Assembly (NCBI GenBank): GCA_964057225.1
Contig: OZ059895.1
Location: 13,020,001 to 13,084,000 of the forward strand
DNA: 64,000 nt
From: Auanema rhodensis
Lineage: Eukaryota > Animalia > Nematoda
Direction of reading: 5' to 3'
Both the position numbers and the translations under genes were made by a program. Position 1 is the stretch's first letter. Each line of letters starts with the position of its first letter. Of the stretch, positions 1-64,000 are shown piece after piece. The notes under the pieces were generated by a model that did not search any database, was not told the DNA's origin, and saw only the letters and a program-made list of their open reading frames with translations.

Positions 1-41
1 TGCGTACTTTCAACGTGGTATGATCGTTAAAAAAATTTAAA

Positions 42-97
42 AGCTTACGACACCCGGGATTCCCAAGCCGTCTCCGATCCAAGTACTAACCGGGCCC
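42..97 (-). pseudogene. 3' part (nt 64-119) of a 5S rRNA gene split by the BEL/Pao element
   Basis: Matches the 3' half of the array 5S (one substitution) and stops at GGCCC where the LTR begins. The 5' part resumes at 10309. Confidence 0.93.
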
Positions 98-430
98 TGT
101 CGTTTGACAACTGGACTATTACCTCCAAGTATCAGTCCAAGTATGGAGTCGGTTCGTATGAGTGCGGTATTATGCGTTAAGACAAGTTAAATGAAGAAAG
201 GTTTATTCAACAAAATGCAACAACAGTAAATTGAACAAGTGGATTGATTTACGAATTTCCAAGAAATTCCTAAAATCAAAACAAAATTGGTGAGACATAA
301 AAATTTTAACCATTTGGTTCTCCCTTTTATAGGGAGGCACCAGATGGTTAAAGGGGGTGGAGTTAATACAAAAAAAAATACAACAAAACGTTAACACAAT
401 AAAGTTCGTATTTTCACGTTGACCGTGACA
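98..430 (-). repeat. 3' LTR of BEL element (333 bp)
   Basis: Direct repeat of 9976-10308 with only one mismatch seen (ttcaac vs ttctac). On - strand: TATAAAAG at 331-324 and AATAAA at 207-202. A short purine run (GCCGGGAA on -) precedes it. Confidence 0.96.
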
Positions 431-439
431 TTCCCGGCA

Positions 440-901
440 TTATGTATATCTTTTACGTTTGACGTCACCACAGACCACCCCATGGTGAGTATCGGCCTTG
501 CACTTATAGCAGGATACTTCGCACATTGTTGAATGTTTTGGGTTCAAACATTTTATGCATAGTCCCAATTCGTGTAAGCGTATGGTACGCTCTGGGGACG
601 AGGGGTAAATCGGACAAGCAGCTGTACGATGGCCATCAGCTGTAGGCTTGTTGCAGAATATGCAGGAGGCTTTAGGAGCCGTCTGAACAGCTAAATTATC
701 GAGCTTTAGATTCAGTGTGTTGTTGATGTTATCCAGGCGCGCGGAAATGTGGTTGACAGCGCTGGCGAGGTTATCATAAAACCTTTTCTCTAGAACCATT
801 AGCTGCCTTAGGTTGGCAGTGGTGTTGGGTAGATGAGAATAATTTTTGAGATCTTCCTCAAAGGAAGTGTTCTCACTTAAATTGGACGTTATTTCATCCA
901 T
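440..901 (-). CDS. Accessory protein (~153 aa): coiled-coil plus three Cys/His zinc knuckles resembling BEL Gag nucleocapsid
   Basis: CIFCNKPTADGHRTAAC / CIKCLNPKHSTMC / CYKCKADTHHGVVC, with the same spacing as the Gag knuckles, and a basic C-terminus KRKR. ATG at 901; the ORF track starts at GTG 907. Confidence 0.82.
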   Translation of the reverse strand: MDEITSNLSENTSFEEDLKNYSHLPNTTANLRQLMVLEKRFYDNLASAVNHISARLDNINNTLNLKLDNLAVQTAPKASCIFCNKPTADGHRTAACPIYPSSPERTIRLHELGLCIKCLNPKHSTMCEVSCYKCKADTHHGVVCGDVKRKRYT

Positions 902-904
902 TAG

Positions 905-943
905 CACTGAATTGAGAAAAACAATGGTTTCCCTCTTTATATA
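905..943 (-). promoter_or_regulatory. Putative internal promoter (TATATAAAG plus Inr-like TCAGT) or splice acceptor for the accessory ORF
   Basis: The - strand reads TATATAAAG (943-935) ... TTTTTCTCAATTCAG|TGCTAATG. TATA lies ~33 nt upstream of the A of TCAGT. The same site fits a nematode 3' splice site. Confidence 0.45.
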
Positions 944-1342
944 TTTGTTCGCATCTGTGGGTTGACCTATGATAAACGTCCCTTAGTTTATTGTAGAATA
1001 GTATGTGTTTACGGATACAATGTATAAAAAGCCTGTACAAAGGATTACTTTTTATGTGTATTATTTGGATAAATAAACTTGATGTTATCAAAGATTGAAG
1101 ATCTTGATAAAAAGATTTGTTTGTTTATAACTGTTGCATTTGTTTCTATATGTAGTGATTTTCTTTTGTTTATATTATTTTATGACCTATTTTTGCTTTG
1201 TTTATATTTTTTACTATTGTACTACGTGTGATTAGTAATTTAATTTTTATTGTATTCGTGAAGTTTTTGTACTTCCCTCTTGACTTTATTTTTTATTTTT
1301 TATTTTATTTTTTTTTTATTTTTATAGTTGTAATTGTTGCAG

Positions 1343-1774
1343 ATGTCACAATTACAGTATCAGGTTGAAGAGGAGATTGGAGAAGACGAGCTCGGTCCAT
1401 ATGAACTATGCGAACGATGCAAGGCGCAAGATACTCATCGCATACGGGAGGGCCCGGTAAGCTTATTATTTTTTTTTTTTTTTAATTTAATTAAATTTAT
1501 TTATTTATTTGTTTATTTTATTTTATCTCAGTATTGTTGCAGATGACAGACGATGAGCTTTATCCGGAGGATGGAGTCGAGCCAACTCGGGAGCAGCTCA
1601 TCTACATGTTCTCGAGGATGCCGTTGCCTCCCAACTGCAGATTCTGCAGGGCAAAGAACCCCCGCCACCACGAACGTGAGGAGGTAAGCTTATATATTTT
1701 AACTGTGAATGTAAGTATTGTTGTAGATGTCAGACGATGATGGTGAGGGGTATCCAGATATTTCAAGTATATAG
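1343..1774 (+). CDS. Antisense three-exon gene inside the BEL element, 100-aa acidic protein with two CxxC motifs (exons 1343-1456, 1543-1683, 1727-1774)
   Basis: Each exon is preceded by ATTGTTG(C/T)AG|ATG, and exons 1 and 2 end at GTAAGCTTA. Both introns (86 and 43 nt) are phase 0 and AT-rich. Stop TAG at 1772-1774, AATAAA at 1847-1852. Confidence 0.75.
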
Positions 1775-1898
1775 TGTTTTTGTTTTGTTTTTGTTTTTGT
1801 TTTTGTTTTTTTTTTTTGTGTTTTTAAACTGTTCTTATAGCTAATTAATAAAGTTTTTTTTTTTTTTTTTTTTTTATTACTACAGTAAGATTAGTGTT

Positions 1899-3416
1899 TT
1901 AATTTTTATTTGTGCTAGACTCAGCTCTGTGTCTAGGATTCCTGAGCATTTTTCTCAGTAATGATGTAATGATCATTACAATTTTTATCATCTGAACGAT
2001 TAATTTTTGTATGATTATGATGATTACAATTATTGCTTGTACTCCTATTATATAAGATAATACTGGTATAAAAACAGTTATCAGGAGGAAGCATAATGAT
2101 AATGCCCAATTTGTTTTAATTACATCCAAAATGTTTCTCCAGGTGTTAGCATTTGTCACAATGTTGATGATTGTTTTTTCAACATCTGGGATTTTACTAT
2201 CCCATTGTAATGTTCCTTGTATGATCACGTGTTTTTCATTAGCACATGTTACGAAGCATTCTTCATAGATTTCAGAATGTTCTGAGTAATATTCCACAGC
2301 AGTAAGCGGCATGTGTGGGGCGCATTCAATCATGTATATGTTCTCACTACATTGCATTGTGATCCAAGAATCCTTTTGTGATATACACATAAACTCGGCA
2401 ACAGCCGTTCTTCTACAGCTGTGACACCCGGAAAGTTTTTTAAATTCCGGTCGACAAGGAAAGTCGTACAGGAAGGTACGAGACGACACATTCCCTTGTA
2501 GTTGAAGAACAACAGTTGATTCATCAGTTTGAGGAATAAGTGTTAATTTGTTTTCTTTCATGGTAATTAGGGTGTTCTTGGTGTTCATTGGTAATAAGTT
2601 TGCCTGATTGAAAATATTATCAGATGGACAGGTACATGTTAGCTATTCCCTTTTTGATATTTTACAGTTACATAACTTCAGTATTTTACAAGAGTTAAAT
2701 TCATTTGTAGTTTGATCTTTGGTTTTGCATGCTACTTCACTCATAGTATGAGGTTCCATGTAATAACTGTTTATGGTTGATAATGCATATTTGGTGTTTA
2801 AATATCGGGTTGGTGGTACAATATGGGAGATTGAGCTTATATTAAAGTTTGGAAAATTAACAGTGTCGTATGGTTTTAAAAGAATATTAATATTGGCTTT
2901 GTGTTTAAATAGATCATACTTTACCTCTAATGGTATATTCATTTCCCAAGAATCACATTCTACTATTTCATAAACTATTTCATTGATTGGTTTAAATTCA
3001 GTTTGATAGAATGAGCAACCGTCTTCTAGAGACCAACATCCGCAGAAAAGAGAGCCACATCGCCTAGCACAACCAACTTGTGTTGGTCCTTCTTCTTTAT
3101 CAAATTCTTGTAATTGTCCAATAGAATTTATAGCTTCACAAGTGTGATTACAAGATCCTGTTCCATAACAGGAATATCGAGTTTTGTATTGAATTGTGCT
3201 TTCTCGAGTATAATATAGCGTACTTTTCTGGCAAATGTATTCTGTTGGTTTTTTCGTTATTTCTATTTTACCGATAGATTTATTTTGGTAAATGAATTCT
3301 AAGCAAGCGTCTCTTATGCCTTTATTGAAATTGATTTCATTATCGTATTCTTGATAACAATTTGTCCGATTAATGCAAATTATATTTATTGAATGCTTAA
3401 TATGTAAGTTTGAACA
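1899..3416 (-). CDS. env: Phlebovirus Gc-like class II fusion glycoprotein (env), interrupted by an in-frame TAG at 2643-2645
   Basis: Signal peptide LQLSIALMVLLITVES|C. Cys-rich ectodomain with SCYGTGSC and fusion-loop-like CARRCGSLFCGCWSLEDGC, domain-III-like GCHSC, and a C-terminal hydrophobic anchor. ORF 1899-2588 is in frame with ORF 2643-5513. Confidence 0.85.
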
Positions 3417-5546
3417 AGATTCCACTGTTATTAATAATACCATGAGTGCTATCGATAATTGTAATGAAGTGAATGATGATGTTCTCATGTAATTTGGAAT
3501 TTTAATAGTTTCTGGAATATCATTTTTCCATTTTGGAGTTACATTGTCAAATTTCGTGGCTACTGTGTTTTCCTTTTGTACGGCTACATCGTCTGAACTT
3601 GTTAATATTTTTGAATTAGGTTTTCCACTTCTAACTTCGGTTTGTATCGTTTGCCAATTATCATTTAAAAATTTATACCAATATTGGTCATTTTTATGAG
3701 CTTTCAATACTCTTTTACAAATTGCTAATATAGTAAATAATAGTATAATTGGTATGAAAAATGTTATCAAAGTCGTTAATGGATTACATTGTGGGAAATA
3801 TAATGCTTCCGCTGTAAGCAATTCAGAGGATTGGCATGTAGCCTCAATCGTTGGAATTATTCCAAGAAGAGCTACTTTTGGAACATTTGTTTTTATTTTA
3901 TTTTTCTTAAAATAACTTCTTACCGCTGCTTGACTACCCTGTGTTTTTGTTCTGAACCATCTATTTAGATTTGAAGGTTTGGATTCATTTTCGGTTTGAA
4001 GAGTTATCTCATTTGTTTGATCTTCCTCTTGTTCTAAGTTCGTATTATTAGCATCATTTTCGTCTCCTGCGTCGTTGATGATATTCATGTTGGGTGTATA
4101 GATTTCGAGTGGTATTACATTGTTACTTTGTTCACTTTCTTGAGTATTTTCAATAATTTCAATATTTTCAACCCGATTTCCTTTTTGTGTTACCGTCCCG
4201 GTGATTAAAAATGGATTCACTTGGTATTTTTTATTGTATCTCATTGAGTGAGGTTCTGACGCAAACGGTGCTGCTTCTGCGTTTCTCACTTCTAGTGGAT
4301 ATATGTGATTTAATGAACGAGTTGTTATGAGACCAGTGCCAGTTATTAGTTTTGCAGATCTAACTTCCCCATCTGCACTTTTTATTAGTTCTATTATGCG
4401 TCCTAATTTCCATTTACCTCTACTTGAATCCTCATTTTGTATTATAATAACTTCGCCTTCTTGTGGTTTCTTAGCGTTCGTTGCAGGTTGTTTTCTGTTG
4501 TGTTTGTAAATATCTCTAAGATACAGTAAATACTCTGAATAGAATTTTTTCCAGAATAATTGAGTTACATCGTTAGATAACTCTATTGCTTCAATGGCTT
4601 GCTCTATAGTTTGTATTGTCCTGCTATTGATAGTTTTATCATAAATTCGGGTATTCGATACGTTTGAAGAAAGTGTAAACCTGATGGAACGGTTTAAAAA
4701 ATCACAAGGTCTGATAGGCAAAATGTTCAGGTTGGATGGGTTCGGATGTGTAAGCGGGCGAGTATTCAAAATTGTTTCGATTTTTACAATTACTGTATGT
4801 ATATCATCAATTGACATTAATCTATTTCCAATTGTTTTGTATAGTGCTAACTTTGTTAGTCCTACTAGTCTTTCCCATGTTCCACCTTTCCATGGAGCCT
4901 GTGGTGTGTTGAAGTACCATTTAATATTCTTTTCGGCAAGATAATTGGTTAATGTTTTTTCATTTTTAGATTCATGGTTTTCTGTGTAAAATTCTATTAC
5001 TTTAGCACTTAATAAGAAATTTCCTCCATTATCGCTTCGTATTATTTCTGGAATACCTCTTCTTCCAATGAACCTTTCGAAAGCGTTTAAGAATGCCTTT
5101 GTTGATTGGTCAAAAACTATTTCTAAGTGTATAGCTCTTATAGCTAAACAAGTAAACAGACATATAAATATCTTTTTACCATCCTTTATGGTTATTGGAC
5201 CTAATAAGTCACAACCTGTACTCATGAATGGTTTTGTTAGAATTACTCTATCCTTAGGCAATGCTGGCATTAAGGACGTTCCAAACGGCAAAGCGTTGTA
5301 TCTATTGCAGATTGTGCATGTTTTGAGAACTGATCTGACTATGCTTGATGGTTTATTTAAAAAGTATTTTTGACGCAAGAGTGTTAGAACAAAGTCTCGC
5401 CCTTGGTGCATGCATTCTCTGTGTAAATGCATAATTATGTGTTCTGTGTACGGAGAATCCCTTGGAAGATATATGGGATTTTGAGTTTCAAACGGTAATT
5501 CCGAGTTGTTCAATCTACTACAAACTCTGATTATTTCTTCATCGAG
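2643..5546 (-). CDS. Integrase plus env N-terminal part of the BEL polyprotein
   Basis: HHCC (HRECMH...CTIC), DLLGP, SDNGGNF, PWKGGTWERLVG, WKLGRIIELIKSADGEVRSA. The frame is open upstream of the listed start as LDEEIIRVCSRLNNSELP. Confidence 0.92.
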   Translation of the reverse strand, partial: LDEEIIRVCSRLNNSELPFETQNPIYLPRDSPYTEHIIMHLHRECMHQGRDFVLTLLRQKYFLNKPSSIVRSVLKTCTICNRYNALPFGTSLMPALPKDRVILTKPFMSTGCDLLGPITIKDGKKIFICLFTCLAIRAIHLEIVFDQSTKAFLNAFERFIGRRGIPEIIRSDNGGNFLLSAKVIEFYTENHESKNEKTLTNYLAEKNIKWYFNTPQAPWKGGTWERLVGLTKLALYKTIGNRLMSIDDIHTVIVKIETILNTRPLTHPNPSNLNILPIRPCDFLNRSIRFTLSSNVSNTRIYDKTINSRTIQTIEQAIEAIELSNDVTQLFWKKFYSEYLLYLRDIYKHNRKQPATNAKKPQEGEVIIIQNEDSSRGKWKLGRIIELIKSADGEVRSAKLITGTGLITTRSLNHIYPLEVRNAEAAPFASEPHSMRYNKKYQVNPFLITGTVTQKGNRVENIEIIENTQESEQSNNVIPLEIYTPNMNIINDAGDENDANNTNLEQEEDQTNEITLQTENESKPSNLNRWFRTKTQGSQAAVRSYFKKNKIKTNVPKVALLGIIPTIEATCQSSELLTAEALYFPQCNPLTTLITFFIPIILLFTILAICKRVLKAHKNDQYWYKFLNDNWQTIQTEVRSGKPNSKILTSSDDVAVQKENTVATKFDNVTPKWKNDIPETIKIPNYMRTSSFTSLQLSIALMVLLITVESCSNLHIKHSINIICINRTNCYQEYDNEINFNKGIRDACLEFIYQNKSIGKIEITKKPTEYICQKSTLYYTRESTIQYKTRYSCYGTGSCNHTCEAINSIGQLQEFDKEEGPTQVGCARRCGSLFCGCWSLEDGCSFYQTEFKPINEIVYEIVECDSWEMNIPLEVKYDLFKHKANINILLKPYDTVNFPNFNISSISHIVPPTRYLNTKYALSTINSYYMEPHTMSEVACKTKDQTTNEFNSCKILKLCNCKISKRE

Positions 5547-8500
5547 AAAAAATACAAACCCTTCATGTTTTTCGTGAGGAGATCTATTGTTACATGCTGT
5601 TGTGCTTTACTTATTAGTAGTTTGGTTATAATCTCAATATCATTAGCTGTAGTTTGCCAGTTTTCATCTAATTGCATTACTTTATTTAACCTTGTTATAG
5701 CTGTGGGATGTACTTTTATGATCCAATGTCTCAAGAATTTACTTAATTTAACTATAGTTTTCAGTAAGGTATAGTTGTTGCTACGTAATTTGAATATATC
5801 TTCAACTGGTATTTGTGTTATTTGTTGTTGTTCAACGGTATCGATCAAGGTTGTTATATTCCAAATAGGCTCATATTCAATTTCTTCAATGTGTGACTTT
5901 GTTTGGGTTAACCATTGTGGTCCTTTAATCCACATAGAATCACTTAGTTCTTGGAGACAAGCTCCTCGAGAACCAATATCGGCTGGGTTATAATCACCAT
6001 TCACATGAAAAAGTTTGATTTTAATGTTATTTTCCTTCAATTTATCTATATACTTCCTTACATTGTCGACGCGACAGCCTACATATGGTGGTAAAGTTTT
6101 CTGATGGTTAGCTATCCAATGTAAGGCTACCTTACTGTCACTGGCTACGTGTACAGTTTTAAGGTGATTGGTTGTAGATGTGATATTATCAGCTAACATA
6201 ATACCTAATAGTATGGCAATGAGTTCTAGTCTTGGGATAGTTAGATTTCCCTTTTTTGCAATTTTCGACTTTCCGCTTACAAGTTGGCTTATTTTACCAT
6301 TGGTTTCAATGTATGTGCAGGCAGCAATGGCTAGTTTACTAGCGTCAGTAAATACCCATAATATAGAGTCATTCAGGTTTAACTTTCTTTCAAGTCTCAA
6401 TTCCTTTTCATTTAATAATTCATTTATGACTAAATTCCATTTATGTGTTATTTCTTGGGGTAATTCAACATCCCAACCCTTGAATTGATCACTTGATTCT
6501 CTTAATAATAATTTTAATGGTAAAATCAATGGGCTTGCCATACCTAATGGATCAAATATTGAATGTATTTGACTTAACATGTTCCTGTGCGTATTGATTT
6601 CAAATTTCTTTAATTTAAGTATAAGAACGAATAAATCTAATTTTGTATCATAATTTAAACCCAAAATTTTGGTAGTATTATGTGGGTATTTGTCTTCATT
6701 GTTCATATCTTCAGTAACTTTTGGATTGTTGCTCATAAATTCTCTTAAATTCATAGAAATGCCTTGTAAGATTTTCTTGGCTTTTTCGCATTTTATCTTA
6801 GCTTCTTCAACACTGTTTGCATATAAAATTATATTGTCAACATATAAAGAATCGAGCAAGTGACTAGCGTAAGGGTCGGTATGATTATTGAGGTACCAAG
6901 CTAAGCTCATGCTTAATATACCCGGGGACGCTGTTATACCAAATGGTAGCCGTTTGAATTGGTATGTCATGACGTTATATTTATTTACCGATTCATTTTC
7001 GTTTCTAATCCAGAAAAATTTACAATATTTTCTGTGCTCTTCTTTAATACTTATTTGTAAAAATGCTGACTCAATGTCGCAGGTTATTATTATTGGACTT
7101 TTTCTACATTTTATTAATATATCATGAATTTTGTGAATAAATGTTTGGCCTGAATGCATAACTTGGTTCAACGATGGACTATTTTTTTGTTTTGCTGAAG
7201 CATCAAACACGATTCTTAAAGGTCGAGCTTTTTCTTTTCTCCACACTCCATGATGTGGTAAGAAAAATCCATCTTCGGCTGATTCATCAACAATTGGCTC
7301 GATAATTCCCTTTTGAATGTATTCATTTATTAATTTTTTATACCATTCTAGTTGTTCTTTATTAGAGTGTAGATTTTTCCATAATGTCATGAATCTATGA
7401 AAAGCTGGCCATTTATTATTTTTCAATTTATTCAAATAATTTTTAAATGGAAACGGAGCTTCAATTCTCCCGGCTTTAATGGATAGTTCTTTACTATATT
7501 CTTTAAGATAATTCTCTGCTTCTGCATTGTTATCTACTATGGTGCTTATTCCAATAGTATCGATAAGGAAAAGTTCTTTCAGTTTTGTTTCTGGAGGTGG
7601 TTCATGACTTTGTTCCTCTTCAATGCTACACAGAGTTACAATTTTTTCAAGTTTAGTTTTTCCATTTATAAGAGTTCCAAATACAGATCCTTTACATAAA
7701 AGATCAGAGGGAAGTCTGAATTCTTCATTGTCTTTTACAAACAATTTTAATCTATCTTGTCCAATTAAAACATCCGGTTCAAAAACTTCCCCATTTGTAT
7801 CGGTGTTGGCTAATATAATATTGTTTTCTTTAATGAAACTCAAATCCTTTCTTGAAAGATAAGGACTATATATGTGGGAACTGATTTTTGGTTTAGTGAG
7901 CATTTCAGTTACAATTAAATTTTTCTCTTTAGTATAGAATATTGTGTTAACTATACTTGAAACATGAGAATGTTTCATTCCTCCAATACCATGAAATGTT
8001 TTTTTATGTTTGGATTTAACTGGTAGTTTCATCCTTTTTGCTAGATCTTCTCTGATAAAAGATCGTTGAGAACAATCATCAAAAATAATGTTAACTTTCT
8101 CATAACTATCGCTATTGTAATTGAACAAATTTGCTTTCGCTGTTCGTAAAATTATTTGGCCTTTTTCTACGTCATGATTACCAACAATTGTGGTTAAACT
8201 TGTGGGTTCTTCATGTGCTTTCTTTGAAATAATTGTTTGATTATTTCTGGTCTTTTCTTCATCATTATCCCTTTGTAAAGAAATGTTGGTGATGACTCCA
8301 TTTCTATTCTGATTTCTTTTATTTTGGTAACAAACTGAAATGTTGTGATCATCATGACAGCTGTTGCATTTAAACTTTGGCCATGTGCAGTTTTTGCTTT
8401 GATGATTGTCTGCAAAGCATACATAACATAGCCTTTTTTCTCTTAAAATTTTCCTTTTTTCCGTTGTTTCAACAGGACACATATGGCTATTGTGTGAATT

Positions 8501-9727
8501 GTTCGCGCAAAAAACGCAATTCCTTCTTTGTTTCAAATCTTTAACTTCATTCAATCGAAATTGTTTTTTAGTTTGATCACCATCTGGATTTTTTCTTTTT
8601 TCATTGTTACTGAGATACAGTGTTTCAGTGTTTTCAGTCATCTGTAGTAGTTTTACTTGCGCCGAAATATGTTCAATGATTTTCTCGTGGGACCATTCAA
8701 AATTTTGTTTGATGTGAATATCTTTGATTATTTCAAATGGGAATTTATTGAGTACGGTAGCAACATAAAGCTCTTTGGTTAATGATCCTCCCGCCGCTTG
8801 AATCTGTCGCAGCAGAGCTTTTATCTCTCTTAGCGTTTGAGCACAACTATCGGCTCGTCTTGAAGCTTTTGGCACCTTATTCAACTTGTTGATCAGCGTT
8901 GCTGTATCAACAGCGTATGAGGAATATTCTTCCTTCAAACAATTTTTCATAAACTCATAGTTTTCTTCGGTACCGGGAATTCCCCTAAGAAGATATTCGC
9001 CTTCACCTGATAAGGACTCACATAGGAAGTTCACTTTTTCACTTATAGAGAAAGATTCATTGTTATCAATCATTCTCATTAATCTATCCCAGAATAAAGG
9101 GAATTTTTCCGGAGTACCGTCAAAGGTTGGAGTTTTTAATACGGGTCTTTGCAGTATTTGGTTAATCAGTCTTACTTCATTAACATGCTGATCATGCACT
9201 ACCTGATCGGGTAAACTGTTTTGTTTTTCTTGTACCTCGTTTGTACAATTTTCATATTCTTTTTCTTCTGTATATTCAACTCTTTCCCGAAGTTGTTGTA
9301 ATTCAAGTTGTATTTCCATATCTTTGATTTTTTCTTTATTTTTATCAATGAGGTTTTTTAAGAATATCAACTTGTCATTTAATTCCAGAATTATTAACGT
9401 GGCATTGCCACGGATGTCTCCTTTTTCACCTTCTTCGATTTTTGTAAATTTTTTGTTTAATTCTTTTTGGAGCTCTTCTTCTAAAAGCTCACAAACTCTT
9501 TGAAAATTTATTTCAATGGTTTCAATTGATTGGAGTTTATTCTCCAAAATATTCAAGTAATTTTTAACTCTTGCACATTCATTCTCTTGCGCAATAATTT
9601 GATTTACCGGCTCAGACAATTCTGAGTAATCGGTCATTTTCTTATAGTTTTCAACTTTAGAATTCAGTTTATTCAAAAATTCTAATTCTCTCCCCATTTG
9701 GAGAATATATCTTTGAGCGGAGGACAT
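5531..9727 (-). CDS. gag-pol: BEL/Pao Gag-protease-RT-RNase H polyprotein
   Basis: First ATG at 9727 (MSSAQRY). Gag FDGTPEKFPLFW and three CCHC knuckles; protease FDDCSQRSFI; RT LRIVFDAS, DIESAFLQI, RLPFG, YVDN; RNase H FTDAS, TIPRLEL, NPADIGSRG. Confidence 0.95.
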   Translation of the reverse strand: MSSAQRYILQMGRELEFLNKLNSKVENYKKMTDYSELSEPVNQIIAQENECARVKNYLNILENKLQSIETIEINFQRVCELLEEELQKELNKKFTKIEEGEKGDIRGNATLIILELNDKLIFLKNLIDKNKEKIKDMEIQLELQQLRERVEYTEEKEYENCTNEVQEKQNSLPDQVVHDQHVNEVRLINQILQRPVLKTPTFDGTPEKFPLFWDRLMRMIDNNESFSISEKVNFLCESLSGEGEYLLRGIPGTEENYEFMKNCLKEEYSSYAVDTATLINKLNKVPKASRRADSCAQTLREIKALLRQIQAAGGSLTKELYVATVLNKFPFEIIKDIHIKQNFEWSHEKIIEHISAQVKLLQMTENTETLYLSNNEKRKNPDGDQTKKQFRLNEVKDLKQRRNCVFCANNSHNSHMCPVETTEKRKILREKRLCYVCFADNHQSKNCTWPKFKCNSCHDDHNISVCYQNKRNQNRNGVITNISLQRDNDEEKTRNNQTIISKKAHEEPTSLTTIVGNHDVEKGQIILRTAKANLFNYNSDSYEKVNIIFDDCSQRSFIREDLAKRMKLPVKSKHKKTFHGIGGMKHSHVSSIVNTIFYTKEKNLIVTEMLTKPKISSHIYSPYLSRKDLSFIKENNIILANTDTNGEVFEPDVLIGQDRLKLFVKDNEEFRLPSDLLCKGSVFGTLINGKTKLEKIVTLCSIEEEQSHEPPPETKLKELFLIDTIGISTIVDNNAEAENYLKEYSKELSIKAGRIEAPFPFKNYLNKLKNNKWPAFHRFMTLWKNLHSNKEQLEWYKKLINEYIQKGIIEPIVDESAEDGFFLPHHGVWRKEKARPLRIVFDASAKQKNSPSLNQVMHSGQTFIHKIHDILIKCRKSPIIITCDIESAFLQISIKEEHRKYCKFFWIRNENESVNKYNVMTYQFKRLPFGITASPGILSMSLAWYLNNHTDPYASHLLDSLYVDNIILYANSVEEAKIKCEKAKKILQGISMNLREFMSNNPKVTEDMNNEDKYPHNTTKILGLNYDTKLDLFVLILKLKKFEINTHRNMLSQIHSIFDPLGMASPLILPLKLLLRESSDQFKGWDVELPQEITHKWNLVINELLNEKELRLERKLNLNDSILWVFTDASKLAIAACTYIETNGKISQLVSGKSKIAKKGNLTIPRLELIAILLGIMLADNITSTTNHLKTVHVASDSKVALHWIANHQKTLPPYVGCRVDNVRKYIDKLKENNIKIKLFHVNGDYNPADIGSRGACLQELSDSMWIKGPQWLTQTKSHIEEIEYEPIWNITTLIDTVEQQQITQIPVEDIFKLRSNNYTLLKTIVKLSKFLRHWIIKVHPTAITRLNKVMQLDENWQTTANDIEIITKLLISKAQQHVTIDLLTKNMKGLYFFSMKK

Positions 9728-9827
9728 TATTTTAGCCTTCCTCAATGGATATTTCAGATTCAGCGATATTTTTATCGTCTTATTGTTTCTTGACAAGTGA
9801 TTTCTTGTCAACTCGGATTTTCTACGA

Positions 9828-9920
9828 GTTCTTCGGAATTTTATTTCTCCGGCCGTTCTATATAACCTTTAACACAATGTTCTTCGGAATTTATTTCTCC
9901 GGCGGTTCTATATAACCTTT
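9828..9920. repeat. Two ~43-bp direct repeats in the BEL 5' leader
   Basis: GTTCTTCGGAATTT(T)ATTTCTCCGGC(C/G)GTTCTATATAACCTTT at 9828-9870 and 9879-9920. Confidence 0.9.
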
Positions 9921-9955
9921 GTTTTAAACTTTCCTTATCAGTAAGCAACTGAAAT

Positions 9956-9973
9956 ATCCTGCCGTGGTCGCCA
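9956..9973 (-). promoter_or_regulatory. Primer-binding site, tRNA-Arg
   Basis: TGGCGACCACGGCAGGAT on -, 2 nt inside the 5' LTR. It is complementary to a tRNA 3' end ...CCTGCCGTGGTCG-CCA, recalled as tRNA-Arg. Confidence 0.85.
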
Positions 9974-9975
9974 AA

Positions 9976-10308
9976 TGTCGTTTGACAACTGGACTATTAC
10001 CTCCAAGTATCAGTCCAAGTATGGAGTCGGTTCGTATGAGTGCGGTATTATGCGTTAAGACAAGTTAAATGAAGAAAGGTTTATTCTACAAAATGCAACA
10101 ACAGTAAATTGAACAAGTGGATTGATTTACGAATTTCCAAGAAATTCCTAAAATCAAAACAAAATTGGTGAGACATAAAAATTTTAACCATTTGGTTCTC
10201 CCTTTTATAGGGAGGCACCAGATGGTTAAAGGGGGTGGAGTTAATACAAAAAAAAATACAACAAAACGTTAACACAATAAAGTTCGTATTTTCACGTTGA
10301 CCGTGACA
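9976..10308 (-). repeat. 5' LTR of BEL element (333 bp)
   Basis: Direct repeat of 98-430, followed by the TSD GGCCC. Confidence 0.96.
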
Positions 10309-10376
10309 GGCCCAACGTTGCTTGACTTGCCAGATCGGACGGGATGGCGTACTTTCAACGTGGTATGGTCGTAAGC
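10309..10376 (-). pseudogene. 5' part (nt 1-68) of the interrupted 5S rRNA gene
   Basis: Exact continuation of the 5S sequence after the LTR. Confidence 0.93.
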
Positions 10377-10743
10377 AAAAATACCTGATATTCAATGATT
10401 TACATACTTATCCTCGTTATTGTTTTTTTTTCCAATTTCATGTTAGTTATGTAATTTTCTACGTTACATCTGAATCCCTCGATGATATCAAATCTTATGA
10501 GATCCAAATACAATAAATTAAAAAAGGTTTCACAGTTGTATAGTGTTTAAACAATGTTTGTTTCAATAGGAAATAGATAGAAACAGTAAAGTTAAGATGA
10601 AGGTTCATAAACTACTGGTTTATAACTGTAATATAGAAATAAGATTGAAGATATTTTGATGCCTTGGGTTGAGCTATCTAAGTAAAACTGCTGGAAAATT
10701 AAAAACATTTGTTACGGAAGAAATAAAATTGAAAATCAGCTGC

Positions 10744-10776
10744 ATGGCGTACTTTCAACGTGGTATGGTCGTAAGC
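10744..10776 (-). pseudogene. Truncated 5S (nt 1-33) of a ~400-bp short unit (representative of ~28)
   Basis: GCTTACGACCATACCACGTTGAAAGTACGCCAT joined directly to spacer GCAGCTG, with no internal control region. Confidence 0.9.
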
Positions 10777-11187
10777 GAAAAAATCTGATATTCAATGATT
10801 TACATACTTATCCTCGTTATTGTTTTTTTTTTCAATTTCATGTTAGTTATGTAATTTTCTACGTTACATCTAAATTCCTCGATGATATCAAATCTTATGA
10901 GCTCCAAATACAATAAATTAAAAAAGGTTTCACAGTTGTATAGTGTTAAAACAATGTTTGTTTCAATAGGAAATAGATAGAAACAGTAAAGTTAAGATGA
11001 AGGTTCATAAACTACTGGTTTATAACTGTAATATAAAAATAAGATTGAAGATATTTTGATGCCTTGGGTTGAGCTATCTAAGTAAAACTGCTGGAAAATT
11101 AAAAACATTTGTTACGGAAGAGATAAAATTGAAAATCAGCTGCATTGCGTACTTTCAACGTGGTATGATCGTTAAAAAAATTTGAAA

Positions 11188-11306
11188 AGCTTACGGCACC
11201 CGGGATTCCCAAGCCGTCTCCGATCCAAGTACTAATCGGGCCCAACGTTGCTTGACTTGCCAGATCGGACGGGATGGCGTACTTTCAACGTGGTATGGTC
11301 GTAAGC
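11188..11306 (-). rRNA. 5S rRNA: 5S rRNA gene (first intact copy)
   Basis: 119 nt with paired ends GCTTACG/CGTAAGC, A-box-like AGTCAAGC and C-box TGGATCGGAGACGG. Closely resembles nematode 5S. Confidence 0.97.
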
Positions 11307-14300
11307 GAAAATACCTGATATTCAATGATTTACATACTTATCCTCGTTATTGTTTTTTTTCCAATTTCATGTTAGTTATGTAATTTTCTACGTTACATCT
11401 AAATCCCTCGATGATATCAAATCTTATGAGATCCAAATACAATAAATTAAAAAAGGTTTCACAGTTGTATAGTGTTTAAACAATGTTTGTTTCAATAGGA
11501 AATAGATAGAAACAGTAAAGTTAAGATGAAGGTTCATAAACTACTGGTTTATAACTGTAATATAGAAATAAGATTGAAGATATTTTGATGCCTTGGGTTG
11601 AGCTATCTAAGTAAAACTGCTGGAAAATTAAAAACATTTGTTACGGAAGAGATAAAATTGAAAATCAGCTGCATTGCGTACTTTCAACGTGGTATGATCG
11701 TTAAAAAAATTTGAAAAGCTTACGGCACCCGGGATTCCCAAGCCGTCTCCGATCCAAGTACTAACCGGGCCCAACGTTGCTTGACTTGCCAGATCGGACG
11801 GGATGGCGTACTTTCAACGTGGTATGGTCGTAAGCGAAAATACCTGATATTCAATGATTTACATACTTATCCTCGTTATTATTTTTTTTTCCAATTTCAT
11901 GTTAGTTATGTAATTTTCTACGTTACATCTAAATCCCTCGATGATATCAAATCTTATGAGATCCAAATACAATAAATTAAAAAAGGTTTCACAGTTGTAT
12001 AGTGTTTAAACAATGTTTGTTTCAATAGGAAATAGATAGAAACAGTGAAGTTAAGATGAAGGTTCATAAACTACTGGTTTATAACTGTAATATAGAAATA
12101 AGATTGAAGATATTTTGATGCCTTGGGTTGAGCTATCTAAGTAAAACTGCTGGAAAATTAAAAACATTTGTTACGGAAGAAATAAAATTGAAAATCAGCT
12201 GCATGGCGTACTTTCAACGTGGTATGGTCGTAAGCGAAAAAATCTGATATTCAATGATTTACATACTTATCCTCGTTATTGTTTTTTTTTTCAATTTCAT
12301 GTTAGTTATGTAATTTTCTACGTTACATCTAAATTCCTCGATGATATCAAATCTTATGAGCTCCAAATACAATAAATTAAAAAAGGTTTCACAGTTGTAT
12401 AGTGTTAAACAATGTTTGTTTCAATAGGAAATAGATAGAAACAGTAAAGTTAAGATGAAGGTTCATAAACTACTGGTTTATAACTGTAATATAAAAATAA
12501 GATTGAAGATATTTTGATGCCTTGGGTTGAGCTATCTAAGTAAAACTGCTGGAAAATTAAAAACATTTGTTACGGAAGAGATAAAATTGAAAATCAGCTG
12601 CATGGCGTACTTTCAACGTGGTATGGTCGTAAGCGAAAAAATCTGATATTCAATGATTTACATACTTATCCTCGTTATTGTTTTTTTTTTCAATTTCATG
12701 TTAGTTATGTAATTTTCTACGTTACATCTAAATTCCTCGATGATATCAAATCTTATGAGCTCCAAATACAATAAATTAAAAAAGGTTTCACAGTTGTATA
12801 GTGTTAAAACAATGTTTGTTTCAATAGGAAATAGATAGAAACAGTAAAGTTAAGATGAAGGTTCATAAACTACTGGTTTATAACTGTAATATAAAAATAA
12901 GATTGAAGATATTTTGATGCCTTGGGTTGAGCTATCTAAGTAAAACTGCTGGAAAATTAAAAACATTTGTTACGGAAGAGATAAAATTGAAAATCAGCTG
13001 CATTGCGTACTTTCAACGTGGTATGATCGTTAAAAAAATTTGAAAAGCTTACGGCACCCGGGATTCCCAAGCCGTCTCCGATCCAAGTACTAACCGGGCC
13101 CAACGTTGCTTGACTTGCCAGATCGGACGGGATGGCGTACTTTCAACGTGGTATGGTCGTAAGCGAAAATACCTGATATTCAATGATTTACATACTTATC
13201 CTCGTTATTATTTTTTTTTCCAATTTCATGTTAGTTATGTAATTTTCTACGTTACATCTAAATCCCTCGATGATATCAAATCTTATGAGATCCAAATACA
13301 ATAAATTAAAAAAGGTTTCACAGTTGTATAGTGTTTAAACAATGTTTGTTTCAATAGGAAATAGATAGAAACAGTGAAGTTAAGATGAAGGTTCATAAAC
13401 TACTGGTTTATAACTGTAATATAGAAATAAGATTGAAGATATTTTGGTGCCTTGGGTTGAGCTATCTAAGTAAAACTGCTGGAAAATTAAAAACATTTGT
13501 TACGGAAGAAATAAAATTGAAAATCAGCTGCATGGCGTACTTTCAACGTGGTATGGTCGTAAGCGAAAAAATCTGATATTCAATGATTTACATACTTATC
13601 CTCGTTATTGTTTTTTTTTTCAATTTCATGTTAGTTATGTAATTTTCTACGCTACATCTAAATTCCTCGATGATATCAAATCTTATGAGCTCCAAATACA
13701 ATAAATTAAAAAAGGTTTCACAGTTGTATAGTGTTAAACAATGTTTGTTTCAATAGGAAATAGATAGAAACAGTAAAGTTAAGATGAAGGTTCATAAACT
13801 ACTGGTTTATAACTGTAATATAAAAATAAGATTGAAGATATTTTGATGCCTTGGGTTGAGCTATCTAAGTAAAACTGCTGGAAAATTAAAAACATTTGTT
13901 ACGGAAGAGATAAAATTGAAAATCAGCTGCATGGCGTACTTTCAACGTGGTATGGTCGTAAGCGAAAAAATCTGATATTCAATGATTTACATACTTATCC
14001 TCGTTATTGTTTTTTTTTTCAATTTCATGTTAGTTATGTAATTTTCTACGTTACATCTAAATTCCTCGATGATATCAAATCTTATGAGCTCCAAATACAA
14101 TAAATTAAAAAAGGTTTCACAGTTGTATAGTGTTAAAACAATGTTTGTTTCAATAGGAAATAGATAGAAACAGTAAAGTTAAGATGAAGGTTCATAAACT
14201 ACTGGTTTATAACTGTAATATAAAAATAAGATTGAAGATATTTTGATGCCTTGGGTTGAGCTATCTAAGTAAAACTGCTGGAAAATTAAAAACATTTGTT

Positions 14301-17300
14301 ACGGAAGAGATAAAATTGAAAATCAGCTGCATTGCGTACTTTCAACGTGGTATGATCGTTAAAAAAATTTGAAAAGCTTACGGCACCCGGGATTCCCAAG
14401 CCGTCTCCGATCCAAGTACTAATCGGGCCCAACGTTGCTTGACTTGCCAGATCGGACGGGATGGCGTACTTTCAACGTGGTATGGTCGTAAGCGAAAATA
14501 CCTGATATTCAATGATTTACATACTTATCCTCGTTATTGTTTTTTTTCCAATTTCATGTTAGTTATGTAATTTTCTACGTTACATCTGAATCCCTCGATG
14601 ATATCAAATCTTATGAGATCCAAATACAATAAATTAAAAAAGGTTTCACAGTTGTATAGTGTTTAAACAATGTTTGTTTCAATAGGAAATAGATAGAAAC
14701 AGTAAAGTTAAGATGAAGGTTCATAAACTACTGGTTTATAACTGTAATATAGAAATAAGATTGAAGATATTTTGATGCCTTGGGTTGAGCTATCTAAGTA
14801 AAACTGCTGGAAAATTAAAAACATTTGTTACGGAAGAGATAAAATTGAAAATCAGCTGCATGGCGTACTTTCAACGTGGTATGGTCGTAAGCGAAAAAAT
14901 CTGATATTCAATGATTTACATACTTATCCTCGTTATTGTTTTTTTTTTCCAATTTCATGTTAGTTATGTAATTTTCTACGTTACTTCTAAATTCCTCGAT
15001 GATATCAAATCTTATGAGCTCCAAATACAATAAATTAAAAAAGGTTTCACAGTTGTATAGTGTTAAAACAATGTTTGTTTCAATAGGAAATAGATAGAAA
15101 CAGTGAAGTTAAGATGAAGGTTCATAAACTACTGGTTTATAACTGTAATATAGAAATAAGATTGAAGATATTTTGATGCCTTGGGTTGAGCTATCTAAGT
15201 AAAACTGCTGGAAAATTAAAAACATTTGTTACGGAAGAAATAAAATTGAAAATCTGCTGCATGGCGTACTTTCAACGTGGTATGGTCGTAAGCGAAAAAA
15301 TCTGATATTCAATGATTTACATACTTATCCTCGTTATTGTTTTTTTTTTCAATTTCATGTTAGTTATGTAATTTTCTACGTTACATCTAAATTCCTCGAT
15401 GATATCAAATCTTATGAGCTCCAAATACAATAAATTAAAAAAGTTTTCACAGTTGTATAGTGTTAAAACAATGTTTGTTTCAATAGGAAATAGATAGAAA
15501 CAGTAAAGTTAAGATGAAGGTTCATAAACTACTGGTTTACAACTGTAATATAAAAATAAGATTGAAGATATTTTGATGCCTTGGGTTGAGCTATCTAAGT
15601 AAAACTGCTGGAAAATTAAAAACATTTGTTACGGAAGAGATAAAATTGAAAATCAGCTGCATTGCGTACTTTCAACGTGGTATGATCGTTAAAAAAATTT
15701 GAAAAGCTTACGGCACCCGGGATTCCCAAGCCGTCTCCGATCCAAGTACTAATCGGGCCCAACGTTGCTTGACTTGCCAGATCGGACGGGATGGCGTACT
15801 TTCAACGTGGTATGGTCGTAAGCGAAAATACCTGATATTCAATGATTTACATACTTATCCTCGTTATTGTTTTTTTTCCAATTTCATGTTAGTTATGTAA
15901 TTTTCTACGTTACATCTAAATCCCTCGATGATATCAAATCTTATGAGATCCAAATACAATAAATTAAAAAAGGTTTCACAGTTGTATAGTGTTTAAACAA
16001 TGTTTGTTTCAATAGGAAATAGATAGAAACAGTAAAGTTAAGATGAAGGTTCATAAACTACTGGTTTATAACTGTAATATAGAAATAAGATTGAAGATAT
16101 TTTGATGCCTTGGGTTGAGCTATCTAAGTAAAACTGGTGGAAAATTAAAAACATTTGTTACGGAAGAGATAAAATTGAAAATCAGCTGCATTGCGTACTT
16201 TCAACGTGGTATGATCGTTAAAAAAATTTGAAAAGCTTACGGCACCCGGGATTCCCAAGCCGTCTCCGATCCAAGTACTAACCGGGCCCAACGTTGCTTG
16301 ACTTGCCAGATCGGACGGGATGGCGTACTTTCAACGTGGTATGGTCGTAAGCGAAAATACCTGATATTCAATGATTTACATACTTATCCTCGTTATTATT
16401 TTTTTTCCAATTTCATGTTAGTTATGTAATTTTCTACGTTACATCTAAATCCCTCGATGATATCAAATCTTATGAGATCCATATACAATAAATTAAAAAA
16501 GGTTTCACAGTTGTATAGTGTTTAAACAATGTTTGTTTCAATAGGAAATAGATAGAAACAGTAAAGTTAAGATGAAGGTTCATAAACTACTGGTTTATAA
16601 CTGTAATATAGAAATAAGATTGAAGATATTTTGATGCCTTGGGTTGAGCTATCTAAGTAAAACTGCTGGAAAATTAAAAACATTTGTTACGGAAGAAATA
16701 AAATTGAAAATCAGCTGCATGGCGTACTTTCAACGTGGTATGGTCGTAAGCGAAAATACCTGATATTCAATGATTTACATACTTATCCTCGTTATTGTTT
16801 TTTTTCCAATTTCATGTTAGTTATGTAATTTTCTACGTTACATCTAAATCCCTCGATGATATCAAATCTTATGAGATCCAAATACAATAAATTAAAAAAG
16901 GTTTCACAGTTGTATAGTGTTAAAACAATGTTTGTTTCAATAGGAAATAGATAGAAACAGTAAAGTTAAGATGAAGGTTCATAAACTACTGGTTTATAAC
17001 TGTAATATAGAAATAAGATTGAAGATATTTTGATGCCTTGGGTTGAGCTATCTAAGTAAAACTGCTGGAAAATTAAAAACATTTGTTACGGAAAAGATAA
17101 AATTGAAAATCAGCTGCATTGAGTACTTTCAACGTGGTATGATCGTTAAAAAAATTTGAAAAGCTTACGGCACCCGGGATTCCCAAGCCGTCTCCGATCC
17201 AAGTACTAATCGGGCCCAACGTTGCTTGACTTGCCAGATCGGACGGGATGGCGTACTTTCAACGTGGTATGGTCGTAAGCGAAAATACCTGATATTCAAT

Positions 17301-20300
17301 GATTTACATACTTATCCTCGTTATTGTTTTTTTTCCAATTTCATGTTAGTTATGTAATTTTCTACGTTACATCTAAATCCCTCGATGATATCAAATCTTA
17401 TGAGATCCAAATACAATAAATTAAAAAAGGTTTCACAGTTGTATAGTGTTTAAACAATGTTTGTTTCAATAGGAAATAGATAGAAACAGTAAAGTTAAGA
17501 TGAAGGTTCATAAACTACTGGTTTATAACTGTAATATAGAAATAAGATTGAAGATATTTTGATGCCTTGGGTTGAACTATCTAAGTAAAACTGCTGGAAA
17601 ATTAAAAACATTTGTTACGGAAGAGATAAAATTGAAAATCAGCTGCATTGCGTACTTTCAACGTGGTATGATCGTTAAAAAAATTTGAAAAGCTTACGGC
17701 ACCCGGGATTCCCAAGCCGTCTCCGATCCAAGTACTAACCGGGCCCAACGTTGCTTGACTTGCCAGATCGGACGGGATGGCGTACTTTCAACGTGGTATG
17801 GTCGTAAGCGAAAATACCTGATATTCAATGATTTACATACTTATCCTCGTTATTATTTTTTTTCCAATTTCATGTTAGTTATGTAATTTTCTACGTTACA
17901 TCTAAATCCCTCGATGATATCAAATCTTATGAGATCCAAATACAATAAATTAAAAAAGGTTTCACAGTTGTATAGTGTTTAAACAATGTTTGTTTCAATA
18001 GGAAATAGATAGAAACAGTAAAGTTAAGATGAAGGTTCATAAACTACTGGTTTATAACTGTAATATAGAAATAAGATTGAAGATATTTTGATGCCTTGGG
18101 TTGAGCTATCTAAGAAAAACTGCTGGAAAATTAAAAACATTTGTTACGGAAGAGATAAAATTGAAAATCAGCTGCATTGCGTACTTTCAACTAGGTGTGA
18201 TCGTTAAAAAAATTTGAAAAGCTTACGGCACCCGGGATTCCCAAGCCGTCTCCGATCCAAGTACTAACCGGACCCAACGTTGCTTGACTTGCCAGATCAG
18301 ACGGGATGGCGTACTTTCAACGTGGTATGGTCGTAAGCGAAAATACCTGATATTCAATGATTTACATACTTATCCTCGTTATTGTTTTTTTTTCCAATTT
18401 CATGTTAGTTATGTAATTTTCTACGTTACATCTAAATCCCTCGATGATATCAAATCTTATGAGATCCAAATACAATAAATTAAAAAGGTTTCACAGTTGT
18501 ATAGTGTTTAAACAATGTTTGTTTCAATAGGAAATAGATAGAAACAGTAAAGTTAAGATGAAGGTTCATAAACTACTGGTTTATAACTGTAATATAGAAA
18601 TAAGATTGAAGATATTTTGATGCCTTCGGTTGAGCTATCTAAGTAAAACTGCTGGAAAATTAAAAACATTTGTTACGGAAGAGATAAAATTGAAAATCAG
18701 CTGCATTGAGTCCTTTCAACGTGGTATGATCGTTAAAAAAATTTGAAAAGCTTACGGCACCCGGGATTCCCAAGCCGTCTCCGATCCAAGTACTAACCGG
18801 GCCCAACGTTGCTTGACTTGCCAGATCAGACGGGATGGCGTACTTTCAACGTGGTATGGTCGTAAGCGAAAATACCTGATATTCAATGATTTACATACTT
18901 ATCCTCGTTATTGTTTTTTTTTCCAATTTCATGTTAGTTATGTAATTTTCTACGTTACATCTAAATCCCTCGATGATATCAAATCTTATGAGATCCAAAT
19001 ACAATAAATTAAAAAGGTTTCACAGTTGTATAGTGTTTAAACAATGTTTGTTTCAATAGGAAATAGATAGAAACAGTAAAGTTAAGATGAAGGTTCATAA
19101 ACTACTGGTTTATAACTGTAATATAGAAATAAGATTGAAGATATTTTGATGCCTTCGGTTGAGCTATCTAAGTAAAACTGCTGGAAAATTAAAAACATTT
19201 GTTACGGAAGAGATAAAATTGAAAATCAGCTGCATGGCGTACTTTCAACGTGGTATGGTCGTAAGCGAAAAAATCTGATATTCAATGATTTACATACTTA
19301 TCCTCGTTATTGTTTTTTTTCCAATTTCATGTTAGTTATGTAATTTTCTACGTTACATCTAAATCCCTCGATGATATCAAATCTTATGAGATCCAAATAC
19401 AATAAATTAAAAAAGGTTTCACAGTTGTATAGTGTTTAAACAATGTTTGTTTCAATAGGAAATAGATAGAAACAGTAAAGTTAAGATGAAGGTTCATAAA
19501 CTACTGGTTTATAACTGTAATATAGAAATAAGATTGAAGATATTTTGATGCCTTGGGTTGAGCTATCTAAGTAAAACTGCTGGAAAATTAAAAACATTTG
19601 TTACGGAAGAGATAAAATTGAAAATCAGCTGCATTGAGTACTTTCAACGTGGTATGATCGTTAAAAAAATTTGAAAAGCTTACGGCACCCGGGATTCCCA
19701 AGCCGTCTCCGATCCAAGTACTAACCGGGCCCAACGTTGCTTGACTTGCCAGATCAGACGGGATGGCGTACTTTCAACGTGGTATGGTCGTAAGCGAAAA
19801 TACCTGATATTCAATGATTTACATACTTATCCTCGTTATTGTTTTTTTTTCCAATTTCATGTTAGTTATGTAATTTTCTACGTTACATCTAAATCCCTCG
19901 ATGATATCAAATCTTATGAGATCCAAATACAATAAATTAAAAAGGTTTCACAGTTGTATAGTGTTTAAACAATGTTTGTTTCAATAGGAAATAGATAGAA
20001 ACAGTAAAGTTAAGATGAAGGTTCATAAACTACTGGTTTATAACTGTAATATAGAAATAAGATTGAAGATATTTTGATGCCTTCGGTTGAGCTATCTAAG
20101 TAAAACTGCTGGAAAATTAAAAACATTTGTTACGGAAGAGATAAAATTGAAAATCAGCTGCATGGCGTACTTTCAACGTGGTATGGTCGTAAGCGAAAAA
20201 ATCTGATATTCAATGATTTACATACTTATCCTCGTTATTGTTTTTTTTCCAATTTCATGTTAGTTATGTAATTTTCTACGTTACATCTAAATCCCTCGAT

Positions 20301-21187
20301 GATATCAAATCTTATGAGATCCAAATACAATAAATTAAAAAGGTTTCACAGTTGTATAGTGTTTAAACAATGTTTGTTTCAATAGGAAATAGATAGAAAC
20401 AGTAAAGTTAAGATGAAGGTTCATAAACTACTGGTTTATAACTGTAATATAGAAATAAGATTGAAGATATTTTGATGCCTTCGGTTGAGCTATCTAAGTA
20501 AAACTGCTGGAAAATTAAAAACATTTGTTACGGAAGAGATAAAATTGAAAATCAGCTGCATGGCGTACTTTCAACGTGGTATGGTCGTAAGCGAAAAAAT
20601 CTGATATTCAATGATTTACATACTTATCCTCGTTATTGTTTTTTTTCCAATTTCATGTTAGTTATGTAATTTTCTACGTTACATCTAAATCCCTCGATGA
20701 TATCAAATCTTATGAGATCCAAATACAATAAATTAAAAAGGTTTCACAGTTGTATAGTGTTTAAACAATGTTTGTTTCAATAGGAAATAGATAGAAACAG
20801 TAAAGTTAAGATGAAGGTTCATAAACTACTGGTTTATAACTGTAATATAGAAATAAGATTGAAGATATTTTGATGCCTTGGGTTGAGCTATCTAAGTAAA
20901 ACTGCTGGAAAATTAAAAACATTTGTTACGGAAGAGATAAAATTGAAAATCAGCTGCATTGAGTACTTTCAACGTGGTATGATCGTTAAAAAAATTTGAA
21001 AAGCTTACGGCACCCGGGATTCCCAAGCCGTCTCCGATCCAAGTACTAACCGGGCCCAACGTTGCTTGACTTGCCAGATCAGACGGGATGGCGTACTTTC
21101 AACGTGGTATGGTCGTAAGCGAAAATACCTGATATTCAATGATTTACATACTTATCCTCGTTATTGTTTTTTTTTCCAATTTCATGT

Positions 21188-21598
21188 CGTTCCATGGTGG
21201 TTCCCCAGGGTTCCGGCTGGGTAACCACATGGAATTACTTTCTTTTCTTCCAAATATAAATGATAAAGAGCATAGAGAGAAAGGTTTATTTATGATAAAG
21301 TATACAAATTACAATAATAAAAGTTACATAATGATTCCTAGTCGCAGCCCAAAGGACTCGTAAGGAAACCTTATATAGTTTTCCTTACGAGCATAAAAAG
21401 TGGTTATATCAGGTCTGCGGAACTTGGTTCCGCTTGAATTGGGCTTTCTTTAATTAAACTTAATATGAAAAAGTGTTCGTTCATTATTGCATTGAATTCC
21501 TGTTTCTCAAATGTAGCGTCAGCTATTTGTTTTTATAATGTTCCGTTTTATAAGCGATTGACGGTCAATCGCTCTACTTATAGGACACGTATGGAACA
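21188..21598 (-). repeat. 3' LTR (411 bp)
   Basis: Direct repeat of 24942-25352, with imperfect inverted ends CGTTCCAT...ATGGAACA. Confidence 0.95.
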
Positions 21599-21801
21599 TG
21601 CCTAATATCGAAAAAGTAGCTGACCTCAGCTACATCGAGAAAGTGAAATTCCATGCAAATGTGAAAGTTGTATGAAATGTTTCAAAAAATAAAAGAATAC
21701 TGATAATACAGAACAATTTTATGAGAAAAAATAAAAGGAAAACAATGTAATTACAAAATAATATATCATATATCATACTGGGAATCTTTCAAAAGTTCTT
21801 T

Positions 21802-22404
21802 TTAGTCTTCTTCATAATACTGGTATATCTCTGGTAATGGTGATGATCCTAGGTCGTGGAGAAGATCCATAGTCTTGTTGCATAAATCCGTTTTTCTTTC
21901 CATTTCTTCCTTGGTGGTTGCTGGTGATGCCAGAAATATTTGTAGAGCATTTATAATGCTTTTTCTTGCCTCTGTGGATGGCAGTTCGCTGCAATGTTGC
22001 AGGCTCCATTCTTGATAGGCCGAATGGGTCTCGGCAATAATCCAGTTTGGTGTCTGCTGTTCTGGTGAATCGCAACTAGGTGAATAACCTAGTTGGTCCC
22101 TTAGTTCAGCAATGGCTTCTCGGATGACTCCTGCTATGTTGGTCCATGGTCCTATGTAGTGGTCAACCTCCGACAGTCGATCCTTGTCGTATTGGTAACA
22201 TAGGATTTTGAGCGTTTCAGTACTAGTTTTCGCTCTTGTTAGTCCTTGAACTAACTCTTTCAGGATCTTCTCTTTCCTGGGGCGGTTGGCGATGGTATTG
22301 GCGCCTAGCTGCTTCAATTCTCTTACTAATAGTTGAATTGAAAGCCATCTCTTTTTGGCCATCTTGAGGGGAATTTCGACGGCTTCAGGGAGTTGGGTGG
22401 ACAT
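21802..22404 (-). CDS. Hypothetical 200-aa, probably helical protein (LTR element cargo)
   Basis: Uninterrupted ATG-started ORF, GC-richer than its AT-rich flanks. No recognised motif. Confidence 0.7.
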   Translation of the reverse strand: MSTQLPEAVEIPLKMAKKRWLSIQLLVRELKQLGANTIANRPRKEKILKELVQGLTRAKTSTETLKILCYQYDKDRLSEVDHYIGPWTNIAGVIREAIAELRDQLGYSPSCDSPEQQTPNWIIAETHSAYQEWSLQHCSELPSTEARKSIINALQIFLASPATTKEEMERKTDLCNKTMDLLHDLGSSPLPEIYQYYEED

Positions 22405-22774
22405 TGTTATCTTTGTTACTGTTTTCTGTCCTTTTTATCCTTTTTAAAACTAGGTCGGTCTGTTCCTTCCTTTTTGTCGCCTCCTTTTTGACCAGTTAGG
22501 TGAAAAAAAATGATGAAGATTGTTGATTAAAACTTTGCAGTGATTTTTGAAAGATTCCAAGTATGATGTATAATTTTATTTTGAAATTTTGGTTATTGAT
22601 ACAATATTTTTATGAGAGTGAAAAAATAAAAATGTACAATAATTTGTGTAGAATTTTATGTCTTACTTAAATGAGAAAAAAAAAATCATATATAGGTTCA
22701 AGTTTAGATGAAAATTATGAAAATGGTATTATACTTTTTGTGATTTTTATATAGAAATTATGGATTTTTTTTTA

Positions 22775-23053
22775 CTATTGTTCTAGCTTCTTACTTGTAG
22801 TCCCAATAACTGTTGACGGTCTTTTCTTATGGATGACTGGTACTGTTGGTGCCACGAAGTTTGGGTCCGGGATCTGACTCTTCGAAACTCTCTTCTTCGG
22901 CTCTGTTACTGGTATGGTGCTGTGATACCTTATCGGCACATGATAAGGTTTTGCTGGCGTTGTAGGAGAATTATCTTCTAATCCCAATGCCAATTTAAGT
23001 GATGAACTCCATTTCTTAATTGTGGGTGGCTCCTTCATCCGTTCCTCATACAA
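22775..23053 (-). CDS. Hypothetical K/P/T/S-rich fragment, likely the C-terminal continuation of 23074-23511
   Basis: No ATG at the listed start. The frame is open upstream (KFTKLSEKIEENARKELYEER) and overlaps the end of the upstream ORF in the -1 frame. Same composition as that ORF. Confidence 0.5.
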   Translation of the reverse strand: MYEERMKEPPTIKKWSSSLKLALGLEDNSPTTPAKPYHVPIRYHSTIPVTEPKKRVSKSQIPDPNFVAPTVPVIHKKRPSTVIGTTSKKLEQ

Positions 23054-23073
23054 TTCTTTTCTTGCGTTTTCTT

Positions 23074-23511
23074 CTATTTTCTCTGATAGTTTGGTGAATT
23101 TCGAGGAAGAGGAGAAGAAAGAATAGCAGTATTTGGGTATGAAAATGATATTTGAGAATAATCTTTACAAGGGGAAGTATTTGTGCTAACATAGCTAGAG
23201 CTTTTGATAACGTTAGAAATGCGTTTAGGAGTTTGTTTGTTAATAGACGTTTTAATTTTACTAAGAGTAATAGCGTGGCGAGAAGTTTTAATAGCTGTTG
23301 TGCCTATTTTCTTCGCGGGGGTACCCGGTATAGCGGGTGGTTTCTTTGCAGCAGTAGGTCGGCGCTTCGTGTCCGGCTCATAAACATTTGGAGGTCCTCT
23401 TTTTCTTTGATTCCGCTCGAGTACTGGCTCGACGTGCGTATCATTACCGGGGGCTGCGCTCTGTGGATTTGTTTTATCCTGCGGAGGATTTTTACTCTTC
23501 GAGTCCGTCAT
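23074..23511 (-). CDS. Hypothetical basic, low-complexity protein with NLS-like RKRG...KRRP
   Basis: ATG lies 13 nt downstream of an acceptor-like TTTCCTTTCCAG. K/P/T-rich. Confidence 0.6.
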   Translation of the reverse strand: MTDSKSKNPPQDKTNPQSAAPGNDTHVEPVLERNQRKRGPPNVYEPDTKRRPTAAKKPPAIPGTPAKKIGTTAIKTSRHAITLSKIKTSINKQTPKRISNVIKSSSYVSTNTSPCKDYSQISFSYPNTAILSSPLPRNSPNYQRK

Positions 23512-24229
23512 CTTGTTGGTTTTCCTGGAAAGGAAATTATTATACCAACGATGCGAATCTTATAAAAATATATATACAACGTGAGAGGCAATATGGGGTT
23601 GTATGCGTGACGCTTGCTAGGGGGCCAGCCTGCAGCGAATCTTCTAACGGAGAATTGCTCAATCGGGTACATACACGGGCCTGTGACCGGTGCGCCCTTT
23701 CTAGGATCAAGTTCCCATCTCTCGAATAGGCGTGAAATATACGACGGTGATCTAAGCAGTATTCCCTTTCAGTCTTTCGACAAGATTAGGTGCTCAGGCC
23801 TCGTACATTCACTTTCCCAGACTTCTCTTGCCTATGAAAAATCACAGAAATCGCTCCCTTAACGAAATTCTGCTCCCCTGATTTTTCATGGTGAGACCAC
23901 TCTAACACTTTCATTCTCGACTAATTCTGTCGTAATTTTCAAATTTGCAAAAATAGGACCAAAAAGGGATCTTCAAAATCAGGAATGCGTACGTCTTATA
24001 TCAAAAATAGTGGTTGCCTCCGCTCAGTTCTCGAGACAGTCTGGTATTGCTTCTCACGGGCTACTTTTAGGATCAAAATGCAAAATTGTAAATCTTAGGT
24101 TCGGGATTCAGATAAAAAATTTCAAAATTATTTGGCTGTTTTCTGGGTTATATTAGGAAGAAGAAAAAAATAATAGTAATAAGAGAGGGAAAAAGATAAA
24201 ATTTAAAAGAAGATAAAAGAAAAATAAAA

Positions 24230-24281
24230 TAGGAATATAGTAGGAATATAGTAGGAATATAGTACTAGTATAGAATAGTTT

Positions 24282-24322
<41 letters not shown>
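24230..24322. repeat. (TAGGAATATAG)3 and (AT)18 microsatellite in the LTR-element leader
   Basis: Read directly at 24230-24262 and 24287-24322. Confidence 0.9.
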
Positions 24323-24326
<4 letters not shown>

Positions 24327-24923
24327 GAGTAATACATTTTAAAGGATAGAATAGAAATTAATGAATTTTAATATATATAAAACAATGAATTTTTTGATGA
24401 TTCATGAAAGAAATTAATTCATTTTTCATTCAAAAATTGTTTGAAACTTTATAACAAAAATTTATGAGAGATAGAATAGATTTTGATTAAAAAAACAGAA
24501 AAAGAAAAGATTGACAGAAAAAAAAATATCGAAATACCTTTCTTTGAATGAATAAATATAAAAGAATTTCAAATTAATTTATGATAGTTATAAACAAAGT
24601 TTTTCCTCAAAAATGAAAGAAAGATCTTAGAATATGGATAAAAATCAAAATGTTTCTTTTAAATGAATGAATATAAAATTTCAAAATTAAGTTGTTTCAA
24701 AATATATCTTTTTAAATAAATGTATATAAGATTTCAGTATTAATTTATGAATCAAAATCAAAATAAAGTTTTTTTGAATGAATGAAATAAAGAAGAGAAA
24801 GATTTCAAATTAAATTCATATAGCATAATCGAAATATAATTTTTTAATTAGATGTATGAAAGACAACAAAATTAAATTTATGTAGCGAAATATGGTTCTT
24901 AGAGATTCGTCGGTTATAGACGA

Positions 24924-24941
24924 ATTTCGGTGGAACCTCCA
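24924..24941 (-). promoter_or_regulatory. Primer-binding site, tRNA-Gln
   Basis: TGGAGGTTCCACCGAAAT on -, abutting the LTR. Complementary to the recalled metazoan tRNA-Gln 3' end ...ATCTCGGTGGAACCT-CCA with 1 mismatch. Confidence 0.85.
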
Positions 24942-25352
24942 CGTTCCATGGTGGTTCCCCAGGGTTCCGGCTGGGTAACCACATGGAATTACTTTCTTTT
25001 CTTCCAAATATAAATGATAAAGAGCATAGAGAGAAAGGTTTATTTATGATAAAGTATACAAATTACAATAATAAAAGTTACATAATGATTCCTAGTCGCA
25101 GCCCAAAGGACTCGTAAGGAAACCTTATATAGTTTTCCTTACGAGCATAAAAAGTGGTTATATCAGGTCTGCGGAACTTGGTTCCGCTTGAATTGGGCTT
25201 TCTTTAATTAAACTTAATATGAAAAAGTGTTCGTTCATTATTGCATTGAATTCCTGTTTCTCAAATGTAGCGTCAGCTATTTGTTTTTATAATGTTCCGT
25301 TTTATAAGCGATTGACGGTCAATCGCTCTACTTATAGGACACGTATGGAACA
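24942..25352 (-). repeat. 5' LTR (411 bp)
   Basis: Direct repeat of 21188-21598, adjacent to the PBS. Confidence 0.95.
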
Positions 25353-28300
25353 ATGTTAGTTATGTAATTTTCTACGTTACATCTAAATCCCTCAATGATA
25401 TCAAATCTTATGAGATCCAAATACAATAAATTAAAAAGGTTTCACAGTTGTATAGTGTTTAAACAATGTTTGTTTCAATAGGAAATAGATAGAAACAGTA
25501 AAGTTAAGATGAAGGTTCATAAACTACTGGTTTATAACTGTAATATAGAAATAAGATTGAAGATATTTTGATGCCTTGGGTTGAGCTATCTAAGTAAAAC
25601 TGCTGGAAAATTAAAAACATTTGTTACGGAAGAGATAAAATTGAAAATCAGCTGCATGGCGTACTTTCAACGTGGTATGGTCGTAAGCGAAAAAATCTGA
25701 TATTCAATGATTTACATACTTATCCTCGTTATTGTTTTTTTTTCCAATTTCATGTTAGTTATGTAATTTTCTACGTTACATCTAAATTCCTCGATGATAT
25801 CAAATCTTATGAGCTCCAAATACAATAACTTAAAAAAGGTTTCACAGTTGTGTAGTGTTAAAACAATGTTTGTTTCAATAGGAAATAGATAGAAACAGTA
25901 AAGTTAAGATGAAGGTTCATAAACTACTGGTTTATAACTGTAATATAGAAATAAGATTGAAGATATTTTGATGCCTTGGGTTGAGCTATCTAAGTAAAAC
26001 TGCTGGAAAATTAAAAACATTTGTTACTGAAGAGATAAAATTGAAAATCAGCTGCATTGCGTACTTTCAACGTGGTATGATCGTTAAAAAAATTTGAAAA
26101 GCTTACGGCACCCGGGTTTCCCAAGCCGTCTCCGATCCAAGTACTAACCGGGCCCAACGTTGCTTGACTTGCCAGATCGGACGGGATGGCGTACTTTCAA
26201 CGTGGTATGGTCGTAAGCGAAAATACCTGATATTCAATGATTTACATACTTATCCTCGTTATTGTTTTTTTTCCAATTTCATGTTAGTTATGTAATTTTC
26301 TACGTTACATCTAAATTCCTCGATGATATCAAATCTTATGAGCTCCAAATACAATAAATTAAAAAAGGTTTCACAGTTGTATAGTGTTAAAACAATGTTT
26401 GTTTCAATAGGAAATAGAAAGAAACAGTAAAGTTAAGATGAAGGTTCATAAACTACTGGTTTATAACTGTAATATAGAAATAAGATTGAAGATATTTTGA
26501 TGCCTTGGGTTGAGCTATCTAAGTAAAACTGCTGGAAAATTAAAAACATTTGTTACTGAAGAGATAAAATTGAAAATCAGCTGCATGGCGTACTTTCAAC
26601 GTGGTATGATCGTTAAAAAAATTTGAAAAGCTTACGGCACCCGGGATTCCCAAGCCGTCTCCGATCCAAGTACTAACCGGGCCCAACGTTGCTTAACTTG
26701 CCAGATCGAACGGGATGGCGTACTTTCAACGTGGTATGGTCGTAAGCGAAAATACCTGATATTCAATGATTTACATACTTATCCTCGTTATTGTTTTTTT
26801 TCCAATTTCATGTTAGTTATGTAATTTTCTACGTTACATCTAAATCCCTCGATGATATCAAATCTTATGAGATCCAAATACAATAAATTGAAAAAGGTTT
26901 CACAGTTGTATAGTGTTTAAACAATGTTTGTTTCAATAGGAAATAGAAAGAAACAGTAAAGTTAAGATGAAGGTTCATAAACTACTGGTTTATAACTGTA
27001 ATATAGAAATAAGATTGAAGATATTTTGATGCCTTGGGTTGAGCTATCTAAGTAAAACTGCTGGAAAATTAAAAACATTTGTTACTGAAGAGATAAAATT
27101 GAAAATCAGCTGCATGGCGTACTTTCAACGTGGTATGATCGTTAAAAAAATTTGAAAAGCTTACGGCACCCGGGATTCCCAAGCCGTCTCCGATCCAAGT
27201 ACTAACCGGGCCCAACGTTGCTTAACTTGCCAGATCGGACGGGATGGCGTACTTTCAACGTGGTATGGTCGTAAGCGAAAATACCTGATATTCAATGATT
27301 TACATACTTATCCTCGTTATTGTTTTTTTTCCAATTTCATGTTAGTTATGTAATTTTCTACGTTACATCTAAATCCCTCGATGATATCAAATCTTATGAG
27401 ATCCAAATACAATAAATTGAAAAAGGTTTCACAGTTGTATAGTGTTTAAACAATGTTTGTTTCAATAGGAAATAGATAGAAACAGTAAAGTTAAGATGAA
27501 GGTTCATAAACTACTGGTTTATAACTGTAATATAGAAATAAGATTGAAGATATTTTGATGCCTTGGGTTGAGCTATCTAAGTAAAACTGCTGGAAAATTA
27601 AAAACATTTGTTACGGAAGAGATAAAATTGAAAATCAGCTGCATGGCGTACTTTCAACGTGGTATGGTCGTAAGCGAAAAAATCTGATATTCAATGATTT
27701 ACATACTTATCCTCGTTATTGTTTTTTTTCCAATTTCATGTTAGTTATGTAATTTTCTACGTTACATCTAAATTCCTCGATGATATCAAATCTTATGAGC
27801 TCCAAATACAATAAATTAAAAAAGGTTTCACAGTTGTATAGTGTTAAAACAATGTTTGTTTCAATAGGAAATAGAAAGAAACAGTAAAGTTAAGATGAAG
27901 GTTCATAAACTACTGGTTTATAACTGTAATATAGAAATAAGATTGAAGATATTTTGATGCCTTGGGTTGAGCTATCTAAGTAAAACTGCTGGAAAATTAA
28001 AAACATTTGTTACTGAAGAGATAAAATTGAAAATCAGCTGCATGGCGTACTTTCAACGTGGTATGATCGTTAAAAAAATTTGAAAAGCTTACGGCACCCG
28101 GGATTCCCAAGCCGTCTCCGATCCAAGTACTAACCGGGCCCAACGTTGCTTAACTTGCCAGATCGGACGGGATGGCGTACTTTCAACGTGGTATGGTCGT
28201 AAGCGAAAATACCTGATATTCAATGATTTACATACTTATCCTCGTTATTGTTTTTTTTCCAATTTCATGTTAGTTATGTAATTTTCTACGTTACATCTAA

Positions 28301-31300
28301 ATCCCTCGATGATATCAAATCTTATGAGATCCAAATACAATAAATTGAAAAAGGTTTCACAGTTGTATAGTGTTTAAACAATGTTTGTTTCAATAGGAAA
28401 TAGATAGAAACAGTAAAGTTAAGATGAAGGTTCATAAACTACTGGTTTATAACTGTAATATAGAAATAAGATTGAAGATATTTTGATGCCTTGGGTTGAG
28501 CTATCTAAGTAAAACTGCTGGAAAATTAAAAACATTTGTTACGGAAGAGATAAAATTGAAAATCAGCTGCATGGCGTACTTTCAACGTGGTATGGTCGTA
28601 AGCGAAAAAATCTGATATTCAATGATTTACATACTTATCCTCGTTATTGTTTTTTTTCCAATTTCATGTTAGTTATGTAATTTTCTACGTTACATCTAAA
28701 TTCCTCGATGATATCAAATCTTATGAGCTCCAAATACAATAAATTAAAAAAGGTTACACTGTTGTATAGTGTTAAAACAATGTTTGTTTCAATAGGAAAT
28801 AGATAGAAACAGTAAAGTTAAGATGAAGGTTCATAAACTACTGGTTTAAAACTGTAATATAGAAATAAGATTGAAGATATTTTGATGCCTTGGGTTGAGC
28901 TATCTAAGTAAAACTGCTGGAAAATTAAAAACATTTGTTACTGAAGAGATAAAATTGAAAATCAGCTGCATTGCGTACTTTCAACGTGGTATGATCGTTA
29001 AAAAAATTTGAAAAGCTTACGGCACCCGGGATTCCCAAGCCGTCTCCGATCCAAGTACTAACCGGGCCCAACGTTGCTTGACTTGCCAGATCGGACGGGA
29101 TGGCGTACTTTCAACGTGGTATGGTCGTAAGCGAAAATACCTGATATTCAATAATTTACATACTTATCCTCGTTATTGTTTTTTTTCCAATTTCATGTTA
29201 GTTATGTAATTTTCTACGTTACATCTAAATCCCTCGATGATATCAAATCTTATGAGATCCAAATACAATAAATTGAAAAAGGTTTCACAGTTGTATAGTG
29301 TTTAAACAATGTTTGTTTCAATAGGAAATAGATAGAAACAGTAAAGTTAAGATGAAGGTTCATAAACTACTGGTTTATAACTGTAATATAGAAATAAGAT
29401 TGAAGATATTTTGATGCCTTGGGTTGAGCTATCTAAGTAAAACTGCTGGAAAATTAAAAACATTTGTTACGGAAGAGATAAAATTGAAAATCAGCTGCAT
29501 TGCGTACTTTCAACGTGGTATGATCGTTAAAAAAATTTGAAAAGCTTACGGCACCCGGGATTCCCAAGCCGTCTCCGATCCAAGTACTAACCGGGCCCAA
29601 CGTTGCTTGACTTGCCAGATCGGACGGGATGGCGTACTTTCAACGTGGTATGGTCGTAAGCGAAAATACCTGATATTCAATGATTTACATAATTATCCTC
29701 GTTATTGTTTTTTTTCCAATTTCATGTTAGTTATGTAATTTTCTACGTTACATCTAAATCCCTCGATGATATCAAATCTTATGAGATCCAAATACAATAA
29801 ATTAAAAAGGTTTCACAGTTGTATAGTGTTTAAACAATGTTTGTTTCAATAGGAAATAGATAGAAACAGTAAAGTTAAGATGAAGGTTCATAAACTACTG
29901 GTTTATAACTGTAATATAGAAATAAGATTGAAGATATTTTGATGCCTTGGGTTGAGCTATCTAAGTAAAACTGCTGGAAAATTAAAAACATTTGTTACGG
30001 AAGAGATAAAATTGAAAATCAGCTGCATTGCGTACTTTCAACGTGGTATGATCGTTAAAAAAATTTGAAAAGCTTACGGCACCCGGGATTCCCAAGCCGT
30101 CTCCGATCCAAGTACTAACCGGGCCCAACGTTGCTTGACTTGCCAGATCGGACGGGATGGCGTACTTTCAACGTGGTATGGTCGTAAGCGAAAATACCTG
30201 ATATTCAATGATTTACATACTTATCCTCGTTATTGTTTTTTTTTCAATTTCATGTTAGTTATGTAGTTTTCTACGTTACATCTAAATCCCTCGATGATAT
30301 CAAATCTTATGAGATCCAAATACAATAAATTGAAAAAGGTTTCACAGTTGTATAGTGTTTAAACAATGTTTGTTTCAATAGGAAATAGAAAGAAACAGTA
30401 AAGTTAAGATGAAGGTTCATAAACTACTGGTTTATAACTGTAATATAGAAATAAGATTGAAGATATTTTGATGCCTTGGGTTGAGCTATCTAAGTAAAAC
30501 TGCTGGAAAATTAAAAACATTTGTTACTGAAGAGATAAAATTGAAAATCAGCTGCATGGCGTACTTTCAACGTGGTATGATCGTTAAAAAAATTTGAAAA
30601 GCTTTCGGCACCCGGGATTCCCAAGCCGTCTCCGATCCAAGTACTAACCGGGCCCAACGTTGCTTAACTTGCCAGATCGGACGGGATGGCGTACTTTCAA
30701 CGTGGTATGGTCATAAGCAAAAATACCTGATATTCAATGATTTACATACTTATCCTCGTTATTGTTTTTTTTCCAATTTCATGTTAGTTATGTAATTTTC
30801 TACGTTACATCTAAATCCCTCGATGATATCAAATCTTATGAGATCCAAATACAATAAATTGAAAAAGGTTTCACAGTTGTATAGTGTTTAAACAATGTTT
30901 GTTTCAATAGGAAATAGATAGAAACAGTAAAGTTAAGATGAAGGTTCATAAACTACTGGTTTATAACTGTAATATAGAAATAAGATTGAAGATATTTTGA
31001 TGCCTTGGGTTGAGCTATCTAAGTAAAACTGCTGGAAAATTAAAAACATTTGTTACTGAAGAGATAAAATTGAAAATCAGCTGCATGGCGTACTTTCAAC
31101 GTGGTATGATCGTTAAAAAAATTCGAAAAGCTTACGGCACCCGGGATTCCCAAGCCGTCTCCGATCCAAGTACTAACCGGGCTCAACGTTGCTTAACTTG
31201 CCAGATCGGACGGGATGGCGTACTTTCAACGTGGTATGGTCGTAAGCGAAAATACCTGATATTCAATGATTTACATACTTATCCTCGTTATTGTTTTTTT

Positions 31301-34300
31301 TCCAATTTCATGTTAGTTATGTAATTTTCTACGTTACATCTAAATCCCTCGATGATATCAAATCTTATGAGATCCAAATACAATAAATTGAAAAAGGTTT
31401 CACAGTTGTATAGTGTTTAAACAATGTTTGTTTCAATAGGAAATAGATAGAAACAGTAAAGTTAAGATGAAGGTTCATAAACTACTGGTTTATAACTGTA
31501 ATATAGAAATAAGATTGAAGATATTTTGATGCCTTGGGTTGAGCTATCTAAGTAAAACTGCTGGAAAATTAAAAACATTTGTTACGGAAGAGATAAAATT
31601 GAAAATCAGCTGCATGGCGTACTTTCAACGTGGTATGGTCGTAAGTGAAAAAATCTGATATTCAATGATCTACATACTTATCCTCGTTATTGTTTTTTTT
31701 CCAATTTCATGTTAGTTATGTAATTTTCTACGTTACATCTAAATTCCTCGATGATATCAAATCTTATGAGCTCCAAATACAATAAATTAAAAAAGGTTAC
31801 ACTGTTGTATAGTGTTAAAACAATGTTTGTTTCAATAGGAAATAGATAGAAACAGTAAAGTTAAGATGAAGGTTCATAAACTACTGGTTAATAACTGTAA
31901 TATAGAAATAAGATTGAAGATATTTTGATGCCTTGGGTTGAGCTATCTAAGTAAAACTGCTGGAAAATTAAAAACATTTGTTACTGAAGAGATAAAATTG
32001 AAAATCAGCTGCATGGCGTACTTTCAACGTGGTATGGTCGTAAGCGAAAAAATCTGATATTCAATGATTTACATACTTATCCTCGTTATTGTTTTTTTTC
32101 CAATTTCATGTTAGTTATGTAATTTTCTACGTTACATCTAAATTCCTCGATGATATCAAATCTTATGAGCTCCAAATACAATAAATTAAAAAAGGTTTCA
32201 CAGTTGTATAGTGTTAAAACAATGTTTGTTTCAATAGGAAATAGATAGAAACAGTAAAGTTAAGATGAAGGTTCATAAACTACTGGTTTATAACTGTAAT
32301 ATAGAAATAAGATTGAAGATATTTTGATGCCTTGGGTTGAGCTATCTAAGTAAAACTGCTGGAAAATTAAAAACATTTGTTACTGAAGAGATAAAATTGA
32401 AAATCAGCTGCATTGCGTACTTTCAACGTGGTATGATCGTTAAAAAAATTTGAAAAGCTTACGGCACCCGGGTTTCCCAAGCCGTCTCCGATCCAAGTAC
32501 TAACCGGGCCCAACGTTGCTTGACTTGCCAGATCGGACGGGATGGCGTACTTTCAACGTGGTATGGTCGTAAGCGAAAATACCTGATATTCAATGATTTA
32601 CATACTTATCCTCGTTATTGTTTTTTTTCCAATTTCATGTTAGTTATGTAATTTTCTACGTTACATCTAAATCCCTCGATGATATCAAATCTTATGAGAT
32701 CCAAATACAATAAATTAAAAAAGGTTTCACAGTTGTATAGTGTTTAAACAATGTTTGTTTCAATAGGAAATAGATAGAAACAGTAAAGTTAAGATGAAGG
32801 TTCATAAACTACTGGTTTATAACTGTAATATAGAAATAAGATTGAAGATATTTTGATGCCTTGGGTTGAGCTATCTAAGTAAAACTGCTGGAAAATTAAA
32901 AACATTTGTTACGGAAGAGATAAAATTGAAAATCAGCTGCATTGCGTACTTTCAACGTGGTATGATCGTTAAAAAAATTTGAAAAGCTTACGGCACCCGG
33001 GATTCCCAAGCCGTCTCCGATCCAAGTACTAACCGGGCCCAACGTTGCTTGACTTGCCAGATCGGACGGAATGGCGTACTTTCAACGTGGTATGGTCGTA
33101 AGCGAAAATACCTGATATTCAATGATCTACATACTTATCCTCGTTATTGTTTTTTTTCCAATTTCATGTTAGTTATGTAATTTTCTACGTTACATCTAAA
33201 TTCCTCGATGATATCAAATCTTATGAGCTCCAAATACAATAAATTAAAAAAGGTTTCACAGTTGTATAGTGTTAAAACAATGTTTGTTTCAATAGGAAAT
33301 AGATAGAAACAGTAAAGTTAAGATGAAGGTTCATAAACTACTGGTTTATAACTGTAATATAGAAATAAGATTGAAGATATTTTGATGCCTTGGGTTGAGC
33401 TATCTAAGTAAAACTGCTGGAAAATTAAAAACATTTGTTACTGAAGAGATAAAATTGAAAATCAGCTGCATTGCGTACTTTCAACGTGGTATGATCGTTA
33501 AAAAAATTTGAAAAGCTTACGGCACCCGGGTTTCCCAAGCCGTCTCCGATCCAAGTACTAACCGGGCCCAACGTTGCTTGACTTGCCAGATCGGACGGGA
33601 TGGCGTACTTTCAACGTGGTATGGTCGTAAGCGAAAATACCTGATATTCAATGATTTACATACTTATCCTCGTTATTGTTTTTTTTCCAATTTCATGTTA
33701 GTTATGTAATTTTCTACGTTACATCTAAATCCCTCGATGATATCAAATCTTATGAGATCCAAATACAATAAATTAAAAAAGGTTTCACAGTTGTATAGTG
33801 TTTAAACAATGTTTGTTTCAATAGGAAATAGATAGAAACAGTAAAGTTAAGATGAAGGTTCATAAACTACTGGTTTATAACTGTAATATAGAAATAAGAT
33901 TGAAGATATTTTGATGCCTTGGGTTGAGCTATCTAAGTAAAACTGCTGGAAAATTAAAAACATTTGTTACGGAAGAGATAAAATTGAAAATCAGCTGCAT
34001 TGCGTACTTTCAACGTGGTATGATCGTTAAAAAAATTTGAAAAGCTTACGGCACCCGGGATTCCCAAGCCGTCTCCGATCCAAGTACTAACCGGGCCCAA
34101 CGTTGCTTGACTTGCCAGATCGGACGGAATGGCGTACTTTCAACGTGGTATGGTCGTAAGCGAAAATACCTGATATTCAATGATTTACATACTTATCCTC
34201 GTTATTGTTTTTTTTCCAATTTCATGTTAGTTATGTAATTTTCTACGTTACATCTAAATCCCTCGATGATATCAAATCTTATGAGATCCAAATACAATAA

Positions 34301-37300
34301 ATTAAAAAGGTTTCACAGTTGTATAGTGTTTAAACAATGTTTGTTTCAATAGGAAATAGATAGAAACAGTAAAGTTAAGATGAAGGTTCATTAACTACTG
34401 GTTTATAACTGTAATATAGAAATAAGATTGAAGATATTTTGATGCCTTGGGTTGAGCTATCTAAGTAAAACTGCTGGAAAATTAAAAACATTTGTTACGG
34501 AAGAGATAAAATTGAAAATCAGCTGCATTGCGTACTTTCAACGTGGTATGATCGTTAAAAAAATTTGAAAAGCTTACGGCACCCGGGATTCCCAAGCCGT
34601 CTCCGATCCAAGTACTAACCGGGCCCAACGTTGCTTGACTTGCCAGATCGGACGGAATGGCGTACTTTCAACGTGGTATGGTCGTAAGCGAAAATACCTG
34701 ATATTCAATGATTTACATACTTATCCTCGTTATTGTTTTTTTTCCAATTTCATGTTAGTTATGTAATTTTCTACGTTACATCTAAATCCCTCGATGATAT
34801 CAAATCTTATGAGATCCAAATACAATAAATTAAAAAGGTTTCACAGTTGTATAGTGTTTAAACAATGTTTGTTTCAATAGGAAATAGATAGAAACAGTAA
34901 AGTTAAGATGAAGGTTCATAAACTACTGGTTTATAACTGTAATATAGAAATAAGATTGAAGATATTTTGATGCCTTGGGTTGAGCTATCTAAGTAAAACT
35001 GCTGGAAAATTAAAAACATTTGTTACGGAAGAGATAAAATTGAAAATCAGCTGCATTGCGTACTTTCAACGTGGTATGATCGTTAAAAAAATTTGAAAAG
35101 CTTACGGCACCCGGGATTCCCAAGCCGTCTCCGATCCAAGTACTAACCGGGCCCAACGTTGCTTGACTTGCCAGATCGGACGGGATGGCGTACTTTCAAC
35201 GTGGTATGGTCGTAAGCGAAAATACCTGATATTCAATGATTTACATAATTATCCTCGTTATTGTTTTTTTTCCAATTTCATGTTAGTTATGTAATTTTCT
35301 ACGTTACATCTAAATCCCTCGATGATATCAAATCTTATGAGATCCAAATACAATAAATTAAAAAGGTTTCACAGTGGTATAGTGTTTAAACAATGTTTGT
35401 TTCAATAGGAAATAGATAGAAACAGTAAAGTTAAGATGAAGGTTCATAAACTACTGGTTAATAACTGTAATATAGAAATAAGATTGAAGATATTTTGATG
35501 CTTTGGGTTGAGCTATCTAAGTAAAACTGCTGGAAAATTAAAAACATTTGTTACTGAAGAGATAAAATTGAAAATCAGCTGCATGGCGTACTTTCAACGT
35601 GGTATGGTCGTAAGCGAAAAAATCTGATATTCAATGATTTACATACTTATCCTCGTTATTGTTTTTTTTCCAATTTCATGTTAGTTATGTAATTTTCTAC
35701 GTTACATCTAAATTCCTCGATGATATCAAATCTTATGAGCTCCAAATACAATAAATTAAAAAAGGTTTCACAGTTGTATAGTGTTAAAACAATGTTTGTT
35801 TCAATAGGAAATAGATAGAAACAGTAAAGTTAAGATGAAGGTTCATAAACTACTGGTTTATAACTGTAATATAGAAATAAGATTGAAGATATTTTGATGC
35901 CTTGGGTTGAGCTATCTAAGTAAAACTGCTGGAAAATTAAAAACATTTGTTACTGAAGAGATAAAATTGAAAATCAGCTGCATTGCGTACTTTCAACGTG
36001 GTATGATCGTTAAAAAAATTTGAAAAGCTTACGGCACCCGGGTTTCCCAAGCCGTCTCCGATCCAAGTACTAACCGGGCCCAACGTTGCTTGACTTGCCA
36101 GATCGGACGGGATGGCGTACTTTCAACGTGGTATGGTCGTAAGCGAAAATACCTGATATTCAATGATTTACATACTTATCCTCGTTATTGTTTTTTTTCC
36201 AATTTCATGTTAGTTATGTAATTTTCTACGTTACATCTAAATCCCTCGATGATATCAAATCTTATGAGATCCAAATACAATAAATTAAAAAAGGTTTCAC
36301 AGTTGTATAGTGTTTAAACAATGTTTGTTTCAATAGGAAATAGATAGAAACAGTAAAGTTAAGATGAAGGTTCATAAACTACTGGTTTATAACTGTAATA
36401 TAGAAATAAGATTGAAGATATTTTGATGCCTTGGGTTGAGCTATCTAAGTAAAACTGCTGGAAAATTAAAAACATTTGTTACGGAAGAGATAAAATTGAA
36501 AATCAGCTGCATTGCGTACTTTCAACGTGGTATGATCGTTAAAAAAATTTGAAAAGCTTACGGCACCCGGGATTCCCAAGCCGTCTCCGATCCAAGTACT
36601 AACCGGGCCCAAAGTTGCTTGACTTGCCAGATCGGACGGAATGGCGTACTTTCAACGTGGTATGGTCGTAAGCGAAAATACCTGATATTCAATGATCTAC
36701 ATACTTATCCTCGTTATTGTTTTTTTTCCAATTTCATGTTAGTTATGTAATTTTCTACGTTACATCTAAATTCCTCGATGATATCAAATCTTATGAGCTC
36801 CAAATACAATAAATTAAAAAAGGTTTCACAGTTGTATAGTGTTAAAACAATGTTTGTTTCAATAGGAAATAGATAGAAACAGTAAAGTTAAGATGAAGGT
36901 TCATAAACTACTGGTTTATAACTGTAATATAGAAATAAGATTGAAGATATTTTGATGCCTTGGGTTGAGCTATCTAAGTAAAACTGCTGGAAAATTAAAA
37001 ACATTTGTTACTGAAGAGATAAAATTGAAAATCAGCTGCATTGCGTACTTTCAACGTGGTATGATCGTTAAAAAAATTTGAAAAGCTTACGGCACCCGGG
37101 TTTCCCAAGCCGTCTCCGATCCAAGTACTAACCGGGCCCAACGTTGCTTGACTTGCCAGATCGGACGGGATGGCGTACTTTCAACGTGGTATGGTCGTAA
37201 GCGAAAATACCTGATATTCAATGATTTACATACTTATCCTCGTTATTGTTTTTTTTCCAATTTCATGTTAGTTATGTAATTTTCTACGTTACATCTAAAT

Positions 37301-40300
37301 CCCTCGATGATATCAAATCTTATGAGATCCAAATACAATAAATTAAAAAAGGTTTCACAGTTGTATAGTGTTTAAACAATGTTTGTTTCAATAGGAAATA
37401 GATAGAAACAGTAAAGTTAAGATGAAGGTTCATAAACTACTGGTTTATAACTGTAATATAGAAATAAGATTGAAGATATTTTGATGCCTTGGGTTGAGCT
37501 ATCTAAGTAAAACTGCTGGAAAATTAAAAACATTTGTTACGGAAGAGATAAAATTGAAAATCAGCTGCATTGCGTACTTTCAACGTGGTATGATCGTTAA
37601 AAAAATTTGAAAAGCTTACGGCACCCGGGATTCCCAAGCCGTCTCCGATCCAAGTACTAACCGGGCCCAACGTTGCTTGACTTGCCAGATCGGACGGAAT
37701 GGCGTACTTTCAACGTGGTATGGTCGTAAGCGAAAATACCTGATATTCAATGATTTACATACTTATCCTCGTTATTGTTTTTTTTCCAATTTCATGTTAG
37801 TTATGTAATTTTCTACGTTACATCTAAATCCCTCGATGATATCAAATCTTATGAGATCCAAATACAATAAATTAAAAAGGTTTCACAGTTGTATAGTGTT
37901 TAAACAATGTTTGTTTCAATAGGAAATAGATAGAAACAGTAAAGTTAAGATGAAGGTTCATTAACTACTGGTTTATAACTGTAATATAGAAATAAGATTG
38001 AAGATATTTTGATGCCTTGGGTTGAGCTATCTAAGTAAAACTGCTGGAAAATTAAAAACATTTGTTACGGAAGAGATAAAATTGAAAATCAGCTGCATTG
38101 CGTACTTTCAACGTGGTATGATCGTTAAAAAAATTTGAAAAGCTTACGGCACCCGGGATTCCCAAGCCGTCTCCGATCCAAGTACTAACCGGGCCCAACG
38201 TTGCTTGACTTGCCAGATCGGACGGAATGGCGTACTTTCAACGTGGTATGGTCGTAAGCGAAAATACCTGATATTCAATGATTTACATACTTATCCTCGT
38301 TATTGTTTTTTTTCCAATTTCATGTTAGTTATGTAATTTTCTACGTTACATCTAAATCCCTCGATGATATCAAATCTTATGAGATCCAAATACAATAAAT
38401 TAAAAAGGTTTCACAGTTGTATAGTGTTTAAACAATGTTTGTTTCAATAGGAAATAGATAGAAACAGTAAAGTTAAGATGAAGGTTCATAAACTACTGGT
38501 TTATAACTGTAATATAGAAATAAGATTGAAGATATTTTGATGCCTTGGGTTGAGCTATCTAAGTAAAACTGCTGGAAAATTAAAAACATTTGTTACGGAA
38601 GAGATAAAATTGAAAATCAGCTGCATTGCGTACTTTCAACGTGGTATGATCGTTAAAAAAATTTGAAAAGCTTACGGCACCCGGGATTCCCAAGCCGTCT
38701 CCGATCCAAGTACTAACCGGGCCCAACGTTGCTTGACTTGCCAGATCGGACGGGATGGCGTACTTTCAACGTGGTATGGTCGTAAGCGAAAATACCTGAT
38801 ATTCAATGATTTACATAATTATCCTCGTTATTGTTTTTTTTCCAATTTCATGTTAGTTATGTAATTTTCTACGTTACATCTAAATCCCTCGATGATATCA
38901 AATCTTATGAGATCCAAATACAATAAATTAAAAAGGTTTCACAGTGGTATAGTGTTTAAACAATGTTTGTTTCAATAGGAAATAGATAGAAACAGTAAAG
39001 TTAAGATGAAGGTTCATAAACTACTGGTTTATAACTGTAATATAGAAATAAGATTGAAGATATTTTGATGCCTTGGGTTGAGCTATCTAAGTAAAACTGC
39101 TGGAAAATTAAAAACATTTGTTACGGAAGAGATAAAATTGAAAATCAGCTGCATTGCGTACTTTCAACGTGGTATGATCGTTAAAAAAATTTGAAAAGCT
39201 TACGGCACCCGGAATTCCCAAGCCGTCTCCGATCCAAGTACTAACCGGGCCCAACGTTGCTTGACTTGCCAGATCGGACGGGATGGCGTACTTTCAACGT
39301 GGTATGGTCGTAAGCGAAAATACCTGATATTCAATGATTTACATACTTATCCTCGTTATTGTTTTTTTTTCAATTTTATGTTAGTTATGTAATTTTCTAC
39401 GTTACATCTAAATCCCTCGATGATATCAAATCTTATGAGATCCAAATACAATAAATTGAAAAAGGTTTCACAGTTGTATAGTGTTTAAACAATGTTTGTT
39501 TCAATAGGAAATAGAAAGAAACAGTAAAGTTAAGATGAAGGTTCATAAACTACTGGTTTATAACTGTAATATAGAAATAAGATTGAAGATATTTTGATGC
39601 CTTGGGTTGAGCTATCTAAGTAAAACTGCTGGAAAATTAAAAACATTTGTTACGGAAGAGATAAAATTGAAAATCAGCTGCATGGCGTACTTTCAACGTG
39701 GTATGGTCGTAAGCGAAAAAATCTGATATTCAATGATTTACATACTTATCCTCGTTATTGTTTTTTTTCCAATTTCATGTTAGTTATGTAATTTTCTACG
39801 TTACATCTAAATTCCTCGATGATATCAAATCTTATGAGCTCCAAATACAATAAATTAAAAAAGGTTTCACAGTTGTATAGTGTTAAAACAATGTTTGTTA
39901 CAATAGGAAATAGAAAGAAACAGTAAAGTTAAGATGAAGGTTCATAAACTACTGGTTTATAACTGTAATATAGAAATAAGATTGAAGATATTTTGATGCC
40001 TTGGGTTGAGCTATCTAAGTAAAACTGCTGGAAAATTAAAAACATTTGTTACTGAAGAGATAAAATTGAAAATCAGCTGCATGGCGTACTTTCAACGTGG
40101 TATGATCGTTAAAAAAATTTGAAAAGCTTACGGCACCCGGGATTCCCAAGCCGTCTCCGATCCAAGTACTAACCGGGCCCAACGTTGCTTAACTTGCCAG
40201 ATCGGACGGGATGGCAGACTTTCAACGTGGTATGGTCGTAAGCGAAAATACCTGATATTCAATGATTTACATACTTATCCTCGTTATTGTTTTTTTTCCA

Positions 40301-43300
40301 ATTTCATGTTAGTTATGTAATTTTCTACGTTACATCTAAATTCCTCGATGATATCAAATCTTATGAGCTCCAAATACAATAAATTAAAAAAGGTTACACT
40401 GTTGTATAGTGTTTAAACAATGTTTGTTTCAATAGGAAATAGATAGAAACAGTAAAGTTAAGATGAAGGTTCATAAACTACTGGTTTATAACTGTAATAT
40501 AGAAATAAGATTGAAGATATTTTGATGCCTTGGGTTGAGCTATCTAAGTAGAACTGCTGGAAAATTAAAAACATTTGTTACGGAAGAGATAAAATTGAAA
40601 ATCAGCTGCATTGCGTACTTTCAACGTGGTATGATCGTTAAAAAAATTTGAAAAGCTTACGGCACCCGGGATTCCCAAGCCGTCTCCGATCCAAGTACTA
40701 ACCGGGCCCAACGTTGCTTGACTTGCCAGATAGGACGGGATGGCGTACTTTCAACGTGGTATGGTCGTAAGCGAAAATACCTGATATTCAATGATTTACA
40801 TACTTATCCTCGTTATTGTTTTTTTTTCCAATTTCATGTTAGTTATGTAATTTTCTACGTTACATCTAAATCCCTCGATGATATCAAATCTTATGAGATC
40901 CAAATACAATAAATTGAAAAAGGTTTCACAGTTGTATAGTGTTTAAACAATGTTTGTTTCAATAGGAAATAGATAGAAACAGTAAAGTTAAGATGAAGGT
41001 TCATAAACTACTGGTTTATAACTGTAATATAGAAATAAGATTGAAGATATTTTGATGCCTTGGGTTGAGCTATCTAAGTAAAACTGCTGGAAAATTAAAA
41101 ACATTTGTTACGGAAGAGATAAAATTGAAAATCAGCTGCATGGCGTACTTTCAACGTGGTATGGTCGTAAGCGAAAAAATCTGATATTCAATGATTTACA
41201 TACTTATCCTCGTTATTGTTTTTTTTACAATTTCATGTTAGTTATGTAATTTTCTACGTTACATCTAAATTCCTCGATGATATCAAATCTTATGAGCTCC
41301 AAATACAATAAATTAAAAAAGGTTACACTGTTGTATAGTGTTAAAACAATGTTTGTTTCAATAGGAAATAGATAGAAACAGTAAAGTTAAGATGAAGGTT
41401 CATAAACTACTGGTTTATAACTGTAATATAGAAATAAGATTGAAGATATTTTGATGCCTTGGGTTGAGCTATCTAAGTAAAACTGCTGGAAAATTAAAAA
41501 CATTTGTTACTGAAGAGATCAAATTGAAAATCAGCTGCATTGCGTACTTTCAACGTGGTATGATCGTTAAAAAAATTTGAAAAGCTTACGGCACCCGGGA
41601 TTCCCAAGCCGTCTCCGATCCAAGTACTAACCGGGCCCAACGTTGCTTGACTTGCCAGATCGGACGGGATGGCGTACTTTCAACGTGGTATGGTCGTAAG
41701 CGAAAATACCTGATATTCAATGATTTACATACTTATCCTCGTTATTGTTTTTTTTCCAATTTCATGTTAGTTATGTAATTTTCTACGTTACATCTAAATC
41801 CCTCGATGATATCAAATCTTATGAGATCCAAATACAATAAATTAAAAAAGGTTTCACAGTTGTATAGTGTTTAAACAATGTTTCTTTCAATAGGAAATAG
41901 ATAGAAACAGTAAAGTTAAGATGAAGGTTCATAAACTACTGGTTCATAACTGTAATATAGAAATAAGATTGAAGATATTTTGATGCCTTGGGTTGAGCTA
42001 TCTAAGTAAAACTGCTGGAAAATTAAAAACATTTGTTACGGAAGAGATAAAATTAAAAATCAGCTGCATTGCGTACTTTCAACGTGGTATGATCGTTAAA
42101 AAAATTTGAAAAGCTTACGGCACCCGGGATTCCCAAGCCGTCTCCGATCCAAGTACTAACCGGGGCCAACGTTGCTTGACTTGCCAGATCGGACGGGATG
42201 GCGTACTTTCAACGTGGTATGGTCGTAAGCGAAAATACCTGATATTCAATGATTTACATACTTATCCTCGTTATTGTTTTTTTTCCAATTTCATGTTAGT
42301 TATGTAATTTTCTACGTTACATCTAAATCCCTCGATGATATCAAATCTTATGAGATCCAAATACAATAAATTAAAAAGGTTTCACAGTTGTATAGTGTTT
42401 AAACAATGTTTGTTTCAATAGGAAATAGATAGAAACAGTAAAGTTAAGATGAAGGTTCATAAACTACTGGTTTATAACTGTAATATAGAAATAAGATTGA
42501 AGATATTTTGATGCCTTGGGTTGAGCTATCTAAGTAGAACTGCTGGAAAATTAAAAACATTTGTTACGGAAGAGATAAAATTGAAAATCAGCTGCATTGC
42601 GTACTTTCAACGTGGTATGATCGTTAAAAAAATTTGAAAAGCTTACGGCACCCGGGATTCCCAAGCCGTCTCCGATCCAAGTACTAACCGGGCCCAACGT
42701 TGCTTGACTTGCCAGATAGGACGGGATGGCGTACTTTCAACGTGGTATGGTCGTAAGCGAAAATACCTGATATTCAATGATTTACATACTTATCCTCGTT
42801 ATTGTTTTTTTTCCAATTTCATGTTAGTTATGTAATTTTCTACGTTACATCTAAATCCCTCGATGATATCAAATCTTATGAGATCCAAATACAATAAATT
42901 GAAAAAGGTTTCACAGTTGTATAGTGTTTAAACAATGTTTGTTTCAATAGGAAATAGATAGAAACAGTAAAGTTAAGATGAAGGTTCATAAACTACTGGT
43001 TTATAACTGTAATATAGAAATAAGATTGAAGATATTTTGATGCCTTGGGTTGAGCTATCTAAGTAAAACTGCTGGAAAATTAAAAACATTTGTTACGGAA
43101 GAGATAAAATTGAAAATCAGCTGCATGGCGTACTTTCAACGTGGTATGGTCGTAAGCGAAAAAATCTGATATTCAATGATTTACATACTTATCCTCGTTA
43201 TTGTTTTTTTTCCAATTTCATGTTAGTTATGTAATTTTCTACGTTACATCTAAATTCCTCGATGATATCAAATCTTATGAGCTCCAAATACAATAAATTA

Positions 43301-43687
43301 AAAAAGGTTTCACAGTTGTATAGTGTTAAAACAATGTTTGTTTCAATAGGAAATAGATAGAAACAGTAAAGTTAAGATGAAGGTTCATAAACTACTGGTT
43401 TATAACTGTAATATAGAAATAAGATTGAAGATATCTTGATGCCTTGGGTTGAGCTATCTAAGTAAAACTGCTGGAAAATTAAAAACATTTGTTACGGAAG
43501 AGATAAAATTGAAAATCAGCTGCATTGCGTACTTTCAACGTGGTATGATCGTTAAAAAAATTTGAAAAGCTTACGGCACCCGGGATTCCCAAGCCGTCTC
43601 CGATCCAAGTACTAACCGGGCCCAACGTTGCTTGACTTGCCAGATCGGACGGAATGGCGTACTTTCAACGTGGTATGGTCGTAAGCG
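25353..43687 (-). rRNA. 5S rRNA: 5S rDNA tandem array, segment 2 (~28 full genes, ~9 short units)
   Basis: Same units as segment 1. First full gene 26100-26218, last 43568-43686. Confidence 0.96.
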
Positions 43688-43787
43688 GGCATTCATACAT
43701 TGGCACCATTTTACCCATACACCAAATATACACTATACAATGCCACCAAGAATTATACATCGGCACCATAGTTTGTTACATTGACAC
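43688..43787 (+). repeat. Left TIR
   Basis: Inverted copy of 46938-47037 with internal TACA(T/A)(T/C)G(G/C/A)CACC sub-repeats. Confidence 0.92.
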
Positions 43788-43886
43788 CAACTTTTCGAAT
43801 ATGTCTATTTTTTTTTCATTTTCAAAAATACCAACTAAACAAATTAATTTCATTAATGAATATTTTTATTTTGAAAAAATGAGGAT

Positions 43887-46769
43887 TCAGTTAACATTTT
43901 CGAAATTGTCCGTTATATCTTCAATCGATGAAGCAGTTGTGCTAAAAAAAATAAAGCTAAATTTTTGAATTTTGAACTTACTTCACGAGACTCACAAAAT
44001 TTCTGGAGTTATTATTTTTGCTAAATTGACTGCCTTTTCTTACTTGGTACTTTGTACCTTGCTCAGGTCTCATGCGCTCTCGAATAATAGAACTGCAAGT
44101 TTGTTGTTCTTTTTCTTTTTCCATTTCTGCGATTACTGTGGAGCGAATTTCAGGTGCCATATTTAAGATAACAACAAGCCTAAAAATCTAATGTAATCCA
44201 TGCATTATTGCTTTCTTACCTATGGATACAAAACCTGTGCGCTACTTTTTTTTGCAAGTGTAACTGAAGCATTGTAGAACATTCTCCTTATGTGTCACAT
44301 AATTACATCTAAATCGCCAATATTTTCCAATCATCAATTTTTCTCACTCATTCTTATTTTTTGTGTCAAGAATAAAAAAGTACGATGGATATCTAGCGCA
44401 TGAATGTACTTTTTTATCTTGCACTAGATTGTTAATAAGTTCCGCAGGAACTTTCAAAGGCATGCTCCAAACAGGAATATCTTCAAACATATTCCCGACA
44501 ATTGAATTTTTCAATCCAAAAGAGTGTAAAATGAGTCTTTTCTGGCAGGAACTTTTCATTTTCCATTCTACAGGATTAATAGCAAACTCATGTAGAAGTT
44601 TTGAAGATACGCCTCCAACTGCTCGTATTCTCTCTTCAATTTCTTCTGAGAAAAACAAATAGATAGGTTTAAAACATATCTCACCTTTATGAACAGTCAA
44701 AAAATCGTTAAGAATTTTTTGTGCTGGTTTTTTGCATGTTATAAGCTGTTTCATATGATTGTTTCTCGATTCAATAATATTTGAAGATAGGAACTGCATA
44801 GTCCATCCGGCCATAAGTTTTCTACTCATGCTATTTGTTTCGTAGAGATTAGAAAAATTGAGAGTAAGCCTAAAACAACAGATATATTCATATAGAGTAT
44901 AAAAACAACCATCGTTTTAATGAGCGTTCACACTCGTTTATAAAATTGAGCATATTAAACTCATATTCCTTTTTTGTTAGTGATGAGAGAATTCCTTTTT
45001 TAATAACTGTACCTTTATCTGTCTAAAATTTTTTTTTTGAAAATATCAAGATAAATTCGTTTAACATACAGATCTTTTGACTCCATACAACGCTTCTTTT
45101 ACTCGGTCATAGTCGTGTATATTATCCTTCTTGATAACATCCTTTATATTGTTCAATCTGTGAACGTCACAGCGAAGCAAAATACAATCTTTCAAAAAAG
45201 ATCCCTGAAAAACAAAATGTATCAAGTGGCAACTTTTTTTGAAATATATACTGTATTATACACACTGAAAGATTCCTCCCCATCATGAATAAGAATTCCA
45301 ATAGTTTTATCAGTACAATGTTTTAAAAACATATTATTCAGAAAAGAACTAAAATGCTCGTGCTCGGTTTTTTCTTTTGAAGAATGAATCATTACGGCTA
45401 ATAAAATACTCGAATTCTTTTCTGATCTCTTACTTCTGAAAAAACGGTATAACTTTAAGTTTGTTGCGTATATCAGACTTGAATGTGTCAGACACTCCTA
45501 GTACTAACGTTACGTATTCGGCAGAAGCTAAAGCAAACGTAGTATCCAACATGATGCTGGCTCCGATGGTGGGAAAACTTCCGCTCTCATTTACATTAGC
45601 TAAGTATTGATCTGAAATGTAAAATAAATACATATTATAAAAGTCTAATGATGAACTAAAAACTTGTTCTTGTTCTTTTTCTGTCATATGATCTAGAGCA
45701 GAAACACTGCGTCTGTGATTAGCTACATCTTCAACCAAAGGAAGACTTGCTCCAAAACAAGTGAAAGCGGACGGATATCCTATTATCACTCTGACACGCA
45801 GACTTCCGTCTTCTATGAAGAATCTTTGTGTAATATGAACAAACTGTAGCACTTACCGTTTGTTTCGATAACGGGCTTATCGAGTTCCTCCTCTTGATGA
45901 GGTTTTGCCAAAAACCTATTCATTATTGAATAGAAATCGATTGGTGCTTTTCTACCTATATTTGACTTCACATGCTCAGGAACAGATCTAATTAAACTAT
46001 TCAGCTGGAAAAGTTGAAAATCTATTTTGAACTGTTTGGAAATGAACCGTAGATGACGGCACAATTAATCCCTTAGCACGAAGAAATTTTCTTGCCTCAA
46101 TTGTAGTACGATGGTTAAGAGCGTCTTTGAAAACAGCTCTTTCTGAGGGAAGAATTCTATTAATAGCCTGATTCGGAATGGTGACATCGTTCTGCAACAA
46201 AATATTATTATCTACGAGATTCAATGAGTTACCTCCGATTTGTATATATATAAAACGTTAGTTAGAAGGTTATCATGCTGATCTAGTACAAAGAATATCT
46301 AAGAGAACATTGATAAAAAAATAAAAAGCAGACCTCTCGTTTCAACGAAGCAATGTTTGGGTGAATATTTTTGATTGTATGCAATCTTAAAATGCCCATA
46401 AGCGTTAGTTCAAAAATATCAGCATCAATATTAATATCCACATGACGATCCGAAGATTTTGTGGTTGTACGTTTACCGAAAATATCTATTACAAAAAACA
46501 TTAAACTCATGCTAATATGAAAAACATAAATCATACCCTTGCCGCACCATGGACTCAAGAAATCAAAAGTGAGATCACTAATGTTAACAACTGATTCTTT
46601 ATTGAGGAAAAACATGGTAGCACCTTTAATTAACTTCTCTAAACGAGGTATATCATCGAAAATTTCGTTATCTGTTCTGGAAAAAAAAGAAAAAAATATA
46701 CATCTACATGAGATTTTACTTCGAAGAGTTCAAGCGTTCCAGAGCTTCAGGAAATGTAGTGTTCTTCAT
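43887..46769 (-). CDS. Multi-exon MULE transposase, with at least one frameshift as assembled
   Basis: ATG 46769 to TGA 43887 across short GT-AG introns. Motifs MLDTTFAL...YVT (D1), ILIHDGEES (D2, ~45283), LLRCDVHRLNNIKD (CxxH, ~45170), SSNIIESRN (E), and SWIM-like C..C..CIH. Not all junctions could be resolved. Confidence 0.85.
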
Positions 46770-46937
46770 CTTGGAAATTTTAACAATAGTGAGTATTGAA
46801 AAAATATTTGCTTATAACTGAGAAAATCATATTTGACCCGTGAGAAATGTTACCCTATTCCTACCCTTCCAATTTCAATTAGAACATCACATTTAAATAT
46901 TTTAAGTGCGTGAGAAAAACTATTGTTTCAAATTTTA

Positions 46938-47037
46938 GTGTCAATGTAACAAACTATGGTGCCGATGTATAATTCTTGGTGCCATTGTATAGTGTATATT
47001 TGGTGTATGGGTAAAGTGGTGCTAATGTAGATATACC
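46938..47037 (-). repeat. Right TIR
   Basis: Reverse complement GGTATATCTACATTAGCACCACTTTACCCATACACC... matches the left end. Confidence 0.92.
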
Positions 47038-50000
47038 TCGTAAGCGAAAATACCTGATATTCAATGATTTACATACTTATCCTCGTTATTGTTTTTTTTT
47101 CAATTTCATGTTAGTTATGTAATTTTCTACGTTACATCTAAATCCCTCGATGATATCAAATCTTATGAGCTCCAAATACAATAAATTAAAAAAGGTTTCA
47201 CAGTTGTATAGTGTTAAAACAATGTTTGTTTCAATAGGAAATAGATAGAAACAGTAAAGTTAAGATGAAGGTTCATAAACTACTGGTTTATAACTGTAAT
47301 ATAGAAATAAGATTGAAGATATTTTGATGCCTTGGGTTGAGCTATCTAAGTAAAACTGCTGGAAAATTAAAAACATTTGTTACGGAAGAGATAAAATTGA
47401 AAATCAGCTGCATTGCGTACTTTCAACGTGGTATGATCGTTAAAAAAATTTGAAAAGCTTACGGCACCCGGGATTCCCAAGCCGTCTCCGATCCAAGTAC
47501 TAACCGGGCCCAACGTTGCTTGACTTGCCAGATCGGACGGGATGGCGTACTTTCAACGTGGTATGGTCGTAAGCGAAAATACCTGATATTCAATGATTTA
47601 CATAATTATCCTCGTTTTTGTTTTTTTTCCAATTTCATGTTAGTTATGTAATTTTCTACGTTACATCTAAATCCCTCGATGATATCAAATCTTATGAGAT
47701 CCAAATACAATAAATTAAAAAGGTTTCACAGTTGTATAGTGTTTAAACAATGTTTGTTTCAATAGGAAATAGATAGAAACAGTAAAGTTAAGATGAAGGT
47801 TCATAAACTACTGGTTTATAACTGTAATATAGAAATAAGATTGAAGATATTTTGATGCCTTGGGTTGAGCTATCTAAGTAAAACTGCTGGAAAATTAAAA
47901 ACATTTGTTACGGAAGAGATGAAATTGAAAATCAGCTGCATTGCGTACTTTCAACGTGGTATGATCGTTAAAAAAATTTGAAAAGCTTACGGCACCCGGG
48001 ATTCCCAAGCCGTCTCCGATCCAAGTACTAACCGGGCCCAACGTTGCTTGACTTGCCAGATCGGACGGGATGGCGTACTTTCAACGTGGTATGGTCGTAA
48101 GCGAAAATACCTGATATTCAATGATTTACATAATTATCCTCGTTATTGTTTTTTTTCCAATTTCATGTTAGTTATGTAATTTTCTACGTTACATCTAAAT
48201 CCCTCGATGATATCAAATCTTATGAGATCCAAATACAATAAATTAAAAAGGTTTCACAGTTGTATAGTGTTTAAACAATGTTTGTTTCAATAGGAAATAG
48301 ATAGAAACAGTAAAGTTAAGATGAAGGTTCATAAACTACTGGTTTATAACTGTAATATAGAAATAAGATTGAAGATATTTTGATGCCTTGGGTTGAGCTA
48401 TCTAAGTAAAACTGCTGGAAAATTAAAAACATTTGTTACGGAAGAGATAAAATTGAAAATCTGCTGCATTGCGTACTTTCAACGTGGTATGATCGTTAAA
48501 AAAATTAGAAAAGCTTACGGCACCCGGGATTCCCAAGCCGTCTCCGATCCAAGTACTAACCGGGCCCAACGTTGCTTGACTTGCCAGATCGGACGGGATG
48601 GCGTACTTTCAACGTGGTATGGTCGTAAGCGAAAATACCTGATATTCAATGATTTACATACTTATCCTCGTTATAGTTTTTTTTTCAATTTCATGTTAGT
48701 TATGTAATTTTCTACGTTACATCTAAATCCCTCGATGATATCAAATCTTATGAGATCCAAATACAATAAATTGAAAAAGGTTTCACAGTTGTATAGTGTT
48801 TAAACAATGTTTGTTTCAATAGGAAATAGATAGAAACAGTAAAGTTAAGATGAAGGTTCATAAACTACTGGTTTATAACTGTAATATAGAAATAAGATTG
48901 AAGATATTTTGATGCCTTGGGTTGAGCTATCTAAGTAAAACTGCTGGAAAATTAAAAACATTTGTTACGGAAGAGATAAAATTGAAAATCAGCTGCATGG
49001 CGTACTTTCAACGTGGTATGGTCGTAAGCGAAAAAATCTGATATTCAATGATTTACATAATTATCCTCGTTTTTGTTTTTTTTCCAATTTCATGTTAGTT
49101 ATGTAATTTTCTACGTTACATCTAAATCCCTCGATGATATCAAATCTTATGAGATCCAAATACAATAAATTAAAAAGGTTTCACAGTTGTATAGTGTTTA
49201 AACAATGTTTGTTTCAATAGGAAATAGATAGAAACAGTAAAGTTAAGATGAAGGTTCATAAACTACTGGTTTATAACTGTAATATAGAAATAAGATTGAA
49301 GATATTTTGATGCCTTGGGTTGAGCTATCTAAGTAAAACTGCTGGAAAATTAAAAACATTTGTTACGGAAGAGATGAAATTGAAAATCAGCTGCATTGCG
49401 TACTTTCAACGTGGTATGATCGTTAAAAAAATTTGAAAAGCTTACGGCACCCGGGATTCCCAAGCCGTCTCCGATCCAAGTACTAACCGGGCCCAACGTT
49501 GCTTGACTTGCCAGATCGGACGGGATGGCGTACTTTCAACGTGGTATGGTCGTAAGCGAAAATACCAGATATTCAATGATTTACATAATTATCCTCGTTA
49601 TTGTTTTTTTTCCAATTTCATGTTAGTTATGTAATTTTCTACGTTACATCTAAATCCCTCGATGATATCAAATCTTATGAGATCCAAATACAATAAATTA
49701 AAAAGGTTTCACAGTTGTATAGTGTTTAAACAATGTTTGTTTCAATAGGAAATAGATAGAAACAGTAAAGTTAAGATGAAGGTTCATAAACTACTGGTTT
49801 ATAACTGTAATATAGAAATAAGATTGAAGATATTTTGATGCCTTGGGTTGAGCTATCTAAGTAAAACTGCTGGAAAATTAAAAACATTTGTTACGGAAGA
49901 GATAAAATTGAAAATCTGCTGCATTGCGTACTTTCAACGTGGTATGATCGTTAAAAAAATTAGAAAAGCTTACGGCACCCGGGATTCCCAAGCCGTCTCC

Positions 50001-53000
50001 GATCCAAGTACTAACCGGGCCCAACGTTGCTTGACTTGCCAGATCGGACGGGATGGCGTACTTTCAACGTGGTATGGTCGTAAGCGAAAATACCTGATAT
50101 TCAATGATTTACATACTTATCCTCGTTATTGTTTTTTTTTCAATTTCATGTTAGTTATGTAATTTTCTACGTTACATCTAAATCCCTCGATGATATCAAA
50201 TCTTATGAGATCCAAATACAATAAATTGAAAAAGGTTTCACAGTTGTATAGTGTTTGAACAATGTTTGTTTCAATAGGAAATAGATAGAAACAGTAAAGT
50301 TAAGATGAAGGTTCATAAACTACTGGTTTATAACTGTAATATAGAAATAAGATTGAAGATATTTTGATGCCTTGGGTTGAGCTATCTAAGTAAAACTGCT
50401 GGAAAATTAAAAACATTTGTTACGGAAGAGATAAAATTGAAAATCAGCTGCATGGCGTACTTTCAACGTGGTATGGTCGTAAGCGAAAAAATCTGATATT
50501 CAATGATTTACATACTTATCCTCGTTATTGTTTTTTTCCAATTTCATGTTAGTTATGTAATTTTCTACGTTACATCTAAATTCCTCGATGATATCAAATC
50601 TTATGAGCTCCAAATACAATAAATTAAAAAAGGTTACACAGTTGTATAGTGTTAAAACAATGTTTGTCTCAATAGGAAATAGATAGAAACAGTAAAGTTA
50701 AGATGAAGGTTCATAAACTACTGGTTTATAACTGTAATATAGAAATAAGATTGAAGATATTTTGATGCCTTGGGTTGAGCTATCTAAGTAAAACTGCTGG
50801 AAAATTAAAAACATTTGTTACGGAAGAGATAAAATTGAAAATCAGCTGCATTGCGTACTTTCAACGTGGTATGATCGTTAAAAAAATTTGAAAAGCTTAC
50901 GGCACCCGGGATTCCCAAGCCGTCTCCGATCCAAGTACTAACCGGGCCCAACGTTGCTTGACTTGCCAGATCGGACGGGATGGCGTACTTTCAACGTGGT
51001 ATGGTCGTAAGCGAAAATACCTGATATTCAATGATTTACATACTTATCCTCGTTATTGTTTTTTTTCCAATTTCATGTTAGTTATGTAATTTTCTACGTT
51101 ACATCTAAATCCCTCGATGATATCAAATCTTATGAGATCCAAATACAATAAATTAAAAAGGTTTCACAGTTGTATAGTGTTTAAACAATGTTTGTTTCAA
51201 TAGGAAATAGATAGAAACAGTAAAGTTAAGATGAAGGTTCATAAACTACTGGTTTATAACTGTAATATAGAAATAAGATTGAAGATATTTTGATGCCTTG
51301 GGTTGAGCTATCTAAGTAAAACTGCTGGAAAATTAAAAACATTTGTTACGGAAGAGATAAAATTGAAAATCAGCTGCATTGCGTACTTTCAACGTGGTAT
51401 GATCGTTAAAAAAATTTGAAAAGCTTACGGCACCCGGGATTCCCAAGCCGTCTCCGATCCAAGTACTAACCGGGCCCAACGTTGCTTGACTTGCCAGATC
51501 GGACGGGATGGCGTACTTTCAACGTGGTATGGTCGTAAGCGAAAATACCTGATATTCAATGATTTACATACTTATCCTCGTTATTGTTTTTTTTTCAATT
51601 TCATGTTAGTTATGTAATTTTCTACGTTACATCTAAATCCCTCGATGATATCAAATCTTATGAGATCCAAATACAATAAATTGAAAAAGGTTTCACAGTT
51701 GTATAGTGTTTAAACAATGTTTGTTTCAATAGGAAATAGATAGAAACAGTAAAGTTAAGATGAAGGTTCATAAACTACTGGTTTATAACTGTAATATAGA
51801 AATAAGATTGAAGATATTTTGATGCCTTGGGTTGAGCTATCTAAGTAAAACTGCTGGAAAATTAAAAACATTTGTTACGGAAGAGATAAAATTGAAAATC
51901 AGCTGCATGGCGTACTTTCAACGTGGTATGGTCGTAAGCGAAAAAATCTGATATTCAATGATTTACATACTTATCCTCGTTATTGTTTTTTTCCAATTTC
52001 ATGTTAGTTATGTAATTTTCTACGTTACATCTAAATTGCTCGATGATATCAAATCTTATGAGCTCCAAATACAATAAATTAAAAAAGGTTACACAGTTGT
52101 ATAGTGTTAAAACAATGTTTGTCTCAATAGGAAATAGATAGAAACAGTAAAGTTAAGATGAAGGTTCATAAACTACTGGTTTATAACTGTAATATAGAAA
52201 TAAGATTGAAGATATTTTGATGCCTTGGGTTGAGCTATCTAAGTAAAACTGCTGGAAAATTAAAAACATTTGTTACGGAAGAGATAAAATTGAAAATCAG
52301 CTGCATTGCGTACTTTCAACGTGGTATGATCGTTAAAAAAATTTGAAAAGCTTACGGCACCCGGGATTCCCAAGCCGTCTCCGATCCAAGTACTAACCGG
52401 GCCCAACGTTGCTTGACTTGCCAGATCGGACGGGATGGCGTACTTTCAACGTGGTATGGTCGTAAGCGAAAATACCTGATATTCAATGATTTACATACTT
52501 ATCCTCGTTATTGTTTTTTTTCCAATTTCATGTTAGTTATGTAATTTTCTACGTTACATCTAAATCCCTCGATGATATCAAATCTTATGAGATCCAAATA
52601 CAATAAATTAAAAAGGTTTCACAGTTGTATAGTGTTTAAACAATGTTTGTTTCAATAGGAAATAGATAGAAACAGTAAAGTTAAGATGAAGGTTCATAAA
52701 CTACTGGTTTATAACTGTAATATAGAAATAAGATTGAAGATATTTTGATGCCTTGGGTTGAGCTATCTAAGTAAAACTGCTGGAAAATTAAAAACATTTG
52801 TTACGGAAGAGATAAAATTGAAAATCAGCTGCATTGCGTACTTTCAACGTGGTATGATCGTTAAAAAAATTTGAAAAGCTTACGGCACCCGGGATTCCCA
52901 AGCCGTCTCCGATCCAAGTACTAACCGGGCCCAACGTTGCTTGACTTGCCAGATCGGACGGGATGGCGTACTTTCAACGTGGTATGGTCGTAAGCGAAAA

Positions 53001-56000
53001 TACCTGATATTCAATGATTTACATACTTATCCTCGTTATTGTTTTTTTTTCAATTTCATGTTAGTTATGTAATTTTCTACGTTACATCTAAATCCCTCGA
53101 TGATATCAAATCTTATGAGATCCAAATACAATAAATTGAAAAAGGTTTCACAGTTGTATAGTGTTTAAACAATGTTTGTTTCAATAGGAAATAGATAGAA
53201 ACAGTAAAGTTAAGATGAAGGTTCATAAACTACTGGTTTATAACTGTAATATAGAAATAAGATTGAAGATATTTTGATGCCTTGGGTTGAGCTATCTAAG
53301 TAAAACTGCTGGAAAATTAAAAACATTTGTTACGGAAGAGATAAAATTGAAAATCAGCTGCATGGCGTACTTTCAACGTGGTATGGTCGTAAGCGAAAAA
53401 ATCTGATATTCAATGATTTACATACTTATCCTCGTTATTGTTTTTTTCCAATTTCATGTTAGTTATGTAATTTTCTACGTTACATCTAAATTCCTCGATG
53501 ATATCAAATCTTATGAGCTCCAAATACAATAAATTAAAAAAGGTTACACAGTTGTATAGTGTTAAAACAATGTTTGTCTCAATAGGAAATAGATAGAAAC
53601 AGTAAAGTTAAGATGAAGGTTCATAAACTACTGGTTTATAACTGTAATATAGAAATAAGATTGAAGATATTTTGATGCCTTGGGTTGAGCTATCTAAGTA
53701 AAACTGCTGGAAAATTAAAAACATTTGTTACGGAAGAGATAAAATTGAAAATCAGCTGCATTGCGTACTTTCAACGTGGTATGATCGTTAAAAAAATTTG
53801 AAAAGCTTACGGCACCCGGGATTCCCAAGCCGTCTCCGATCCAAGTACTAACCGGGCCCAACGTTGCTTGACTTGCCAGATCGGACGGGATGGCGTACTT
53901 TCAACGTGGTATGGTCGTAAGCGAAAATACCTGATATTCAATGATTTACATACTTATCCTCGTTATTGTTTTTTTTTCAATTTCATGTTAGTTATGTAAT
54001 TTTCTACGTTACATCTAAATCCCTCGATGATATCAAATCTTATGAGCTCCAAATACAATAAATTAAAAAAGGTTTCACAGTTGTATAGTGTTAAAACAAT
54101 GTTTGTTTCAATAGGAAATAGATAGAAACAGTAAAGTTAAGATGAAGGTTCATAAACTACTGGTTTATAACTGTAATATAGAAATAAGATTGAAGATATT
54201 TTGATGCCTTGGGTTGAGCTATCTAAGTAAAACTGCTGGAAAATTAAAAACATTTGTTACGGAAGAGATAAAATTGAAAATCAGCTGCATTGCGTACTTT
54301 CAACGTGGTATGATCGTTAAAAAAATTTGAAAAGCTTACGGCACCCGGGATTCCCAAGCCGTCTCCGATCCAAGTACTAACCGGGCCCAACGTTGCTTGA
54401 CTTGCCAGATCGGACGGGATGGCGTACTTTCAACGTGGTATGGTCGTAAGCGAAAATACCTGATATTCAATGATTTACATACTTATCCTCGTTATTGTTT
54501 TTTTTCCAATTTCATGTTAGTTATGTAATTTTCTACGTTACATCTAAATCCCTCGATGATATCAAATCTTATGAGATCCAAATACAATAAATTAAAAAGG
54601 TTTCACAGTTGTATAGTGTTTAAACAATGTTTGTTTCAATAGGAAATAGATAGAAACAGTAAAGTTAAGATGAAGGTTCATAAACTACTGGTTTATAACT
54701 GTAATATAGAAATAAGATTGAAGATATTTTGATGCCTTGGGTTGAGCTATCTAAGTAAAACTGCTGGAAAATTAAAAACATTTGTTACGGAAGAGATAAA
54801 ATTGAAAATCAGCTGCATTGCGTACTTTCAACGTGGTATGATCGTTAAAAAAATTTGAAAAGCTTACGGCACCCGGGATTCCCAAGCCGTCTCCGATCCA
54901 AGTACTAACCGGGCCCAACGTTGCTTGACTTGCCAGATCGGACGGGATGGCGTACTTTCAACGTGGTATGGTCGTAAGCGAAAATACCTGATATTCAATG
55001 ATTTACATACTTATCCTCGTTATTGTTTTTTTTCCAATTTCATGTTAGTTATGTAATTTTCTACGTTACATCTAAATCCCTCGATGATATCAAATCTTAT
55101 GAGATCCAAATACAATAAATTAAAAAGGTTTCACAGTTGTATAGTGTTTAAACAATGTTTGTTTCAATAGGAAATAGATAGAAACAGTAAAGTTAAGATG
55201 AAGGTTCATAAACTACTGGTTTATAACTGTAATATAGAAATAAGATTGAAGATATTTTGATGCCTTGGGTTGAGCTATCTAAGTAAAACTGCTGGAAAAT
55301 TAAAAACATTTGTTACGGAAGAGATAAAATTGAAAATCAGCTGCATTGCGTACTTTCAACGTGGTATGATCGTTAAAAAAATTTGAAAAGCTTACGGCAC
55401 CCGGGATTCCCAAGCCGTCTCCGATCCAAGTACTAACCGGGCCCAACGTTGCTTGACTTGCCAGATCGGACGGGATGGCGTACTTTCAACGTGGTATGGT
55501 CGTAAGCGAAAATACCTGATATTCAATGATTTACATACTTATCCTCGTTATTGTTTTTTTTCCAATTTCATGTTAGTTATGTAATTTTCTACGTTACATC
55601 TAAATCCCTCGATGATATCAAATCTTATGAGATCCAAATACAATAAATTAAAAAGGTTTCACAGTTGTATAGTGTTTAAACAATGTTTGTTTCAATAGGA
55701 AATAGATAGAAACAGTAAAGTTAAGATGAAGGTTCATAAACTACTGGTTTATAACTGTAATATAGAAATAAGATTGAAGATATTTTGATGCCTTGGGTTG
55801 AGCTATCTAAGTAAAACTGCTGGAAAATTAAAAACATTTGTTACGGAAGAGATAAAATTGAAAATCAGCTGCATTGCGTACTTTCAACGTGGTATGATCG
55901 TTAAAAAAATTTGAAAAGCTTACGGCACCCGGGATTCCCAAGCCGTCTCCGATCCAAGTACTAACCGGGCCCAACGTTGCTTGACTTGCCAGATCGGACG

Positions 56001-59000
56001 GGATGGCGTACTTTCAACGTGGTATGGTCGTAAGCGAAAATACCTGATATTCAATGATTTACATACTTATCCTCGTTATTGTTTTTTTTCCAATTTCATG
56101 TTAGTTATGTAATTTTCTACGTTACATCTAAATCCCTCGATGATATCAAATCTTATGAGATCCAAATACAATAAATTAAAAAGGTTTCACAGTTGTATAG
56201 TGTTTAAACAATGTTTGTTTCAATAGGAAATAGATAGAAACAGTAAAGTTAAGATGAAGGTTCATAAACTACTGGTTTATAACTGTAATATAGAAATAAG
56301 ATTGAAGATATTTTGATGCCTTGGGTTGAGCTATCTAAGTAAAACTGCTGGAAAATTAAAAACATTTGTTACGGAAGAGATAAAATTGAAAATCAGCTGC
56401 ATTGCGTACTTTCAACGTGGTATGATCGTTAAAAAAATTTGAAAAGCTTACGGCACCCGGGATTCCCAAGCCGTCTCCGATCCAAGTACTAACCGGGCCC
56501 AACGTTGCTTGACTTGCCAGATCGGACGGGATGGCGTACTTTCAACGTGGTATGGTCGTAAGCGAAAATACCTGATATTCAATGATTTACATACTTATCC
56601 TCGTTATTGTTTTTTTTTCAATTTCATGTTAGTTATGTAATTTTCTACGTTACATCTAAATCCCTCGATGATATCAAATCTTATGAGCTCCAAATACAAT
56701 AAATTAAAAAAGGTTTCACAGTTGTATAGTGTTAAAACAATGTTTGTTTCAATAGGAAATAGATAGAAACAGTAAAGTTAAGATGAAGGTTCATAAACTA
56801 CTGGTTTATAACTGTAATATAGAAATAAGATTGAAGATATTTTGATGCCTTGGGTTGAGCTATCTAAGTAAAACTGCTGGAAAATTAAAAACATTTGTTA
56901 CGGAAGAGATAAAATTGAAAATCAGCTGCATTGCGTACTTTCAACGTGGTATGATCGTTAAAAAAATTTGAAAAGCTTACGGCACCCGGGATTCCCAAGC
57001 CGTCTCCGATCCAAGTACTAACCGGGCCCAACGTTGCTTGACTTGCCAGATCGGACGGGATGGCGTACTTTCAACGTGGTATGGTCGTAAGCGAAAATAC
57101 CTGATATTCAATGATTTACATACTTATCCTCGTTATTGTTTTTTTTCCAATTTCATGTTAGTTATGTAATTTTCTACGTTACATCTAAATCCCTCGATGA
57201 TATCAAATCTTATGAGATCCAAATACAATAAATTAAAAAGGTTTCACAGTTGTATAGTGTTTAAACAATGTTTGTTTCAATAGGAAATAGATAGAAACAG
57301 TAAAGTTAAGATGAAGGTTCATAAACTACTGGTTTATAACTGTAATATAGAAATAAGATTGAAGATATTTTGATGCCTTGGGTTGAGCTATCTAAGTAAA
57401 ACTGCTGGAAAATTAAAAACATTTGTTACGGAAGAGATAAAATTGAAAATCAGCTGCATTGCGTACTTTCAACGTGGTATGATCGTTAAAAAAATTTGAA
57501 AAGCTTACGGCACCCGGGATTCCCAAGCCGTCTCCGATCCAAGTACTAACCGGGCCCAACGTTGCTTGACTTGCCAGATCGGACGGGATGGCGTACTTTC
57601 AACGTGGTATGGTCGTAAGCGAAAATACCTGATATTCAATGATTTACATACTTATCCTCGTTATTGTTTTTTTTTCAATTTCATGTTAGTTATGTAATTT
57701 TCTACGTTACATCTAAATCCCTCGATGATATCAAATCTTATGAGATCCAAATACAATAAATTAAAAAAGGTTTCACAGTTGTATAGTGTTTAAACAATGT
57801 TTGTTTTAATAGGAAATATATAGAAACAGTAAAGTTAAGATGAAGGTTCATAAACTACTGGTTTATAACTGTAATATAGAAATAAGATTGAAGATATTTT
57901 GATGCCTTGGGTTGAGCTATCTAAGTAAAACTGCTGGAAAATTAAAAACATTTGTTACGGAAGAGATAAAATTGAAAATCAGCTGCATTGCGTACTTTCA
58001 ACGTGGTATGATCGTTAAAAAAATTTGAAAAGCTTACGGCACCCGGGATTCCCAAGCCGTCTCCGATCCAAGTACTAACCGGGCCCAACGTTGCTTGACT
58101 TGCCAGATCGGACGGGATGGCGTACTTTCAACGTGGTATGGTCGTAAGCGAAAATACCTGATATTCAATGATTTACATACTTATCCTCGTTATTGTTTTT
58201 TTTCCAATTTCATGTTAGTTATGTAATTTTCTACGTTACATCTAAATCCCTCGATGATATCAAATCTTATGAGATCCAAATACAATAAATTAAAAAGGTT
58301 TCACAGTTGTATAGTGTTTAAACAATGTTTGTTTCAATAGGAAATAGATAGAAACAGTAAAGTTAAGATGAAGGTTCATAAACTACTGGTTTATAACTGT
58401 AATATAGAAATAAGATTGAAGATATTTTGATGCCTTGGGTTGAGCTATCTAAGTAAAACTGCTGGAAAATTAAAAACATTTGTTACGGAAGAGATAAAAT
58501 TGAAAATCAGCTGCATTGCGTACTTTCAACGTGGTATGATCGTTAAAAAAATTTGAAAAGCTTACGGCACCCGGGATTCCCAAGCCGTCTCCGATCCAAG
58601 TACTAACCGGGCCCAACGTTGCTTGACTTGCCAGATCGGACGGGATGGCGTACTTTCAACGTGGTATGGTCGTAAGCGAAAATACCTGATATTCAATGAT
58701 TTACATACTTATCCTCGTTATTGTTTTTTTTTCAATTTCATGTTAGTTATGTAATTTTCTACGTTACATCTAAATCCCTCGATGATATCAAATCTTATGA
58801 GATCCAAATACAATAAATTAAAAAAGGTTTCACAGTTGTATAGTGTTTAAACAATGTTTGTTTTAATAGGAAATATATAGAAACAGTAAAGTTAAGATGA
58901 AGGTTCATAAACTACTGGTTTATAACTGTAATATAGAAATAAGATTGAAGATATTTTGATGCCTTGGGTTGAGCTATCTAAGTAAAACTGCTGGAAAATT

Positions 59001-62000
59001 AAAAACATTTGTTACGGAAGAGATAAAATTGAAAATCAGCTGCATGGCGTACTTTCAACGTGGTATGGTCGTAAGCGAAAAAATCTGATATTCAATGATT
59101 TACATACTTATCCTCGTTATTGTTTTTTTTCCAATTTCATGTTAGTTATGTAATTTTCTACGTTACATCTAAATTCCTCGATGATATCAAATCTTATGAG
59201 CTCCAAATACAATAAATTAAAAAAGGTTTCACAGTTGTATAGTGTTAAAACAATGTTTGTTTCAATAGGAAATAGATAGAAACAGTAAAGTTAAGATGAA
59301 GGTTCATAAACTACTGGTTTATAACTGTAATATAGAAATAAGATTGAAGATATTTTGATGCCTTGGGTTGAGCTATCTAAGTAAAACTGCTGGAAAATTA
59401 AAAACATTTGTTACTGAAGAGATAAAATTGAAAATCAGCTGCATTGCTTACTTTTAACGTGGTATGATCGTTAAAAAAATTTGAAAAGCTTACGGCAGGC
59501 GGGATTCCCAAGCCGTCTCCGATCCAAGTACTAACCGGGCCCAACGTTGCTTGACTTGCCAGATCGGACGGGATGGCGTACTTTCAACGTGGTATGGTCG
59601 TAAGCGAAAATACCGGATATTCAATGATTTACATAATTATCCTCGTTATTGTTTTTTTTCCAATTTCATGTTAGTTATGTAATTTTCTACGTTACATCTA
59701 AATCCCTCGATGATATCAAATCTTATGAGATCCAAATACAATAAATTAAAAAGGTTTCACAGTTGTATAGTGTTTAAACAATGTTTGTTTCAATAGGAAA
59801 TAGATAGAAACAGTAAAGTTAAGATGAAGGTTCATAAACTACTGGTTTATAACTGTAATATAGAAATAAGATTGAAGATATCTTGATGCCTTGGGTTGAG
59901 CTATCTAAGTAAAACTGCTGGAAAATTAAAAACATTTGTTACGGAAGAGATAAAATTGAAAATCAGCTGCATTGCGTACTTTCAACGTGGTATGATCGTT
60001 AAAAAAATTTGAAAAGCTTACGGCACCCGGGATTCCCAAGCCGTCTCCGATCCAAGTACTAACCGGGCCCAACGTTGCTTGACTTGCCAGATCGGACGGA
60101 ATGGCGTACTTTCAACGTGGTATGGTCGTAAGCGAAAATACCTGATATTCAATGATTTACATACTTATCCTCGTTATTGTTTTTTTTCCAATTTCATGTT
60201 AGTTATGTAATTTTCTACGTTACATCTAAATCCCTCGATGATATCAAATCTTATGAGATCCAAATACAATAAATTAAAAAGGTTTCACAGTTGTATAGTG
60301 TTTAAACAATGTTTGTTTCAATAGGAAATAGATAGAAACAGTAAAGTTAAGATGAAGGTTCATAAACTACTGGTTTATAACTGTAATATAGAAATAAGAT
60401 TGAAGATATTTTGATGCCTTGGGTTGAGCTATCTAAGTAAAACTGCTGGAAAATTAAAAACATTTGTTACGGAAGAGATAAAATTGAAAATCAGCTGCAT
60501 TGCGTACTTTCAACGTGGTATGATCGTTAAAAAAATTTGAAAAGCTTACGGCACCCGGAATTCCCAAGCCGTCTCCGATCCAAGTACTAACCGGGCCCAA
60601 CGTTGCTTGACTTGCCAGATCGGACGGGATGGCGTACTTTCAACGTGGTATGGTCGTAAGCGAAAATACCTGATATTCAATGATTTACATACTTATCCTC
60701 GTTATTGTTTTTTTCCAATTTCATGTTAGTTATGTAATTTTCTACGTTACATCTAAATTCCTCGATGATATCAAATCTTATGAGATCCAAATACAATAAA
60801 TTAAAAAGGTTTCACAGTTGTATAGTGTTTAAACAATGTTTGTTTCAATAGGAAATAGATAGAAACAGTAAAGTTAAGATGAAGGTTCATAAACTACTGG
60901 TTTATCACTGTAATATAGAAATAAGATTGAAGATATTTTGATGCCTTGGGTTGAGCTATCTAAGTAAAACTGCTGGAAAATTAAAAACATTTGTTACGGA
61001 AGAGATAAAATTGAAAATCAGCTGCATTGCGTACTTTCAACGTGGTATGATCGTTAAAAAAATTTGAAAAGCTTACGGCACCCGGGATTCCCAAGCCGTC
61101 TCCGATCCAAGTACTAACCGGGCCCAACGTTGCTTGACTTGCCAGATCGGACGGGATGGCGTACTTTCAACGTGGTATGGTCGTAAGCGAAAATGCCTGA
61201 TATTCAATGATTTACATACTTATCCTCGTTATTGTTTTTTTTTCAATTTCATGTTAGTTATGTAATTTTCTACGTTACATCTAAATCCCTCGATGATATC
61301 AAATCTTATGAGATCCAAATACAATAAATTAAAAAAGGTTTCACAGTTGTATAGTGTTTAAACAATGTTTGTTTCAATAGGAAATATATAGAAACAGTAA
61401 AGTTAAGATGAAGGTTCATAAACTACTGGTTTATAACTGTAATATAGAAATAAGATTGAAGATATTTTGATGCCTTGGGTTGAGCTATCTAAGTAAAACT
61501 GCTGGAAAATTAAAAACATTTGTTACGGAAGAGATAAAATTGAAAATCAGCTGCATGGCGTACTTTCAACGTGGTATGGTCGTAAGCGAAAAAATCTGAT
61601 ATTCAATGATTTACATACTTATCCTCGTTATTGTTTTTTTTCCAATTTCATGTTAGTTATGTAATTTTCTACGTTACATCTAAATTCCTCGATGATATCA
61701 AATCTTATGAGCTCCAAATACAATAAATTAAAAAAGGTTTCACAGTTGTATAGTGTTAAAACAATGTTTGTTTCAATAGGAAATAGATAGAAACAGTAAA
61801 GTTAAGATGAAGGTTCATAAACTACTGGTTTATAACTGTAATATAGAAATAAGATTGAAGATATTTTGATGCCTTGGGTTGAGCTATCTGAGTAAAACTG
61901 CTGGAAAATTAAAAACATTTGTTACTGAAGAGATAAAATTGAAAATCAGCTGCATTGCGTACTTTCAACGTGGTATGATCGTTAAAAAAATTTGAAAAGC

Positions 62001-64000
62001 TTACGGCACCCGGGTTTCCCAAGCCGTCTCCGATCCAAGTACTAACCGGGCCCAACGTTGCTTGACTTGCCAGATCGGACGGGATGGCGTACTTTCAACG
62101 TGGTATGGTCGTAAGCGAAAATACCTGATATTCAATGATTTACATACTTATCCTCGTTATTGTTTTTTTTCCAATTTCATGTTAGTTATGTAATTTTCTA
62201 CGTTACATCTAAATCCCTCGATGATATCAAATCTTATGAGATCCAAATACAATAAATTAAAAAGGTTTCACAGTTGTATAGTGTTTAAACAATGTTTGTT
62301 TCAATAGGAAATAGATAGAAACAGTAAAGTTAAGATGAAGGTTCATAAACTACTGGTTTATAACTGTAATATAGAAATAAGATTGAAGATATTTTGATGC
62401 CTTGGGTTGAGCTATCTAAGTAAAACTGCTGGAAAATTAAAAACATTTGTTACGGAAGAGATAAAATTGAAAATCAGCTGCATTGCGTACTTTCAACGTG
62501 GTATGATCGTTAAAAAAATTTGAAAAGCTTACGGCACCCGGGATTCCCAAGCCGTCTCCGATCCAAGTACTAACCGGGCCCAACGTTGCTTGACTTGCCA
62601 GATCGGACGGGATGGCGTACTTTCAACGTGGTATGGTCGTAAGCGAAAATACCTGATATTCAATGATTTACATACTTATCCTCGTTATTGTTTTTTTTTC
62701 AATTTCATGTTAGTTATGTAATTTTCTACGTTACATCTAAATCCCTCGATGATATCAAATCTTATGAGATCCAAATACAATAAATTAAAAAAGGTTTCAC
62801 AGTTGTATAGTGTTTAAACAATGTTTGTTTCAATAGGAAATATATAGAAACAGTAAAGTTAAGATGAAGGTTCATAAACTACTGGTTTATAACTGTAATA
62901 TAGAAATAAGATTGAAGATATTTTGATGCCTTGGGTTGAGCTATCTAAGTAAAACTGCTGGAATATTAAAAACATTTGTTACGGAAGAGATAAAATTGAA
63001 AATCAGCTGCATGGCGTACTTTCAACGTGGTATGGTCGTAAGCGAAAAAATCTGATATTCAATGATTTACATACTTATCCTCGTTATTGTTTTTTTTCCA
63101 ATTTCATGTTAGTTATGTAATTTTCTACGTTACATCTAAATTCCTCGATGATATCAAATCTTATGAGCTCCAAATACAATAAATTAAAAAAGGTTTCACA
63201 GTTGTATAGTGTTAAAACAATGTTTGTTTCAATAGGAAATAGATAGAAACAGTAAAGTTAAGATGAAGGTTCATAAACTACTGGTTTATAACTGTAATAT
63301 AGAAATAAGATTGAAGATATTTTGATGCCTTGGGTTGAGCTATCTAAGTAAAACTGCTGGAAAATTAAAAACATTTGTTACTGAAGAGATAAAATTGAAA
63401 ATCAGCTGCATGGCGTACTTTCAACGTGGTATGGTCGTAAGCGAAAATACCTGATATTCAATGATTTACATACTTATCCTCGTTATTGTTTTTTTTCCAA
63501 TTTCATGTTAGTTATGTAATTTTCTACGTTACATCTAAATTCCTCGATGATATCAAATCTTATGAGCTCCAAATACAATAAATTAAAAAAGGTTTCACAG
63601 TTGTATAGTGTTAAAACAATGTTTGTTTCAATAGGAAATAGATAGAAACAGTAAAGTTAAGATGAAGGTTCATAAACTACTGGTTTATAACTGTAATATA
63701 GAAATAAGATTGAAGATATTTTGATGCCTTGGGTTGAGCTATCTAAGTAAAACTGCTGGAAAATTAAAAACATTTGTTACTGAAGAGATAAAATTGAAAA
63801 TCAGCTGCATTGCGTACTTTCAACGTGGTATGATCGTTAAAAAAATTTGAAAAGCTTACGGCACCCGGGTTTCCCAAGCCGTCTCCGATCCAAGTACTAA
63901 CCGGGCCCAACGTTGCTTGACTTGCCAGATCGGACGGGATGGCGTACTTTCAACGTGGTATGGTCGTAAGCGAAAATACCTGATATTCAATGATTTACAT
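47038..64000 (-). rRNA. 5S rRNA: 5S rDNA tandem array, segment 3 (~26 full genes, ~8 short units), running off the window
   Basis: First full gene 47456-47574, last 63853-63971. Confidence 0.96.

Follow-up and report, generated by a model that had tools for sequence, protein, structure and literature searches.

A candidate spliced accessory gene on the antisense strand of an env-bearing BEL/Pao element in the nematode Auanema rhodensis

Cer8 and Cer9 of Caenorhabditis elegans are LTR retroelements of the BEL/Pao class. Cer9 carries sdg-1 (W09B7.2/F07B7.2), a spliced and translated gene with a link to germ granules and no homologue outside C. elegans, and its paralogues ZK262.8 and C03A7.2 reside in Cer8, according to the accessible parts of PMC11793870 and PMC13277809. 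Cer19-ORF2 (C38D9.2, F15D4.5) is described in the available text of PMC7084138 as a separate zf-CCHC gene between the LTRs, in a group whose relatives carry a phlebovirus-G2 env. The RNA of Cer1 is controlled by CERV, a spliced regulator (PMC10309623, seen in part). On the opposite strand, plant Gypsy elements harbor additional ORFs (aORFs), namely gene23 of Grande, RIRE2 and TRP28 of Retand (PMC7264820 and PMC11963269, in excerpt), and the antisense retroviral genes hbz of HTLV-1 and APH-2/3/4 include a spliced example, hbz (PMC10186651, in excerpt). Within the reach of these partial sources, therefore, resident accessory genes of nematode LTR elements are already known, as are antisense accessory genes of plant elements and HTLV-1.

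The window analyzed here is the whole 64,000-nt stretch of A. rhodensis DNA, in which a three-exon gene lies between env and the 3' LTR of a BEL/Pao element, on the strand opposite to gag-pol-env. As far as the available text of the sdg-1 papers allows, the present gene would resemble sdg-1 in being an orphan, spliced, separately expressed gene within a nematode LTR element, and the two differ in that SDG-1 is a protein of ~35 kDa, against ~100 aa here, and in that no tandem-unit structure is described there for sdg-1. SDG-1 was not among the exon-2 matches in two protein-library searches. Cer19-ORF2, likened by its description in the accessible text, matches the concept of a neighboring ORF at 440-901 with Gag-knuckle signatures rather than the antisense gene. 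The plant aORFs share with the present gene the antisense orientation, the position between pol and the 3' LTR, an internal promoter of their own (in Grande; predicted here) and a function that is not known, whereas they are long ORFs of Gypsy elements, and the word "intron" has no occurrence in the available text of PMC11963269. The likeness to HTLV-1 hbz/APH would be that of a retrovirus with a regulatory gene that is antisense and spliced; by the same excerpted source, hbz is driven from the 3' LTR and HBZ is of bZIP type, in contrast to the predicted internal promoter and small acidic product at this locus. CERV is a functional analogue only, being a 517-aa protein of the Gypsy class whose N-terminal exons are shared with GAG, as the accessible part of PMC10309623 states. 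Alike in element type is Atlas virus of Ancylostoma ceylanicum, a nematode belpaovirus with a phlebovirus-like Env and the reverse transcriptase motif YVDN, which is typical of nematode belpaoviruses; it has a single Gag-Pol-Env ORF in 9,204 nt, and neither "antisense" nor "accessory" occurs in the available text of PMC9094657. A literature search by title and abstract opening, with early Cer-element descriptions and supplements outside its scope, returned no report of a BEL/Pao element with a multi-exon gene on its antisense strand, and the accessible parts of PMC3118150, PMC3315495, PMC4402516 and PMC4367959 contain no antisense BEL gene. Such an arrangement may already exist, unremarked, in C. 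elegans, since the papers on sdg-1, judging by the portions available, give its strand in figures alone.

The element occupies the minus strand and is composed of the following parts.

98..430, minus strand: 3' LTR, 333 nt, with TG...CA ends
1899..5606, minus strand: integrase plus an env of phlebovirus-G2 type, read in two frames that are separated near 2642/2643 (PF07245, E 1.7e-43; PF18701; PF17921)
5531..9868, minus strand: gag-PR-RT-RH frame with the RT motif YVDN (PF05380, E 1.6e-33; PF03564; PF00078)
near 9958-9973, minus strand: primer-binding site following the 5' LTR, which we take to be that of tRNA-Arg
9976..10308, minus strand: 5' LTR, identified by comparison of the LTR pair

The Pfam domains comprise a Pao peptidase, DUF1759, RT, integrase domains and phlebovirus G2 env, and, for the integrase-env frame, the top named matches come from the parasitic nematodes Haemonchus, Necator, Oesophagostomum and Ancylostoma. 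Three characters of Belpaoviridae-type elements are found together, namely an LTR pair with TG...CA ends and a target duplication, Gag-PR-RT-RH-IN with Pao-specific domains, and YVDN with a phlebovirus-like Env. A fourth, the single uninterrupted polyprotein frame, is missing from the present copy, whose polyprotein, as assembled, is broken near 5531-5606 (between gag-PR-RT-RH and integrase) and near 2642/2643. The two LTRs, of 333 nt each, differ at one position; the insertion is recent and the element young, and the signals of the antisense gene are all intact. A 5-bp target duplication, GGCCC, flanks the LTRs at 93-97 and 10309-10313, and the element interrupts a 5S rRNA gene on the margin of a 5S array (split 5S match, 10289-10376). 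The insertion site is thus the 5S gene itself, and a target preference for 5S is possible, one copy being at hand. In the leader before gag, a tandem duplication of ~50 nt lies at 9828-9920, and ahead of the 3' LTR, 431-470 holds a short purine run and no clear polypurine tract. Thirteen AATAAA hexamers face the genomic RNA on the minus strand of 992-1878, mostly in the T-rich leader and intron 1 of the antisense gene, and one of them lies 21 nt past the env stop; full-length genomic RNA has to read through all thirteen.

The antisense gene fills an interval free of sense ORFs.

1023..1030, plus strand: TATA-like box TATAAAAA; the antisense gene is predicted to have its promoter here
1031..1342, plus strand: T-rich leader with four upstream ATGs, no GT[AG]AG donor and an acceptor at its end; predicted outron
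1343..1456, plus strand: exon 1, 38 aa, acidic, with one C-x2-C and one His; 1372-1455 under the spliced contig
1457..1542, plus strand: intron 1, 86 nt, GT-AG, phase 0, GC 0.13; exactly missing from the X1 contig
1543..1683, plus strand: exon 2, 47 aa, with an acidic N-part and C-x2-C followed by two His; 1542-1640 under the spliced contig
1684..1726, plus strand: intron 2 (predicted), 43 nt, GT-AG, phase 0, GC 0.26
1727..1774, plus strand: coding part of exon 3, 15 aa and TAG; a truncated third unit
1775..1877, plus strand: T-rich 3' UTR carrying AATAAA (1847-1852); the gene meets env, whose stop is at 1899, tail-to-tail

Gene anatomy is complete from the TATA-like box through AATAAA. The acceptor-start motif ATTGTTGYAG/ATG (the slash marks the exon start) begins at 1333, 1533 and 1717, and the donor GTAAGCTTA stands at 1457 and 1684. 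The preliminary description had been drawn from these signals, with three exons at this motif, identical donors, phase-0 introns and a TAG followed by AATAAA; all its coordinates check, and the translations are as written there. All exon lengths are multiples of three. The GC content of exons 1, 2 and 3 is 0.50, 0.57 and 0.40, and in 40-nt windows it is 0.05-0.25 over the leader and intron 1 versus 0.40-0.60 over exons 1-2. The third-position GC is 0.45 in exon 1, 0.72 in exon 2 and 0.48 in the ORF at 440-901, versus 0.27 in gag-pol and 0.25 in IN-env. The 13-mer at the acceptor and start occurs three times on the plus strand of the whole window, always in the antisense gene, and never on the minus strand (~0.001 expected per element strand), and a simple intron filter run over both strands of 431-9975 returned only introns 1 and 2; as the motif and the filter thresholds were picked after the fact, these counts demonstrate uniqueness and do not amount to a clean P value. 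Open frames of such short length are common by chance, arising in 1325 and 1705 of 10,000 shuffles. A donor-like GTAAGT also lies inside intron 2 at 1711-1716, 16 nt ahead of the acceptor. With four ATGs and no consensus donor, the leader fits an outron that would be removable by spliced-leader (SL) trans-splicing. A search with Rfam at the gathering threshold over 1-26000 found no SL RNA gene.

Head-to-head with the antisense gene lies a second small ORF of the element.

440..901, minus strand: stand-alone sense ORF resembling nucleocapsid (NC-like), 153 aa, with three Gag-type Cys-His knuckles, recognized by alignment to the element's Gag knuckles
936..943, minus strand: TATA-like box TATATAAA, ~35 nt ahead of the ATG of the NC-like ORF; putative promoter

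The NC-like ORF can be aligned with the knuckles in the Gag of the same element, and 22 of the 107 stored proteins match it at E<=0.05 (best, 1.5e-9); it is clearly of element origin. The Atlas protein library contains a similar nematode cluster (score, 0.94), a lead only; in another search, none of six candidates passed. The divergent TATA boxes of the two genes are 80 nt apart. Because 12 such TATA matches occur per 20,422 strand-bases of the element, the divergent pair is suggestive rather than proof of a shared promoter region. Beyond the preliminary description, the analysis thus adds the divergent NC-like ORF, the TATA pair and the precedent of sdg-1 in Cer9, a spliced resident gene of a nematode LTR element.

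Regarding splicing, four public sequencing runs were compared, none of which is on record as RNA; the RNA status of one, X1, is a guess. A 183-nt contig of X1 aligns through its letters 1-84 to 1372-1455 and through its letters 85-183 to 1542-1640, with nothing between and 181 of 183 letters identical, so that the 86-nt intron 1 is exactly removed and exon 1 is joined to exon 2. As 1456 and 1542 are both G, the joint in the contig equals the predicted 1456/1543 junction. The ends of intron 1 share just one G with their flanks, which makes a chance deletion unlikely, and a random deletion falling at both splice sites is unlikely as well; splicing of intron 1, in the present copy or a close one, is therefore the simplest reading. 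The support is one contig from one of the four runs, at a depth of 2.72 and carrying no strand, and its junction was read from the table of aligned pieces and is missing from a separate joint table. The contig spans 1372-1640 only, with the 5' end and intron 2 outside. Of the two junctions named in the preliminary description, 1456/1543 is accordingly seen in a contig of a run guessed to be RNA, and 1683/1727 lies beyond the reach of the contig. Over 431-10720, X1 yielded the spliced contig alone, with gag-pol-env, the NC-like ORF and one 5S spacer all uncovered; this pattern fits an RNA run and is left uncounted, since lack of cover proves nothing. Runs X3 and X4 gave no contig matches, and the short AT-rich pieces from run X2 were taken as noise. 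That a public contig lacks precisely the GT-AG intron, along with an intron-like anatomy that is unique within the element, largely refutes the idea that chance motifs in a decayed tandem triplication mimic a gene, an idea to which the low-complexity T runs of the introns and exon interiors that are not significantly alike lend something, and which is now very improbable. The earlier claim of an antisense spliced gene inside an env-bearing BEL/Pao element is supported by the anatomy, the Pfam domains and the intron missing from the contig.

The exons had been regarded as diverged copies of one module, a view that stands at the unit boundaries and not in the peptides. Units 2 and 3 have 28 of 32 nt in common around the acceptor and start, unit 1 shares 18/32 and 19/32 with them, and both donors read G/GTAAGCTTAT. 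Peptide similarity between exons 1 and 2 does not exceed that of shuffled peptides, 748 of 5000 of which reach the score, and for all pairs of exon interiors the counts are 748, 419 and 4165 of 5000. Duplication is clear at the boundaries and not significant inside the peptides, with C-x2-C-[KR]A found in both exon 1 and exon 2. Compared with the NC-like ORF, exon 1 is reached by 17 and exon 2 by 1103 of 2000 peptide shuffles, and at the DNA level the counts are 122/1000 and 40/1000; the likeness of the exon Cys motifs to the knuckles of the neighboring ORF is borderline after several comparisons, leaving an origin from inverted knuckles as a hint only. Searches with the unit motif gave no match among metagenome contigs. 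The repeated ATGs have also been read as a sign that SL trans-splicing takes place at each acceptor, so that nested proteins would start at exons 2 and 3, and an ATG directly after each acceptor and an intron 1 as T-rich as the leader are in keeping with this. Tandem duplication of a unit that starts with acceptor and ATG accounts for the repeated ATGs without nested products, and a strong donor lies close upstream of each internal acceptor. Moreover, the sole transcript-like contig is cis-spliced across acceptor 2, and exon 3 alone would give 15 residues, making nested proteins improbable.

The predicted spliced product is an acidic protein of ~100 residues, put forward in the preliminary description as a candidate Zn-binding regulator or anti-silencing factor. 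The preliminary description did not recognize it from known BEL/Pao elements, in agreement with the lack of a credible relative of exon 2 in three large protein libraries, exon 1 having been searched less widely (Pfam, 107 stored proteins and 30 loci). Exons 1 and 2 were searched singly, exon 3 being too short to search. Exon 2 had no relative among proteins of 84-2000 aa, and its best score in the Atlas protein library was 0.86, below the lead threshold. Among 1.84 billion representatives it had one match (E 4e-4), to a repetitive protein, which was judged to be due to chance. Exons 1 and 2 showed no Pfam match at the cut-off, including none to PF04195, the domain that marks the plant TRP28-type aORFs, and no match to the 107 stored proteins; viral contigs held no relatives. 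Thirty distant BEL loci (26-43% identity, not sister copies) lacked an env, matched the exons at E 0.43 at best and had nothing like the intron anatomy seen here. With no homologue of exon 2 and no match of exons 1 and 2 in the 107 proteins or, credibly, the 30 loci, no sign of selection on the protein is available from these comparisons. The structure prediction that had been proposed as a check was carried out for exon 2; the weak model comprises short helices (pLDDT 70, pTM 0.33) and had no match in the PDB at E<=0.001. Exons 1-2 contain two Cys each and lack the last Cys of the Gag CCHC knuckle, C-x2-C-x3/4-H-x4-C. The C2H2 zinc finger has the pattern C-x2-C-x12-H-x3-H, from which these exons depart in having His 5-6 residues past the second Cys. 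If the product binds zinc, the likeliest site may be the two C-x2-C halves of exons 1 and 2, which, once joined by splicing, may jointly hold one zinc.

Two further explanations bear on whether the product matters to the element. A captured host gene or fragment could be carried as a passenger, with the X1 contig stemming from the host copy, and this would account for a codon GC unlike that of gag-pol-env and for the 2 differences in the 84 exon-1 letters of the contig; in view of these differences, the contig may also represent a sister copy, a different strain, a host paralogue or an error. Transduced genes usually lie in the gag-pol sense, as the available text of PMC7264820 has it, no relative of exon 2 emerged from the 1.84 billion representatives save the spurious repeat protein, and the NC-like ORF likewise has a raised third-position GC despite its element origin, so that host capture is rather unlikely. 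The other explanation accepts a real transcript that works as RNA (by pairing with genomic RNA, seeding small RNAs or transcriptional interference) or is a by-product of a bidirectional promoter, its peptide being incidental. Retroelement antisense transcripts can act as RNA (accessible parts of PMC7264820 and PMC10186651), exon 2 is without a homologue and the frames are short. Nevertheless, an ATG start and phase 0 at all three exons, the high third-position GC of exons 1-2 and C-x2-C-[KR]A in both argue for coding, and this explanation, in any of its modes, is considered unlikely.

The explanation preferred here is that the locus is a self-contained antisense accessory gene of the BEL/Pao element, whose acidic product of ~100 residues is predicted to be a regulator of the element's own RNA or of its silencing, and it is held with moderate confidence. 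Taken separately, a real spliced gene is highly probable, whereas its translation and usefulness to the element are favored only slightly, and regulation of the element's own RNA or silencing, as this particular role, is doubtful. An internal bidirectional promoter at ~940-1030, as suggested by the TATA pair, would drive the antisense gene one way and the NC-like ORF the other. The T-rich leader would be removed by SL trans-splicing at 1342, intron 1 would be cis-spliced, as seen once, and the splicing of intron 2 is predicted, as is a poly(A) site past 1852. Introns that are antisense to the genomic RNA survive reverse transcription. In the present element, the genomic RNA is of the opposite sense, in which the intron ends do not read as splice sites, and both introns would thereby outlast reverse transcription and be kept. 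The gene would have grown by tandem triplication of a unit of acceptor, ATG, exon, donor and intron, as the boundaries indicate, and Gag-knuckle-like pieces are a possible source of that unit, at the level of a weak hint. By analogy with SDG-1 or CERV, the protein would have a germ-line role. A bolder version holds that an endogenous retrovirus built an intron-containing antisense regulator by inverting and triplicating Gag zinc-knuckle pieces, co-expresses it with the NC-like gene from one internal bidirectional promoter, formed a new zinc site from the C-x2-C halves, and through the protein escapes germ-line silencing or premature polyadenylation inside a 5S rDNA array; this version is considered unlikely.

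The surroundings hold other insertions. The 5S rDNA array, at 10309-64000, mixes ~529-nt units bearing a full 5S gene with ~400-nt units holding a fragment only. In a 5S spacer, a second LTR element at 21187-25353 has LTRs that are identical over 404 aligned nt, a site resembling a primer-binding site near 24925-24940, presumably for tRNA-Gln, no recognized gag/pol, and minus-strand ORFs at 21802-22434 and 23074-23559 without a Pfam match at the cut-off; it is likely non-autonomous, with orphan genes only. Another element in the array, at 43690-47030, has terminal inverted repeats of ~75 nt and several short minus-strand ORFs, again with no Pfam match at the cut-off.

The usual annotation of nematode belpaoviruses is one Gag-Pol-Env frame, and an ORF-based procedure would therefore miss a short spliced gene that lies opposite to it. 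If translated, the gene would be a compact accessory gene without known relatives, in an element of retrovirus-like complexity, here meaning a divergent promoter inside the element and three transcription units, all predicted. It would offer a manageable way to examine how elements of this kind control their RNA or avoid being silenced by small RNAs, and it illustrates how a new multi-exon gene can grow as units are duplicated, on the strand that keeps introns from being lost.
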